Position numbers and translations under genes: made by a program
The notes under the pieces: generated by a model
Told to the model about the DNA's origin: nothing
Database searches by the model: none
Seen by the model: only the letters and a program-made list of their open reading frames with translations
Part shown: positions 1-42,533 of the stretch, piece after piece
Position numbering within the stretch: the stretch's first letter is position 1
Layout of the letters: every line of letters begins with the position of its first letter
Origin: a virus
Lineage: Duplodnaviria > Caudoviricetes
Direction: 5' to 3' (one strand)
DNA: 42,533 nt
IMG/VR virus record: IMGVR_UViG_3300027653_000025
Location: 1 to 42,533 of that record

Positions 1-78
1 GTTCAAGGGGACGCACCAGTTCGGTTTTGCTGAGTCGGGGCGCAGCGTCCGGTGCGCCCCTTAATTTGCTACTTCAAA
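1..78 (+). mobile_element. Degenerate/truncated attC-like site
   Basis: GTTCAAGGGG-A-CGCACC...GGTGCG-CCCCTTAAT-N6-CTTCAAA: L''/L' arms with extra C and A as in attC; R' lacks the G of GTT and R'' would lie left of position 1. Confidence 0.5.
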
Positions 79-281
79 ATCTCACGCCAACCTCTGTCCG
101 TCCACCCGCTCGAATCATCCCACAACCCCTCAGATCGCATTCGTTCCCAGTAGTCGGCGCACTCGTTACAGGCGCTCGTCGGCGGGCACGGCTCGCGGCA
201 TTCGTCTCGTTCCTCCATACAACCCGCCTCTCGGCAGTCAGCGGGCCCGACGATGCCGGTTTCCTGCTTGTCGTCGGTCAT
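69..281 (-). CDS. Small hypothetical protein (Cys-rich)
   Basis: 70 aa ORF, GGAG upstream of ATG, same strand as the rest of the left arm. Confidence 0.6.
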   Translation of the reverse strand: MTDDKQETGIVGPADCREAGCMEERDECREPCPPTSACNECADYWERMRSEGLWDDSSGWTDRGWREILK

Positions 282-326
282 TGTCTCCGTTGCGTTGTTG
301 AGGTTTCAGCTTTGTTTTCGGGTGGA

Positions 327-560
327 TCAGAACGTGAGGATGCGAACCTTGTCCGTTCCAGTGATTTGGAAGTCGAAGGGGATGCCCTCTCGGAAGCACT
401 CTTTTATCTTCCTAACCTGCCCCTCGCTAACATCGAAGGCGCGAGGGTTATTCAGGACGAGGCGCGTGCCGACGTGTGTGCGGTCGTATTGATCGAATCC
501 TGCAAAAACCCAGCGGTTCTGGTCGTGTGCGTCCTGATGGAGGTAAATCGTGCGTGCCAT
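327..560 (-). CDS. Small hypothetical protein
   Basis: 77 aa ORF preceded by a hairpin and GGAG. Confidence 0.65.
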   Translation of the reverse strand: MARTIYLHQDAHDQNRWVFAGFDQYDRTHVGTRLVLNNPRAFDVSEGQVRKIKECFREGIPFDFQITGTDKVRILTF

Positions 561-635
561 ATCTGATCTCCGTCTGCGGGCTGGTCAAGCCCGGTGGTGA
601 TAGGTGATGCTGGTGTCTCGGGTGGGAGTGGTAGA

Positions 636-821
636 CTATCGCGCCCTCCATCGGCGGCAGAACGTATCCGCCTGCCCGGCTGCGTCGATCGCGTCGTGAT
701 ATTGCTGCTGACGTGCGGTGAACGTCGCGTGGTCGATCCGACCCGCGAAGTAATCATTTACATTTTGCTGGATCGCGGCGTCGTTCTCGCTTAGCATCTG
801 GCGTGCTTCGTTGTGTGTCAT
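636..821 (-). CDS. Small hypothetical protein
   Basis: 61 aa ORF preceded by a UUCG hairpin and CCGGAGG. Confidence 0.65.
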   Translation of the reverse strand: MTHNEARQMLSENDAAIQQNVNDYFAGRIDHATFTARQQQYHDAIDAAGQADTFCRRWRAR

Positions 822-828
822 TGTCTTC

Positions 829-857
829 CTCCGGTCAAAGCCACCCCGAAGGGTGGC
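829..857 (-). repeat. Intergenic cUUCGg hairpin plus CCGGAG (copy of 5960-5988)
   Basis: gccaccc-TTCG-gggtggc-tttga-ccggag on the minus strand. Confidence 0.7.
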
Positions 858-866
858 GTGCTGGTC

Positions 867-1016
867 TTAATTAATCCCGAGTGAGCGGTTCATCGCGCTC
901 TTTGCGATCTCGAAAACCTCATCGTCGGTTGCATTCGGGAACTCGGCGCGGACTGCGGCGACGATCTGATTCCAATTCTGCATCATCTCTTTGAGGCTGG
1001 CGGCGAAGTTCGTCAT
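867..1016 (-). CDS. Small hypothetical early protein (49 aa, MTNFAASLKE...)
   Basis: ATG at 1016 follows the conserved promoter/leader; the ORF-track extension to 1121 runs through the promoter. Confidence 0.65.
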   Translation of the reverse strand: MTNFAASLKEMMQNWNQIVAAVRAEFPNATDDEVFEIAKSAMNRSLGIN

Positions 1017-1118
1017 CGTTCTGTCGGTCTGGGTGTGTGTTTCCTTGTTACAACCGTAAGATACGAAACGGAGAGGCGTAACGCAATGTATGGCGGACGG
1101 CTTCACAGAAGCTTCACA
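1017..1118 (-). promoter_or_regulatory. Repeated promoter copy 1 (tandem box, sigma70-like -35/-10, AC-rich leader)
   Basis: TGTGAAG at 1118-1112 and 1107-1101; TTGCGT 1086-1081; 17 bp; TATCTT 1063-1058. Confidence 0.85.
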
Positions 1119-1176
1119 CATTGGTCACCCGAGGTAATTGATCCCGGTGCCGATAAGCGGCCATCCGCTATATGAC

Positions 1177-1291
1177 TCTGAACAGGTCGCTCCTGCGGAC
1201 AAACCTCGTCTGTTTTCGCTTCTTCCATCGTAGTATCTCCAGTGTTTTATTCAATCGCGGCGCTGGTTGGCCGCAGAGCTTAGAGTTATAC
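1177..1291 (+). mobile_element. attC: Integron attC site
   Basis: TCTGAAC-AGGTC-GCTCCTGCGG-A-CAAACC...GGTTGG-CCGCAGAGC-TTAGA-GTTATAC; 115 bp; extrahelical C and A. Confidence 0.8.
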
Positions 1292-1657
1292 TGCTCGGCA
1301 GACGAGTTCAGCTTTTCCGTCACGGATGCAGGGCGCACACAGAAACGATTCGTCGCCGCTCGATCTGAATAGCAGGTCGCCGCAATACATACACTTGCCA
1401 TGCGGCTCTTCTTCGCTCTCAAGCCTTTCGTAGACTATTGGCGGGCTCTCCCATTGATGAGCAGTGGGGTCAATGACTTCGCCAGCAGGCGATTCACACC
1501 ACCAGTGCGGACGATACTGCACGCCTACCAGAACATGACCACGAGCGCGGTTGAGTTCTGGAAATGAATCGCACATCTCCGCAGTAGCCTCGGCGCATCT
1601 CAGCCTCGCAGAGTCGGGCGTTGGGTAGTGCTCGCTTATCCAGTCGTTGTAAGTCAT
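1286..1657 (-). CDS. Cassette-borne hypothetical protein (C/H/D residues and C-terminal CxxC pair)
   Basis: 123 aa ORF between two attC sites; stop TAA is the TTA of the R' box. Confidence 0.8.
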   Translation of the reverse strand: MTYNDWISEHYPTPDSARLRCAEATAEMCDSFPELNRARGHVLVGVQYRPHWWCESPAGEVIDPTAHQWESPPIVYERLESEEEPHGKCMYCGDLLFRSSGDESFLCAPCIRDGKAELVCRAV

Positions 1658-1661
1658 CGCA

Positions 1662-1750
1662 GTATAACTATCGCTGTAGCGGACGCGCCGCCGTCCGCTT
1701 GTGGTTTGTCTGATCGCGGCATCGGCGCGCCGCTAAGCTTTGAGTTAGCC
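1662..1750 (+). mobile_element. attC: Integron attC site
   Basis: GTATAAC-TATC-GCTGTAGCGG-A-CGCGCCG...CGGCGCG-CCGCTAAGC-TTTGA-GTTAGCC; 89 bp. Confidence 0.8.
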
Positions 1751-2023
1751 CGTTCCCTTGTGTTCGAGCATTGCGTTCCAGCTACGTGCAAAGTCTGTCG
1801 TCGCCGCCTCCCCGCGCTCTTGATACTCAGGTGACAGTTCACACGTCCAACACCACCACACATCCTCCTCAAACTCAACCCACATCGTTGATTCGTGCTC
1901 ACCGCAAAACGAACATGGGGGCCACTCCGAATCATCGTGGAATGGGCTAACAAGTCGCTCCTGCGGACCCGCCTCCGGCGTGTCCTTCGTCGCTTTCGGT
2001 TGTGTTTCCATCGTGTTCTCCAT
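1745..2023 (-). CDS. Cassette-borne small zinc-ribbon-like protein (CSFC...CWTC)
   Basis: 92 aa ORF; start lies inside attC 1945-2059, stop in the R' box at 1745. Confidence 0.75.
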   Translation of the reverse strand: MENTMETQPKATKDTPEAGPQERLVSPFHDDSEWPPCSFCGEHESTMWVEFEEDVWWCWTCELSPEYQERGEAATTDFARSWNAMLEHKGTG

Positions 2024-2059
2024 CGTTATGTTGGCGGGCCGCAGAGCTTAGAGTTATGC
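1945..2059 (+). mobile_element. attC: Integron attC site
   Basis: GGCTAAC-AAGTC-GCTCCTGCGG-A-CCCGCC...GGCGGG-CCGCAGAGC-TTAGA-GTTATGC; 115 bp; arms near-identical to 1177-1291. Confidence 0.85.
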
Positions 2060-2218
2060 CCCTTTTAGCCAATCCCAATCGAGGGGCTGGTAGCCGCTGC
2101 GATACTGCCTCGCTCGGCGGTCACCGCACCGGGCGCACTGCGCGTACACGTAGACGCCCGAGTCGCGATGCTCGCGCCAGCGGTGTCCAGCCAGCCTACA
2201 CCAGAGCTTCGCCTTCAT
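2054..2218 (-). CDS. Small phage protein, DUF1660-like (CxxxGHxW...CxRCG); absent from the ORF track
   Basis: Manual translation MKAKLWCRLAGHRWREHRDSGVYVYAQCARCGDRRARQYRSGYQPLDWDWLKGA (54 aa). Confidence 0.7.
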   Translation of the reverse strand: MKAKLWCRLAGHRWREHRDSGVYVYAQCARCGDRRARQYRSGYQPLDWDWLKGA

Positions 2219-2286
2219 TGTTCAAATCCTTCGTCTTGCCGCCGCGCTCATCCGGTAGCGGCGGAAAAGCATATGCATCAAATATC

Positions 2287-2511
2287 TCATGGGTACATCT
2301 TCTCGTATTTCTTGAGCGCGGCACGACCCTTGTCGCTAACAGCGAAAAACATTTCTGCGCCGCGCCCCGGCGTAGCGTGCTCGAGCTCGAAAAGTGCATG
2401 ACGAAGCGCGTCCGCCACCTCCCGGTGTACCGCCTCCCGGCATTGACACGCGTGATGATGTGTCGTGCAGCGGCCTGGCTCGAGCGCTGTTCGTCCGTGT
2501 GGGTCAGTCAT
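2287..2511 (-). CDS. Hypothetical protein with CTTHHHACQCRE motif
   Basis: ATG at 2511 overlaps the upstream stop (ATGA). Confidence 0.65.
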   Translation of the reverse strand: MTDPHGRTALEPGRCTTHHHACQCREAVHREVADALRHALFELEHATPGRGAEMFFAVSDKGRAALKKYEKMYP

Positions 2512-2795
2512 GCCGCCATCCTCCGCCCGAAGACGCGTTCGGAAACAGGGACGGCGCGTGAAAGCCTTGGCGCTGGTAAGTCGAGGTCGAAGCCGCGGAT
2601 GCCAGCCGAAGCCCACACGCGGCGGTAGATATAGCAGACCGTTGAATCGGACAAGCCGAACCAGTCGGCGATCGTCATGTACGTGTGCCCCTCAGCGACG
2701 CATACGCAGAGCGCCGCAACGCTGGTGGCGTCGAGTTTTATCGAGCGCATCAGTGTACCGTCAGCGAGGGGGATGAGGTGGAGACGTGGTTTCAT
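2508..2795 (-). CDS. HTH DNA-binding protein
   Basis: GHTYMTIADWFGLSDSTVCYIY helix-turn-helix pattern; ATGA overlap with the methyltransferase stop. Confidence 0.65.
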   Translation of the reverse strand: MKPRLHLIPLADGTLMRSIKLDATSVAALCVCVAEGHTYMTIADWFGLSDSTVCYIYRRVWASAGIRGFDLDLPAPRLSRAVPVSERVFGRRMAA

Positions 2796-3493
2796 TGATT
2801 CTGGTTTATTGTTTCTTGTGTGGCGTATTCGGGGCAGCGGCCGCGTGCAGGGATCTTTGGTGCCAGATCTACGTCGTTCGGCATTTCGTTCCCCCACGTA
2901 TGCCAGCCGGGGCGCTTCGGGAACATGGGCGAAACGGGGCGGGCGAAGATTTCCAACCGGGGGCCGGGCGACTGTTCCTCGATCATACTGTATACCACGC
3001 CGGGCTTCACGCTGTGCGGGAGGCGCGGGTCAAAGATCGCCGTGGGTGCGGGCGGGCCTTGCAGCCGGAGCGAACCCCGGACGCAAAACAGGAGGTGTTC
3101 CGTCGCGCCCCGGTAATAATAGCCCATGCGATAACTCGGTTCAAACTTCTCCGTCTGGATCTTCGTCCATGTGATGATCGTCTTGGGCTTGAATCCCCAC
3201 GCCTCGGCGAGTTCGTGCGCCTCCACCATGAATGCGTTCGTCGTCCAGAGGTAGAGGTGGGCGTCGTCCGCGGCGTGCTCCTCCACGCACAGGGCTTTCA
3301 GTTCGTCCATGCTCATGCTGCCGTATCGGTCAATGGAGGAAACACCGCCGGTCGCGCCGTCCCAAGAGTTGGGCCGATGTTCCGGCGAGCTTCTCAGGTC
3401 GCTTGAGCGATAAGGCCACGGCGGATCGGCCAAGATGGTGCGGTACCTCCCCCGCACATCCGGCCCCGGCGTGTGCTTCGGTTCTCTGCTCAT
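2792..3493 (-). CDS. MT-A70 family amino-methyltransferase
   Basis: ILADPPW, LYLWT, AWGF, WTK, GYYYRGATEH, HSVKP, RLEIFAR, GWHTWGNE motifs. Confidence 0.93.
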   Translation of the reverse strand: MSREPKHTPGPDVRGRYRTILADPPWPYRSSDLRSSPEHRPNSWDGATGGVSSIDRYGSMSMDELKALCVEEHAADDAHLYLWTTNAFMVEAHELAEAWGFKPKTIITWTKIQTEKFEPSYRMGYYYRGATEHLLFCVRGSLRLQGPPAPTAIFDPRLPHSVKPGVVYSMIEEQSPGPRLEIFARPVSPMFPKRPGWHTWGNEMPNDVDLAPKIPARGRCPEYATQETINQNQ

Positions 3494-3831
3494 ATCAGCC
3501 TCAATTGGTGTTTTCCGTCGTGGTGTCGCCCGTAGCGCCGGTTTCGTGCATGCTTGTCCCGGTCGAGCGACAGATGACAGCTCTGACAGAGCGCGTGCAA
3601 GTTGTCGTCGGCCACGTTGTGTTTGTCCGAGTCAGGCCAATGAGCGACCGTCAGGACGACGCGTGATCCCGTCCTCGGGTGCGGCTCGCCGTTCACCGCC
3701 TCGCACCGGCCCTGTGGATGATGATGACCACATTTGCCGTCGCACTCGCACCGGCCCTGAGCACGTTCCTCTCGGATCCGTAGGCTGATCTCATGCCAAT
3801 CGGCTGGATATTCGCTGTAGTTTATCGGCAT
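3490..3831 (-). CDS. HNH endonuclease-like protein
   Basis: RCEC...VLTVAH...NL.ALCQSCH. Confidence 0.85.
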   Translation of the reverse strand: MPINYSEYPADWHEISLRIREERAQGRCECDGKCGHHHPQGRCEAVNGEPHPRTGSRVVLTVAHWPDSDKHNVADDNLHALCQSCHLSLDRDKHARNRRYGRHHDGKHQLRLI

Positions 3832-3851
3832 CAGAGCATGTTCTGTGATGA

Positions 3852-4124
3852 TTACGGTAACCGTGACTCGGCCGCGTCCTCCATCGCTTCCCGGCGAGCT
3901 TCTTCGCGGATCGCTTCTTCCTGCTCGTCGGTGAGCAGCGCCTCGCGTCCGGTCTCGAGGTCGATGATGGACTCGATCTCGAGGTCAGGCTCGATGCCCT
4001 CCTGACACGAGTTCGGATCGCGGCCGGTAATCGCCTCCTGTCCGCCGTAGAGGTAGCACTCGACCTCGACGTCGAACTCTCGGTCTGTCGCCTCATCGTA
4101 GATCGTGGTGATGAAGGTCGTCAT
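3852..4124 (-). CDS. Acidic hypothetical protein
   Basis: ATG at 4124 with GAGGTG and ATGA overlap; very Glu/Asp rich. Confidence 0.7.
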   Translation of the reverse strand: MTTFITTIYDEATDREFDVEVECYLYGGQEAITGRDPNSCQEGIEPDLEIESIIDLETGREALLTDEQEEAIREEARREAMEDAAESRLP

Positions 4125-4351
4125 GCCGCCACCTCGCGCCCGAGGCGTGCGTTGTGAGCCTGCACCATGTCTCGGGCGATCCAAAGCTGATCCTCGCCTG
4201 GGTGTTTGTCTGCGCGGAAGAGCGCCTCATCGCCTGAGGTGATCTCCACCCATACGAGGCGGCCGTCGGCATCGCGTCCGTACTCGACGTAGTAGGGACC
4301 GTCGCCAACGCGGTGGCTCACCAGGCCGTCACTGTATCTCGCTACGATCAT
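4121..4351 (-). CDS. Hypothetical protein
   Basis: 76 aa, coupled by 4-nt overlaps on both sides. Confidence 0.65.
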   Translation of the reverse strand: MIVARYSDGLVSHRVGDGPYYVEYGRDADGRLVWVEITSGDEALFRADKHPGEDQLWIARDMVQAHNARLGREVAA

Positions 4352-4566
4352 CGCGCCACCTCCTCAATTTTGATGCTGACGCCGCCGAGGCATCCGCGAA
4401 TGACTGACGCAGCCGACCGGTACCAGCCGAACCCATTAAGGCCAAAGCGCTCTGCAGCAACCCGCAGCGCTTCTACGGCATCAGGTGCGGCAATGTCCTC
4501 GTACGCAGACCCCGCGACTGTGGCACGAAATCGCCTCATCATGTCGTCGTTTGTTTCCGTGGTCAT
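4348..4566 (-). CDS. Hypothetical protein
   Basis: 72 aa, tightly packed in the operon. Confidence 0.6.
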   Translation of the reverse strand: MTTETNDDMMRRFRATVAGSAYEDIAAPDAVEALRVAAERFGLNGFGWYRSAASVIRGCLGGVSIKIEEVAR

Positions 4567-4567
4567 C

Positions 4568-4795
4568 TTATCTTACGGGTCGTCGTGATACTTGCATGGC
4601 GCCACGGTAGACGACACGGCCCGAGCGCAGGGCGTTTGTCGCTTCTGCGGCGTCGTCGGTTTTGGTGCTGGAGTGTAGCACCGTTTGCCACTCGAAGGGC
4701 TGGCCCGGACACTCGCGTTCCATCGCAGCAATGGCCATTTTCGCATTCGAAAAATAAACCGGGTGTGGCATCATGGCAACATAGATCTTTTTCAT
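4568..4795 (-). CDS. Hypothetical protein
   Basis: 75 aa, ATGA overlap with the upstream ORF. Confidence 0.6.
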   Translation of the reverse strand: MKKIYVAMMPHPVYFSNAKMAIAAMERECPGQPFEWQTVLHSSTKTDDAAEATNALRSGRVVYRGAMQVSRRPVR

Positions 4796-5076
4796 ATGGG
4801 TCGATAAGTCAGGGTGTTAAATCGGAGGTCAAAATACAAGGCACCGGCCCCATGGTTATGTTCAGGACCTTTGCCCCGGAAGGCCACGGTGCGCAGATCG
4901 GGCAAGAGCCACCGGATCTCATCACACGGATGCCCTTGTTCAAGAAGCCAGTCGAGCACATCCTCGGGCGTCGCCCCGGCGACTGCCGCACGTGCAGCAC
5001 GCTTATATATGACGTACATCCGGAGCATCGAGCCGTCCGCTCGCTCGTCCTGCATTGTGCTGGTGTCGTTAGGCAT
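4792..5076 (-). CDS. Hypothetical protein (start uncertain)
   Basis: ORF 4792-5151; probable start MPND at 5076. Confidence 0.55.
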   Translation of the reverse strand: MPNDTSTMQDERADGSMLRMYVIYKRAARAAVAGATPEDVLDWLLEQGHPCDEIRWLLPDLRTVAFRGKGPEHNHGAGALYFDLRFNTLTYRPI

Positions 5077-5194
5077 ATTGCGTCGTTTCTGGTGTTTCCT
5101 TTGGCTTTCCTCGAGACCGAACAAGCAGGGGGGCTGAAATACCAGCGCCATGCTCCCCGTGGCGGGGAGCAGGCGAGGCGTGCGGCCCGTGGGC

Positions 5195-5632
5195 TCAGTG
5201 GGTGGTTACGTCCATGATCAAATCCAGAAGGGTAGCCCGATATGCTGTCGCGAATACCATCGGATAGTCCGGGAATGCCCTGTAGAAGTGGTTGAGCAGA
5301 GCTGTCTCCGCGTCCGTGGCGTCCACTTCGGCCGAGAGTGCCGGGCAAACGCCCTCTTCGACTTCGTAGCCGTGCTCGGCGTGGAGCCGGTCGAGCGACT
5401 TGTAGAAATCGGCGCAAGCCGCCTCGTCGTCGTGGCGATAGAGTGATTCGACGTTCGGCAACGTTTCGCCCGTGGTGGAGTCGGTGAAACCGAAGCTCTC
5501 AAAATGCGGCTGTACGTAGCTGTCGACGTGGGCCCGGATCGTCTCGGCATTGGCACGGGCGGCGAGGACTTGGGTACGCAGCTCGCGGGTGGTGGTGTCG
5601 AGGGCGAAGTCGGTCAGTTGGGCTTTGGTCAT
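5195..5632 (-). CDS. Hypothetical early protein
   Basis: 145 aa, first gene after promoter copy 2. Confidence 0.75.
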   Translation of the reverse strand: MTKAQLTDFALDTTTRELRTQVLAARANAETIRAHVDSYVQPHFESFGFTDSTTGETLPNVESLYRHDDEAACADFYKSLDRLHAEHGYEVEEGVCPALSAEVDATDAETALLNHFYRAFPDYPMVFATAYRATLLDLIMDVTTH

Positions 5633-5733
5633 CGTTCTGTCCTGTCTGGGTGTTTGTTTCTCTATCTACCGTAAGATACGAAACGGAGAGGCGTAACGCA
5701 AGTATTGTCCTCCAGCTTCACAAAGGCTTCACA
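5633..5733 (-). promoter_or_regulatory. Repeated promoter copy 2
   Basis: TGTGAAG 5733-5727 and 5722-5716; TTGCGT 5701-5696; 17 bp; TATCTT 5678-5673. Confidence 0.85.
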
Positions 5734-5751
5734 CAACAATCGTGGCGGGTC

Positions 5752-5931
5752 TTAGTTGATCGTTGCGGCGAACTTGCGGGCGGCGGCTTCGGTCGGGAAG
5801 ATTTTCGCGACTCCGACGAACAGACCCGCGTCGGTGTCTTTGATCGCAACCGAAAAGCCACGATCGATCTGTGCAATGTGAACCTCGATTCCGGCGTCTT
5901 CGATGCCTCGGATGTCGATGATGTTGGTCAT
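5752..5931 (-). CDS. Small hypothetical protein (MTNIIDIRG...)
   Basis: ATG after a CACCCAGAC leader; 59 aa. Confidence 0.7.
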   Translation of the reverse strand: MTNIIDIRGIEDAGIEVHIAQIDRGFSVAIKDTDAGLFVGVAKIFPTEAAARKFAATIN

Positions 5932-5959
5932 TGCTCTGCTGGTCTGGGTGTTTGTTTCT

Positions 5960-5988
5960 CTCCGGTCGAAGCCGCCCCGAAGGGCGGC
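5960..5988 (-). repeat. Intergenic cUUCGg hairpin plus CCGGAG
   Basis: gccgccc-TTCG-gggcggc-ttcga-ccggag; compensatory change relative to 829-857. Confidence 0.7.
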
Positions 5989-5996
5989 GTGTTCGC

Positions 5997-6185
5997 TCAC
6001 ATCATCCCCATTTCGATCAGGAGCTCGTCGCAGGCGTCGCCGCCCATCCGCTCTTCATAGACGTCAAAGAGTTCTGCGCGGACGATCCGAGCATCAGAGT
6101 CAACCTGCCCGCCGCCGATCTGCTTGATGGCTGCGACGATCTGTTGTGTCGTGTAGGTGGCGATTGCGTTTTTCAGAGCTTCCAT
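5997..6185 (-). CDS. Small hypothetical protein (MEALKNA...)
   Basis: 62 aa, first gene after promoter copy 3. Confidence 0.7.
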   Translation of the reverse strand: MEALKNAIATYTTQQIVAAIKQIGGGQVDSDARIVRAELFDVYEERMGGDACDELLIEMGMM

Positions 6186-6289
6186 TGTTCTGTGTGTCTT
6201 GGTTGTTGTTTGTCCCTCTAACAACCGTAAGATACGAAACGGAAAGACGTTACGCAAGTATCGCCCACCGGCTTCACACAAGCTTCACA
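6186..6289 (-). promoter_or_regulatory. Repeated promoter copy 3
   Basis: TGTGAAG 6289-6283 and 6278-6272; TTGCGT 6257-6252; 17 bp; TATCTT 6234-6229. Confidence 0.85.
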
Positions 6290-6291
6290 AA

Positions 6292-6489
6292 TCAGCCACG
6301 ACCCTGCTTTCCGTGGTCGAGTCGCTGCCTGTGCAGCCACTCATTGAAGCCGTCGCGCCCCATCTCATGGACGATACTCGGGACGAGCAGCCGCTCGGAC
6401 GGGCCCCAGTTCGCGGGATCTGGTTCGAGCAGTACTTGTTCGAGGTATCGCTTTTGCAGGGATTGGATTCGCTCGTTTTGATCGGTCAT
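6292..6489 (-). CDS. Hypothetical protein
   Basis: 65 aa, ATGA overlap with the RusA-like gene. Confidence 0.6.
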   Translation of the reverse strand: MTDQNERIQSLQKRYLEQVLLEPDPANWGPSERLLVPSIVHEMGRDGFNEWLHRQRLDHGKQGRG

Positions 6490-6872
6490 AGCGGTATTTT
6501 TTCTTCGATCTGGATAATGGTCTGGGTTGGGCGCTTGGAGTCTTTGATGCTATCGAGCACGACAGGCCGGACGTAAGCCGGGGTGTCCCCCCGCAGAACG
6601 CCGCAGGCAACGAGCCCGTCCTCTACGAGCTTCGCCGTGGCCGCCACGTTGGTGCAATCAAAAGAGCGTAGACCCTTACCAAAGACGCAGGTTACGGACA
6701 GCCTCACCGGGTAATGCTGTACCGTTCGAGTCCCGGCCTCGTGAACGGCAGCTAAAACCAGCAGCCGCCACCGCTTTTTGGTGCCGGATCGCTTGCTCCA
6801 GTGGGCCCCGCCGTACCATTTATTCAGGCTGGGACCCACACGATCGATGATGATCGTTTGAATGTGTGTCAT
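6486..6872 (-). CDS. RusA-like Holliday junction resolvase
   Basis: PSLN...R..D..N...K.VEDGLV..GVL.GD pattern. Confidence 0.75.
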   Translation of the reverse strand: MTHIQTIIIDRVGPSLNKWYGGAHWSKRSGTKKRWRLLVLAAVHEAGTRTVQHYPVRLSVTCVFGKGLRSFDCTNVAATAKLVEDGLVACGVLRGDTPAYVRPVVLDSIKDSKRPTQTIIQIEEKIPL

Positions 6873-7813
6873 GCACCTACTGGATTCCGGATGATCGTAG
6901 CGTGTTCTCCCGTCGACCCGAAGCCGTTCTCACCCCGGGCACCGGGCCGCAGTTTGTCGACGCTCTTGGGCGTCAGGTGATCCGCTGCCACACGATCGGG
7001 GATGATCTGGGCGATACGCTGCCCCTGCTCGACCGTGACCGGTTCGGATCCCATGTTCCAGACTCCAGCGAAGAGCGGCCCCCTCCAGCCTTCGTCTATG
7101 ATGCCCTCCGAGACGAGAAGCCCGAGTTTTCGCAACGTCGACGAGCGGCCGATGATCCGGTACCAATAGCCGGGTGGCGGAGCGATCCGGAAGGCCAGCG
7201 GGACGTCGCAGAAGGTGCCCGGCTGGATTACCGTCTTGCGGGCACACGGCAGATCGAAGCCAGCATCGCCCGTGTATGCCCGAGTCGGGAGAGGAAACAG
7301 CTTCTGCAGTTCATATGGTTCGAGCTTGGCGTCCGGGTTGCAGGCGTCCAGATCGAGCAGGCATTCCAGCACCCCGCCTTCCGCCTTCGGCACCTCGGGT
7401 GCATGGAGCAGGTACGCGGCCGCGTCGGTCATGGCCGTTTGCAGCGTCTTGTATCGGCGGACGGACGGATGACGGAGCGACACGTGCGAAGCATATTGGT
7501 CGCCGATCCATGCGAACACGGGCTTTCCTGTGGCGATCGCATGTCCTACTTCCATCAGTGTTCCCACGTGTGGCACGTGGTGGTAGAGCTCGACCAGCAC
7601 CGCGTCGCTCTGGTCGATGGCGGCGTTGTTGATCGATTGCACGCCGTCCACCCGGTCACCCTCCTCGGCTCGAAGCCCCATACGGAATGCTCCCTGTGGG
7701 TCGAACGAAGCGATGCCCTGTGCAGCAAAGAAATCTTTCGCGGTCTTGCGCCATTCGGCGGCCGTCGCTTTGTCGGCGGCGTCAATGGCACCGGCCAGAT
7801 ATATCATCTTCAT
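6869..7813 (-). CDS. Fusion of nucleoside 2-deoxyribosyltransferase/dNMP N-glycosidase-like domain and trimeric dUTPase-like domain
   Basis: N-term IYLAG...IDQSDAVLV...GTLMEVGHA...GKPV; C-term AGFDL, RSS, GIIDEGWRG, RIAQ, RGENGFGSTG; ATG 7813 overlaps the kinase stop. Confidence 0.92.
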   Translation of the reverse strand: MKMIYLAGAIDAADKATAAEWRKTAKDFFAAQGIASFDPQGAFRMGLRAEEGDRVDGVQSINNAAIDQSDAVLVELYHHVPHVGTLMEVGHAIATGKPVFAWIGDQYASHVSLRHPSVRRYKTLQTAMTDAAAYLLHAPEVPKAEGGVLECLLDLDACNPDAKLEPYELQKLFPLPTRAYTGDAGFDLPCARKTVIQPGTFCDVPLAFRIAPPPGYWYRIIGRSSTLRKLGLLVSEGIIDEGWRGPLFAGVWNMGSEPVTVEQGQRIAQIIPDRVAADHLTPKSVDKLRPGARGENGFGSTGEHATIIRNPVGA

Positions 7814-8412
7814 CGTTTCTGGATCTGCGATTTGAGTTCGTTTGTGTTGTCGACTATGTGGACGGGAACACCACACCGGCCGAGTTCCTGCAGAGTCTCC
7901 CGAATATCCCTGTCTTGCTTCGCTCTGCGGGTGGCGTAGTGTTCCGCGATATCGGCCATTTGATACAGACCATCGGCCGGACACCTTTCTCCTGCCGGGC
8001 CATAGGCACCGCTCGCCACCGACCTCATCCATCCGAGCGATAGATACCTGTGCACGGCTACCACGGGATCCACCCGGAAGTAGATCACCCTATGGTCACG
8101 CCCCTGCTCCTGCCCCATCAGGGCGCAGAGCTCGCGGACCTGTTTCGGCCGTCTGGGATATCCATCGATCACGCAGTTGTAGTGATCGGACACGAAACGT
8201 TCGACCGCCTCGCACACCACGTCGTCGGGGCCAAAATCGCCCTCTGACAACGTGTGACCGAGGCCCGCCTTCCTGATCGCGTCTCCGGTGGACAGGTACG
8301 CGATTCGGTTCTCCTCGGCGAAACGGCGAGCCCACGTACTCTTACCTGCTCCGGGATCCCCGGTGACGAAGTGGACACCCACGCGGCATCCATACAAATA
8401 CGTTGACGTCAC
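7810..8412 (-). CDS. Adenylate kinase-like nucleoside monophosphate kinase
   Basis: P-loop GDPGAGKST, YLSTGDAIR, VIDGYPR. Confidence 0.88.
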   Translation of the reverse strand: MTSTYLYGCRVGVHFVTGDPGAGKSTWARRFAEENRIAYLSTGDAIRKAGLGHTLSEGDFGPDDVVCEAVERFVSDHYNCVIDGYPRRPKQVRELCALMGQEQGRDHRVIYFRVDPVVAVHRYLSLGWMRSVASGAYGPAGERCPADGLYQMADIAEHYATRRAKQDRDIRETLQELGRCGVPVHIVDNTNELKSQIQKR

Positions 8413-8774
8413 GGGCTCCTCAGTTCTCGGGTTTCGAAAAGGGCCCCCAACGCGGGCTCTCGTTCCCTGAGCATCCGCACGTACCGGCTCCGGAAGTCGT
8501 TGTTTAGCCGGAAGGCGTCGCCCTCGGTGCGGATCAGGTACTCGTACCGGAGCACCTCGAAGATCATAGATATCGAGATCCTCTTGCGGCCCTTATGGTA
8601 CAGCTGGCGGGCCATACCAACCACGATCTCGTAGACGTGGGGATTTGCCTTGTGGAACGCTTCGAAACGCTCCTGTATTGTCTGGTCTTGCTCGGGCTCC
8701 GGGTGTACGATCGGAGGGAGCTCGACCCCGGCCACGGAAAAGAGATCCGGGCCGGATTGAGCGACTGTTTGCAT
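8409..8774 (-). CDS. Conserved phage hypothetical protein
   Basis: FEAFHKANPHVY...LRYE...FRLNNDFRSRY...FETR pattern; lies between purZ and the kinase. Confidence 0.75.
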   Translation of the reverse strand: MQTVAQSGPDLFSVAGVELPPIVHPEPEQDQTIQERFEAFHKANPHVYEIVVGMARQLYHKGRKRISISMIFEVLRYEYLIRTEGDAFRLNNDFRSRYVRMLREREPALGALFETRELRSP

Positions 8775-8798
8775 GGGTCTTTGTCTGGGTGGACGGGA

Positions 8799-9944
8799 TC
8801 AGTAATAGAGTTCTCGGTTGCTCTGTAGGGCTTCCCACGCGGGGGTCTTAAACAGAACACCGAAACCGAGCGACACAGCACCGATATCGGAGCCGGTGGC
8901 CTTAAACGGTTCGCGGTACTTGTCGAGCACTCCGGCATAGAACAGGTCGTGTACTTCGCTCTCGATTTGTTGGAGCATGTCGTAGTCGCGGTCTTTCCAC
9001 GCTGCTTGTGCCGCCTTTCCGAGCTCCGGCTGCAGATAATCAAGGAACATCAACACGCCCAGCGTCGGGCGTACGATCGTGGCAGCGCGTAACACCTCCT
9101 CGCTGCTCCAGTTGGCGATGCGGCGGGGCAGTTTCGTTACGGTGGTGCGTTCGACCTGCACGTATCCACGCGTCCGACGGCTGAGCTCCTCCCACAAGAT
9201 CTCGCCCCCGAGCATCGGCCCGGAGTTGCCCGCCACGCGAATCGGGTACGTACGCGCCAGCATGTGCACCCGGAGATCAAGGCCGGGGTGAGACGGCGAG
9301 GCGCTGATGTCGTTGAACGCCTGTGCCGGGGTGATATCACGACTGGTGGCAAACGGGTAATGCCCGAAGTGGAGACCAAGACCCGCGCCTTGTGTCATTT
9401 CGACGTGTACGCGGTTCCCCTCGTCGATGTGCGAGTTAACAAGAGACGTCACATCGCCGAGATACTTCTGCAACTCACGAAAGTCTCGAGCTATCGGTGC
9501 GCGGCGCATTATCTTCTCCGCCTGTGCCGCACCTACGCCCTCGCGGGTGGAGCCGATCTTATCGCGGAGGTCCGCCTCTGCTTTCTCATGGGTATGAGTG
9601 ATCACCGTGGCCAACGGATCAATGACGAGCCGGTGCTCCACTTCCACGCCGATCTCCCGGAGCGCGGCGATCTCTTCGCGGAGCACATCGACATTTAGCA
9701 GGGCAGCTCCGGGTAAGGCAAGTGTCGTTTCTGGGCACTCGACACACGCGGCCGGGATATGGCGCAGGGCAACCACGCCACGCGGAGTAATCACCGAATG
9801 TCCTGCATTCGGCCCCCCGGTGCGCAGGGCGAGCGCGGGTTTTTCCTCGGCGGCGAGCCATTGGGCATACGCGCCTTTCCCACAGCTACCATACTGGCCA
9901 TCCAGTACGATCGTCAGCCGGGAACGTAGTTTTCCTTCTTCCAT
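8799..9944 (-). CDS. purZ: PurZ (N6-succino-2-amino-dAMP synthetase; PurA paralogue), PurZ0-like
   Basis: GQYGSCGKG (Ser where PurA has GDEGKG Asp), GGPNAGHS, GSTREGVG, EMTQG, YPFATSRD, RTYPIRVAGNSGP, ERTTVTKLPRR, MFLDY; likely start MEEGK at 9944 (381 aa). Confidence 0.9.
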   Translation of the reverse strand: MEEGKLRSRLTIVLDGQYGSCGKGAYAQWLAAEEKPALALRTGGPNAGHSVITPRGVVALRHIPAACVECPETTLALPGAALLNVDVLREEIAALREIGVEVEHRLVIDPLATVITHTHEKAEADLRDKIGSTREGVGAAQAEKIMRRAPIARDFRELQKYLGDVTSLVNSHIDEGNRVHVEMTQGAGLGLHFGHYPFATSRDITPAQAFNDISASPSHPGLDLRVHMLARTYPIRVAGNSGPMLGGEILWEELSRRTRGYVQVERTTVTKLPRRIANWSSEEVLRAATIVRPTLGVLMFLDYLQPELGKAAQAAWKDRDYDMLQQIESEVHDLFYAGVLDKYREPFKATGSDIGAVSLGFGVLFKTPAWEALQSNRELYY

Positions 9945-9978
9945 CTTCTCTTCTGGTTGGATGTAGGTGGACAGACAC

Positions 9979-10007
9979 AAGAAACGAACCACGGGGGGCA
10001 GGGTCAA
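9979..10007 (-). promoter_or_regulatory. Putative purZ operon promoter, divergent from promoter copy 4
   Basis: TTGACC (10007-10002), 17 bp ending TTCG, TTTCTT (9984-9979). Confidence 0.6.
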
Positions 10008-10015
10008 CTGTTTTC

Positions 10016-10123
10016 CGTGAAGCTTTTGTGAAGCCGTTAGAAGGGTGTTGCGTCGAGACTCTCCGGTTCGTATCTTACGGTAGTTCAAGCAACACCAACC
10101 CACCCAAAATAGGAGATACTCCG
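10016..10123 (+). promoter_or_regulatory. Repeated promoter copy 4
   Basis: CGTGAAG 10016, TGTGAAG 10027; TTGCGT 10048; 17 bp; TATCTT 10071. Confidence 0.85.
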
Positions 10124-10681
10124 ATGAAAAATCCCAACACGATCACCCGCACCCAAGTCGCCGCTATCTACGAAGCAGTCCATGGTGATCTCTTTGTCCA
10201 CCACAACACATTAAAGAAGGCGTTCCGCGAAGTCGTAGGAGCCGATTGCACCGAGTTCGGGTTCGACGTCGAAGCCCTTCGCGCTTTCCTGAGCGCACCG
10301 GGCGAAGCGGTCGCCACGGACGATGCACCGGTCGCGGAAGAAGCCCCCGCGCACGTGGAGACACCGGCCGCCGATGAGGCGTCCAAGACGGAAGCCGAGC
10401 CCCTGCCCGAGTGGGACGAAGCCCGCAAGAAGGAGTACATCCGCGAAATGGCACAAGAGGATCCCAACTGGTTAAAGGTCGTGGACATCGCCAAGATCAA
10501 CGCCAAGGGCAAGCCAACTCGCGTCGTGATCGAATGCCAACACCCCGGTTGCATCGAGACTCGGGAGATCGCCACTCAAGATCTGTTCCAAGTCCGGTAT
10601 TGCGTCGAACATCAGAAGGAAGCAGCACGCGCAGCAGCTCGTCGGCGCCGGGCCGAGCGCAAGGCAGCAGCAGCCAAATAA
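10124..10681 (+). CDS. Hypothetical protein with C-terminal Zn-finger-like motif and basic tail
   Basis: AGGAGA before ATG 10124; CQHPGC...YCVEH; RRRRAERK. Confidence 0.8.
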   Translation: MKNPNTITRTQVAAIYEAVHGDLFVHHNTLKKAFREVVGADCTEFGFDVEALRAFLSAPGEAVATDDAPVAEEAPAHVETPAADEASKTEAEPLPEWDEARKKEYIREMAQEDPNWLKVVDIAKINAKGKPTRVVIECQHPGCIETREIATQDLFQVRYCVEHQKEAARAAARRRRAERKAAAAK

Positions 10682-10705
10682 AGCACACTATAACCGGAGA
10701 GAGTC

Positions 10706-10903
10706 ATGAAAGAGCAGGTTAGAACGTTGCAGGAGGAAGGATGGGCCCTCCTCCGAGTGACAGAAAGCGGGAAGGCCGTCATGCAGGCGCCCGATAACTG
10801 GTCATCCGGTGGTTATACCATTCATATTGTCGTCAGCGATAAGGGCATCGTCGGCAGATACACAAGCCACCACGTAACGAAACGAAACACGGAAAAGTCA
10901 TGA
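10706..10903 (+). CDS. Small hypothetical protein
   Basis: 65 aa, CCGGAG upstream. Confidence 0.65.
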   Translation: MKEQVRTLQEEGWALLRVTESGKAVMQAPDNWSSGGYTIHIVVSDKGIVGRYTSHHVTKRNTEKS

Positions 10904-11121
10904 GCAAGTACACGAAGTTTTGGGCGATGAACAACGGCTGGTCGGAGACGGACGCCGGAGCATTTGCGCGTTATATGCGCACGATCAACAAGATCATGCT
11001 CGACGAGATCGGTTTGCACATCGACGATTTACCAGACTACGACTACGCCACCGCGTTCTATAGCGACGTACGAGAGCACGAAGTGGTCGATGACGTGCTC
11101 GAGCGAGAGGGTTTCCGGTAG
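10900..11121 (+). CDS. Small acidic hypothetical protein
   Basis: 73 aa, ATGA overlap; IDDLPDYDY motif. Confidence 0.7.
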   Translation: MSKYTKFWAMNNGWSETDAGAFARYMRTINKIMLDEIGLHIDDLPDYDYATAFYSDVREHEVVDDVLEREGFR

Positions 11122-11200
11122 CCTTCGCACGATCCTGACTCGAGTGGGGCCCGTGCCCGCAGCGCGGGCCCTGCATCAGCGGATGATCCGATGCGTTTTG

Positions 11201-11303
11201 TGTGAAACGTTTGTGAAGCTTATTCACGGTACTTGTGCAACGGTTTCCGGATTCGTATTTTACAGTTGTAATCGAAACACAAACCACCCAGACCGAGACC
11301 ACG
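11201..11303 (+). promoter_or_regulatory. Repeated promoter copy 5
   Basis: TGTGAAA 11201, TGTGAAG 11212; TTGTGC 11233; 17 bp; TATTTT 11256. Confidence 0.85.
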
Positions 11304-11489
11304 ATGAGACTCCACGCTGAAATCTTCTTCTGCCAGACGGCCCGGATCGCCCGCACGCAGATCCTTCCAAGCGGCGACAAATGGGTGATCCGCAGCCTGT
11401 CCGGGCAGATCCTCGCCAGCGGACACGGAGACACCGGCCGCGACGAACTGTTGGCCCTCGCAGAAGCTAATCACCTCGTCCTTTCCTAA
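11304..11489 (+). CDS. Small hypothetical protein (MRLHAEIFF...)
   Basis: ATG after a CACCCAGAC leader. Confidence 0.65.
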   Translation: MRLHAEIFFCQTARIARTQILPSGDKWVIRSLSGQILASGHGDTGRDELLALAEANHLVLS

Positions 11490-11495
11490 TCAATT

Positions 11496-11534
11496 CACCA
11501 GAGCTGGGGCTCCGGCCCCGGCTCGCCATCGGAG
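11496..11534 (+). repeat. Intergenic hairpin plus GGAG (copy of 12408-12445)
   Basis: cacca-gagctggggc-TCCG-gccccggctc...cggag. Confidence 0.7.
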
Positions 11535-11542
11535 AAACCGCC

Positions 11543-11863
11543 ATGCAAAAGCTCGCCCTCCCCGCCGACTTCGCCCCAGCACTTGGAGACATCTTGCACC
11601 CGGACGGGTGGAGATTCCCCGGTCAGCTCGTTGAAAGCAACTGGGAGCCCGCCACCTTTCGGGTAACGACCGAAGCCCCCGCGATCGGGCCCTACACCGC
11701 CACCCCCAGCGGGTTTGTCGAATTGGCGATCCGGCTGGAGATCACCGGCAAGGAGCTACGCTGGCGCAAGGGCGAATGGTGGGTGCGCGTTCGGGTGATC
11801 TTCCCCGGCGACTGCGAGCCCGATCAGACCTGCCTCGGATGGCTCCGGCCGAAGTCCATTTAA
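11543..11863 (+). CDS. Hypothetical protein
   Basis: 106 aa, GGAG upstream, followed by a GC hairpin and TATTT. Confidence 0.7.
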   Translation: MQKLALPADFAPALGDILHPDGWRFPGQLVESNWEPATFRVTTEAPAIGPYTATPSGFVELAIRLEITGKELRWRKGEWWVRVRVIFPGDCEPDQTCLGWLRPKSI

Positions 11864-11920
11864 TCCACCGGCCGGGGCTCGTGCCCCGGCTATTTATATT
11901 GGAGAGGGTTGGACGTTTTG

Positions 11921-12025
11921 TGTGAAGTCTTTGTGAAGCCTCTCTACAATACTTGTGCAACGGCCCACCGTTTCGTATTTTACGGTAGTAAAGGGAACGA
12001 CAAACCACCCAGACCAAGCAAGCCA
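11921..12025 (+). promoter_or_regulatory. Repeated promoter copy 6
   Basis: TGTGAAG 11921 and 11932; TTGTGC 11953; 17 bp; TATTTT 11976. Confidence 0.85.
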
Positions 12026-12400
12026 ATGAAAACCAACAAGCAGAACCCACTCGACAACGCCAAGGTAGGAGACGGCGCAACCTACCGGGTTTACACCGAC
12101 TCCCACGCGGGCACGATCATCGCCCGGACAGCTACAACGATCACGTGGCAGCGCGACCACGCCACGCTCCTCAATGGGCCCGAGTCCGGCGAACCGGACG
12201 CCCTAATCTTCACGCCGGGCGGGTTTGCTGCTCACGTCGAAGGCGTCCAGCGGTACAGCTACGAGCGCGACCCCGAAGGCATGATCCAAGTGTTCCGTAG
12301 GAGGGCAAACGGCCGGTGGATGGCCCCGGGTGCGAGCAAGAACCAGATCGGGTCGGAGCTCCACGCGGGCAGGCACTCGCACCACGACTACAACTTCTGA
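12026..12400 (+). CDS. Conserved phage hypothetical protein (KVGDGAT...TD.HAGTI...GR..HDYNF)
   Basis: ATG 12026 after the leader; 124 aa. Confidence 0.75.
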   Translation: MKTNKQNPLDNAKVGDGATYRVYTDSHAGTIIARTATTITWQRDHATLLNGPESGEPDALIFTPGGFAAHVEGVQRYSYERDPEGMIQVFRRRANGRWMAPGASKNQIGSELHAGRHSHHDYNF

Positions 12401-12407
12401 CACTAAT

Positions 12408-12445
12408 CACCAGAGCTGGGGCTTCGGCCCCGGCTCGAACCGGAG
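12408..12445 (+). repeat. Intergenic cUUCGg hairpin plus CCGGAG
   Basis: cacca-gagctggggc-TTCG-gccccggctc-gaaccggag. Confidence 0.7.
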
Positions 12446-12451
12446 CTAATC

Positions 12452-12697
12452 ATGAAAGATTCAGTAGTAGCACTCGAAGTCTGCGACGACACGATGCTCT
12501 TTGCCAGCGCAAGAGGCGCGGCCGATTTCCTGATGAATAGGGCTATGCGCCACGGATATTCGGTGTTAACTGACGTGGGCACCCCCGCCGCGACGACCGA
12601 TGTAATTATCGGCGTGCTCGACAGCCAGCGTTCAGTGTTCATATACGATCACGGTGAGATGATCGGCCACGCGTGCTGGGTGATGGTCAGACCTTGA
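12452..12697 (+). CDS. Hypothetical protein
   Basis: 81 aa ORF after GGAG. Confidence 0.6.
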   Translation: MKDSVVALEVCDDTMLFASARGAADFLMNRAMRHGYSVLTDVGTPAATTDVIIGVLDSQRSVFIYDHGEMIGHACWVMVRP

Positions 12698-12779
12698 CGG
12701 CGGGAACCCATAAAACGTTCGGGGGTTCATCCCTTACGGAAGATCTACACCGCACCAATAACCACAAACCAACAGAGAG

Positions 12780-13016
12780 ATGTCACAGGATCTTATAGTG
12801 CTCACGGGCAGCCGTGCACGTCGACTGCGCAAGCGGGCGTATGTGCTGGGTGTCGAAATCCGCGAAATCGCGGCCGAAACCGGATATCCGCCCGTGCGGG
12901 TGTCCAAAGTCCTGTCGGAGATCGAACGGTCCGAGCCGATGCTCGACAAGATCGAGGCGATCCTCCACCGGGTAGCCCTAAAGCAGGGGGCCATCCCCGA
13001 GCCCGAGCAGGACTAA
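12780..13016 (+). CDS. Small Cro/XRE-like HTH protein
   Basis: GVEIREIAAETGYPPVRVSKVLS. Confidence 0.7.
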   Translation: MSQDLIVLTGSRARRLRKRAYVLGVEIREIAAETGYPPVRVSKVLSEIERSEPMLDKIEAILHRVALKQGAIPEPEQD

Positions 13017-13088
13017 AACAGAACGTGCCCCCACCACAGGTAAGCAGCAGGGGCACGCACTCTCAACCGTTCCACCCAGAACAAGAAG

Positions 13089-14069
13089 ATGGAAAAAGAA
13101 ACGAACGTCGCAAACAAGACGCAAGTATTTTCCGCCGAGCGAGACCGCGACGCATGGCTTGCAGAACGTCGCAAGGGCATCGGCGGGTCGGACGTCGCCG
13201 TGGTGCTCGGCCTGACCCCATGGAAGACCCCGGCCCAGCTATGGGACGAGAAGAAGGGCTACGCTGTGGATGAGGAGGAAAACTTCCATATGCGCAGGGG
13301 GCGCGTGCTGGAGCCGATCGCAGCGGATCTTTACGCCGAAGAAACCGGCCGGAAAATCCGCAAAGTGCCGATGCGCAGGGACAAAACGCACCCCCACAGG
13401 AGTGCCAACATCGACAGACAGATCTTGGCCGGTGGCGAGATCAAGTCGACCGGGGCGCTCGAGATCAAAGTACCGGGCCACTTCGCTTTCGAAAAGCTTA
13501 AAGCGGAAGGCGTCCGGGACGAGCATATGCTCCAGCACCAGTGGTATCTCGGCGTTCTCGGGTACTCGTGGGGCTCGTTCTGCGCATTCCATGCGGACTC
13601 GATGAGCCTGTTGTACTTCGATATCGAAGCTGACCCGGAGCTCTTCGCGTGGATGGCGGAGGAAGTCGATAAATGGTGGGAGACATATATCGTCGGCAAC
13701 GTGCGGCCACCCGAAGAGATCGAAGCCGCGGCGCCCCCGGTACCGATTCCCAACCTGATCGGGGACACCCTATATAGGGACGATGACGAGTGGTACGAAG
13801 CTATGACGGCGCTCGAGGAAGCAGCCGAGCTAAAACAGAACGCGTCGGATTGGTACGACGAGTGCAAAGCCCGAGTGATCGACCTCGTAGGGGATCACGC
13901 CAAGGCGGAAGGCCGGGGCTATCGGGTGTCATATCCGGCCGTTGCGGGACGCAGGACATTAGACAAAAAAGCATTGCAGATGGCGCACCCGGAGATCCGG
14001 CTCGAAGAGTTCGAGAAAGTCGGTAACCCGTCGCGTCGCTTCACCTTCTCTAAACTGGAAAATCAATGA
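13089..14069 (+). CDS. YqaJ-like viral recombinase (lambda-exonuclease family)
   Basis: WLAERRKGIGGSD, RGRVLEP, ANID, LEIK, QHQWY. Confidence 0.93.
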   Translation: MEKETNVANKTQVFSAERDRDAWLAERRKGIGGSDVAVVLGLTPWKTPAQLWDEKKGYAVDEEENFHMRRGRVLEPIAADLYAEETGRKIRKVPMRRDKTHPHRSANIDRQILAGGEIKSTGALEIKVPGHFAFEKLKAEGVRDEHMLQHQWYLGVLGYSWGSFCAFHADSMSLLYFDIEADPELFAWMAEEVDKWWETYIVGNVRPPEEIEAAAPPVPIPNLIGDTLYRDDDEWYEAMTALEEAAELKQNASDWYDECKARVIDLVGDHAKAEGRGYRVSYPAVAGRRTLDKKALQMAHPEIRLEEFEKVGNPSRRFTFSKLENQ

Positions 14070-14965
14070 ACAGACAGTTGCAAGTACACGACGACGACGC
14101 GCACGCCGAAGAGCTCGCACTCGCACACGTGGCTCCGTCCGATATCGACGTGCAAATCGCTACGGCCCACCGCTACCCCCGGTCGATCACCGATTTTCAG
14201 CGGGACGCCCTCACTCTGGCCACGCTCGACGAAGACGTTGCATCTTCGATGTTTTACGCCCTGCCGAGAGCGGATAAAACAATCGAGGGCCCGTCTGCGC
14301 GTCTGGCCGAGGTGGTGGCGAGCACGTGGGGGAATCTCCGCGTCGAGTCCGACATCGAAGCGATTGACGAGAAGATGATCACGGCCGTTGCCACGTGCAT
14401 CGACCTACAGAAGAACATCGCCGTTCGGATCCGGGTCAAAAGGCGCATCACCGACCGGTATGGGAAGCGTTTCAACGACGACCTGATCGTTATGACCGGG
14501 AACGCGGCATCGTCGATCGCTCTGCGTAATGCCGTGTTTAAAGTGGTGCCATTTGCCCTCGTCAAGCCGATCTACATGGCGGCACGCAGCGCGAGTTTAG
14601 GCGAGGGCAAGACGATGACCCAAAAGAGGGCGGCCGTCGCTGGACATTTTAAAAAGCTCGGGGTGAAGGAGGCCGACCTGCTCGCCAAAATAGGGGCCAA
14701 GGGCTGGGACGACGTATCGGAGGGCGATCTCGTGACGTTGCGCGGTCTGGCCACGGCGATCGCAGAGGGCGACGTGTCGGTCGAAACTGCCTTTGCCAGC
14801 GAAGCCGAAGAAGTAGCTCAGGCGACCAAGGCCCGGCTAAGCACCATCAAGAGCAAAGCGAAAGCGGCGAAGGCGAAGGCACCCAAAGTGCCACAGCCGC
14901 CCGGTGATCTGACCGAAGAGGAGCTTGCCGAGGCCGAACGACACGCAGCGAAAGACGGCGAATAA
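14066..14965 (+). CDS. Putative single-strand annealing partner of YqaJ
   Basis: ATGA-coupled to YqaJ; QIATAHRYPR, IEGPSARLAE, WGNL; function inferred from position. Confidence 0.6.
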   Translation: MNRQLQVHDDDAHAEELALAHVAPSDIDVQIATAHRYPRSITDFQRDALTLATLDEDVASSMFYALPRADKTIEGPSARLAEVVASTWGNLRVESDIEAIDEKMITAVATCIDLQKNIAVRIRVKRRITDRYGKRFNDDLIVMTGNAASSIALRNAVFKVVPFALVKPIYMAARSASLGEGKTMTQKRAAVAGHFKKLGVKEADLLAKIGAKGWDDVSEGDLVTLRGLATAIAEGDVSVETAFASEAEEVAQATKARLSTIKSKAKAAKAKAPKVPQPPGDLTEEELAEAERHAAKDGE

Positions 14966-15190
14966 GCCGGGCAGCCGGTGCGACCGGGGGAGACCTTGTG
15001 CCCCCGGCGCCCGGTGATTTTCTTATGCGGACGTCTCCCAACCACCCACCGACATGTACCGAAGACCCGCTATGCATGCCCTCGCGGCGTGCCCTTCTCT
15101 TTCGTCTCCTCGAACGCGCACGCATGGTGGGGCCAAGGGTACCCCGCTATCCGTCAGGGCCGGACGCGGCACAAACGCGGGGGCCCGCCG

Positions 15191-16330
15191 ATGATCAGCA
15201 GCGACGTAGCCCGGCAGATACGTGCGGCAGACCTTCCACCTAACGAGAAGCTCCTGCTTTGGACGATGGCATCTTATGCTAACGCGTCGCTCGAATGTTG
15301 GCCGTCGCTCTCCACGGTAGCGGCTGATATGGGGGTGCAGAAGCGGTGGGTGCAACGTCTCCGAAAGGCGGTCGAAGACCGGGGATACCTCGTGGTCGTG
15401 GCCAAAAAGCCGGGCAGCTCTAACCACTACCAGATACGCTTCCCCGAGGCCCCGGCCGAGCGGTTAGGCGATGTTCCGGAAGACCCTCCAGCGGATGTGA
15501 CGAGCGGCCCCGCAGACAAGGGCCAAGACGTTACAAACGCGACGGACGAACATAAACCGGACAAGATGACTCCCCGGCCACGATATCCAGATAATATGGC
15601 TCCGGGACCATGGGAGGGATGGTCCGGGGACCATTATAATGATGGTCCGGGGACCATTATAATGATGGCTCCCGAGCCATCCGAAGAAGTCAGGGAAGAA
15701 GACAAGGAAGAGGACAGGGAAGAGGACAATCCTCGTGCGCGTGCGGGTGTACACGCTCACACGGGAGACGGCACCGATCTTTTCGGCAATCATGTAGCGT
15801 CTGCAGTAGTACCTGCCAAGACGCCACCGGCGAAGGGTTGCAGGAGAGATCCGATAAACGACGAGCCGGGGCTTTGGTTGAAGTTGGTTGACGCTCTGCA
15901 GGACGGGGCTCGAGCTACCAACGAGGATAAGTATATCGTTGCTGCTCAGTCGTGGAATGAGTTCGTCGAATGGACGAACGCGACGATGGGCACCAAGCTG
16001 TCCAAGGTCAAGTTCCTGAATGACAAGCGCAAGGAGGGGATAAGGCAGAAGTTCGATGAGGTCATGCCGCACCTCAAGGATCTATACGTCGGCATAGCAA
16101 GCAGCAAGTTCCTGCTCGGGATCGCTCAGGGGCGAGACTGGAGCGTTGATTTTGACTTTATCTGGAAGAAGAACGATGCAAGATGGCAAAAGATCACAGA
16201 GGGTGGCTACGGAGTCGACGCATCTCCGGGACTTCCTCAAGGAGGGACCAGCGAATTTGGCAAGGCAGCAGCCACAGCGGCCAGAGCAGCCGAAGACCTC
16301 GACGGCTATATCTACCCGTGGGACAGATGA
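15191..16330 (+). CDS. Replication initiator (N-terminal HTH, lambda O-like layout)
   Basis: EKLLLWTMASYAN...CWPSLSTVAADMG...SNHYQI; internal iterons; C-term W.VDFDFI...KITEGGY; probable start 15191. Confidence 0.85.
   Translation: MISSDVARQIRAADLPPNEKLLLWTMASYANASLECWPSLSTVAADMGVQKRWVQRLRKAVEDRGYLVVVAKKPGSSNHYQIRFPEAPAERLGDVPEDPPADVTSGPADKGQDVTNATDEHKPDKMTPRPRYPDNMAPGPWEGWSGDHYNDGPGTIIMMAPEPSEEVREEDKEEDREEDNPRARAGVHAHTGDGTDLFGNHVASAVVPAKTPPAKGCRRDPINDEPGLWLKLVDALQDGARATNEDKYIVAAQSWNEFVEWTNATMGTKLSKVKFLNDKRKEGIRQKFDEVMPHLKDLYVGIASSKFLLGIAQGRDWSVDFDFIWKKNDARWQKITEGGYGVDASPGLPQGGTSEFGKAAATAARAAEDLDGYIYPWDR
15596..15730 (+). repeat. Putative replication origin: four 16-bp imperfect palindromes at 23-bp period plus a purine-rich 12-bp repeat tract
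   Basis: ATGG-N8-CCAT at 15596, 15619, 15642, 15665; then GAAGAnGnCAnG x4. Confidence 0.8.
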
Positions 16331-16862
16331 GGCGGGGGCGATCGCAAGGGCTGTTGCGGCGGTGCATACCCTGCTCGGACAAGAGCTCGGCGACGAAGCG
16401 GTCAAGATCTATACACGTACCCTGCTGGATGAGGGGTTCGACGTGGACGACGTACGCCGAACCGCGTCACAGATGACCAAGAGCCCGACGATCGCCGAGA
16501 AGGTCAGGTACAAGGCGCCGATCCTTCCGGCCGACTGGATCATCCGGGCCGAGATCGTCAGGTGGCGTCTCCGTGGGGTCAAGGTCGACCGTGTATATTC
16601 ACAGCGGGAAGTCGAGGACATACTCAAGGACGATCGCGATCTCAGACGAGACGATTTTGGCGCGTCTGTCGTCGACGAGGCGAACCGGCCGGTGGGTTAC
16701 AGGCTCCGGACGCAGAAGCAGGGCCCGATACCCGCCGCGAACCCGTATCTCCGGGACGACTGGGAAGCGGCTTTGCAGGAGGAGTTCGACGCCTATATGG
16801 AAGAGCTTAAGGCCAACCCGCACGTTCCGCGTGAAGGGTTTGTGAAACCGGAGGGGCAATAA
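16146..16862 (+). CDS. Putative helicase loader / replication accessory protein (true start uncertain, near 16300-16362)
   Basis: Directly follows the initiator; Y..TL.D..FD..DVR..A helical pattern. Confidence 0.5.
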   Translation: MILTLSGRRTMQDGKRSQRVATESTHLRDFLKEGPANLARQQPQRPEQPKTSTAISTRGTDEAGAIARAVAAVHTLLGQELGDEAVKIYTRTLLDEGFDVDDVRRTASQMTKSPTIAEKVRYKAPILPADWIIRAEIVRWRLRGVKVDRVYSQREVEDILKDDRDLRRDDFGASVVDEANRPVGYRLRTQKQGPIPAANPYLRDDWEAALQEEFDAYMEELKANPHVPREGFVKPEGQ

Positions 16863-16891
16863 TTGCGCAGGGGCTTTCCGTTTTATATCTT
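16830..16891 (+). promoter_or_regulatory. Repeated promoter copy 7, upstream of the packaging/structural operon
   Basis: CGTGAAG 16830, TGTGAAA 16841; TTGCGC 16863; 17 bp; TATCTT 16886. Confidence 0.75.
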
Positions 16892-16973
16892 ATGATTTAC
16901 CACCGGAGACAGGCGAGGAGAGGAACCGGAGACGGTCGATGTGGTAGAAGGACCGAACATACGCAACGCTAAG

Positions 16974-17345
16974 ATGGCCGAATATTCACCGGATCTAAAG
17001 GCTAAAGTTGTAGCGGCCCTGCTCGAGGGGCAGTCTGTAACGTCGGTAGCTAAGGAGTACAAGATACCCAAGGGCACGGTATCAGGCTGGAAGAGCCGGA
17101 TCGCCGAGCCGAGTCTCGAGTCTGCCGGAAGTACCGAGTCCGGGACCCAAAAATCCAACAAGATAGGCGACCTCGTGACCGAGTATCTCGAGGCCAATCT
17201 CGAAGCCTTGCGAGAGCAGACGAGGGTGTTCTCCGACCCGAAGTGGTTGCGCACCCAAGATGCGTCATCGCTGGCCGTCCTGCACGGGGTGATGACCGAT
17301 AAAGCCGTCCGTTTAATCGAGGCGTTTGCCAAAATCGAGGATTAA
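16974..17345 (+). CDS. terS: Terminase small subunit (HTH)
   Basis: N-terminal HTH (SVTSVAKEYKIPKGTVSGWK), helical C-term, upstream of TerL. Confidence 0.7.
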   Translation: MAEYSPDLKAKVVAALLEGQSVTSVAKEYKIPKGTVSGWKSRIAEPSLESAGSTESGTQKSNKIGDLVTEYLEANLEALREQTRVFSDPKWLRTQDASSLAVLHGVMTDKAVRLIEAFAKIED

Positions 17346-17346
17346 T

Positions 17347-17628
17347 ATGCACATCGAACGCGCCCGGCGAAAGAGCGCGAACAAGCCCAAGAGCAGCTGG
17401 CGTCGGATGATCCGGTCTTGGCTCTTGGAAACCCAAAACGGGGAGTGCCAAAGGTGTAGCACCACCCACAACTTAACGATCGACCATATCGTGCCTCTAT
17501 CCATGGGTGGATCATGGCATCGGAACAACCTCCAGCTACTATGTCGAAGATGCAACCGGAAGAAGGGGGCGAGCATCGCGGACTATCGTTCACTACAGCC
17601 GAGGCCGGGGCATACCTGCAGCATCTGA
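17347..17628 (+). CDS. HNH endonuclease
   Basis: CQRC...LTIDHIVPLSMGG...NNLQLLCRRCNRKKG. Confidence 0.92.
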   Translation: MHIERARRKSANKPKSSWRRMIRSWLLETQNGECQRCSTTHNLTIDHIVPLSMGGSWHRNNLQLLCRRCNRKKGASIADYRSLQPRPGHTCSI

Positions 17629-17636
17629 TATCGCTC

Positions 17637-17849
17637 ATGCGCACTAAGCGCAGGATTGCCAAGGTCAGGCTCGAGCAGGTCGTCGACTCCGAGACCGGAG
17701 ATTTCTTCGGGGTTGAGCTCCGGGGCACGTTCCATCCGGCCGAGCTTACAATATTGGCCGATGCGATCAAGTGGTATAGCATCGTGCGCCGGGTTGAGCA
17801 GCAGGAACCCGGAGCACCGGACCGGGGGCCGGTGGGAGACGACATATAG
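17637..17849 (+). CDS. Hypothetical protein
   Basis: Non-overlapping part of ORF 17514-17849; abuts TerL. Confidence 0.5.
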   Translation: MRTKRRIAKVRLEQVVDSETGDFFGVELRGTFHPAELTILADAIKWYSIVRRVEQQEPGAPDRGPVGDDI

Positions 17850-19364
17850 ATGCTGACGATTGAGAGACCCGTCATAAGACTTAAGCGTCCGAGCATAGGC
17901 GCGGGCTCGGCGAGAGTCGCGATGTCGTTTCGGGCGTTTGTGGACAAGCTGAACCCGAGCCTACTTGATTTCGAGCACGTCCCACGGAAGATCGAAGTCC
18001 TCCAGAAGATCGCAGACGCCCATGATCCGGAGTACGTACCAAAGCCGGGGGAACCCAACTGGCGGCGGGTGATGATACTCGAGCCACCCAGATATTTCAA
18101 GAGCGAGTTGGCGAGCCGCTTGTTCCCTGCATACTTGCTTTACAGGTATCCCAAGCTCAAGGTCGGTCTGGCGTCGTATGGTGCGGAGCTCGCGTGGGAG
18201 CTCTCCGAGGAAGCCCGCAATTACTACGAGCAGGTAGGGGGCAGGCTGCGGCGGGAGACGGCAGCCAAGAAGAGATGGAGGGTCGAACGCGGGGGCGAGA
18301 TGTGGGCAGCGGGTGTTGGGGGGCCACTCCTTGGGCGGGGATACGACGTCGGGATCATCGACGACCCTATTGATCCGCTCAAGGCGGCGTCATCGGCTTT
18401 TCAGAAGCAGTTCATCCAGTGGTATCCGTCGAAGTGGTTGTCAAGGGCCGAGCCTGACGCTACGATCCTGCTGGTGATGCAGAGGCTCGCGAGTTGGGAT
18501 CCTGTGTCGTTCTTGTGGGAACGCGAGGGCGATGAGGATCTGGCCCCGGAGAGTTGGCACGTGGTGTGCTTCGATGAGATCAAGTCGGACGAGCCGCTGG
18601 CGGAGTATGGCGGGCCACAGGGTTTGCCGGTGTCTTGTACGCTCGAGCCCGATCCCCGCGAGCCCGGCGAACCTCTGGCCCCGTCGAGGTTTTCGAAGGC
18701 GTCGGTGATACAAAAGCAGGCGTCGGCCGGACCGGACACCGCAAATGCTCAGAGGCAACAGCGGCCATCGGCGGCGACGGGCGATTACTGGCGCAGGGAG
18801 TGGTTCGTAGGTCCGGAAGACGGGGACTATCTCTACGACGCCCTACCACCCGAAGCTCACGACGGCGGGAAGGACTGGGACACGGCATACACCAAAGACG
18901 AACAAAACTCGGCGTCTGCGTGGATCGAGACATATCGAGGTCCGGGCGGCAGTGACGAGTTTTTGGTTTATGTGCACGATCTTGATTGGAGATGGGTCGA
19001 GTTCCCCGAGCTCCTGTCGTGGATAGGCGGTTTGAAGGGCCCACACTACGTCGAAGGCAAAGCATCCGGCAAAAGCGTGGTGCAGTCGTTGCGCAGGCAG
19101 CAGATCCAAGCGTCCGAGGTGGCGGTGATCGGCGGCGACAAGTTCGCGAGAGCCAATCATGTACAGGGGTTTATCGCTTCGGGCAGGCTGCGGATCAGGC
19201 GCGCTGTCTGGCGTAAGCTGCTCGAAGGGGAACCCCAAGGGCTTTTGAGAGTTACGAGGGAGAGGCTCATTGCAGGCGGGCCGGATCTCGACCTTAACGA
19301 CACCCTTGTTCAAGCCATTAACAGGCACTGGAGGCCAAAACCGCGCATAGCCCAAATCTTCTGA
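17850..19364 (+). CDS. terL: Terminase large subunit
   Basis: PPRYFKS (Walker A variant), GIIDDP, VMQR, nuclease DWDTA and VEGKASG. Confidence 0.92.
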   Translation: MLTIERPVIRLKRPSIGAGSARVAMSFRAFVDKLNPSLLDFEHVPRKIEVLQKIADAHDPEYVPKPGEPNWRRVMILEPPRYFKSELASRLFPAYLLYRYPKLKVGLASYGAELAWELSEEARNYYEQVGGRLRRETAAKKRWRVERGGEMWAAGVGGPLLGRGYDVGIIDDPIDPLKAASSAFQKQFIQWYPSKWLSRAEPDATILLVMQRLASWDPVSFLWEREGDEDLAPESWHVVCFDEIKSDEPLAEYGGPQGLPVSCTLEPDPREPGEPLAPSRFSKASVIQKQASAGPDTANAQRQQRPSAATGDYWRREWFVGPEDGDYLYDALPPEAHDGGKDWDTAYTKDEQNSASAWIETYRGPGGSDEFLVYVHDLDWRWVEFPELLSWIGGLKGPHYVEGKASGKSVVQSLRRQQIQASEVAVIGGDKFARANHVQGFIASGRLRIRRAVWRKLLEGEPQGLLRVTRERLIAGGPDLDLNDTLVQAINRHWRPKPRIAQIF

Positions 19365-19368
19365 GGAC

Positions 19369-20835
19369 ATGAACCTTATCGACCGCATCATCTGGCGCCT
19401 CGGAAAGAAGAGCCGCACTTTCCAACGCGGATATATGTGGGCTTTTGGTGCGCCGAGATGGTCGGGTCGAGCTGTGGCGGACATGGTGCGTGAAGGGTAC
19501 GAGCGCAATCCGTTCGTGTACTCTGCGATTAACGCGATCTCGCGTGCGGCCGCCGTTGCCCCGCCGGTCCTCTACCGGATCAAGGGCGGTGGGCAGATTG
19601 AGCGCGCCCTCGAGAACGGCTACCGATCGAAGGGTCTCTACCGTCCGCAGACGAAGCAACAGGCCGCGCAGCAGGCAGCAGGCAATCTTGCGTCACATTA
19701 CGCACGGACGCTGGGTGTGAACCCGCGCCTCGCCAAGCGTGCGGCCATGAAGCAATTGCAGGTGGCTGGCGAGATCGAGGAGGTCACGGCGCACCCGGTG
19801 CTCGATGTTCTCGCACGCCCGAACGGATATTACCAGACGAGCTACCAGCAGCTTGTGGAAGCCTTCGTCACCTACCTGATGATCTCGGGCGAAGTCTACG
19901 AAGAGCCGGTCGGTCCCGACACCGGCGCTAACGCAGGCGTGCCGCGTGAGATCTATGTCCTTCCGAGTCAGCACTTCGCGCCGATGGCGCCGGTGCGGGG
20001 CAATCCGCTGCCCGGTTTCTATTACGAGGGCGGGCCGCGGCAGACGTTCACGTACGACCCGGATCCAGCCAAAACAGAAATCTACTTCCACAAGCTCTTT
20101 AATCCGTCGAACCCGATTCGCGGCATGAGCCCCATGGAGGCGGCGATGCGGTCGGTCGATCTAAATAACGAGTCGCGGGCGTGGAACGCGGGTCTGATGC
20201 AAAACGGTGGTGCGCCGGTCGGCATCCTCACGGCGGACGGCGAGACGACGCTCGGTCAGGAAGACATTGATCTTATCAAGACGCAGTACGCGGAGCAGCA
20301 CGCCGGAGCGCGTAATGCCGGGCTTCCGATGGTCATGGGCGGCCTCAAGTACCAACACATCGGATACGACCCGGCCAAGATGATGTGGGGCGACACGTTG
20401 ACGCTCTCGGCTCGCGAGATCGCTGTCGTGTTCGGCGTTCCACCTGAGATGCTGGGCGACTCGGCCACGAAGACGTACTCGAATTACGCCTCGGCACGGA
20501 AAGCGTTGTACATGGATACGGCGCTCCCGATCACCGACTTTATGTACGGCGCATGGAATAGCGGGTGGCTCAAACGCTTCGGCGACGACCTTCTGCTCGA
20601 CTATGCAGGGGATCAGATCGACGCGCTGCAAGAGGACGTGGCTCAGATGTACGCACGCCTCGAGCGTGCTTCATTCCTCACCGAGAACGAGAAGCGCGTG
20701 GCGGCCGGATGGCCTGCCGTCGAAGGTGGCGACGTGATCCTCGTGCCGGTCGGCCGCGTGCCGCTCGCGGCGACAGAAGATGCGTGGACGGAGGTGGATG
20801 AGAAGGCCGCCCTTGCTGAATACTCCCGCGCCTGA
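19369..20835 (+). CDS. Portal protein, HK97-like
   Basis: NPFVYSAINAIS, RPN, RGMSP, NGGAP.GIL, EIAVVFGVPP.MLG, YSN, LTENEKR. Confidence 0.93.
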   Translation: MNLIDRIIWRLGKKSRTFQRGYMWAFGAPRWSGRAVADMVREGYERNPFVYSAINAISRAAAVAPPVLYRIKGGGQIERALENGYRSKGLYRPQTKQQAAQQAAGNLASHYARTLGVNPRLAKRAAMKQLQVAGEIEEVTAHPVLDVLARPNGYYQTSYQQLVEAFVTYLMISGEVYEEPVGPDTGANAGVPREIYVLPSQHFAPMAPVRGNPLPGFYYEGGPRQTFTYDPDPAKTEIYFHKLFNPSNPIRGMSPMEAAMRSVDLNNESRAWNAGLMQNGGAPVGILTADGETTLGQEDIDLIKTQYAEQHAGARNAGLPMVMGGLKYQHIGYDPAKMMWGDTLTLSAREIAVVFGVPPEMLGDSATKTYSNYASARKALYMDTALPITDFMYGAWNSGWLKRFGDDLLLDYAGDQIDALQEDVAQMYARLERASFLTENEKRVAAGWPAVEGGDVILVPVGRVPLAATEDAWTEVDEKAALAEYSRA

Positions 20836-20836
20836 T

Positions 20837-21784
20837 ATGGACACGCTCGCGTCATATACTGCCCGCGGTACTCATCTAAAAATCTACGCGCCGACGTCGG
20901 ATGCGCGGGCGTCCTACTGGAAAGCGTTCGAGCGCGTCCGCGCTGGACATTATGCGAGAGCCGAGCGAGCGGTGCTTGTCGAACTTAACCGGCAGGCGCG
21001 GGCGATAGCAGAGGCGGCGCTGGAGGCGGGCAGCGTACATGAGATGGAGGCGGCCGCGCTCGCCACGTCGAACCGTGTGGCTGGCGGCATCCGGTCGGCG
21101 TACTTACGCATATATGCGGACGTGTTGCCTGACTTTGCCATGCGCACGTACGACGGTCTACAAAACAGCACAAAGGCGCACCGGAAGGCCGATCCCGAGC
21201 TTGTCGATATATGGCTCCAGATGGCGCTCCAGTTCGTCGACTCGGAGGGTGGAGCGCTCGTTACGGCTGTCACCGCACATACGCACGATCAGGTGCGTCG
21301 CATCGTGTCGGCTGCCGTCCGCGACGGGATAGACGAGGGCTGGGACATGGAGCAGATAGCGCGGCGCATCGAGTCCGATTTTGCGGGGCACGTGAACCGC
21401 ACTCGTGCTCGGGCGATCGGGCGGACGGAGACGATTCGGGCGTCGAACGTCGGGGCGCGAGCCGGGGCGAAGGCGACGGGGCTGACGCTCCAGAAGGAAT
21501 GGCTCTCCGCAAAAGACACGCGGACAAGACCGGATCATCTTGTTCTCGACGAAACGACGGTGCCGGTGGACGCGCCGTTTTCGGTCGGCGGGGAAGAGGC
21601 GATGTATCCGGCCGATCCCAACTTGTCACCCGAACAATCAGTGAACTGCCGATGCGCTCTGGGATACCTACCGGTCGCCGCAAAAAACGCCACGCTGTAT
21701 CGTTCCGGCTCTCCGTCAAAGGGCTGGAAGCTGAGATCCGAGAACATACACCGACAACTATCCGCCCCGCCATGGACACCGTGA
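20837..21784 (+). CDS. Minor head morphogenesis protein (Mu gpF/SPP1 gp7-like)
   Basis: RARAIGRTET, KEW...D.RTR..H, YPADP, NCRC. Confidence 0.9.
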   Translation: MDTLASYTARGTHLKIYAPTSDARASYWKAFERVRAGHYARAERAVLVELNRQARAIAEAALEAGSVHEMEAAALATSNRVAGGIRSAYLRIYADVLPDFAMRTYDGLQNSTKAHRKADPELVDIWLQMALQFVDSEGGALVTAVTAHTHDQVRRIVSAAVRDGIDEGWDMEQIARRIESDFAGHVNRTRARAIGRTETIRASNVGARAGAKATGLTLQKEWLSAKDTRTRPDHLVLDETTVPVDAPFSVGGEEAMYPADPNLSPEQSVNCRCALGYLPVAAKNATLYRSGSPSKGWKLRSENIHRQLSAPPWTP

Positions 21785-22602
21785 CCGGCAAATACGCACG
21801 AAGCCCGCTCGGGCCGGGATATATCAAGAGCCCGAATCCGGCGGCGCGCATCAAAGATGTAGACGCCAAAGAGGGGATCGTGTCGTTCTATGCATCGAGC
21901 TTCGATACGATTGACTCGGACGGGGATTATATCACGAAAGGCGCCTTTACCAAGACCATCAATGAGTGGGGGCCGAAGGGCCGCGACCGGATCGCGCACC
22001 TGTTCGACCACAACCCGACGCACCGCGTGGGGCGACCGATTGAGATTATCGAAGACGACTTCGGCCTTCTCTTTCGGTCGAAGCTCTCGCAGACGGCCAA
22101 GGGCCGCGACGCGCTGATTGAGTACGAAGAGGGCGTCATCCGCGAGCACTCGATCGCCTTCGATGTGATCGGGCATCGCATTGATGAGGATAGGGGCGCG
22201 ATCGCCCTGACCGAGCTCCGGCTATACGAAGGCTCGGGCGTCACGTGGGGCGCAAACATGAATACGCCCACGATTGATCTTAAAGCGCTTCAGGATGACC
22301 CGCTTCTGTTGGATTACATGATCCTGCAGATGAAGTCATTTAAGCGCACATTATCGCGGCCCATTACAGACAGCCGCGCGAAGGAAATCGAAGCCTCACT
22401 TCAGAGCTTCGAAACGGTGATCTCCGAGGTCAAAACAGCACTCCAAGCGTCGCGCAGCAGCGAAACCGGCACGCAGGGTGAGTCGCTTTCCGAGGTAGAG
22501 ATCATGCAAGGACTACTCGCACGCATGAACCTAACCAGCATAAAGCGACATGCAGGAAAAACAGATCCAGGAGGCCGCCAAGGCGCTCGAATCGCAGCTT
22601 AA
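21772..22602 (+). CDS. HK97-type prohead protease
   Basis: YAS.F..IDSDGD.I.KGAF, HLFDH, SIAF, L.E.S.VTWGAN; start MDTVTG at 21772. Confidence 0.9.
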   Translation: MDTVTGKYARSPLGPGYIKSPNPAARIKDVDAKEGIVSFYASSFDTIDSDGDYITKGAFTKTINEWGPKGRDRIAHLFDHNPTHRVGRPIEIIEDDFGLLFRSKLSQTAKGRDALIEYEEGVIREHSIAFDVIGHRIDEDRGAIALTELRLYEGSGVTWGANMNTPTIDLKALQDDPLLLDYMILQMKSFKRTLSRPITDSRAKEIEASLQSFETVISEVKTALQASRSSETGTQGESLSEVEIMQGLLARMNLTSIKRHAGKTDPGGRQGARIAA

Positions 22603-23854
22603 AGAGCTTTTCGAAGAAGTCGAGCCGCGCATCAAGGCTGGCGAAGACGCCGGAAAAGGCGTTGCCGAGCTCAAAGAGCGCGCCGAGAAGATTATTCAGG
22701 ACAACGCCGCGAAGGCGGACGAGATACAGGAGCTTGTTCAGGAGGCGCAGGACGCGCTCAACGAGCGTATCGACGGCCTCGAAACCCGCCTGAAAGCGTT
22801 CGCCACAGCGGAGACGGACGAGCGCATCGTTGACTATCAGAAGGGCAAGCGAAAGCAGGTCGATATGGCCGCCGCGCTCGGGCGCAAGCTTCGCGAGAAG
22901 GGCATCACGTCCGCGTCCGAGAAAATACGTGTCTCGTTCAACATCGATGAGATGCTGAAGGGGCACAAGGACGTGACGACTGTCGGCGCCGTGTACGAGC
23001 CTTATTATCGGCCGGGCATCATCGGCCCTCAGGAGCGGCGCCTCACGGTCCGAGACTTGCTGCCGGTCATTCAGACGGCGCAAAACACGGTGTATTTCGT
23101 CCGCGAGACGGACGTTACTGACAGGTCCGGGCCACAGTCTGCGCTCGGCGAGCTCAAGGGCCACACGGACATCAAAATCGGGGTCGAGAGCGAGGCCGTC
23201 CGTACGCTTGCGCACTTCATCCGCGTGCCGACGCAGCTTCTCGACGACATCCCAGCGCTCGAAGGCCACATCCGTGCGCGCATGGGCATCCTGCTTGACC
23301 TCCGCGAAGAGGCGCAGGCGCTCTACGGCGACGGCAACGGGCAGAACCTACACGGACTGTTCACCCAGGCGACGGCGTTTAACGAGAACCTGATGGACTC
23401 GGTCGACAGCCCGCAGGGGCTTGACCGCATCCGTAAGGCGATCGCTCAGGTTGGGCTGAGCGGCTTCCCGGCGACGGGCCTTGCGCTCAACGACCTCGAC
23501 TGGGCCGATCTCGAGCTCGTCAAAGACGGGCAGGGTGCCTACATTTTCGCGCGCCCGCAGGACTCGTCCGTGCCGCGTCTCTGGGGCCTCCCGGTTGCGG
23601 CCACGACGGCCGTCACGGTCGGCGACTTCCTCGCCGGGGCGTTCAACCTCGGGGCAGAGCTATACGAGAAGCAGGCGGCGACGCTCAGCATCTCAACGGA
23701 GGACTCGGACAACTTCCAGCGCAACCTCGCCACGGTTCGCGCCGAGAAGCGCGTCGCGCTCGTTGTGCTGCGGCCGGATGCCTTCGTGTATGGCACTGTG
23801 ACGCCTGGTGAAGGAAACGGCGACGGAAACGGCGACGGAAACGGCGACGGATAA
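22550..23854 (+). CDS. Major capsid protein, HK97 fold with N-terminal coiled-coil delta domain
   Basis: QLLDD, YGDGNGQNLHG, LWGLPV, NFQRNLATVRAEKR...RPDAF. Confidence 0.95.
   Translation: MQEKQIQEAAKALESQLKELFEEVEPRIKAGEDAGKGVAELKERAEKIIQDNAAKADEIQELVQEAQDALNERIDGLETRLKAFATAETDERIVDYQKGKRKQVDMAAALGRKLREKGITSASEKIRVSFNIDEMLKGHKDVTTVGAVYEPYYRPGIIGPQERRLTVRDLLPVIQTAQNTVYFVRETDVTDRSGPQSALGELKGHTDIKIGVESEAVRTLAHFIRVPTQLLDDIPALEGHIRARMGILLDLREEAQALYGDGNGQNLHGLFTQATAFNENLMDSVDSPQGLDRIRKAIAQVGLSGFPATGLALNDLDWADLELVKDGQGAYIFARPQDSSVPRLWGLPVAATTAVTVGDFLAGAFNLGAELYEKQAATLSISTEDSDNFQRNLATVRAEKRVALVVLRPDAFVYGTVTPGEGNGDGNGDGNGDG
23813..23851 (+). repeat. 12-bp tandem repeat (GGAAACGGCGAC x3) encoding the capsid C-terminal GNGD tail
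   Basis: Direct reading of the sequence. Confidence 0.9.
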
Positions 23855-23868
23855 GTCGCTAACTGACA

Positions 23869-23898
23869 TCACGAGCCCCGCCATCGGGCGGGGCCGTG
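23869..23898 (+). terminator. GC hairpin after the capsid gene
   Basis: cacgagccccgcc...ggcggggccgtg; no U tract. Confidence 0.45.
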
Positions 23899-23930
23899 AG
23901 TCATGTGGACAGTAAAACGAGGACGTCGAG

Positions 23931-24218
23931 ATGCCGAAAGTCGAAATATTAAAGCCATTCGGGCCTTATGCCGAAGGCCAGACGGCCGAACTGCCCGAGA
24001 ATATCGTCCGCGTCTACGAAAGTCGAGGCCGCGTGCGCCGCGTCGGCGGCGATGCACGGAAGACGAAGCCGACCGGCCCGAGCCGGATGAAACCGGCGTC
24101 GGGTGAGGTGACGAAGCTTCATAAGGGCGGCGGCTGGTATGCGGCCGTCAAAGACGGCGAAGAGGTATTCAAGGGCCGCGAGTCGGAAGTTGACGCGTAC
24201 ATCAGCCGTGCTGAGTAG
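23931..24218 (+). CDS. Small head-associated hypothetical protein
   Basis: 95 aa between capsid and connector genes. Confidence 0.65.
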   Translation: MPKVEILKPFGPYAEGQTAELPENIVRVYESRGRVRRVGGDARKTKPTGPSRMKPASGEVTKLHKGGGWYAAVKDGEEVFKGRESEVDAYISRAE

Positions 24219-24750
24219 CTATACCCGACATAGCGCGACGAGGCTTACCGGCGTGACCGTCGTGGATCGCTCGGGCGATCTGCCCGTGACGCTCGATGAG
24301 GTGCGGGCCTTCCTACGTGTGACAAACTCGGTTGAGGACGCGCTGATCGAGGGTCTCATCCTACCCGCAACAGAGATCGTCGAGTCGGAGTCCGGCGAGG
24401 CGATCATGCCGCAGACGATACGGGCCTCATACGAGGGTGCGTCGGGGCCGCTGCGCCTTCCGATCGGCCCGCCGACCGAGATCATCGGCGTCACGATCGG
24501 CGGCGATCTACAGGACCCGGCCCACTACGAGCCCCTTGCTGGCAAGTATCCGAGCCTTTCGGGCGCGTTCTCTGGTGACGTGTCGGTGCTATATCGAGCC
24601 GGGCACGAGGGCGGGGCACCATCCGTGCTAAAGCATGCGGTGCTTCTCACGATAGCAGATATGTACGAGGGCCGGACGAGTCACGAGTTCGAGCAGTCGG
24701 CTGCGCGCCATTTGCTCAATCGGGCCGGATACCGGAGGGTGGCGATCTGA
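24208..24750 (+). CDS. Head-tail connector (gp6/gp15-like)
   Basis: PVTLDEVRAFLRV...EDALIEGLI...YRAG...LKHAVL...YE.R; GTG start assumed. Confidence 0.85.
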   Translation: MLSSYTRHSATRLTGVTVVDRSGDLPVTLDEVRAFLRVTNSVEDALIEGLILPATEIVESESGEAIMPQTIRASYEGASGPLRLPIGPPTEIIGVTIGGDLQDPAHYEPLAGKYPSLSGAFSGDVSVLYRAGHEGGAPSVLKHAVLLTIADMYEGRTSHEFEQSAARHLLNRAGYRRVAI

Positions 24751-25094
24751 TGGCGAAGATGAAAACGGCATCTCACCTTACCGAGTTTATGACGGTGCTT
24801 CGCCGCGTGGAGACGCAGACGGAGTATCACGAGCCGGTCGTGCATTGGGAGGAGGGCGATATGTTTCTTGCGGAGGTCACTGTGCAGTCCGCGGCTGAGC
24901 GTATGCGCGGCGAGCAGGTGACGGCAGAGAAGCGCGCCCGGATCACGGCTCGTTATCCGCTTTCGATCAGCGCGAAGGATCGCATCAGGCATGAGGCGAC
25001 GGGTGAGGTGTACGAGGTACACGGCCCGGTCGCGACGTCGTACCGGAACCGAATGATCGAGATGGTCTGCACGTCAGCGGAGGTGATGCCTTGA
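24750..25094 (+). CDS. Head closure / head-tail adaptor (SPP1 gp16-like)
   Basis: Position; ITARY...DRI...YEV pattern. Confidence 0.8.
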   Translation: MAKMKTASHLTEFMTVLRRVETQTEYHEPVVHWEEGDMFLAEVTVQSAAERMRGEQVTAEKRARITARYPLSISAKDRIRHEATGEVYEVHGPVATSYRNRMIEMVCTSAEVMP

Positions 25095-25555
25095 GAGTGA
25101 CGCTTGACATACCGGACCGGGAGGTTAAGCGCATGATGCAGGGCCTCGAACGGGCGTCGGCCTCACTGCGCGCCGAAGCATCGAACCTGGTTAAGCGCTA
25201 CCTGCTGATGATCGAGCGGGACGCACGGCGCAACATGGATCGTGGTGGGGGTTCGATTCCCCGCACGGATACGGGACGCCTCAAAAACTCGATCCGTCAT
25301 GCGCTCGACGCGGCGTTTTTTCGGGCATCGCTCGGTGGCGAGGTATTCACGGACGTCCATTACGCGGTTTATGTGCACGAAGGGACGGGCATCTTCCATA
25401 GTGAGGGCCGCCGTACGCCGTGGGTGTATTTTGACGAGCGGCGCGGGCAGTTCGTGGTGACGCGGGGCATCCCGGCCAACCCGTTTTTACGCGACGCCTT
25501 CGAGAAGCACGTGCCGGGCTTCGTTCGCGATCTTAAAAAGCTGGTGGAGGGATAG
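25091..25555 (+). CDS. HK97 gp10-like tail completion protein
   Basis: DTGRLKNSI, YAVYVHEGTG, TRG.PANPFL. Confidence 0.88.
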   Translation: MRVTLDIPDREVKRMMQGLERASASLRAEASNLVKRYLLMIERDARRNMDRGGGSIPRTDTGRLKNSIRHALDAAFFRASLGGEVFTDVHYAVYVHEGTGIFHSEGRRTPWVYFDERRGQFVVTRGIPANPFLRDAFEKHVPGFVRDLKKLVEG

Positions 25556-25984
25556 ATGCGCACGCTATCGGCAGATCTTCCACTTCAAAAGGCGCTTGGC
25601 GACAGGATCATCGGCGCCATCGCTGGGGCCGGGTTCAGCGCTCCGGTCACGACGCGGCCGGAGCAGGGCATCGCTTGGCCGTACGTCCTGATTGGCGAGT
25701 CGACGGAAGATGGGACGGCCCGCACGAAGAGCGAGGCCGGAACAGAGATACTTACGACTGTCCGCGTTTATTCGCATAACGTCGCAGAGGCGAAGGCTAT
25801 TCGGGCGGCGATCGTCGCGGCCGTCACGGACGAGGAGGATCAGATAAAGCTTGAGCCGCCCTTTGTGGTTGCGCTCACTATATACGAGTCATCGCCGGTG
25901 ATCGCGATTCACACGGAGATGGGCTCGCATTATCAGGCCGCTGCGGCCTTTCGGTTTCATATCGCACAACAGCATGAGGTTTAA
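25556..25984 (+). CDS. Tail terminator (DUF3168-like)
   Basis: LQKAL...WPYVLIGE...VRVYS; position. Confidence 0.75.
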   Translation: MRTLSADLPLQKALGDRIIGAIAGAGFSAPVTTRPEQGIAWPYVLIGESTEDGTARTKSEAGTEILTTVRVYSHNVAEAKAIRAAIVAAVTDEEDQIKLEPPFVVALTIYESSPVIAIHTEMGSHYQAAAAFRFHIAQQHEV

Positions 25985-25987
25985 TCG

Positions 25988-26428
25988 ATGGCACGTTTTA
26001 AGGGACAAGAGCTCGGCCTCTGGCTGACAGACGAAGAACCGACCGATCCGGAGTCCACGAATGATTACAGTTTCGTCGGGCTCGCCACGAGCCACTCCTT
26101 CGATGTGTCGGTTGACGACATCGACGGCGCCACGAAGGATGACGGCGCGTGGAACGACGTTTATTCAGGCCGCAAGGGTTATTCGTTGGGTGTCGAGGGC
26201 ATGGCGGATCGCAGCGGGCAGGAGGGACAGGACGTGATTGAGCAGGCGCTGCTTGATGACACGCAGGAGCTCTTCTGGCTTCTGACGACCGGAGTGGCTG
26301 GCGACGTGCAGCGTTGGGGCCGGGCGGCGCCGGGCGCGTTCTCGCTCTCAGCGGGCGATCAGGAGATGGCGACGTTCAGCGCGACGCTAAACGGCAAGGG
26401 TAAATTCGAGCGCGGGGTGGTGAGCTGA
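25988..26428 (+). CDS. Major tail (tube) protein, TP901-1-like
   Basis: ID.ATKDDG.W...GRKGYS, ATFSATLNGKG. Confidence 0.88.
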   Translation: MARFKGQELGLWLTDEEPTDPESTNDYSFVGLATSHSFDVSVDDIDGATKDDGAWNDVYSGRKGYSLGVEGMADRSGQEGQDVIEQALLDDTQELFWLLTTGVAGDVQRWGRAAPGAFSLSAGDQEMATFSATLNGKGKFERGVVS

Positions 26429-26429
26429 T

Positions 26430-26810
26430 ATGGCAGCGATTCCATCGGTAGAGATCGAGATCGGGGGCAAGACGCGGGAGTTAAAATACCCACTCATGTC
26501 CTTCTCGATCGCTCAGCGCCGCTACGGGATACGCATCCCGATCTCGGCCATGACTGACCCGACGATTGCGGACATGGCCGAGGCGGTATGGCTCGGGCTT
26601 CTGCACGACTATCCGCGTCTCGATCTGTCTCGCGTGATCCAGTGGGTTGAGGAAGAGGAACACCCTCTCTTTGAGACGTGGGCGCGGGCGCAGGGGCCAC
26701 TACTCGAAGCCCTTGAACGTCTCGGCGCGAAGACGAAGACGGACACCGGGGAGGCGAGGGAAGAGGATAACCCGGAGGACCTACTGGTCCCTTTGGACGA
26801 GAGCCCATGA
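26430..26810 (+). CDS. Tail assembly chaperone (gpG-like)
   Basis: Between tube and tape measure; IEIGGKTRELKY. Confidence 0.8.
   Translation: MAAIPSVEIEIGGKTRELKYPLMSFSIAQRRYGIRIPISAMTDPTIADMAEAVWLGLLHDYPRLDLSRVIQWVEEEEHPLFETWARAQGPLLEALERLGAKTKTDTGEAREEDNPEDLLVPLDESP
26789..26795 (+). other. -1 ribosomal frameshift slippery site C CCT TTG
   Basis: X XXY YYZ in correct phase; -1 frame open into ORF 26807-27187. Confidence 0.7.
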
Positions 26811-27187
26811 TTGATGCGGCCCGGATGCTTGAGCAGGCGGCTGAGCACGGCGTAGTCGTCCGGCATGGGATGACGCCGGGCGAAGTCGATCTGCTTATTC
26901 AAGGGGCCGCTGAGGCGGAGAAGCGGGCATGGCGGCGCACGGCGTGGCAGACGGCGTGGCTGCTTAACGCGCTCGTCGGGACGAAAAAGAAGGTCTGGAA
27001 GGTCGAGGACCTGCTTGAAGTGGGCGGGAACGACGGCGGCGCGATGCCGAAGCCGGGAACGCCTGCTCACGACAGGTTCAAACGCGATTTCAAACGCCGG
27101 GTGTCTGCCTATATGGCGCGGTGCCACGCGGCGAATGATCGCAGGAAACGGATTGGGGGTTTAGATGCTACGAACGGCCGGACTTGA
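26807..27187 (+). CDS. Tail assembly chaperone (gpT-like)
   Basis: MTPGEV motif; precedes the tape measure gene. Confidence 0.75.
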   Translation: MIDAARMLEQAAEHGVVVRHGMTPGEVDLLIQGAAEAEKRAWRRTAWQTAWLLNALVGTKKKVWKVEDLLEVGGNDGGAMPKPGTPAHDRFKRDFKRRVSAYMARCHAANDRRKRIGGLDATNGRT

Positions 27188-29957
27188 GGCAAGGCTCGGA
27201 CTTGACCTCTCGGATTTCCAGAAGGGCATCCGTAACGCCTCTCGTGCGCTTGAGCCGATCCAAAAGCGGATGCAGGAGGTCGGGCGCCGGATGACGACGG
27301 CGATCACCGTTCCCGTCACGGCGGCCGGATACGCGGTGGCGCGCATGGGCGGCGACTTCCAATATTCGATGAACCGCGTTCAGGCGCTCACGGGCTCGAC
27401 CGGATCACAGCTCGAGGCGTTGAGCGATCAGGCGAAAGAGCTGGGCATCAGCACGCAGTTCTCCGCATCGCAGGCCGCGGACGCGATGGGTTTCCTCGCG
27501 ATGGCCGGTTTCGACGCTAACCAGATCCTTGGCACGATGCCCGCGACGCTCGACCTCGCGGCGGCCTCGGGGATGGATCTCGCTCGAACGGCGGACGTCA
27601 TGTCCAACATCATGCAGGGTTATGGCCTTGCGACGGAGGAAGCGGCGCGGGCGTCGGACGTTCTAACGAAGGCGTTTACGTCATCGAATACCGACCTCGG
27701 ACAGCTTGCCGAGGCGATGAAATACGCCGGGCCGGTCGCGGCTGGCATGGGCGTCGAGTTTGAAGAAGCGGCGGCCGCGATCGGCCTAATGGGTAACGCG
27801 GGTATTCAGGGCTCGATGGCGGGTACGGGTCTGCGGCAAGCATTAACGCAGCTCGCGAAGCCTACGGGGGATACACGGCGGACGATTGAGCGGCTGGGAC
27901 TATCGGTTAAAGATCTTAGCCCAACAACAAACTCACTCACAGAGATCATAGAGCGACTGTCCGAAGCGGGTGCGGACACGACCGATGTGCTCACGATCTT
28001 CGGGCAACGGGCCGGTCCGGCGATGCAGACGCTCATCGATCAGGGCGCGGACGCCGTGCGCGGCTTGACGGAGGAGCTGAGGGAGTCCGCTGGCGTCACG
28101 AAGGAGGTCGCCGATGTGCAGATGCAAGGGTTTCGCGGCGCGATGCTCGGCCTAAAAAGCGCGGTCGAGGGCCTTGGGATTGCGGTTGCGGAGTCTGGAG
28201 TTCTGGACTTCTTCGAGGATATGACGCGTCGGGCGACGGATCTCGTTCGCCGGATCGCAGATATGAACCCGGCCATTCTCCGCACGACAGCCATCGTAGC
28301 AGGCGTTGCCGCGGCGATCGGCCCGGTCCTGCTTGCGCTTGGTAGCATGACCACCCTGCTGCCGGTCATCAAAACCGGTTTCCTTGCACTCACTGGCCCG
28401 GTCGGGCTTACGGCAGCGGCTATTGTGGGCGTCGGGGCGGCGGCGTACGCGATGCGCGATGAGATCGAAGCAGCGTTGTCTGCTGTTCGCCCGGCGCTGA
28501 ATGCTTTCGCAGGTGCATGGAGGGGTGTTCATCGCGAGGTCGGCGCGATCTGGCAGCTGATCACGACGACTGTTGGTGATTCGCTCGACAACATCGCTGA
28601 TTTATTCGAGACGTTCAGTTCTCTCGTTCAAGGCGAGTGGGCTGATATGTGGACCGCCCTGCTCAATATCGCGAAGCGACAGGGGGAGGGAATAATCGGC
28701 TACACGAGGGGGTGGCTCGAGCGGTCCGCCTCTATGTGGAAGTCTTTTGGAGATAGCGCCGCTGACGGTGCGACTGCGGCGTGGGAGTGGCTTGGCGAGA
28801 ACCCTGTCCAGCGGGCGGTACATGACTTCCGAACAGGTGGCTGGCGAGACCTTGTTCAAGCGGCGGCCGATCTTGGAAGGGACGTTGCCGAGGGGTTGAA
28901 TACGGCCCTCGAGCGGCACGCGGCGATGGGGATCATCCGTAACGTCGACATGATCGGCGACGCGTTCAGTGATCAGGTCCGGATCGCCGGTGAGCTCGAA
29001 GATGCGGTCGCAAATATTTATCGCCCGATGCTGCTCTTGTCGGGCATCGCGGATGATGCTACAGTGAGTATCGAGGGTATGGGCGGCGGAGCAGAGGAGA
29101 CATCGATCCACTTGTCGGATCTTGCCGCGGCGCTCATGCGTGTCGACCGCATCGCTGCCGCCTTCTCGGGCCGCGATCCACTCAAAGCGATGCAGGATCG
29201 TGCGCGGCTGATGACGAGCTTTCTGGAAGATGTTTACGGTGGAGACATTGAGATCGGCGGGGCAGATACGGCGCGCATAAGGTCTGAGCTCGACGCCCTC
29301 AACATGGTGATTGGCGAGACGCTGGCCGCACGAGCGCGAATGACGGAAGATCCGCTCATGGCCGAAAACTTCCTGCCGGGTCTTGACGATGTATCGGTCC
29401 GCCTCGACGGCCTCACAGAGCGGCTCGGCATCGTCCATGAGCGCACGGTGAGTTTTGGTGAAGCGGCGGCGTACATCCTTGCAGACGATGTGTCGATGGC
29501 GGTCGGCCGTGTGGTCGAGGGTGTGATCATGATGGAAGACGGTTTCCGCTCGCTCTCGGATACGCTCAAAAGCTTCGGCGAGATGGCGCAGCGCATCTTC
29601 GCGCGGCTTATCGCGGACATTACGGCGGCGGTGGCAAAGGCGGCGGCGTTGAGGGGCATTGCCACGCTGTTCGGTATCGGCACCATCGGCTCGTTCGGTT
29701 CACTCCTTAGGGGCGCACTCGGCTTTGGTGGAGCGCGGGCGATGGGCGGGCCAGTCATGTCGGGGCAGGCCTACGTGGTCGGTGAGCGCGGCCCGGAGCT
29801 TTTCGTGCCGCCCTCGGCCGGGAAGATCATCCCGAATCACGCGCTCGGCGCCGTCCGCTCAGGGCCGATCGACGTGCGCATACGGGGCGAGTTCGTCCAG
29901 CGAGGCGGGGATCTGGTGGCGACGATCGACACGGTTCGAAGGGTTCAGGGATACTAA
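27165..29957 (+). CDS. Tail tape measure protein (TP901 family)
   Basis: T.FSASQAA.AM.FLAMAG, NAGIQGS.AGT.LR, C-term RA.GGPV...VGERGPELFVP. Confidence 0.95.
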   Translation: MLRTAGLEARLGLDLSDFQKGIRNASRALEPIQKRMQEVGRRMTTAITVPVTAAGYAVARMGGDFQYSMNRVQALTGSTGSQLEALSDQAKELGISTQFSASQAADAMGFLAMAGFDANQILGTMPATLDLAAASGMDLARTADVMSNIMQGYGLATEEAARASDVLTKAFTSSNTDLGQLAEAMKYAGPVAAGMGVEFEEAAAAIGLMGNAGIQGSMAGTGLRQALTQLAKPTGDTRRTIERLGLSVKDLSPTTNSLTEIIERLSEAGADTTDVLTIFGQRAGPAMQTLIDQGADAVRGLTEELRESAGVTKEVADVQMQGFRGAMLGLKSAVEGLGIAVAESGVLDFFEDMTRRATDLVRRIADMNPAILRTTAIVAGVAAAIGPVLLALGSMTTLLPVIKTGFLALTGPVGLTAAAIVGVGAAAYAMRDEIEAALSAVRPALNAFAGAWRGVHREVGAIWQLITTTVGDSLDNIADLFETFSSLVQGEWADMWTALLNIAKRQGEGIIGYTRGWLERSASMWKSFGDSAADGATAAWEWLGENPVQRAVHDFRTGGWRDLVQAAADLGRDVAEGLNTALERHAAMGIIRNVDMIGDAFSDQVRIAGELEDAVANIYRPMLLLSGIADDATVSIEGMGGGAEETSIHLSDLAAALMRVDRIAAAFSGRDPLKAMQDRARLMTSFLEDVYGGDIEIGGADTARIRSELDALNMVIGETLAARARMTEDPLMAENFLPGLDDVSVRLDGLTERLGIVHERTVSFGEAAAYILADDVSMAVGRVVEGVIMMEDGFRSLSDTLKSFGEMAQRIFARLIADITAAVAKAAALRGIATLFGIGTIGSFGSLLRGALGFGGARAMGGPVMSGQAYVVGERGPELFVPPSAGKIIPNHALGAVRSGPIDVRIRGEFVQRGGDLVATIDTVRRVQGY

Positions 29958-32180
29958 ATGGCATATGGCGTCATCATACGGGCATCCTTGGCGACGGCCG
30001 AGGGCACGCACATGATAGAAGTGCTACGGCGCGATTATTCGGGCGCGATACATGAGGTGCACGCGGGCACGCCTTTCTACGTTGAGGAATACGGCACGCG
30101 AGGCGCGGATCTTGACGCGGACATCCGGCCAAGCCAAGTGACGGTCAATCTCATCATCACGGATGCGGCGGCGCTGGGCGCGGTGCGTGGCACGCTCTCG
30201 GCCGAGTCACGCGAGTATCGAATGGTGGTGCGTCACGGTGCGGCGGTCATGTGGCAGGGATACGTGATGCCGGTCACGTCGGTGACGCAGCTTGATGACG
30301 GCGTGCAGGGCGTGCGGGTGGTTGCAAAAGACCGCGTGCGCTCGCTCGATGACCAGATATTTACGGCGGCGGACGGCGCACCCTATACAGGGCAGGCGTC
30401 GCTCGGTACGATACTCGAGCGCGAGCTTGGCTACGTCGGCCACAGCATCACACAGCATGAATACGCGTCGCGTTTCCGCACGCCCGGCGTAATCGCTCCC
30501 TACGCACAGATACGGATCGATCAGGCGCGCTTTTACGACGATGAGACGGGCGAGCCGACGCACAGCCGCGGCGATGTCGTCCGGGCGATCCTCGGCACCC
30601 AGCAGGCGCAGCTCACGCAGTGGCGCGGACGGTGGGAAGTGACGACGCCGCACGCGGCAGGCGACACGTTTTCGGTGGACAAATGGGTGGTCCGTAGCGA
30701 TGAGCTCTCCGGAGAGCCGCCAGCCCGTCAGGGGCGGGCGTCCTACGACGTCGGTGGGACGGCGGTGGCGCTGCAAAATGGTTCATTCGAGGCGGGGCCG
30801 ATTGGAGGCAGCACGACGGCACCGGGATGGACGGGCATTGGCCGCAGGCAGGCCGCCGCACTCGCTGTCGACGGTGAATACGTGGGCGTGCGCGAAGCCT
30901 ACGTGACGATGGAGCGTATCGACCCGGAGACGGCGGCGCCGTTCGCCTCTGGCTATGGATACCAACGCGTGGCTGTTGCTGTGGGTGCTGGTCCGACCGC
31001 GCTAAGCGTTTCGATGGCGGGCCGAATCTATTACGAGACGTCAGAGATCCCGACGGAGCATCACGAGATGTTCTTTTTCGCGGAGGTCAGGCATCTCGGT
31101 GGTCACTACTTCAACGACGTGACCGGGCGCTGGCAAAGCGCACCACATAAAATCTACGTCGGCCGTAGCGTGGTTGTCGGCTACGATTTCGGGTGGGTGA
31201 ATCGGCTTTTCATGTTGCCGACTGTACCTGAGGGCGGCACGGTCGAAGTGAGGCTGTACGACGGCGTGGTCCGTGTTGCTGCCAGTCATGCAGGCTCAAC
31301 GGGTGAGACATACTACGACGCGATAGAGCTGATGCCACAGGTGGCGTCCGGGCGCGAGATCATCAGTTTTACCTCCTACAGCCCCACAGCACAGGACGGC
31401 GAGACGGAACAGATCAATGTGCCGCTTGGAGACGGCCCTTTCGGCTCGGCACGCGGCGCAATGCTGCTTGAAAGTGGCGCGCTGACGTCCGAGTGGCGGG
31501 TCGGCACCGAGTCTCGCACGGTGCCGCACACACAGATTCTCGCCGAGCACCTGATGCGCACGCGGGGCAAGGGTCGGCGGCGCGTCCGGCTGACGACGAT
31601 GGGGCCGGTGTCGGAGATGGCGCCGGTCAAAAAGATGCAGCTCGACGGTGCCATTTACTGGCCCACCTACATGGAGATCGAATGGCCTTCCGGTCAGGCG
31701 ACGATCGAGGGCATCGAGCTGATCGACGTGCCGGTGCCGAGTGGGATGCGCGAAGAAGTGGAGGTCAGGCCGCGTCCCTACGGCGGTTCAGGCCCTGTAC
31801 AGGGCGGCGGCGCATCAGGAGGGTTGACGATAGAAGAGGCCGACCAGCGTTATCTCCGCCCTACAGGCGTCTCGACGTACGTAACCGGCACGCCGGGCGA
31901 AGACCAGATTCTTTTAATGTGGGTAGCGACGCATCCGTGCGCATGGTCGGGCAGGGGCAGCGCGGGCGTGCTGGAGCCGCCGTCCGCGACGCGCACGCTC
32001 AGCATACGCCGCGGTGCATCTCAAATCGGAACAGTGACATTCAACGCGGCGTCAACTACTGGCGCGCTATCCGGCAACGCATCCATCGATGCGGGCGACG
32101 TCATCACGTTGGTGGCCCCCTCGGCGCTCGATGAGTCGTGGCGCGATCTTGGCATCACACTGCTGCTGGACCCGGCATGA
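29958..32180 (+). CDS. Tail tip / baseplate hub-like protein
   Basis: 740 aa after the tape measure; WQGYV hub-like motif, LQNGSFE CBM-like start. Confidence 0.7.
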   Translation: MAYGVIIRASLATAEGTHMIEVLRRDYSGAIHEVHAGTPFYVEEYGTRGADLDADIRPSQVTVNLIITDAAALGAVRGTLSAESREYRMVVRHGAAVMWQGYVMPVTSVTQLDDGVQGVRVVAKDRVRSLDDQIFTAADGAPYTGQASLGTILERELGYVGHSITQHEYASRFRTPGVIAPYAQIRIDQARFYDDETGEPTHSRGDVVRAILGTQQAQLTQWRGRWEVTTPHAAGDTFSVDKWVVRSDELSGEPPARQGRASYDVGGTAVALQNGSFEAGPIGGSTTAPGWTGIGRRQAAALAVDGEYVGVREAYVTMERIDPETAAPFASGYGYQRVAVAVGAGPTALSVSMAGRIYYETSEIPTEHHEMFFFAEVRHLGGHYFNDVTGRWQSAPHKIYVGRSVVVGYDFGWVNRLFMLPTVPEGGTVEVRLYDGVVRVAASHAGSTGETYYDAIELMPQVASGREIISFTSYSPTAQDGETEQINVPLGDGPFGSARGAMLLESGALTSEWRVGTESRTVPHTQILAEHLMRTRGKGRRRVRLTTMGPVSEMAPVKKMQLDGAIYWPTYMEIEWPSGQATIEGIELIDVPVPSGMREEVEVRPRPYGGSGPVQGGGASGGLTIEEADQRYLRPTGVSTYVTGTPGEDQILLMWVATHPCAWSGRGSAGVLEPPSATRTLSIRRGASQIGTVTFNAASTTGALSGNASIDAGDVITLVAPSALDESWRDLGITLLLDPA

Positions 32181-34276
32181 TTAGCGTACAGCAAATATCG
32201 GGGCGGTATCGATTTGTCAGCGCGGCTGAGGCTGTCGTACTCGGCCGCGAGCTCGATCCGTCGACGATCGTATTGCGCGTCGACACCGAGGTGCCATATT
32301 GGCTCATTTATGACGATGGGGCATCGGGCGAGCCGGACTACGTGACCGTGACCGGCGATGCGCTCGAGTCTTTTACGCTCGCGCCGGTGCTGGATGCATG
32401 GTCTGTACGCTGGGTAGTCGATGAGAGCGCCGAGCGAGCATTGGCGGCGGCGGAGACTGCCGAGGGTGTAACCAGCCATACTACAGTCTATGGCGAGGCG
32501 GACGAGGCGTTTGAACTTGGTCACACCCTGTCTGTCACATCAGGCGACCAGCATCAAGAAGAGGCGCAGGCATCGACGCCGCTCGTGATCTATGAAGTAG
32601 CCGAAGGGCAGGTGCCGGACGTCGACGGAACGGCGGCAGAGACGATCGCGCTGGCGCGTACGGCGGACGGGGAGAGCGTGCTGGCGACCGAGGATAGCGC
32701 GATCGTCATGGCGCTGGATATAACAAACGAGACGGCGACCGGCGAGACGGCGGTGGTGTCGATGAGCGCTACAGCGGACGAAGCGCTGACGCTGGGCGCC
32801 GATCTGTCGGTTACTTCGAGCGATCAGGAGCAGGAGGAGGCGCTTGTCTCGGTGTCGCTCGGGATGAACGAGGTAGCGACGGGCGAGGCGGAGCACCTCA
32901 GTGCATCGGTGAGTGAATCGGTTGGGCTCGGCGCCGAGGTGTCGCACGACTACCAGCCAAGGCCGGAGGAAAGCCGCGCAGCCGAAGCCGCGCTCGGCGT
33001 GAGTGAGTCGGCCGCGGGCGAATATGTGGTCCCACCCGCGCAGTCCTCAACAGCGACGGAGACGGTGGCGCTTGAACGTGCGGTGTCGACTACTGCAACG
33101 GATCAGGACACGGAAGATACGCAGGTCACGGCGGCGCTGACGATCGTGGAGACGGCGATAGGCACGGCGGAGCACTTGGCAGCCGCTGTGAGCGAAGCCG
33201 TGACGCTCGGACGCGCAGCCGAAGGCGCGCACACGCCGAAGCCGGAGGTAAGCCGCTCGGCCGAGACGGCGATTGGCAGGTCGGAGGCGGCATCAGGCCA
33301 GTACGTCATTCCTCCAGCCGCGATAGGGGCGGCGTCGGAGTCGGTCACGCTGGGCCGCGAAGAGTCGGCCACGGCCATCGACCAGGATCAGGAGGATACG
33401 CAAGCCTCACGCACGCTTTCCATCACCGAGACGGCGGTGGGTGTGGCTGAGCACTTGACGGCATCGGTGAGTGAGGCGGTGACGCTTGGCCGCTCGTCGA
33501 CGGGTACGGGCGCCGAGCCGGTCACGGTGAGCCGCACGGCGACGCGTGCGATCAGCATCTCGGAGTCGGCGGCGGGCGCCTTTTCGCTCCCTCCTGCCAT
33601 CACGGCGGCGGCCTCGGAGGGCGTGGCGCTTGGGCGTGACCAGTCGACCACGGTTCAGGATCAAGACCAAGAGCATACACAAGTCTCGCGCACGCTTGGG
33701 CGCACGGAGACGGCAACCGGCACGGCGGAGCATCTAAACGCGGCCACGAGCGAGTCCCGCACGCTTGGCAAGACGGCGGCGGGCAGCGTCGTTGTCATCC
33801 CGGACATGAGCCGCACGGCGACACGGGTGCTCACGCGCTTCGAGTGGGGCTTCGGCTCGGCGTCGGAGGCGACCCCGGTGAGCCGGGCCGTAGTGGAATC
33901 TCGCACACTTGGCAAGTCGGCGGCGGGTAGCCAGCAGGTCACCAACGACTACATCCTGCAGTGGGCTTTTAATGACGTGGACGCCAATACGTTCAACGGC
34001 CTAAAGAACAAGACTGTCGAAGTGATTCTGCGGTCAGTTTTCGGGCAGGTGTGGTCGAGTCGCACGGTCTATATGGACGAGATATTCCCCGGTATGCTGC
34101 AGAACACGACGGCGATCAATTGGGGTACGTCAGACGGGTGGCACAATGCCCGTCTCCGTGTTCAGTCAGGCTTGTACGAAATCACCACCCTTAACTACCC
34201 CGCCAACACGATAGCCAATGGCCAGAACGTCATCACGCCGATAGGCGGCATCAGTATCCATATCGCACCACTATAA
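32177..34276 (+). CDS. Ala/Ser/Thr/Glu-rich structural protein with five 92-93 aa repeats
   Basis: DQxxE anchors at 32546, 32822, 33101, 33380, 33659; ATGA-coupled start 32177. Confidence 0.8.
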   Translation: MISVQQISGRYRFVSAAEAVVLGRELDPSTIVLRVDTEVPYWLIYDDGASGEPDYVTVTGDALESFTLAPVLDAWSVRWVVDESAERALAAAETAEGVTSHTTVYGEADEAFELGHTLSVTSGDQHQEEAQASTPLVIYEVAEGQVPDVDGTAAETIALARTADGESVLATEDSAIVMALDITNETATGETAVVSMSATADEALTLGADLSVTSSDQEQEEALVSVSLGMNEVATGEAEHLSASVSESVGLGAEVSHDYQPRPEESRAAEAALGVSESAAGEYVVPPAQSSTATETVALERAVSTTATDQDTEDTQVTAALTIVETAIGTAEHLAAAVSEAVTLGRAAEGAHTPKPEVSRSAETAIGRSEAASGQYVIPPAAIGAASESVTLGREESATAIDQDQEDTQASRTLSITETAVGVAEHLTASVSEAVTLGRSSTGTGAEPVTVSRTATRAISISESAAGAFSLPPAITAAASEGVALGRDQSTTVQDQDQEHTQVSRTLGRTETATGTAEHLNAATSESRTLGKTAAGSVVVIPDMSRTATRVLTRFEWGFGSASEATPVSRAVVESRTLGKSAAGSQQVTNDYILQWAFNDVDANTFNGLKNKTVEVILRSVFGQVWSSRTVYMDEIFPGMLQNTTAINWGTSDGWHNARLRVQSGLYEITTLNYPANTIANGQNVITPIGGISIHIAPL

Positions 34277-34289
34277 TAGAGGTATAGAC

Positions 34290-34958
34290 ATGACCGAAGG
34301 ATTTATGGCGATGCTCGAGAACAGCATCGATTTAGGCGGCACCTGTGAAACTGAGTTTCAGTTACAAAACTCATCGGGTACAAGCCAGATGTCGATACGC
34401 ACGGTATCGGACGGTTGGCAGGCGTCCGGCACGCAGCTGCAGCACGACCCTGTCGTCTGGCAGAATACGACCTCTAACAGCTACAGCGTGGCGCGTGTAC
34501 GCATCCGCGTGCGGACGGAGGGATCGACCGGCTTCGACTGGATGGACTTTGGCACGTTCAACCTGTCATCGGCAGTGACGGTGCAGGGCTACGCGCAGTT
34601 CACGCTCAACTACGTGCGTGTGACGTATGCGAATAGGCCCGGCCTGACGAATATCCTCTTGGAGGGGCTGAATCACAACCACTCCTACACGTGGCAAATT
34701 CGAGACGGCTCGTCAAGCTGGAAGACGCTCTCGGGCGGCCCGACCGGCGCAAACGTGCTCAGTGTGTCGGGGATGCAACTGCGGCGCACGACGCCGGTCC
34801 AGTACTGGACCAATACAGAGACGAGCAATTGGTCGATCCAGGCGGCGCGCGTCCGTATCGGCTCGAACACCGTCATTGAGGGCTCGATCAGCCCAGCCGT
34901 GTCGGTGCCAGTGAACGTTCGATTCCAACTCAACAGCATAACCGCAACGTACTCATGA
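34290..34958 (+). CDS. Structural protein with two tandem ~110 aa beta-rich domains
   Basis: Halves share SG.QL...PV..W.N...S...R.R...AV.V...F.LN...TY. Confidence 0.75.
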   Translation: MTEGFMAMLENSIDLGGTCETEFQLQNSSGTSQMSIRTVSDGWQASGTQLQHDPVVWQNTTSNSYSVARVRIRVRTEGSTGFDWMDFGTFNLSSAVTVQGYAQFTLNYVRVTYANRPGLTNILLEGLNHNHSYTWQIRDGSSSWKTLSGGPTGANVLSVSGMQLRRTTPVQYWTNTETSNWSIQAARVRIGSNTVIEGSISPAVSVPVNVRFQLNSITATYS

Positions 34959-35146
34959 CCGATAACCAGAGTCTGACGCAATCAGCGTCGTGCAGCGTGC
35001 GCATGATGACCGACGAAGAGATCACGCTCGCCTTACATGCCGAGGGTAAGTCGGAGGCGGAGATCCAGCAGGCCTTGCAAGAGGCGGCAGCGGCTCGCAT
35101 AAATTTTGCCGAGCGATACGAATCATTCGATGAGGAAGACCAATGA
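34955..35146 (+). CDS. Small acidic hypothetical protein
   Basis: 63 aa, ATGA overlaps on both sides. Confidence 0.6.
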   Translation: MTDNQSLTQSASCSVRMMTDEEITLALHAEGKSEAEIQQALQEAAAARINFAERYESFDEEDQ

Positions 35147-35307
35147 TGTGGATCATTCCGGCAGCAGCGCTGGCCATCATTATCACGCTATTCATCGTCA
35201 ACGCCAACAGGCGGAAGACCAGGCAGCCGGGCGGCTACGGCGGCGGCTACAGCGGCCACGATCCGGGGCGCAGCAAGCCTGACGACCGCGAGATTGAACC
35301 GAGGTAA
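35143..35307 (+). CDS. Small single-TM protein (absent from the ORF track)
   Basis: Manual translation MMWIIPAAALAIIITLFIVNANRRKTRQPGGYGGGYSGHDPGRSKPDDREIEPR. Confidence 0.6.
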   Translation: MMWIIPAAALAIIITLFIVNANRRKTRQPGGYGGGYSGHDPGRSKPDDREIEPR

Positions 35308-35338
35308 TGATGCCTGAGATCAAGCACACGCCGTCACC

Positions 35339-35950
35339 ATGAAATACCGTGAGACACATAGACCGACGCCCAACATCACGAAAGGCGTCGAGAATAAACG
35401 TGAGGGGGTGGTGTTTCACCACACGGCCGGTACGGCCGCCGGGGCAGTGGCGTGGCTCACAGACCGTGCATCGAAGGCATCAGCGCATGTCGTCATTGCC
35501 CGGACCGGCGACCGCACGACGCTGGCGGATGATACGGACGTAACGTGGCACGCCGGGCACGGCAAGTTCAGGGGCGTGAATCCGAACCTCGTCACGCTCG
35601 GCGTTGAGTTCGAACTGACTGTGCCACAGGTGAAAGCCGATGAGCCGCTGACCAAGGCCCAACTCGAAAGCATGATCGAGTGGCTACGTCCGAGGTGGAG
35701 TCGCTACGGCTGGACCATACATGATATGACGCATCATCGAGCGGTCGATCCGAAGCGCAAGATCGACCTGTCGGAGAAGAACTGGAGGCTCGTGCACGAT
35801 CGCATCGTGCGTGATCTGGTGCGGAACACGCCTAAGTGGCGCGTCGCTGTTGACGGCACGCAGATCGGGGCTTACCTCGATCCAACGCGGGCTGTCGCGG
35901 AAGCTGTGAGTAGCGATAACGCGCGTAAAATCGAAATCACGCGGATCTGA
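35339..35950 (+). CDS. Endolysin, N-acetylmuramoyl-L-alanine amidase (Amidase_2)
   Basis: VVFHHT, SAHVVI, WHAG, LGVE, H...P.RK.D. Confidence 0.92.
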   Translation: MKYRETHRPTPNITKGVENKREGVVFHHTAGTAAGAVAWLTDRASKASAHVVIARTGDRTTLADDTDVTWHAGHGKFRGVNPNLVTLGVEFELTVPQVKADEPLTKAQLESMIEWLRPRWSRYGWTIHDMTHHRAVDPKRKIDLSEKNWRLVHDRIVRDLVRNTPKWRVAVDGTQIGAYLDPTRAVAEAVSSDNARKIEITRI

Positions 35951-35973
35951 CCTTAAAACGCCGGAGGCCGTTT

Positions 35974-36393
35974 GTGCCGGACAAGAGCCAACCATCACAT
36001 GCATTGTCGACACCCGAGCGCCTCGCGCGCATCGAGGCGATCGTGGCAGCGCATCAGCGCGAGCAGACGCGGCAGGGCGACATCCTCGAGAAAATGTCGG
36101 ACATGCTGGGCGGCATATCCACCGCCTCACGCGACATCAACAAATTGACTGATGAGGTCAAGGCGCTCAACGTAGATTGGGGTTTGGCGATGCAGGAGTC
36201 GACGCGTGAGCGTCGCAAAATATGGGAGAGGATACACGAGGTGGAAAAGCAGCTGGGTGATAGAATCAGTAAGGCCGAGTCGGACATCCGCGACCTACGC
36301 ACCTACGCCAAGGCGTATGTCGCCGGTATCGCCGTGGCCGCGGGGGTACTGGCATTTGTAGGCAGTTTTGTTGCACAAATAATCGGAGGGTGA
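35974..36393 (+). CDS. Coiled-coil protein with C-terminal TM helix (lysis module)
   Basis: ERLARIE...; C-term YVAGIAVAAGVLAFVGSFVAQII. Confidence 0.7.
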   Translation: MPDKSQPSHALSTPERLARIEAIVAAHQREQTRQGDILEKMSDMLGGISTASRDINKLTDEVKALNVDWGLAMQESTRERRKIWERIHEVEKQLGDRISKAESDIRDLRTYAKAYVAGIAVAAGVLAFVGSFVAQIIGG

Positions 36394-36394
36394 C

Positions 36395-36637
36395 ATGCCA
36401 TATCAGCAATCATCGAAGGCGCCTACGCGCAAGGTACTGGCGCAGGCCATCGTCACGATCATCGCTTTCTTGCTCCTACGCCTGCTCGGGTGGGAGGTCG
36501 ACGTGGCGACGCAAAGCGCGCTGGCCATCATTCTGCAGGTGCTACTGGAGGGCGGCATTCCGACGACGTTAGGCTTTGCCGCGGCGTACATCTGGCCGCC
36601 AGCCAAGCGCGATGAAATCATACGGAGGCAGCCATGA
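36395..36637 (+). CDS. Putative holin
   Basis: 80 aa, two hydrophobic segments, charged C-term, near the endolysin. Confidence 0.65.
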   Translation: MPYQQSSKAPTRKVLAQAIVTIIAFLLLRLLGWEVDVATQSALAIILQVLLEGGIPTTLGFAAAYIWPPAKRDEIIRRQP

Positions 36638-37446
36638 CACACATCACAACGACAGGACGCATCCACACGCTGAGCGGCCACGTCTCATCGTCGCAGTACG
36701 TGCCGCGCGAACCGAGGCGGAGCACCACTCGCCGCGCGCTCACGTTTCTGGCCGGATTCGCGGTCGGCGTCATGCTGGCGTCGGCGCTCTTCGTGGCGAC
36801 GGCCGAGGCGCAAATGCGCATCGACGCGGGCTGGATGCAGAGCGCAGGCGAGATCGTCGCCGTGGACGCCGCGACGGGCGAGACGCTGGCCGTGGCGGAC
36901 AGAAGCGTTGAGACACCGTATCGATTTCGGTTTATCCAGCGAGAGTGCGCCGACCCGGCGATACCCGGCTCGTGCGAGCCATGCGCCTATTTTGATCCGT
37001 GCGTAGACCAGTTGGGCGGGGCATACATGGAGTTGCCGGATCGCGGCGAACCGTACCCGTTCGTGGTGCGGGCCGATCACACTGGTGCGACGCGCATCAA
37101 GATGATGACGGATCTTCGACGTGTGATTTCAGGGCCGGGTGAGCGACTCGCGCTTTCTGAGCCGCAGCCGCTACGCTACGCGGACGGCGACTACCATCTA
37201 CGTACGAGCGCGTGGTGGACGCCGTGGACGCAGGAGACAGATTTACGCGTCATGCTCGACTCTATCCACGCCCTCGCGCTGGAGCGCATGGCCCAAATTG
37301 ACGATCTCCGCGAGGCGCTGGCCGAGGCCGAGGCGGAGCGCGACGCGGCGCTTGCACGGGCTGAGCGAGTCGATGAGCTCGAGGCGACGCTCTCGGCTGT
37401 CCGCGAGCGTGCACAGGCGGCGTTGGATGTGCTCAGGCGGCGATGA
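36634..37446 (+). CDS. Membrane-anchored/exported protein with C-terminal coiled coil (i-spanin candidate)
   Basis: RRALTFLAGFAVGVMLASALFVATAEA; C-term heptads. Confidence 0.55.
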   Translation: MTHITTTGRIHTLSGHVSSSQYVPREPRRSTTRRALTFLAGFAVGVMLASALFVATAEAQMRIDAGWMQSAGEIVAVDAATGETLAVADRSVETPYRFRFIQRECADPAIPGSCEPCAYFDPCVDQLGGAYMELPDRGEPYPFVVRADHTGATRIKMMTDLRRVISGPGERLALSEPQPLRYADGDYHLRTSAWWTPWTQETDLRVMLDSIHALALERMAQIDDLREALAEAEAERDAALARAERVDELEATLSAVRERAQAALDVLRRR

Positions 37447-37595
37447 GGGCCGCGTTCATCATATCACTATTCGTACTGGCCGCGTGCGGCGAGGGCGTGC
37501 CCCTGCAGCCACCCGGCACGTGCGAAATCGTTGAAGGCCACCTCGAGGCGATCGTCGCCGAGGTGGACAGCGTTTTAATCCCAAAAGAGGTATAG
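37443..37595 (+). CDS. Small lipoprotein, o-spanin candidate (absent from the ORF track)
   Basis: Manual translation MRAAFIISLFVLAAC-GEGVPLQPPGTC... (50 aa); LAAC lipobox; ATGA overlap. Confidence 0.7.
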   Translation: MRAAFIISLFVLAACGEGVPLQPPGTCEIVEGHLEAIVAEVDSVLIPKEV

Positions 37596-37597
37596 CC

Positions 37598-37999
37598 ATG
37601 TCGTCTTTCTCTCCTTATCTCGAAAAGGCAGTACTGGACCACGTACTCGGCACGGCCGCGTTCACGGCGCCGAGCGCTGTATATGTAGCCCTTTCCAGCA
37701 CCGACCCCGGCGCGGACGGCAGCAGCATCACCGAGCCGACATATACAGGCTACGCCCGGCAGGAGGCGACTTTTAGTGCGGCGACGGGCGGCGACCCGAG
37801 CGAAGCAGTTAATGCGGAAGCGATCGAGTTTGGCGACCCTGACGCCGATGGGTCGATCTCGCACTTCGCCATTTACGACGCGGCGACGGGCGGAAACCTG
37901 CTAATCGCTGATGAACTATCGGCCGCCGTGAATTACCAGAGCGAGGTCGATAACCCGATCAGCTTTCCGGCGGGCTCGTTGAAGGTGACGATCCAATGA
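37598..37999 (+). CDS. Small beta-sandwich fibre subunit
   Basis: YLE..VLDH...YVAL...YARQ...HFAIYDAATGGNLL...FPAGSL pattern typical of small phage fibre proteins. Confidence 0.75.
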   Translation: MSSFSPYLEKAVLDHVLGTAAFTAPSAVYVALSSTDPGADGSSITEPTYTGYARQEATFSAATGGDPSEAVNAEAIEFGDPDADGSISHFAIYDAATGGNLLIADELSAAVNYQSEVDNPISFPAGSLKVTIQ

Positions 38000-38400
38000 C
38001 GCACACCCTTAAAGTGTGGCTCGAATTTGAGGACGCGGCGGCCGCAGCGGATGCGCTCGCGCAGATGCAGGCACGTGCCACGCTCACGCGCATCGTAGCT
38101 GCTGGCACAGAGGCCGAGCGGACGAGCTATGCGCGGCTGACCGATGACGACGGCGCTTTTGTTGGCGGCTTTTGGGTGGACACCTTCGGCATCGTCCGGC
38201 AGGGTGAGCCTGCCGCGCCGCCACGTGACTATCCGCTCTGGATACAGCCGACCGGCGCGCATGACGCCTACCCGGCCACGGATGCAGCCGGACGCCCGAC
38301 CCGCGTCGAGCATAATGGGCGCAACTGGCAGAATGCCCACGGCAACGGCAATATCTGGGAGCCGGGCTCATTTGGCTGGACGGATCTCGGGGAAGTCTAA
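37996..38400 (+). CDS. Protein with C-terminal CBM5/12-like carbohydrate-binding module
   Basis: WIQPTGAHDAY...VEHNGRNW...NIWEPG.FGW. Confidence 0.75.
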   Translation: MTHTLKVWLEFEDAAAAADALAQMQARATLTRIVAAGTEAERTSYARLTDDDGAFVGGFWVDTFGIVRQGEPAAPPRDYPLWIQPTGAHDAYPATDAAGRPTRVEHNGRNWQNAHGNGNIWEPGSFGWTDLGEV

Positions 38401-38684
38401 TGGCACGAGCGCTGCAAATACCCGAGCTGGCGGACGGCGGCTACTGGTACGTGGCACGTGTCGTCACGGACGAAGAGGGCGGCACCGGGCCTGATCTCAC
38501 TGCGCCGGGCTGGTGTGCGTGGTACGGCGAGGTACGTGGCACCTTCTACGCGGCCGTCCGCACGCCTGACATGGTAGACGTGGACGAGGCCCCGGTGACG
38601 GTCGCTGAGGTGCTGGCGGCGGCCTACGCCGACGGTACGATACCCAGCGAGGCGCGCCCCTACGGACGGATAGGAGGGAGGTAG
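38400..38684 (+). CDS. Hypothetical protein
   Basis: 94 aa, tightly packed. Confidence 0.65.
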   Translation: MARALQIPELADGGYWYVARVVTDEEGGTGPDLTAPGWCAWYGEVRGTFYAAVRTPDMVDVDEAPVTVAEVLAAAYADGTIPSEARPYGRIGGR

Positions 38685-41102
38685 ATGGCGCAATTTTACA
38701 CCGATTTTTCTGAGTACGACTCGGTCGCTACCGGCATATCGCTCCCTCACGGCGGAGGGCCACTGGTAATTGAGCCGTTTCCGGGATTCGCCGCCAATAT
38801 TGCGCTAAAGGCCGTAGGCGTAAAAGTCAGTACAATCACCCATCGTGCCGCTCGGCTCGCTGCAGGAGACGCGCTGGATGAGGATTGGCAGGAGGCGTAT
38901 GTAGAGGTTGCGGAAGAAAACACGACTATCGGCAGCACACGAGATTATGTAGGTGTAGGGCTACGTATCCAGTCAATAGAGGGCCGCATTCACGGCTACT
39001 ACGCAGCGCTCGGTAAGACAGATGGCGAGATGCGGGCCAAGGTCATTCGGTTGGACGGGGACACCCGAGTACAGCTGGGAGATGTCCCGACCGTTTACTC
39101 TGCAGGACAGGTACTGTGCATCCGAATGAGGGTCGCGGCCCTGAATGGGGCACAGCGGGTGTATGCGAGGTCGTGGTTAAAGGGGGTTGCAGAGCCCTCT
39201 ACATGGTCTATAGAGATAGCTGACGACACATACACGACCGGGTATGCCGCTCCGGTGTACCGTGATATAGATGATGGCGACGAGCGGCTATGGGGCGCCT
39301 TCGGCCTTGGCACCGACGGCGACCCCGCGCCGATGGAGCCGGTGGATGAGTTTAGCGACACGCCTGAGTACGAGGCGCACGTCTTAGCCGACAACCCGTA
39401 TCACTACTACCGCCTCAACGAGGGGACAGGGGACACCCTTGTTGATGCCGCCGGAGCGGGTGGTGGTACGCTTTACGGCGCCGAGCGCGTCGTACATGAG
39501 GGGCTTGGCCGCGCTCTACGCGTTGGCGAGGGGGTAGGGTATGCGCAGTATGCGACAGGCGAATTTTCGGCGGCGATCAGGGCCGGGGATGTGGTTGTCA
39601 TCGAGCTATGGGTACGTGGTCTCGTGGACAATGCGTCACAATATCTGGCGACGATCACCAACGAAAGCGGGGACACCGGTGTCGTGATCCTCAATGACTC
39701 TACCGGCGGTTTCATCTTCCAGTTCGCGTTCGGCGATAATGGCTATGTGTCGTATCTACATGAAAATGCGGTCGATCGGCATGGCCTCGATGATGGCGCG
39801 TGGCATCACGTCGCTGCTGTCTTGGACCCTGTCGCTCTGTCGGTCATGTGGATTATTGACGGGGCGCCCGATGATAGTCACGTGACTGCCCATCCCTATG
39901 GCAACCCATCGCAGATCGATCTGGCGAGCTTTACGCCTGAGTGGGGACACATGGGTGGTCTCGTTTCTGGTGATCCGCCAAATCCCTATTATGGCAGCCC
40001 GGTGGAGATTGATGAGCTGCTACTCGCGCCTTACGTATCTGTAGCGCGGATCACCGAGCGCTACCAGATCATCCACCCGCCCACCGAAGAGCCGATCCAC
40101 CTGTCCGCCGCGACCGCATCGATTACGGCAAGCATGGCGGCCTTGCAGCGTCGCGTGCGAATGGCAGGCGGTGCGGCGGCCTTGTCAAGTACCGAGGCGG
40201 GCGCGCGGCGCAGTATCCAGCTTCGGGCGGCGAGCGTGTCGCAGATCGGTGCTACGGGCATACTTGCGCGCAGCATAAACCTGTCGGCATCGAGCACCAC
40301 CACTACAACTTCGAACGCGCACCTTACGCGGCGTGCGCGCCTCGGCGCTACATCGGAGTCCGTATCAGCCGCCACAGGCACAATCGTGCGGCGCATCGAG
40401 CCAGCGGCCACAGCGGCGGCAAGCTCAGCCGCCACTGGTTCGGTCTCACGGACGGTGCACCTATCGGCGCAAAGTGTCACGACCACAGGCGCGAGCCTGC
40501 AGGTCAGTACGGCGATCCGTCTAAGGGCCACCGCTGCAGTTAAAACAGGGACGGACGCCGCGCTCACGCGGCAGGCATGGCCTACAGGCGCGGCGAGGGT
40601 TGACACATCGGCCGCCGCATCGCTCAATCGTGCCGTCCGCGTGTCCGGCGAGGGCGCGAGCCATACGGCGAGCGTTGGCGCTGTCTCTCGGTCTGTCCGG
40701 TTGTCGGCGATAAGCGCCACGGCGACTTCGGCAAGTCTGCAGGCCGACGCTTCGATCAGGCTCGCGGCCACGGCTACAGTGACGAGCTCGGCGTCGGCGG
40801 GGCTGCATCGGCGGGTGCAGCCTGTAAGCATCACTGAGGCCACATCCAGCACGTCAGGGGCTTTGGCTCGGCGCGTGCGGATGCGCTCGCGAGCGGACAT
40901 ACACACCGGCGCGGGCGCAGACGTGCTCAGAGCCGTCCGCGTGGCAGGCAGCACGAGGGCCGTGTCGGCGGCGCATGCGATCCTATCAGTCGGCGATCCC
41001 CTGCCCCACCCGACCACGCTCGGCGTCACGATTGAAGACATCTACACGCTCGGCGTCGCCGTCGAAGATATCTACACACTTGCGGCCATCATTGAGGACT
41101 GA
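38685..41102 (+). CDS. Fibre/adhesin-like protein: lectin-like and LamG/ConA domains plus fifteen 20-aa repeats
   Basis: LADNPYHYYRLNE, IELWV, DGAWHHVAAV, IDEL; repeats at 40095-40994. Confidence 0.8.
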   Translation: MAQFYTDFSEYDSVATGISLPHGGGPLVIEPFPGFAANIALKAVGVKVSTITHRAARLAAGDALDEDWQEAYVEVAEENTTIGSTRDYVGVGLRIQSIEGRIHGYYAALGKTDGEMRAKVIRLDGDTRVQLGDVPTVYSAGQVLCIRMRVAALNGAQRVYARSWLKGVAEPSTWSIEIADDTYTTGYAAPVYRDIDDGDERLWGAFGLGTDGDPAPMEPVDEFSDTPEYEAHVLADNPYHYYRLNEGTGDTLVDAAGAGGGTLYGAERVVHEGLGRALRVGEGVGYAQYATGEFSAAIRAGDVVVIELWVRGLVDNASQYLATITNESGDTGVVILNDSTGGFIFQFAFGDNGYVSYLHENAVDRHGLDDGAWHHVAAVLDPVALSVMWIIDGAPDDSHVTAHPYGNPSQIDLASFTPEWGHMGGLVSGDPPNPYYGSPVEIDELLLAPYVSVARITERYQIIHPPTEEPIHLSAATASITASMAALQRRVRMAGGAAALSSTEAGARRSIQLRAASVSQIGATGILARSINLSASSTTTTTSNAHLTRRARLGATSESVSAATGTIVRRIEPAATAAASSAATGSVSRTVHLSAQSVTTTGASLQVSTAIRLRATAAVKTGTDAALTRQAWPTGAARVDTSAAASLNRAVRVSGEGASHTASVGAVSRSVRLSAISATATSASLQADASIRLAATATVTSSASAGLHRRVQPVSITEATSSTSGALARRVRMRSRADIHTGAGADVLRAVRVAGSTRAVSAAHAILSVGDPLPHPTTLGVTIEDIYTLGVAVEDIYTLAAIIED

Positions 41103-41107
41103 CCATC

Positions 41108-41416
41108 ATGTTACACATAGACACGCGACGCATCGACGCGGGCGATACCAAGCGCATCACGCTGCGCCCTGAGCGTGCGGGAGAAACCGAACTATCAGCG
41201 CCCGCGCATCTCCGCCTCATCGTGCGAGAATACCGCCGCGATCCTGTCACATATAGCCTACATCCCGTCGGTCCAGAGCTGCCCATCACCGAGTCGGACG
41301 GCGCGTACTACGCCGACCATACGTTCGAGGCGAGCGGCCGCGCTCAGATCGACGCAGAGATGATCGATGCCACCGGTCGGCGCGAGCGAACGCGTGGGAC
41401 TATCGTCGTATATTGA
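41108..41416 (+). CDS. Small Ig-like structural protein
   Basis: 102 aa beta-rich, GDT...GAYYAD.TF..SG pattern. Confidence 0.55.
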   Translation: MLHIDTRRIDAGDTKRITLRPERAGETELSAPAHLRLIVREYRRDPVTYSLHPVGPELPITESDGAYYADHTFEASGRAQIDAEMIDATGRRERTRGTIVVY

Positions 41417-41637
41417 TGCAGCTCCAGCGCCCAGAGTCCCTGCCCTCGTGGTCGACCGAGGCGCGTTGTCTTGATGTGGCCGCGCTTGGCGTACAGGCGC
41501 TCGAAGTCGCGGAGCGCATCGCACGCGATGTGCAGGACGGCGGCGATGCGGACTCGGCGGTGCTCGAGCTCAAAAAGACACGGCTCAGGATGCGGATGCT
41601 TCTCGAAAAGGTGAGCCCCTATGCGAAGGCGAGGTGA
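41413..41637 (+). CDS. Hypothetical protein
   Basis: 74 aa helical ORF, coupled. Confidence 0.5.
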   Translation: MMQLQRPESLPSWSTEARCLDVAALGVQALEVAERIARDVQDGGDADSAVLELKKTRLRMRMLLEKVSPYAKAR

Positions 41638-41863
41638 CCGCATACCGCTGGACAGCCTACCGACGCGCTTTGACAAGATGGCGGAGGTCAAGCTCTGGCA
41701 CGTCCGCCGCGTGGTCGCGGACTCGGAGACGTGGGGTGAGGCCGCGAAGCGTCTCGGCATGACGACCAAGACCTTGTGGAGCTATCGAGGGCGACACCGA
41801 TTTAGTGAGCTTCCACAATCCGAGGCATCGAGGACAAAAGCTCTGAGGCGGCGCTATGCGTGA
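41621..41863 (+). CDS. Small Fis-like HTH protein
   Basis: HVRRVV...WGEAAKRLGMTTKTLWSYR. Confidence 0.65.
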   Translation: MRRRGDRIPLDSLPTRFDKMAEVKLWHVRRVVADSETWGEAAKRLGMTTKTLWSYRGRHRFSELPQSEASRTKALRRRYA

Positions 41864-42398
41864 TCTTGTCTTTGCTCTCGCGATGGCGATCGTTGGGCTC
41901 GTCATCGGCTGGCTCGTTTGGGGCCGCGTGCCGATGGGATCCGGGGCGGACGTCGACACGCTCTACGTCGAGCGCACGATCAGGGAGCGTGACACGGTGA
42001 CGGTGGACAGGCCGGTGACCCGCGTCATCTATGAGCGCCACACGGACACGGTGCGCGTCGAGGTGCCGGTGCCGGTGTGGCTGGATAGGATCGGTATCAT
42101 CAGCCCTACGCCGATCCGCATCGAAGGCCGCGACGTGCGACTCACTTGGTGGGACCCGGACTCGCTCAGGTGGCAGCAGGACATCTACACCGTACCCCGT
42201 CCGCGCTGGCGCTTCGTGCCCGCCTCCGTCAGCGCCTCAGCGCTCGTCCCAGGCGCGATCGCGCTCACGGCTGGGCCAAGCCTCACGCGTGGCGCGTGGA
42301 CGCTCTCAGCAGGCTACAGCGCGCTCGTGTGGCAGGGTGAGACCATGCACGGCGTGAGCGTGGGGGTCAGGTGGGAGCCTATTAGGCGGGAGTGGTAA
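41856..42398 (+). CDS. N-terminally membrane-anchored protein with DT-rich linker and C-terminal amphipathic beta strands
   Basis: TM 4-22; DTLY...RDTV...TDTVRV; C-term WTLSAGY...GVSVGVRW. Confidence 0.7.
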   Translation: MRDLVFALAMAIVGLVIGWLVWGRVPMGSGADVDTLYVERTIRERDTVTVDRPVTRVIYERHTDTVRVEVPVPVWLDRIGIISPTPIRIEGRDVRLTWWDPDSLRWQQDIYTVPRPRWRFVPASVSASALVPGAIALTAGPSLTRGAWTLSAGYSALVWQGETMHGVSVGVRWEPIRREW

Positions 42399-42457
42399 GC
42401 GCGAGCTCGAACCATCCAGAAATCCCGGATAGTTGCCGCGTCGCCTCAATAACCACG

Positions 42458-42500
42458 AATCCCCGCTCCGGCACGTCCAGGGCGGGGGTTTGCGCTTTTT
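42458..42500. terminator. Probable intrinsic terminator ending the late operon
   Basis: aatccccgctccgg...ccagggcgggggttt followed by a T run. Confidence 0.6.
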
Positions 42501-42533
42501 ATCGCGCGCGAGGCGCGATAACATGAGTTATGC

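Follow-up and report, generated by a model that had tools for sequence, protein, structure and literature searches.

Reversed attC sites with gene stop codons at the predicted crossover in the early region of a tailed phage

Introduction

How could an operon of small phage genes exchange its members and stay readable? The question is raised by the left end of IMGVR_UViG_3300027653_000025, a whole virus record of 42.5 kb with an estimated completeness of 62%; the window analyzed here is its full 42,533 nucleotides. PHROGs assignments identify a tailed phage, with terminase, portal, capsid and tail genes on the plus strand and an early region of small leftward genes on the minus strand. A cluster of hairpins resembling integron attC sites lies within this early region, beginning 1.2 kb from the left contig end. 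Integron integrases (IntI) recombine the folded bottom strand of attC at the AAC of the R' box. An earlier note on this DNA had read the sites as translation signals as well, with each cassette carrying its own start and stop and inserting directly behind a resident stop codon. We consider it probable that the phage carries three clustered attC sites whose genes lie on the bottom strand and stop at the predicted crossover, one of them likely starting in a loop, and that cassettes would be exchanged behind a stop codon, with the operon staying readable, by an integron integrase that the host likely supplies.

Three attC sites in the phage early region

A purpose-written attC scanner (score of at least 12) detected exactly three sites in the 42.5 kb, with scores of 14.75, 15.0 and 17.5 (Table 1). 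The control, ten base shuffles of the record, yielded 0.2 sites per record at 12 or above and none at 14 or above. Applied to phage TJE1, the scanner recovered three sites, two of which are the published, assayed ones. It overlooks some real sites: the published H101 attC2 scored 11, and P12002L attC1 was found by motif only.

All three sites possess R'' (..AAC) and R' (GTT..) boxes, and their lengths fall within the range of 57-141 bp given for attC (PMC5027507). The L''/L' spacers are 5/5 nt in sites 1 and 3, which have an identical right arm of ~21 nt; the left spacer of site 2 is 4 nt, which is atypical, and a second assembly of the phage has identical letters there. According to Nivina 2016 (PMC5027507), extrahelical bases define which strand of attC is top and which is bottom, with a G and a T separated by 6 bp on the R'' arm of the bottom strand. 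Here they lie on the left arm in the plus orientation, so plus is the top strand. The canonical bottom-strand hairpin is the minimum free energy (MFE) fold for site 2 (-25.0 kcal/mol, L pairing 0.96) and site 3 (-20.7 kcal/mol, L pairing 0.90), while site 1 folds weakly (canonical fold at -9.2 kcal/mol, MFE at -9.9, L-box pairing with a probability of 0.06).

With three attC sites in one orientation within 0.9 kb and no integron integrase (PF00589) in the contig, the locus has the makeup of a CALIN, the name for an attC cluster without an integrase; it lacks the intI of a complete integron, and both of its cassettes are reversed relative to canonical ones, with genes on the bottom strand. Since the 62%-complete contig gave no PF00589 match for any tyrosine recombinase, we infer that IntI would come from the host.

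Table 1. Features of the attC array and its surroundings in the window.
Feature	Position	Strand	Remarks
~88-nt promoter-like repeat, copy 1	1036..1123	-	TTGCGT-N17-TATCTT by eye; left boundary of array
41-aa ORF, likely remnant	1103..1228	-	starts in site-1 loop: GGAG 1240-1237, N8, ATG 1228
attC site 1	1177..1291	+ (top strand)	115 bp; extrahelical G and T on bottom strand; crossover 1285/1286
123-aa phage protein, no named family (cassette 1)	1286..1657	-	start codon 4 nt outside R''; stop (TAA) on site-1 crossover
22-aa ORF, possible translational coupler	1654..1722	-	starts in site-2 loop; ends ATGA over 1657 start
attC site 2	1662..1750	+ (top strand)	89 bp; extrahelical C (not G) and T; crossover 1744/1745
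88-aa (ATG 2011) or 92-aa (ATG 2023) zinc-ribbon-like protein (cassette 2)	1745..2023	-	TAA at site-2 crossover
attC site 3	1945..2059	+ (top strand)	115 bp, canonical; extrahelical G and T; crossover 2053/2054
54-aa DUF1660 (PF07874) gene, resident anchor	2054..2218	-	24.8 bits vs cut-off 21.4; TAA/C = right end of array

The ~88-nt promoter-like repeats occur at 1036-1123, 5651-5738, 6207-6294, 10009-10093, 11194-11278, 11914-11998 and 16854-16897. They carry tandem TGTGAAGC-like boxes, in both orientations, ahead of small early genes. A sigma-70 scan did not flag copy 1 (1036-1123).

Stop codons fall on the predicted crossover

TAA closes the minus-strand ORFs of 123 aa (1288-1286), 92/88 aa (1747-1745) and 54 aa (2056-2054), and each of these stops coincides with the TTA within an R' GTTA box, whose G lies at 1285, 1744 and 2053, respectively. 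The claim that three genes stop at the R' crossover was thereby borne out. TAA serves as the stop in 3 of 20 other minus-strand ORFs and in 8 of the 26 plus-strand ORFs checked elsewhere in the phage. The triplet is inherent to any GTTA box, so that the informative part is only the reading frame and the ORF length. Taking the crossover as G/TT, cassette 1 spans 1286-1744 (the 123-aa gene and site 2) and cassette 2 spans 1745-2053 (the 88/92-aa gene and site 3). In the mRNA direction each cassette consists of its own attC, a gene and TAA, bounded by AA|C. The DUF1660 gene is without an attC of its own.

Translation starts

Translation of cassette 2 is predicted, and likely, to begin in the loop of site 3, where GGAG (2021-2018) precedes the ATG at 2011 by 6 nt; the second in-frame ATG at 2023 has no Shine-Dalgarno (SD) motif ahead of it. 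The loop-started frame has a codon score of +14.2, about half of it from its 21 site-encoded codons, vs -24.6 for an overlapping frame of 94/99 aa, which was rejected as the real cassette-2 gene. A near-relative copy of cassette 2 (run X2) gives no clear purifying signal, since 6 of the 8 listed changes are non-synonymous. No close relatives of the 88-aa and 54-aa proteins were found outside this phage.

The other starts differ. No SD motif lies ahead of the 123-aa start at 1657, and the 22-aa ORF that overlaps it has none either and a codon score of -2.3, so a coupler role, comparable to that of the short attC ORFs reviewed in PMC8876359, is possible but unproven. One candidate explanation, a 1-nt loss in site 2 that detached the 123-aa gene from a loop start, was set aside as less likely: non-cassette homologues begin at the same Met, and the R'' offset differs from that of loop-started homologues. 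In site 1, the 41-aa ORF has a neutral codon score (+0.1). It does run into promoter copy 1, as had been proposed, its stop lying inside the repeat (1036-1123), and its truncation is plausible, short of proof. The second assembly differs from the record by a single base in 4929, at 1155, which cuts this ORF from 41 to 24 aa and so fits a remnant.

The GGAG-N6/8-ATG signals described earlier are present in the loops of both 115-bp sites (ATG 1228 and 2011), and so are the peptides CPQERPVQ and GPQERLVS. The likeness of these peptides follows from a shared DNA arm and is not independent protein homology; a search for the P.ER.V motif would overlook the majority of cases, as LFG, LVR or xCS is what other families of sites yield. 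Of the proposal that each cassette carries its own start and stop, the stops hold in three of three genes, and the loop start fails as a rule, being found in one of three intact genes: the 123-aa start lies outside site 2 and the 54-aa gene has no attC, which makes the rule over-general. The earlier model is partly supported, in that it fits the TAAC layout for stops and insertion and over-generalizes starts.

The 123-aa protein has invariant Cys, His and Asp residues (CAEAT, HWW, DPT) and two CxxC pairs. We read these residues as hints of a zinc ribbon and a triad of the transglutaminase/papain type. Among named Atlas clusters the nearest is YunG-like (0.81), which is a lead only.

Alternative cassette states in near relatives

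Contigs of run X2, from a different study than run X1 (which may be the run behind this record), were compared at the array. One X2 contig of 732 nt matches 1741-2058 with 10 differences and has another left neighbor; at the site-3 crossover it holds ~280 extra letters, known by length only, after which the DUF1660 gene resumes at 2063. In another X2 contig, 1288 is joined to 2062, placing a site-1-like arm straight onto the DUF1660 gene; the short side of this joint is just 20 letters and falls in the right arm common to sites 1 and 3. The loose end of this contig resembles the site-1 loop, with GGAG kept. Run X1 shows further loose ends at 1954, 1994 and 2037, similar to other loops and flanks. 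Judging from these contigs, two or more further cassette states occur at the DUF1660 anchor in near relatives. The proposed insertion directly behind a resident TAAC is supported, as the X2 contigs abut the same DUF1660 stop with other neighbors.

A GC-rich hairpin at 2230-2258, immediately upstream of the DUF1660 gene, scores neither as attC nor as terminator. Relatives part company near 2222-2234.

More distant matches were few. A blastn search of 1160-2230 against GenBank phages returned no match, and the best terminase matches, sought for the host group of the phage, are less than 30% identical. Exact and near-exact arm patterns found only the second assembly of the same phage among viral contigs and nothing among genome contigs; a left-arm pattern had matches in 2 of 251 genomes of one phylum. 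Two plasmid matches to site 3 were judged to be chance. A looser right-arm pattern gave 18 loci, four of them with a site: the second assembly, another reversed site present in two copies, and one weak site. In the reversed site at L443 2498-2582 and L450 254-338, the L'' box gives GGAG and the R'' box gives ATG, and this GGAG-N8-ATG opens an 84-aa ORF.

Breakpoints among homologues of the 123-aa protein

The 123-aa protein has 11 matches in one search and 36 locus rows in others, the phage itself included. A site scoring at least 14 lies within the fetched flank of 13 of 34 homologue loci (L007-L040). Many other homologue loci have no site and an ordinary start, so the family also exists outside cassettes. 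Twelve loci picked for an attC-like 5' arm were compared at their breakpoints. In eight of these a scored site lies upstream, reversed in every case, and the N-terminus is read through the arm (LFG). At all ten loci with a readable 3' end, AAC is read as Asn and unrelated tails follow; five of the ten have a scored downstream site. These homologues follow a second layout: a loop start, AAC read through as Asn, and a stop in the next loop.

In all 21 pairs of seven loci, identity over the 40 nt ahead of the downstream AAC is 0.78-1.00 and falls to 0.20-0.47 beyond it, and the upstream sites go along with the homologue gene from AA|C onward. This drop in identity fixes the crossover at R', where the homologues do not stop; top-strand recombination at R'' is rejected, the homologue breakpoints being at R'. 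As far as these alignments show, neighbors change at AA|C.

Long reversed arrays of GAAC-type sites accompany 123-aa homologues at L007/L035 (8 sites in 8.3 kb) and L008 (7 sites). L035 is a virus record with no integron integrase match. Among virus records other than the present one, four with reverse arrays, all incomplete, gave no integron integrase.

Viral and bacterial attC sites compared

Two patterns were used to collect viral contigs (104 loci with the first, 121 of ~150 loci with the second), and bacterial genomes contributed 138 loci from 8 of the 64 parts of the collection plus 31 loci from a further scan. Within each collection scan, full flanks cover only the first 80 loci, and locus L419 (genome G044) is excluded from all counts. 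Between adjacent sites, viral cassettes were 47 reverse, 3 canonical and 55 unclear (n=105; first pattern 25, 1 and 27, n=53; second pattern 22, 2 and 28, n=52), and bacterial cassettes were 0 reverse, 40 canonical and 42 unclear (n=82); about half of the cassettes are unclassifiable, and gene calls are longest-ORF heuristics.

For the crossover stop, the longest arriving bottom-strand ORF of at least 50 aa was examined at each TAAC site, the viral set being that of the second pattern. TAA at the crossover was the stop at 39 of 71 viral vs 3 of 30 bacterial TAAC sites (Fisher p=1.9e-5), several sites per contig being counted with only identical ones merged, so that they are not independent; by locus the counts are 22/33 vs 3/22. 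The remaining viral TAAC sites comprise 10 that read AAC in frame, 1 other and 21 with none. At GAAC-type sites a stop there is impossible, and 52 of 70 read AAC in frame.

Because the longest-ORF rule had filed site 3 of the phage as starting after R'', loop starts were recounted without it. Among GAAC-type sites, a loop ATG opens an ORF of at least 40 aa past R'' in 47 of 78 viral and 3 of 98 bacterial ones. In this type, 21 of 41 read-through stops overlap the loop ATG as ATGA, and a 4-nt SD motif accompanies only 9 of 45 loop starts. Short TAAC-type viral sites show no enrichment of loop starts (TAAC set: 13/79 viral vs 3/34 bacterial), and the loop starts of the TAAC set lie mostly in sites of at least 80 bp (11/31 vs 3/13). 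Short TAAC sites often start at GTTATG in R'', in 14 of 79 viral sites (8 with SD) vs 3 of 34 bacterial sites (none with SD).

Proposed mechanism and alternatives

The mechanism that we favor would begin with IntI cutting the folded bottom strand at the R' AAC, and the incoming cassette would join a resident attC or the TAAC of the DUF1660 gene, which is a GWT target when read on the other strand. Because the bottom strand is the sense strand here, the cut would fall directly after TAA; the resident TAA would be left whole, and the new gene would be co-directional with its own TAA. Translation would start from GGAG-ATG in the long loop of site 3 and, for site 2, at or just after R'', perhaps by ATGA coupling. 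In the sister layout, with GAAC-type sites, the frame would run on through Asn into the next loop in place of a stop. We likewise infer the identity of the enzyme, its host origin and translation from loops. More broadly, phages may maintain a mirror-image pool of cassettes of their own that relies on host integron integrases and in which attC doubles as the interface for translation, with two layouts (a TAAC stop at the crossover, and GAAC read-through with ATGA coupling in the loop) and one gene family found in both; the reversal would silence phage cassettes in host integrons and host cassettes in the phage operon. We see the chances of this wider picture as evenly balanced.

The hairpins might instead descend from attC, the genes now being swapped by phage homologous recombination between similar arms and not by IntI. 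The shared right arm of sites 1 and 3 would suit such exchange, as would the RecE-like exonuclease encoded by the phage (13089-14069, PHROGs) and a contig without integrase. We think it unlikely, since homologue breakpoints fall at AA|C with unrelated arms beyond, and extrahelical bases and box spacing are kept while loops differ.

Nor does a one-time capture, leaving an inert relic in which start and stop signals arose later from purine-rich bottom strands and GTTA boxes, agree with the two or more further cassette states that near relatives show at this anchor, or with the rarity of such ORFs in bacterial sites of the same families (3/98, 3/30). GTTA does supply TAA by itself, attC bottom strands are described as purine-rich (Nivina 2016, PMC5027507), and site 1, with its weak fold and polymorphic ORF, and the atypical site 2 would fit decay; even so, we hold the relic to be decidedly improbable. 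The hairpins carry SD motifs and start codons within one operon, as RNA structures regulating translation or transcript processing and merely resembling attC might. Against this, the AAC/GTT boxes, the spacers and the two bulges 6 bp apart match those of an IntI DNA substrate, neighbors change at AAC, and an Rfam gathering scan of the whole record gave no matches, leaving an RNA-only role very improbable indeed.

Relation to known systems and implications

Phage CALINs are already known: Qi 2023 (PMC9892861) reports 17, with 5 of 6 tested sites active with IntI1. The likeness to the present locus lies in several attC sites and small genes without intI in a phage. Its main text is silent on bottom-strand genes, loop starts and crossover stops; its Dryad annotation file may show polarity. 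TJE1, one of these phages, differs in having canonical polarity in 2 of 2 cassettes. At H101 attC2 and P12002L attC1 the flanking genes are also on the bottom strand, but the sites are intergenic. The published attC positions of H101/P12002L are 26529-26585 and 27931-27987 in L440 and ~30005-30058 in L147. What is added here is the count of crossover stops with controls and the alternative cassette states at one anchor stop. No description of the reversed crossover-stop layout was found in full-text searches, subscription papers aside.

Canonical integron cassettes share the attC anatomy and the AA|C crossover. Stop codons in the TAAC box are also described for them (PMC4909258); these often lie in the TAAC box of R'' on the top strand, as at 11 of 33 bacterial sites here. 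The phage cassettes are the mirror image, with a bottom-strand gene, attC at its 5' end and the stop in the R' crossover box, and, placed in a host integron, a cassette of this type would run antisense to Pc. Translational coupling by ORF-11 of attI1 and by short ORFs inside attC, as reviewed in PMC8876359, is similar in its crossover-supplied stop and short ORFs in att sites. Those ORFs, as the review presents them, are top-strand leader peptides, whereas in the phage it is the cargo gene, on the opposite strand, that starts or stops within a site. IntI is reported to insert cassettes at GWT sites (attG) without attI (bioRxiv 10.1101/2022.09.11.507474), and the DUF1660 TAAC, which is GTTA on the other strand, resembles such a target. 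That preprint describes no preference other than GWT, together with an avoidance of essential genes, whereas the phage target falls on a stop codon and is used again.

If the proposal is true, it would provide a site-specific, non-disruptive route to accessory-gene mosaicism in phage early regions, make phages users and not mere carriers of integrons, and mean that natural attC sites can code for protein and bear translation signals yet stay recombinogenic. N-terminal motifs common to unrelated phage hypothetical proteins would be explained as attC arms. Caution is needed with tools that presume canonical polarity, as they give each gene the wrong attC site.

One further feature of this phage concerns its DNA. 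The minus-strand gene at 8802-10103 has its best PHROGs match (E 2e-62) in the PurZ-type "2-aminooxy adenylosuccinate synthetase" family, and it adjoins a kinase and a dUTPase fusion. Should the phage DNA carry 2-aminoadenine, the attC hairpins would hold it too.

Follow-up and report, generated by a model that had tools for sequence, protein, structure and literature searches.

We found that the 42,533-nucleotide stretch of DNA from an uncultured phage analysed here (the window) carries a gene cluster corresponding to a route already characterised, in which 2-aminoadenine (Z) takes the place of adenine in viral DNA, together with an extra kinase gene. Our favoured reading is a PurZ0-type Z cluster of the DmtZ-DutZ kind, joined by an adenylate kinase (Adk)-fold gene whose product probably phosphorylates dZMP; for the core Z pathway itself our confidence is high. 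The cluster lies on the minus strand and begins with a purZ-like gene (8799-9944; 381 aa; PF00709, Pfam E=1.4e-29; best PDB match 7VF6, E=2.9e-41). A 24-nt gap separates purZ from ORF 8409-8774 (minus strand; 121 aa), a viral hypothetical protein matching phrog_13625 (PHROGs E=8.8e-25). The ORF is followed by the kinase gene (7810-8412, minus strand, GTG start; 200 aa; PF00406 ADK, 4.6e-14 in Pfam) and by a single-frame NDT and dUTPase fusion (6869-7813, minus strand; 314 aa) with Pfam domains PF05014 NDT (3e-11, aa 4-106) and PF00692 dUTPase (1.9e-23, aa 173-302). The ORF and the kinase gene overlap by 4 nt (GTGA, 8409-8412), as do the kinase gene and the fusion (ATGA, 7810-7813). ORF calls and Pfam matches reproduced the genes, coordinates and overlaps reported for these four genes in the first-pass annotation, from which a RusA-like resolvase gene (6486..6872, minus strand; PHROGs E=2.6e-9) was absent. 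The latter overlaps the fusion by ATGA at 6869-6872 and is probably co-transcribed with the cluster, although it is not a Z-pathway gene. A consensus scan of positions 6200-10200 identified no consensus promoter, and a repeated promoter-like motif at 10067 is directed away from purZ.

ORF 8409-8774 had been listed among the genes of the operon. A tblastn search with the 121-aa product matched this phage alone among all loci compared, and its look-alikes in the Atlas were unnamed viral clusters. The ORF was rejected as a Z gene on the basis of the tblastn result and is better described as an insertion.

The synthetase contains S20 (GQYGSCGKG) in place of the PurA catalytic Asp13, and this residue was invariant in an alignment with six reference phages. 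The phosphate-donor base position is occupied by D302, which aligns with the Asp of 7VF6 and with Asn in phiVC8 and Barton. The PurZ0 enzyme of Tong 2023 reportedly uses GTP. In ATP-type PurZ the role of this position belongs to N297/Q308, according to PMC8342488. At the catalytic position, 99% of PurA carry Asp, and every one of 147 phage PurZ sequences carries Ser (PMC12884076). A quick tree of 58 rows placed the window PurZ on the PurZ0 side, away from the ATP-type references. There it forms a separate clade (99%) next to that of the characterised PurZ0 enzymes (Wayne/Ghobes/Archimedes), with the join at 91% SH-aLRT and a single long outgroup. The PurZ cluster also has a member with 95% identity to the window protein. 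Judging from these residues, the enzyme is a PurZ0-type succino-aminodeoxyadenylate synthetase rather than a canonical PurZ.

Poubanne et al. 2026 (PMC12884076) reported that the DmtZ-DutZ fusion of phage Wayne hydrolyses dATP and dGTP and deglycosylates dAMP, with DutZ measured to turn dATP into dAMP and dGTP into dGMP, and DmtZ to convert dAMP to adenine; 77 of 98 PurZ0 genomes had the two domains fused. The window fusion was 37.2% identical to the Wayne protein over 88% of the length (E=3e-31), with identical domain order and similar size (314 aa versus 307 in PMC12884076). A search with the fusion gave 922 matching phage records, 110 of which span at least 80% of the query; among the matches listed (60), all were Arthrobacter phages. 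When the DmtZ-like NDT domain (7409..7813, minus strand; about aa 1-135) was aligned to Wayne and Ghobes DmtZ, all five residues mutated in PMC12884076 were found to be kept (Y6, D12, P57, N77 and E103 as Y5, D11, P39, N62 and E88), including the triad Tyr6/Asn77/Glu103 (Y5/N62/E88). The uncharged 5′-phosphate pocket of Val11, Gln13, Val98 and Gly99 corresponds to I10, A12, V83 and G84. The Trp124 lid of DmtZ, which was modelled and never mutated in PMC12884076, is apparently His in the window (ASHV versus SSWV/PSWA), and it was likewise not evident in three other loci (L087, L088 and L008).

The DutZ-like trimeric dUTPase-fold domain (6869..7336, minus strand; about aa 160-314) shared 49% identity with the DutZ of Wayne and Ghobes and 52% with that of Johann. 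We confirmed motif III as GIIDEGWRG, with Trp in place of Tyr, a deviation that had been taken as a hint of altered specificity. Because solved dUTPases carry IDEGYRG (1F7D) and IDAGYRG (1SJN), this motif is not diagnostic; of 60 Dut motifs adjoining purZ, 6 also have GW. Motif III was consequently rejected as a specificity marker, and motifs II and III do not predict dATP or dGTP hydrolysis. These shared Dut motifs, together with the kcat of the Wayne fusion, which still favours dUTP (PMC12884076), would suit an ordinary nucleotide-supply module without Z, in which a PurA-like enzyme makes AMP, the dUTPase sanitises dUTP, and the remaining members are a hydrolase for salvage plus an adenylate kinase. 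We consider such a module very improbable: the PurA catalytic Asp is Ser in the window synthetase, the full set of DmtZ residues is present, and in a similarity ranking the Dut domain was nearer to those of PurZ0-host actinophages (mostly 44-52% identity) than to the other phage dUTPases listed (32-41%). By analogy with its homologues, the fusion is instead one further divergent member of the published DmtZ-DutZ kind. The roles proposed for its domains in the first-pass annotation (dGMP supply or dATP removal, and dAMP deglycosylation) are likely to be right, but they are not new because Poubanne et al. 2026 measured them for DutZ and DmtZ.

Our survey took in 81 distinct environmental purZ loci, each with 2 kb or more of downstream sequence. 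Dut was present in 65 loci, NDT in 55, both in 52 and DatZ in none. Of the full combination for which novelty was claimed, the DmtZ-DutZ core is already published (PMC12884076), and the kinase gene is the part not yet described. As in Wayne and Ghobes (PMC12884076), the window has a PurZ0-type synthetase, the same DmtZ catalytic residues and no detectable datZ or mazZ. Unlike those phages, it adds the Adk-fold kinase, its PurZ falls in a separate clade, it has no counterpart of the small conserved gene located after purZ in 45 of the 81 loci, its lambda-like genome has an O-type initiator, and DUF5664, PurB and DpoZ are not present in the 42.5 kb of sequence. The resemblance to the PurZ/DatZ/MazZ triad of S-2L, phiVC8 and SH-Ab 15497 (PMC8342488) is one of outcome, with dZTP predicted to arise from dGMP and dATP to be drained, whereas the helper enzymes differ and Asp rather than Asn/Gln occupies the phosphate-donor base position.

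HD, MazG, DUF550 and DUF5664 gave no match among 136 further ORFs (Pfam), among 84 ORFs (PHROGs) or in six-frame searches; DUF550 was detected in phage Barton as a positive control, while the six-frame search for DUF5664 was run without one. A phmmer comparison of the Wayne DUF5664 protein with the window was also negative. The reported lack of datZ and mazZ is thus upheld for the 42.5-kb window. PurB was not found in a Pfam ORF scan of the window, the NDP-kinase family had no match in the ORF scans (Pfam and PHROGs), and neither PolA/DpoZ nor Prim-Pol was found in the six frames of the window. Since the record is 62% complete by CheckV, these gene absences apply to the 42.5-kb window alone. 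The description of the pathway as self-contained is unsupported because no PurB, polymerase or NDP-kinase family member was found in the window.

The predicted structure of the kinase (pLDDT 91.6) had adenylate kinases as its top fold matches, at 20-26% identity. Like the E. coli and Aquifex enzymes (PF00406), it has the Adk fold, a P-loop and the STGD and DG[YF]PR motifs, and its T42, R47, G84, R87 and Q91 align with T31, R36, G85, R88 and Q92 of E. coli Adk. In E. coli Adk the 6-amino group is recognised by G85 and Q92, which shut out GMP (PMC3369945). The window kinase departs from Adk in its shorter NMP-binding region, different LID, position beside purZ and Gly in place of Val59. The Val59 position, which we take to line the C2/N3 edge of adenine, is G61 in the window. 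Ala or Gly occupied this position in 51 of 52 family members, which were collected with a profile already having Gly/Ala there, versus Val or Ile in 138 of 151 control Adk domains from multi-domain Adk proteins chosen by pattern; the position was poorly aligned in L195 and L197 (S and E, respectively). In the LID, R119 and R156 align to window R122 and R162, R123 and R167 are without one-to-one partners, and R130 and R163 are invariant across a nine-member kinase subfamily.

The kinase gene recurs next to purZ. In three loci (L087, L048 and L165) it occupies the first or second place behind purZ, and a kinase-only scan recovered three non-self loci (L195 and L196, which represent one phage, and L197). 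In each of the latter, purZ lies directly upstream and the kinase carries a second, fused domain, which is a dUTPase in L195/L196. In all, the kinase follows purZ in five other phages. Moreover, for 7 of 20 kinase clusters the longest contig was exactly as long as one of 240 PurZ hits (0.34 expected), and six remain once a cluster too short for both genes is set aside. No purZ was near any of 19 weak P-loop matches of a second kinase subfamily in a scan of 4 of 64 parts based on a generic P-loop pattern. A direct search of cultured phages returned 7 weak records and no cluster relative, and a word-index search with the kinase matched itself alone. Only 3 of the 81 environmental purZ loci contained the kinase, and therefore most PurZ0 phages manage with host kinases. 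A phage-encoded dZMP kinase was not described in the accessible portion of the literature on PurZ, PurZ0 and dZMP, although other PurZ papers may contain one. The recurring purZ linkage and the pocket residues lend support to dZMP phosphorylation, which we judge to be the somewhat better bet for this enzyme. The step from dZMP to dZDP has so far been credited to the host, and the phage gene likely supplies it.

The retention of all adenine-reading residues of Adk would also be expected if the kinase were a myokinase that drains adenine within the same Z cluster, converting dADP to dATP and dAMP, both of which would be destroyed by DutZ and DmtZ. In this capacity the kinase would cover the dADP step handled by DatZ in other Z phages. 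The kinase-dUTPase fusion of L195 fits such a drain, as does the use of triphosphates in the DutZ assays and monophosphates in the DmtZ assays of PMC12884076. We regard it as unlikely, because the consistent change of Val59 to Gly/Ala would be left unexplained and a kinase accepting dAMP would also rebuild dATP. In addition, dADP is already interconverted by host Adk and Ndk.

With dZMP as the kinase substrate, the proposed pathway would start with DutZ converting dGTP to dGMP and dATP to dAMP. DmtZ would remove adenine from dAMP and could transfer the sugar-phosphate onto free Z. PurZ0 would join aspartate to dGMP, with GTP as the likely cofactor. Release of dZMP would fall to host PurB, and its conversion to dZDP to the phage kinase, which would also draw dZMP away from DmtZ, the Ghobes form of which hydrolyses dZMP; host Ndk would produce dZTP. 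Once dATP is drained, Z would be placed opposite T by a polymerase without selectivity, probably that of the host, and would be present in the virion. This kinase family is a direct candidate for the dZMP-kinase step, and a dZMP-selective kinase, if confirmed, would aid dZTP synthesis and higher Z content in engineered cells.

The window encodes a lambda-O-like replication initiator (14978..16330, plus strand; PF13730 and O-like PHROGs), and this gene together with the absence of DpoZ from the window suggests copying by the host replisome. A complete relative of 48 kb likewise has no polymerase. By comparison, the triad phages all encode PolA except S-2L, which has PrimPol, according to PMC8342488. 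A lambda-like phage without a Z-selective polymerase could instead achieve only partial A-to-Z substitution with an active cluster, or carry a recently captured cassette. The genome encodes an MT-A70 methyltransferase, lacks CTAG (0 sites seen versus 84 expected, both strands) and is depleted of CCWGG; the MT-A70 gene and missing CTAG are consistent with DNA that restriction can still attack at sites containing A. CTAG is also missing from a PolA-bearing locus (L008). We think partial substitution or recent capture rather unlikely, given that S-2L, whose polymerase is non-selective, is fully substituted and Klenow makes no distinction between A and Z (PMC8342488), that GC content is equal in the cluster and the genome (0.61), and that a polymerase could sit in the missing part of the genome. 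This alternative is compatible with a dZMP kinase, the sole difference being how far substitution goes. In a bolder reading, which we hold to be less likely than not, this lambda-like phage would lack any polymerase of its own and would build its Z genome entirely via the host replisome, relying on pool control alone; its kinase would belong to a family of re-specified adenylate kinases (Val59 to Gly/Ala), the missing phage-encoded enzymes for dZMP, taken up next to purZ in several lineages. If a Z phage does lack DpoZ, Z-DNA can be handled by a host replisome and an O-type origin.

The record is linear and without a terminal repeat. None of the contigs compared showed a circular joint at the window ends, and exact searches found no other viral contig matching patterns from both ends. 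Another assembly includes a 48,403-bp contig with identical proteins, and one surveyed record (L001) is entirely contained in the window. In two sequencing runs (X3 and X4), coverage extends to parts of the structural arm and hardly to the Z cluster; these runs were not counted as relatives lacking the cluster because no contig joins across it. A search of window positions 22600-42533 in the unclassified genome G004 gave no match, and a CRISPR-like repeat from loose ends does match G004. The cluster is retained in a related strain from another study's run.

The four genes of the cluster are all encoded on the minus strand, and their positions are those assigned by the first-pass annotation: purZ (8799-9944), ORF 8409-8774, a kinase gene (7810-8412) and a gene for a fused nucleoside deoxyribosyltransferase (NDT) and dUTPase (6869-7813). 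A 24-nt gap separates purZ from the next gene, the next three genes are joined by 4-nt overlaps, and a RusA-like gene overlaps the fusion gene in the same 4-nt manner. Pfam matches in the cluster were PF00709, PF00406, and PF05014 together with PF00692 in one 314-aa frame; within the set of retrieved loci, ORF 8409-8774 matched nothing outside the window phage. Gene content of the window is siphophage-like (terminase, portal, capsid, tape measure, amidase and YqaJ exonuclease), and an O-like replication initiator and an MT-A70 methyltransferase are also encoded. HD, MazG, DUF550, DUF5664, PolA, Prim-Pol and PurB were not found in the 42.5-kb record, and the earlier statement that no HD or MazG-like protein is present held in Pfam, PHROGs and six-frame searches. 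These absences apply to the 42.5 kb only, as the record is linear, 62% complete (CheckV) and without a terminal repeat; its proteins are also recorded on a 48,403-bp contig.

The core of this cluster, PurZ0 with DmtZ (the NDT domain) and DutZ (the dUTPase-fold domain), is already published and is not new. According to passages of PMC12884076, DutZ hydrolyses dATP and dGTP, DmtZ converts dAMP to adenine and transfers the deoxyribose phosphate to 2-aminoadenine (Z), and dutZ occurs in 98 of 98 PurZ0 genomes, dmtZ in 85 of 98 and the fusion in 77 of 98. Part of a preprint (bioRxiv 10.1101/2025.10.22.683976) ties NDT plus dUTPase to Wayne-like genomes lacking DatZ and MazZ. The chemistry that the first-pass annotation had proposed from sequence alone is that since described for DutZ and DmtZ in those passages of PMC12884076, so that less of the cluster is new. 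What remains new is a likely phage-encoded dZMP kinase and a possible Z phage copied by the host replisome.

Against the fusion of phage Wayne, the window fusion showed 37.2% identity across 88% of its own length. Residues Y5, D11, P39, N62 and E88 of the window line up with the five that were mutated in DmtZ of phage Ghobes; the modelled Trp124 lid is apparently replaced by His. DutZ of Wayne and that of Ghobes each share 49% identity with the window Dut domain. When 60 phage records spread across 182 were ranked, the PurZ0-host actinophages came above the other dUTPases. It had also been argued that motif III (GIIDEGWRG) signals altered specificity; this argument fails because IDEGYRG and IDAGYRG occur in solved dUTPases.

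At the position of PurA Asp13 the window synthetase has Ser20, and it has Asp302 at a position occupied by Asn in phiVC8 and Barton. Its best PDB match was 7VF6, PurZ0 of Archimedes; PurZ0 reportedly uses GTP (Tong, 2023). According to part of PMC8342488, an amide at the donor-base position excludes G and Z, and Asp302 thus points to GTP as the donor; one sentence in PMC12884076 gives the two donor preferences in reverse order. A quick tree (58 rows, one long outgroup) placed the window synthetase on the PurZ0 side in its own clade with environmental sequences (99%), adjoining the characterised PurZ0 clade with a joint support of 91.

The kinase model had a pLDDT of 91.6, and its top fold matches were adenylate kinases. 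All of the AMP-site residues T31, R36, G85, R88 and Q92 of adenylate kinase (Adk) are kept. Part of PMC3369945 describes G85 and Q92 as the residues that recognise the 6-amino group and keep GMP out, which makes a role as a dGMP kinase unlikely. The family that we compared comprised 51 single-domain relatives, chosen by length from the best 150 profile-search hits. At the Adk Val59 position the window kinase has Gly and 51 of 52 family members have Ala or Gly, as against Val or Ile in 138 of 151 control domains, a signature that is partly circular and is not clear in the loci L195 and L197. Val59 presumably sits at the C2/N3 edge of adenine, the side on which Z bears its additional amino group. 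The window kinase is likely a phage dZMP kinase, and we regard it as a candidate for this function; no description of such an enzyme was found in the literature searched, coverage of which was partial.

The purZ neighbourhood survey took the best 80 of 472 viral matches and the best 80 of at least 545 metagenome matches, giving 159 loci besides the window phage; 132 were distinct, and 81 of these extended 2 kb or more downstream. Among the 81 loci, Dut was present in 65, NDT in 55, both in 52 and the kinase in 3. DatZ was found in 0 of 81 with two DatZ queries. A small gene (L003:13097-13660 and homologues) follows purZ in 45 of 81 loci, has no Pfam match and is missing from the window, L087, L048 and L165; we take its K-x-x-EYG and DT-x-x-DL-x-x-Y pattern to resemble that of all-alpha NTP pyrophosphatases. 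In L094-L098, L100, L104 and L107 the PurZ-like genes combine Ser with a Q-F-N donor motif and possibly belong to a different, cellular system; L095, L096, L100 and L107 extend at least 2 kb downstream and had no Dut or NDT match there.

Besides the window phage, scanning with the kinase alone recovered L195 and L196, which represent one phage, and L197 from another, with purZ directly upstream in all. L087 has the window order, purZ-kinase-dmtZ/dutZ, with a 47% identical kinase; L048 and L165 have purZ, kinase and a Dut with a common C-terminal domain, and their PurZ falls in a different clade from that of the window. The latter fusions (L165:5017-6072 and L048:8523-9518) are in reverse order, Dut first. 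Their C-terminal domains are 54% identical to each other and have Gly at the DmtZ Tyr position, and that of L165 gave a weak NDT score (E=7e-5). In 7 of 20 kinase clusters the longest contig was exactly as long as that of one of 240 PurZ hits (0.34 expected); one of the seven (1,190 bp) was too short and was dropped, leaving 6. These equal lengths are indirect evidence of kinase-purZ linkage. A scan with the second kinase subfamily gave 19 weak P-loop matches, 0 of them near purZ. A kinase-dUTPase fusion (L195:9971-10975, also in L196) is followed by a gene that, read by eye, is ribonucleotide-reductase-like. In L197:3271-4299 the kinase is joined to a domain that, also by eye, is probably an all-alpha pyrophosphatase. 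The L195 and L197 fusions each come directly after a purZ whose donor position is Asn.

As stated in part of PMC8342488, all Z phages except S-2L encode PolA, and Klenow makes no distinction between A and Z. The 42.5-kb window has its O-like initiator and no polymerase that we could find. A related record, G002 (loci L079 and L173-L175; 48,445 bp, CheckV completeness 100%, terminal repeat present), carries WhiB, a PurZ0-clade gene, Dut and an HTH_36 initiator; PolA was absent in six frames, no Pfam polymerase was found among 108 ORFs, and there was no kinase or NDT match. At 15,960 bp and 37% completeness, L048 extends from YqaJ to the terminase with the cluster in between, and no PolA lies on it. 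From G002 and L048, PurZ0 phages without a polymerase appear to exist. The kinase is not tied to polymerase absence because L195-L197 carry PolA-like genes.

Two features could argue against full Z substitution in this probable Z phage, the MT-A70 (DPPW) DNA methyltransferase gene (2792-3493, minus strand) and missing sites. CTAG occurred 0 times against 84 expected (both strands) and GCCGGC 0 times against 65, and CCWGG and CCCGGG were strongly depleted; judged from these counts, the scarcity is restriction-site avoidance. A contig of a relative in sequencing run X2 skips 2796-3491, which makes the methyltransferase an accessory gene. MT-A70 also lies near purZ in the PolA-bearing L009, L015 and L080, and L008 has PolA and lacks CTAG. 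On these grounds, both features are ambiguous as an argument.

Six copies of a promoter-like element, TTG(C/T)G(T/C), 17 nt and TAT(C/T)TT with an upstream tandem GTGAA(G/A) repeat, were found by sequence match at 1053, 5668 and 6224 (plus strand) and 10067, 11252 and 11972 (minus strand), against 0.03 expected by chance. They probably act as early promoters and include a site for a regulator; the copy beside purZ faces away from it. Contigs of sequencing run X1 match window positions 32936-32974 and 33502-33534, and since both matches run into a CRISPR-like repeat on either side, they look like spacers against the window phage. Three copies of this repeat occur in L167.
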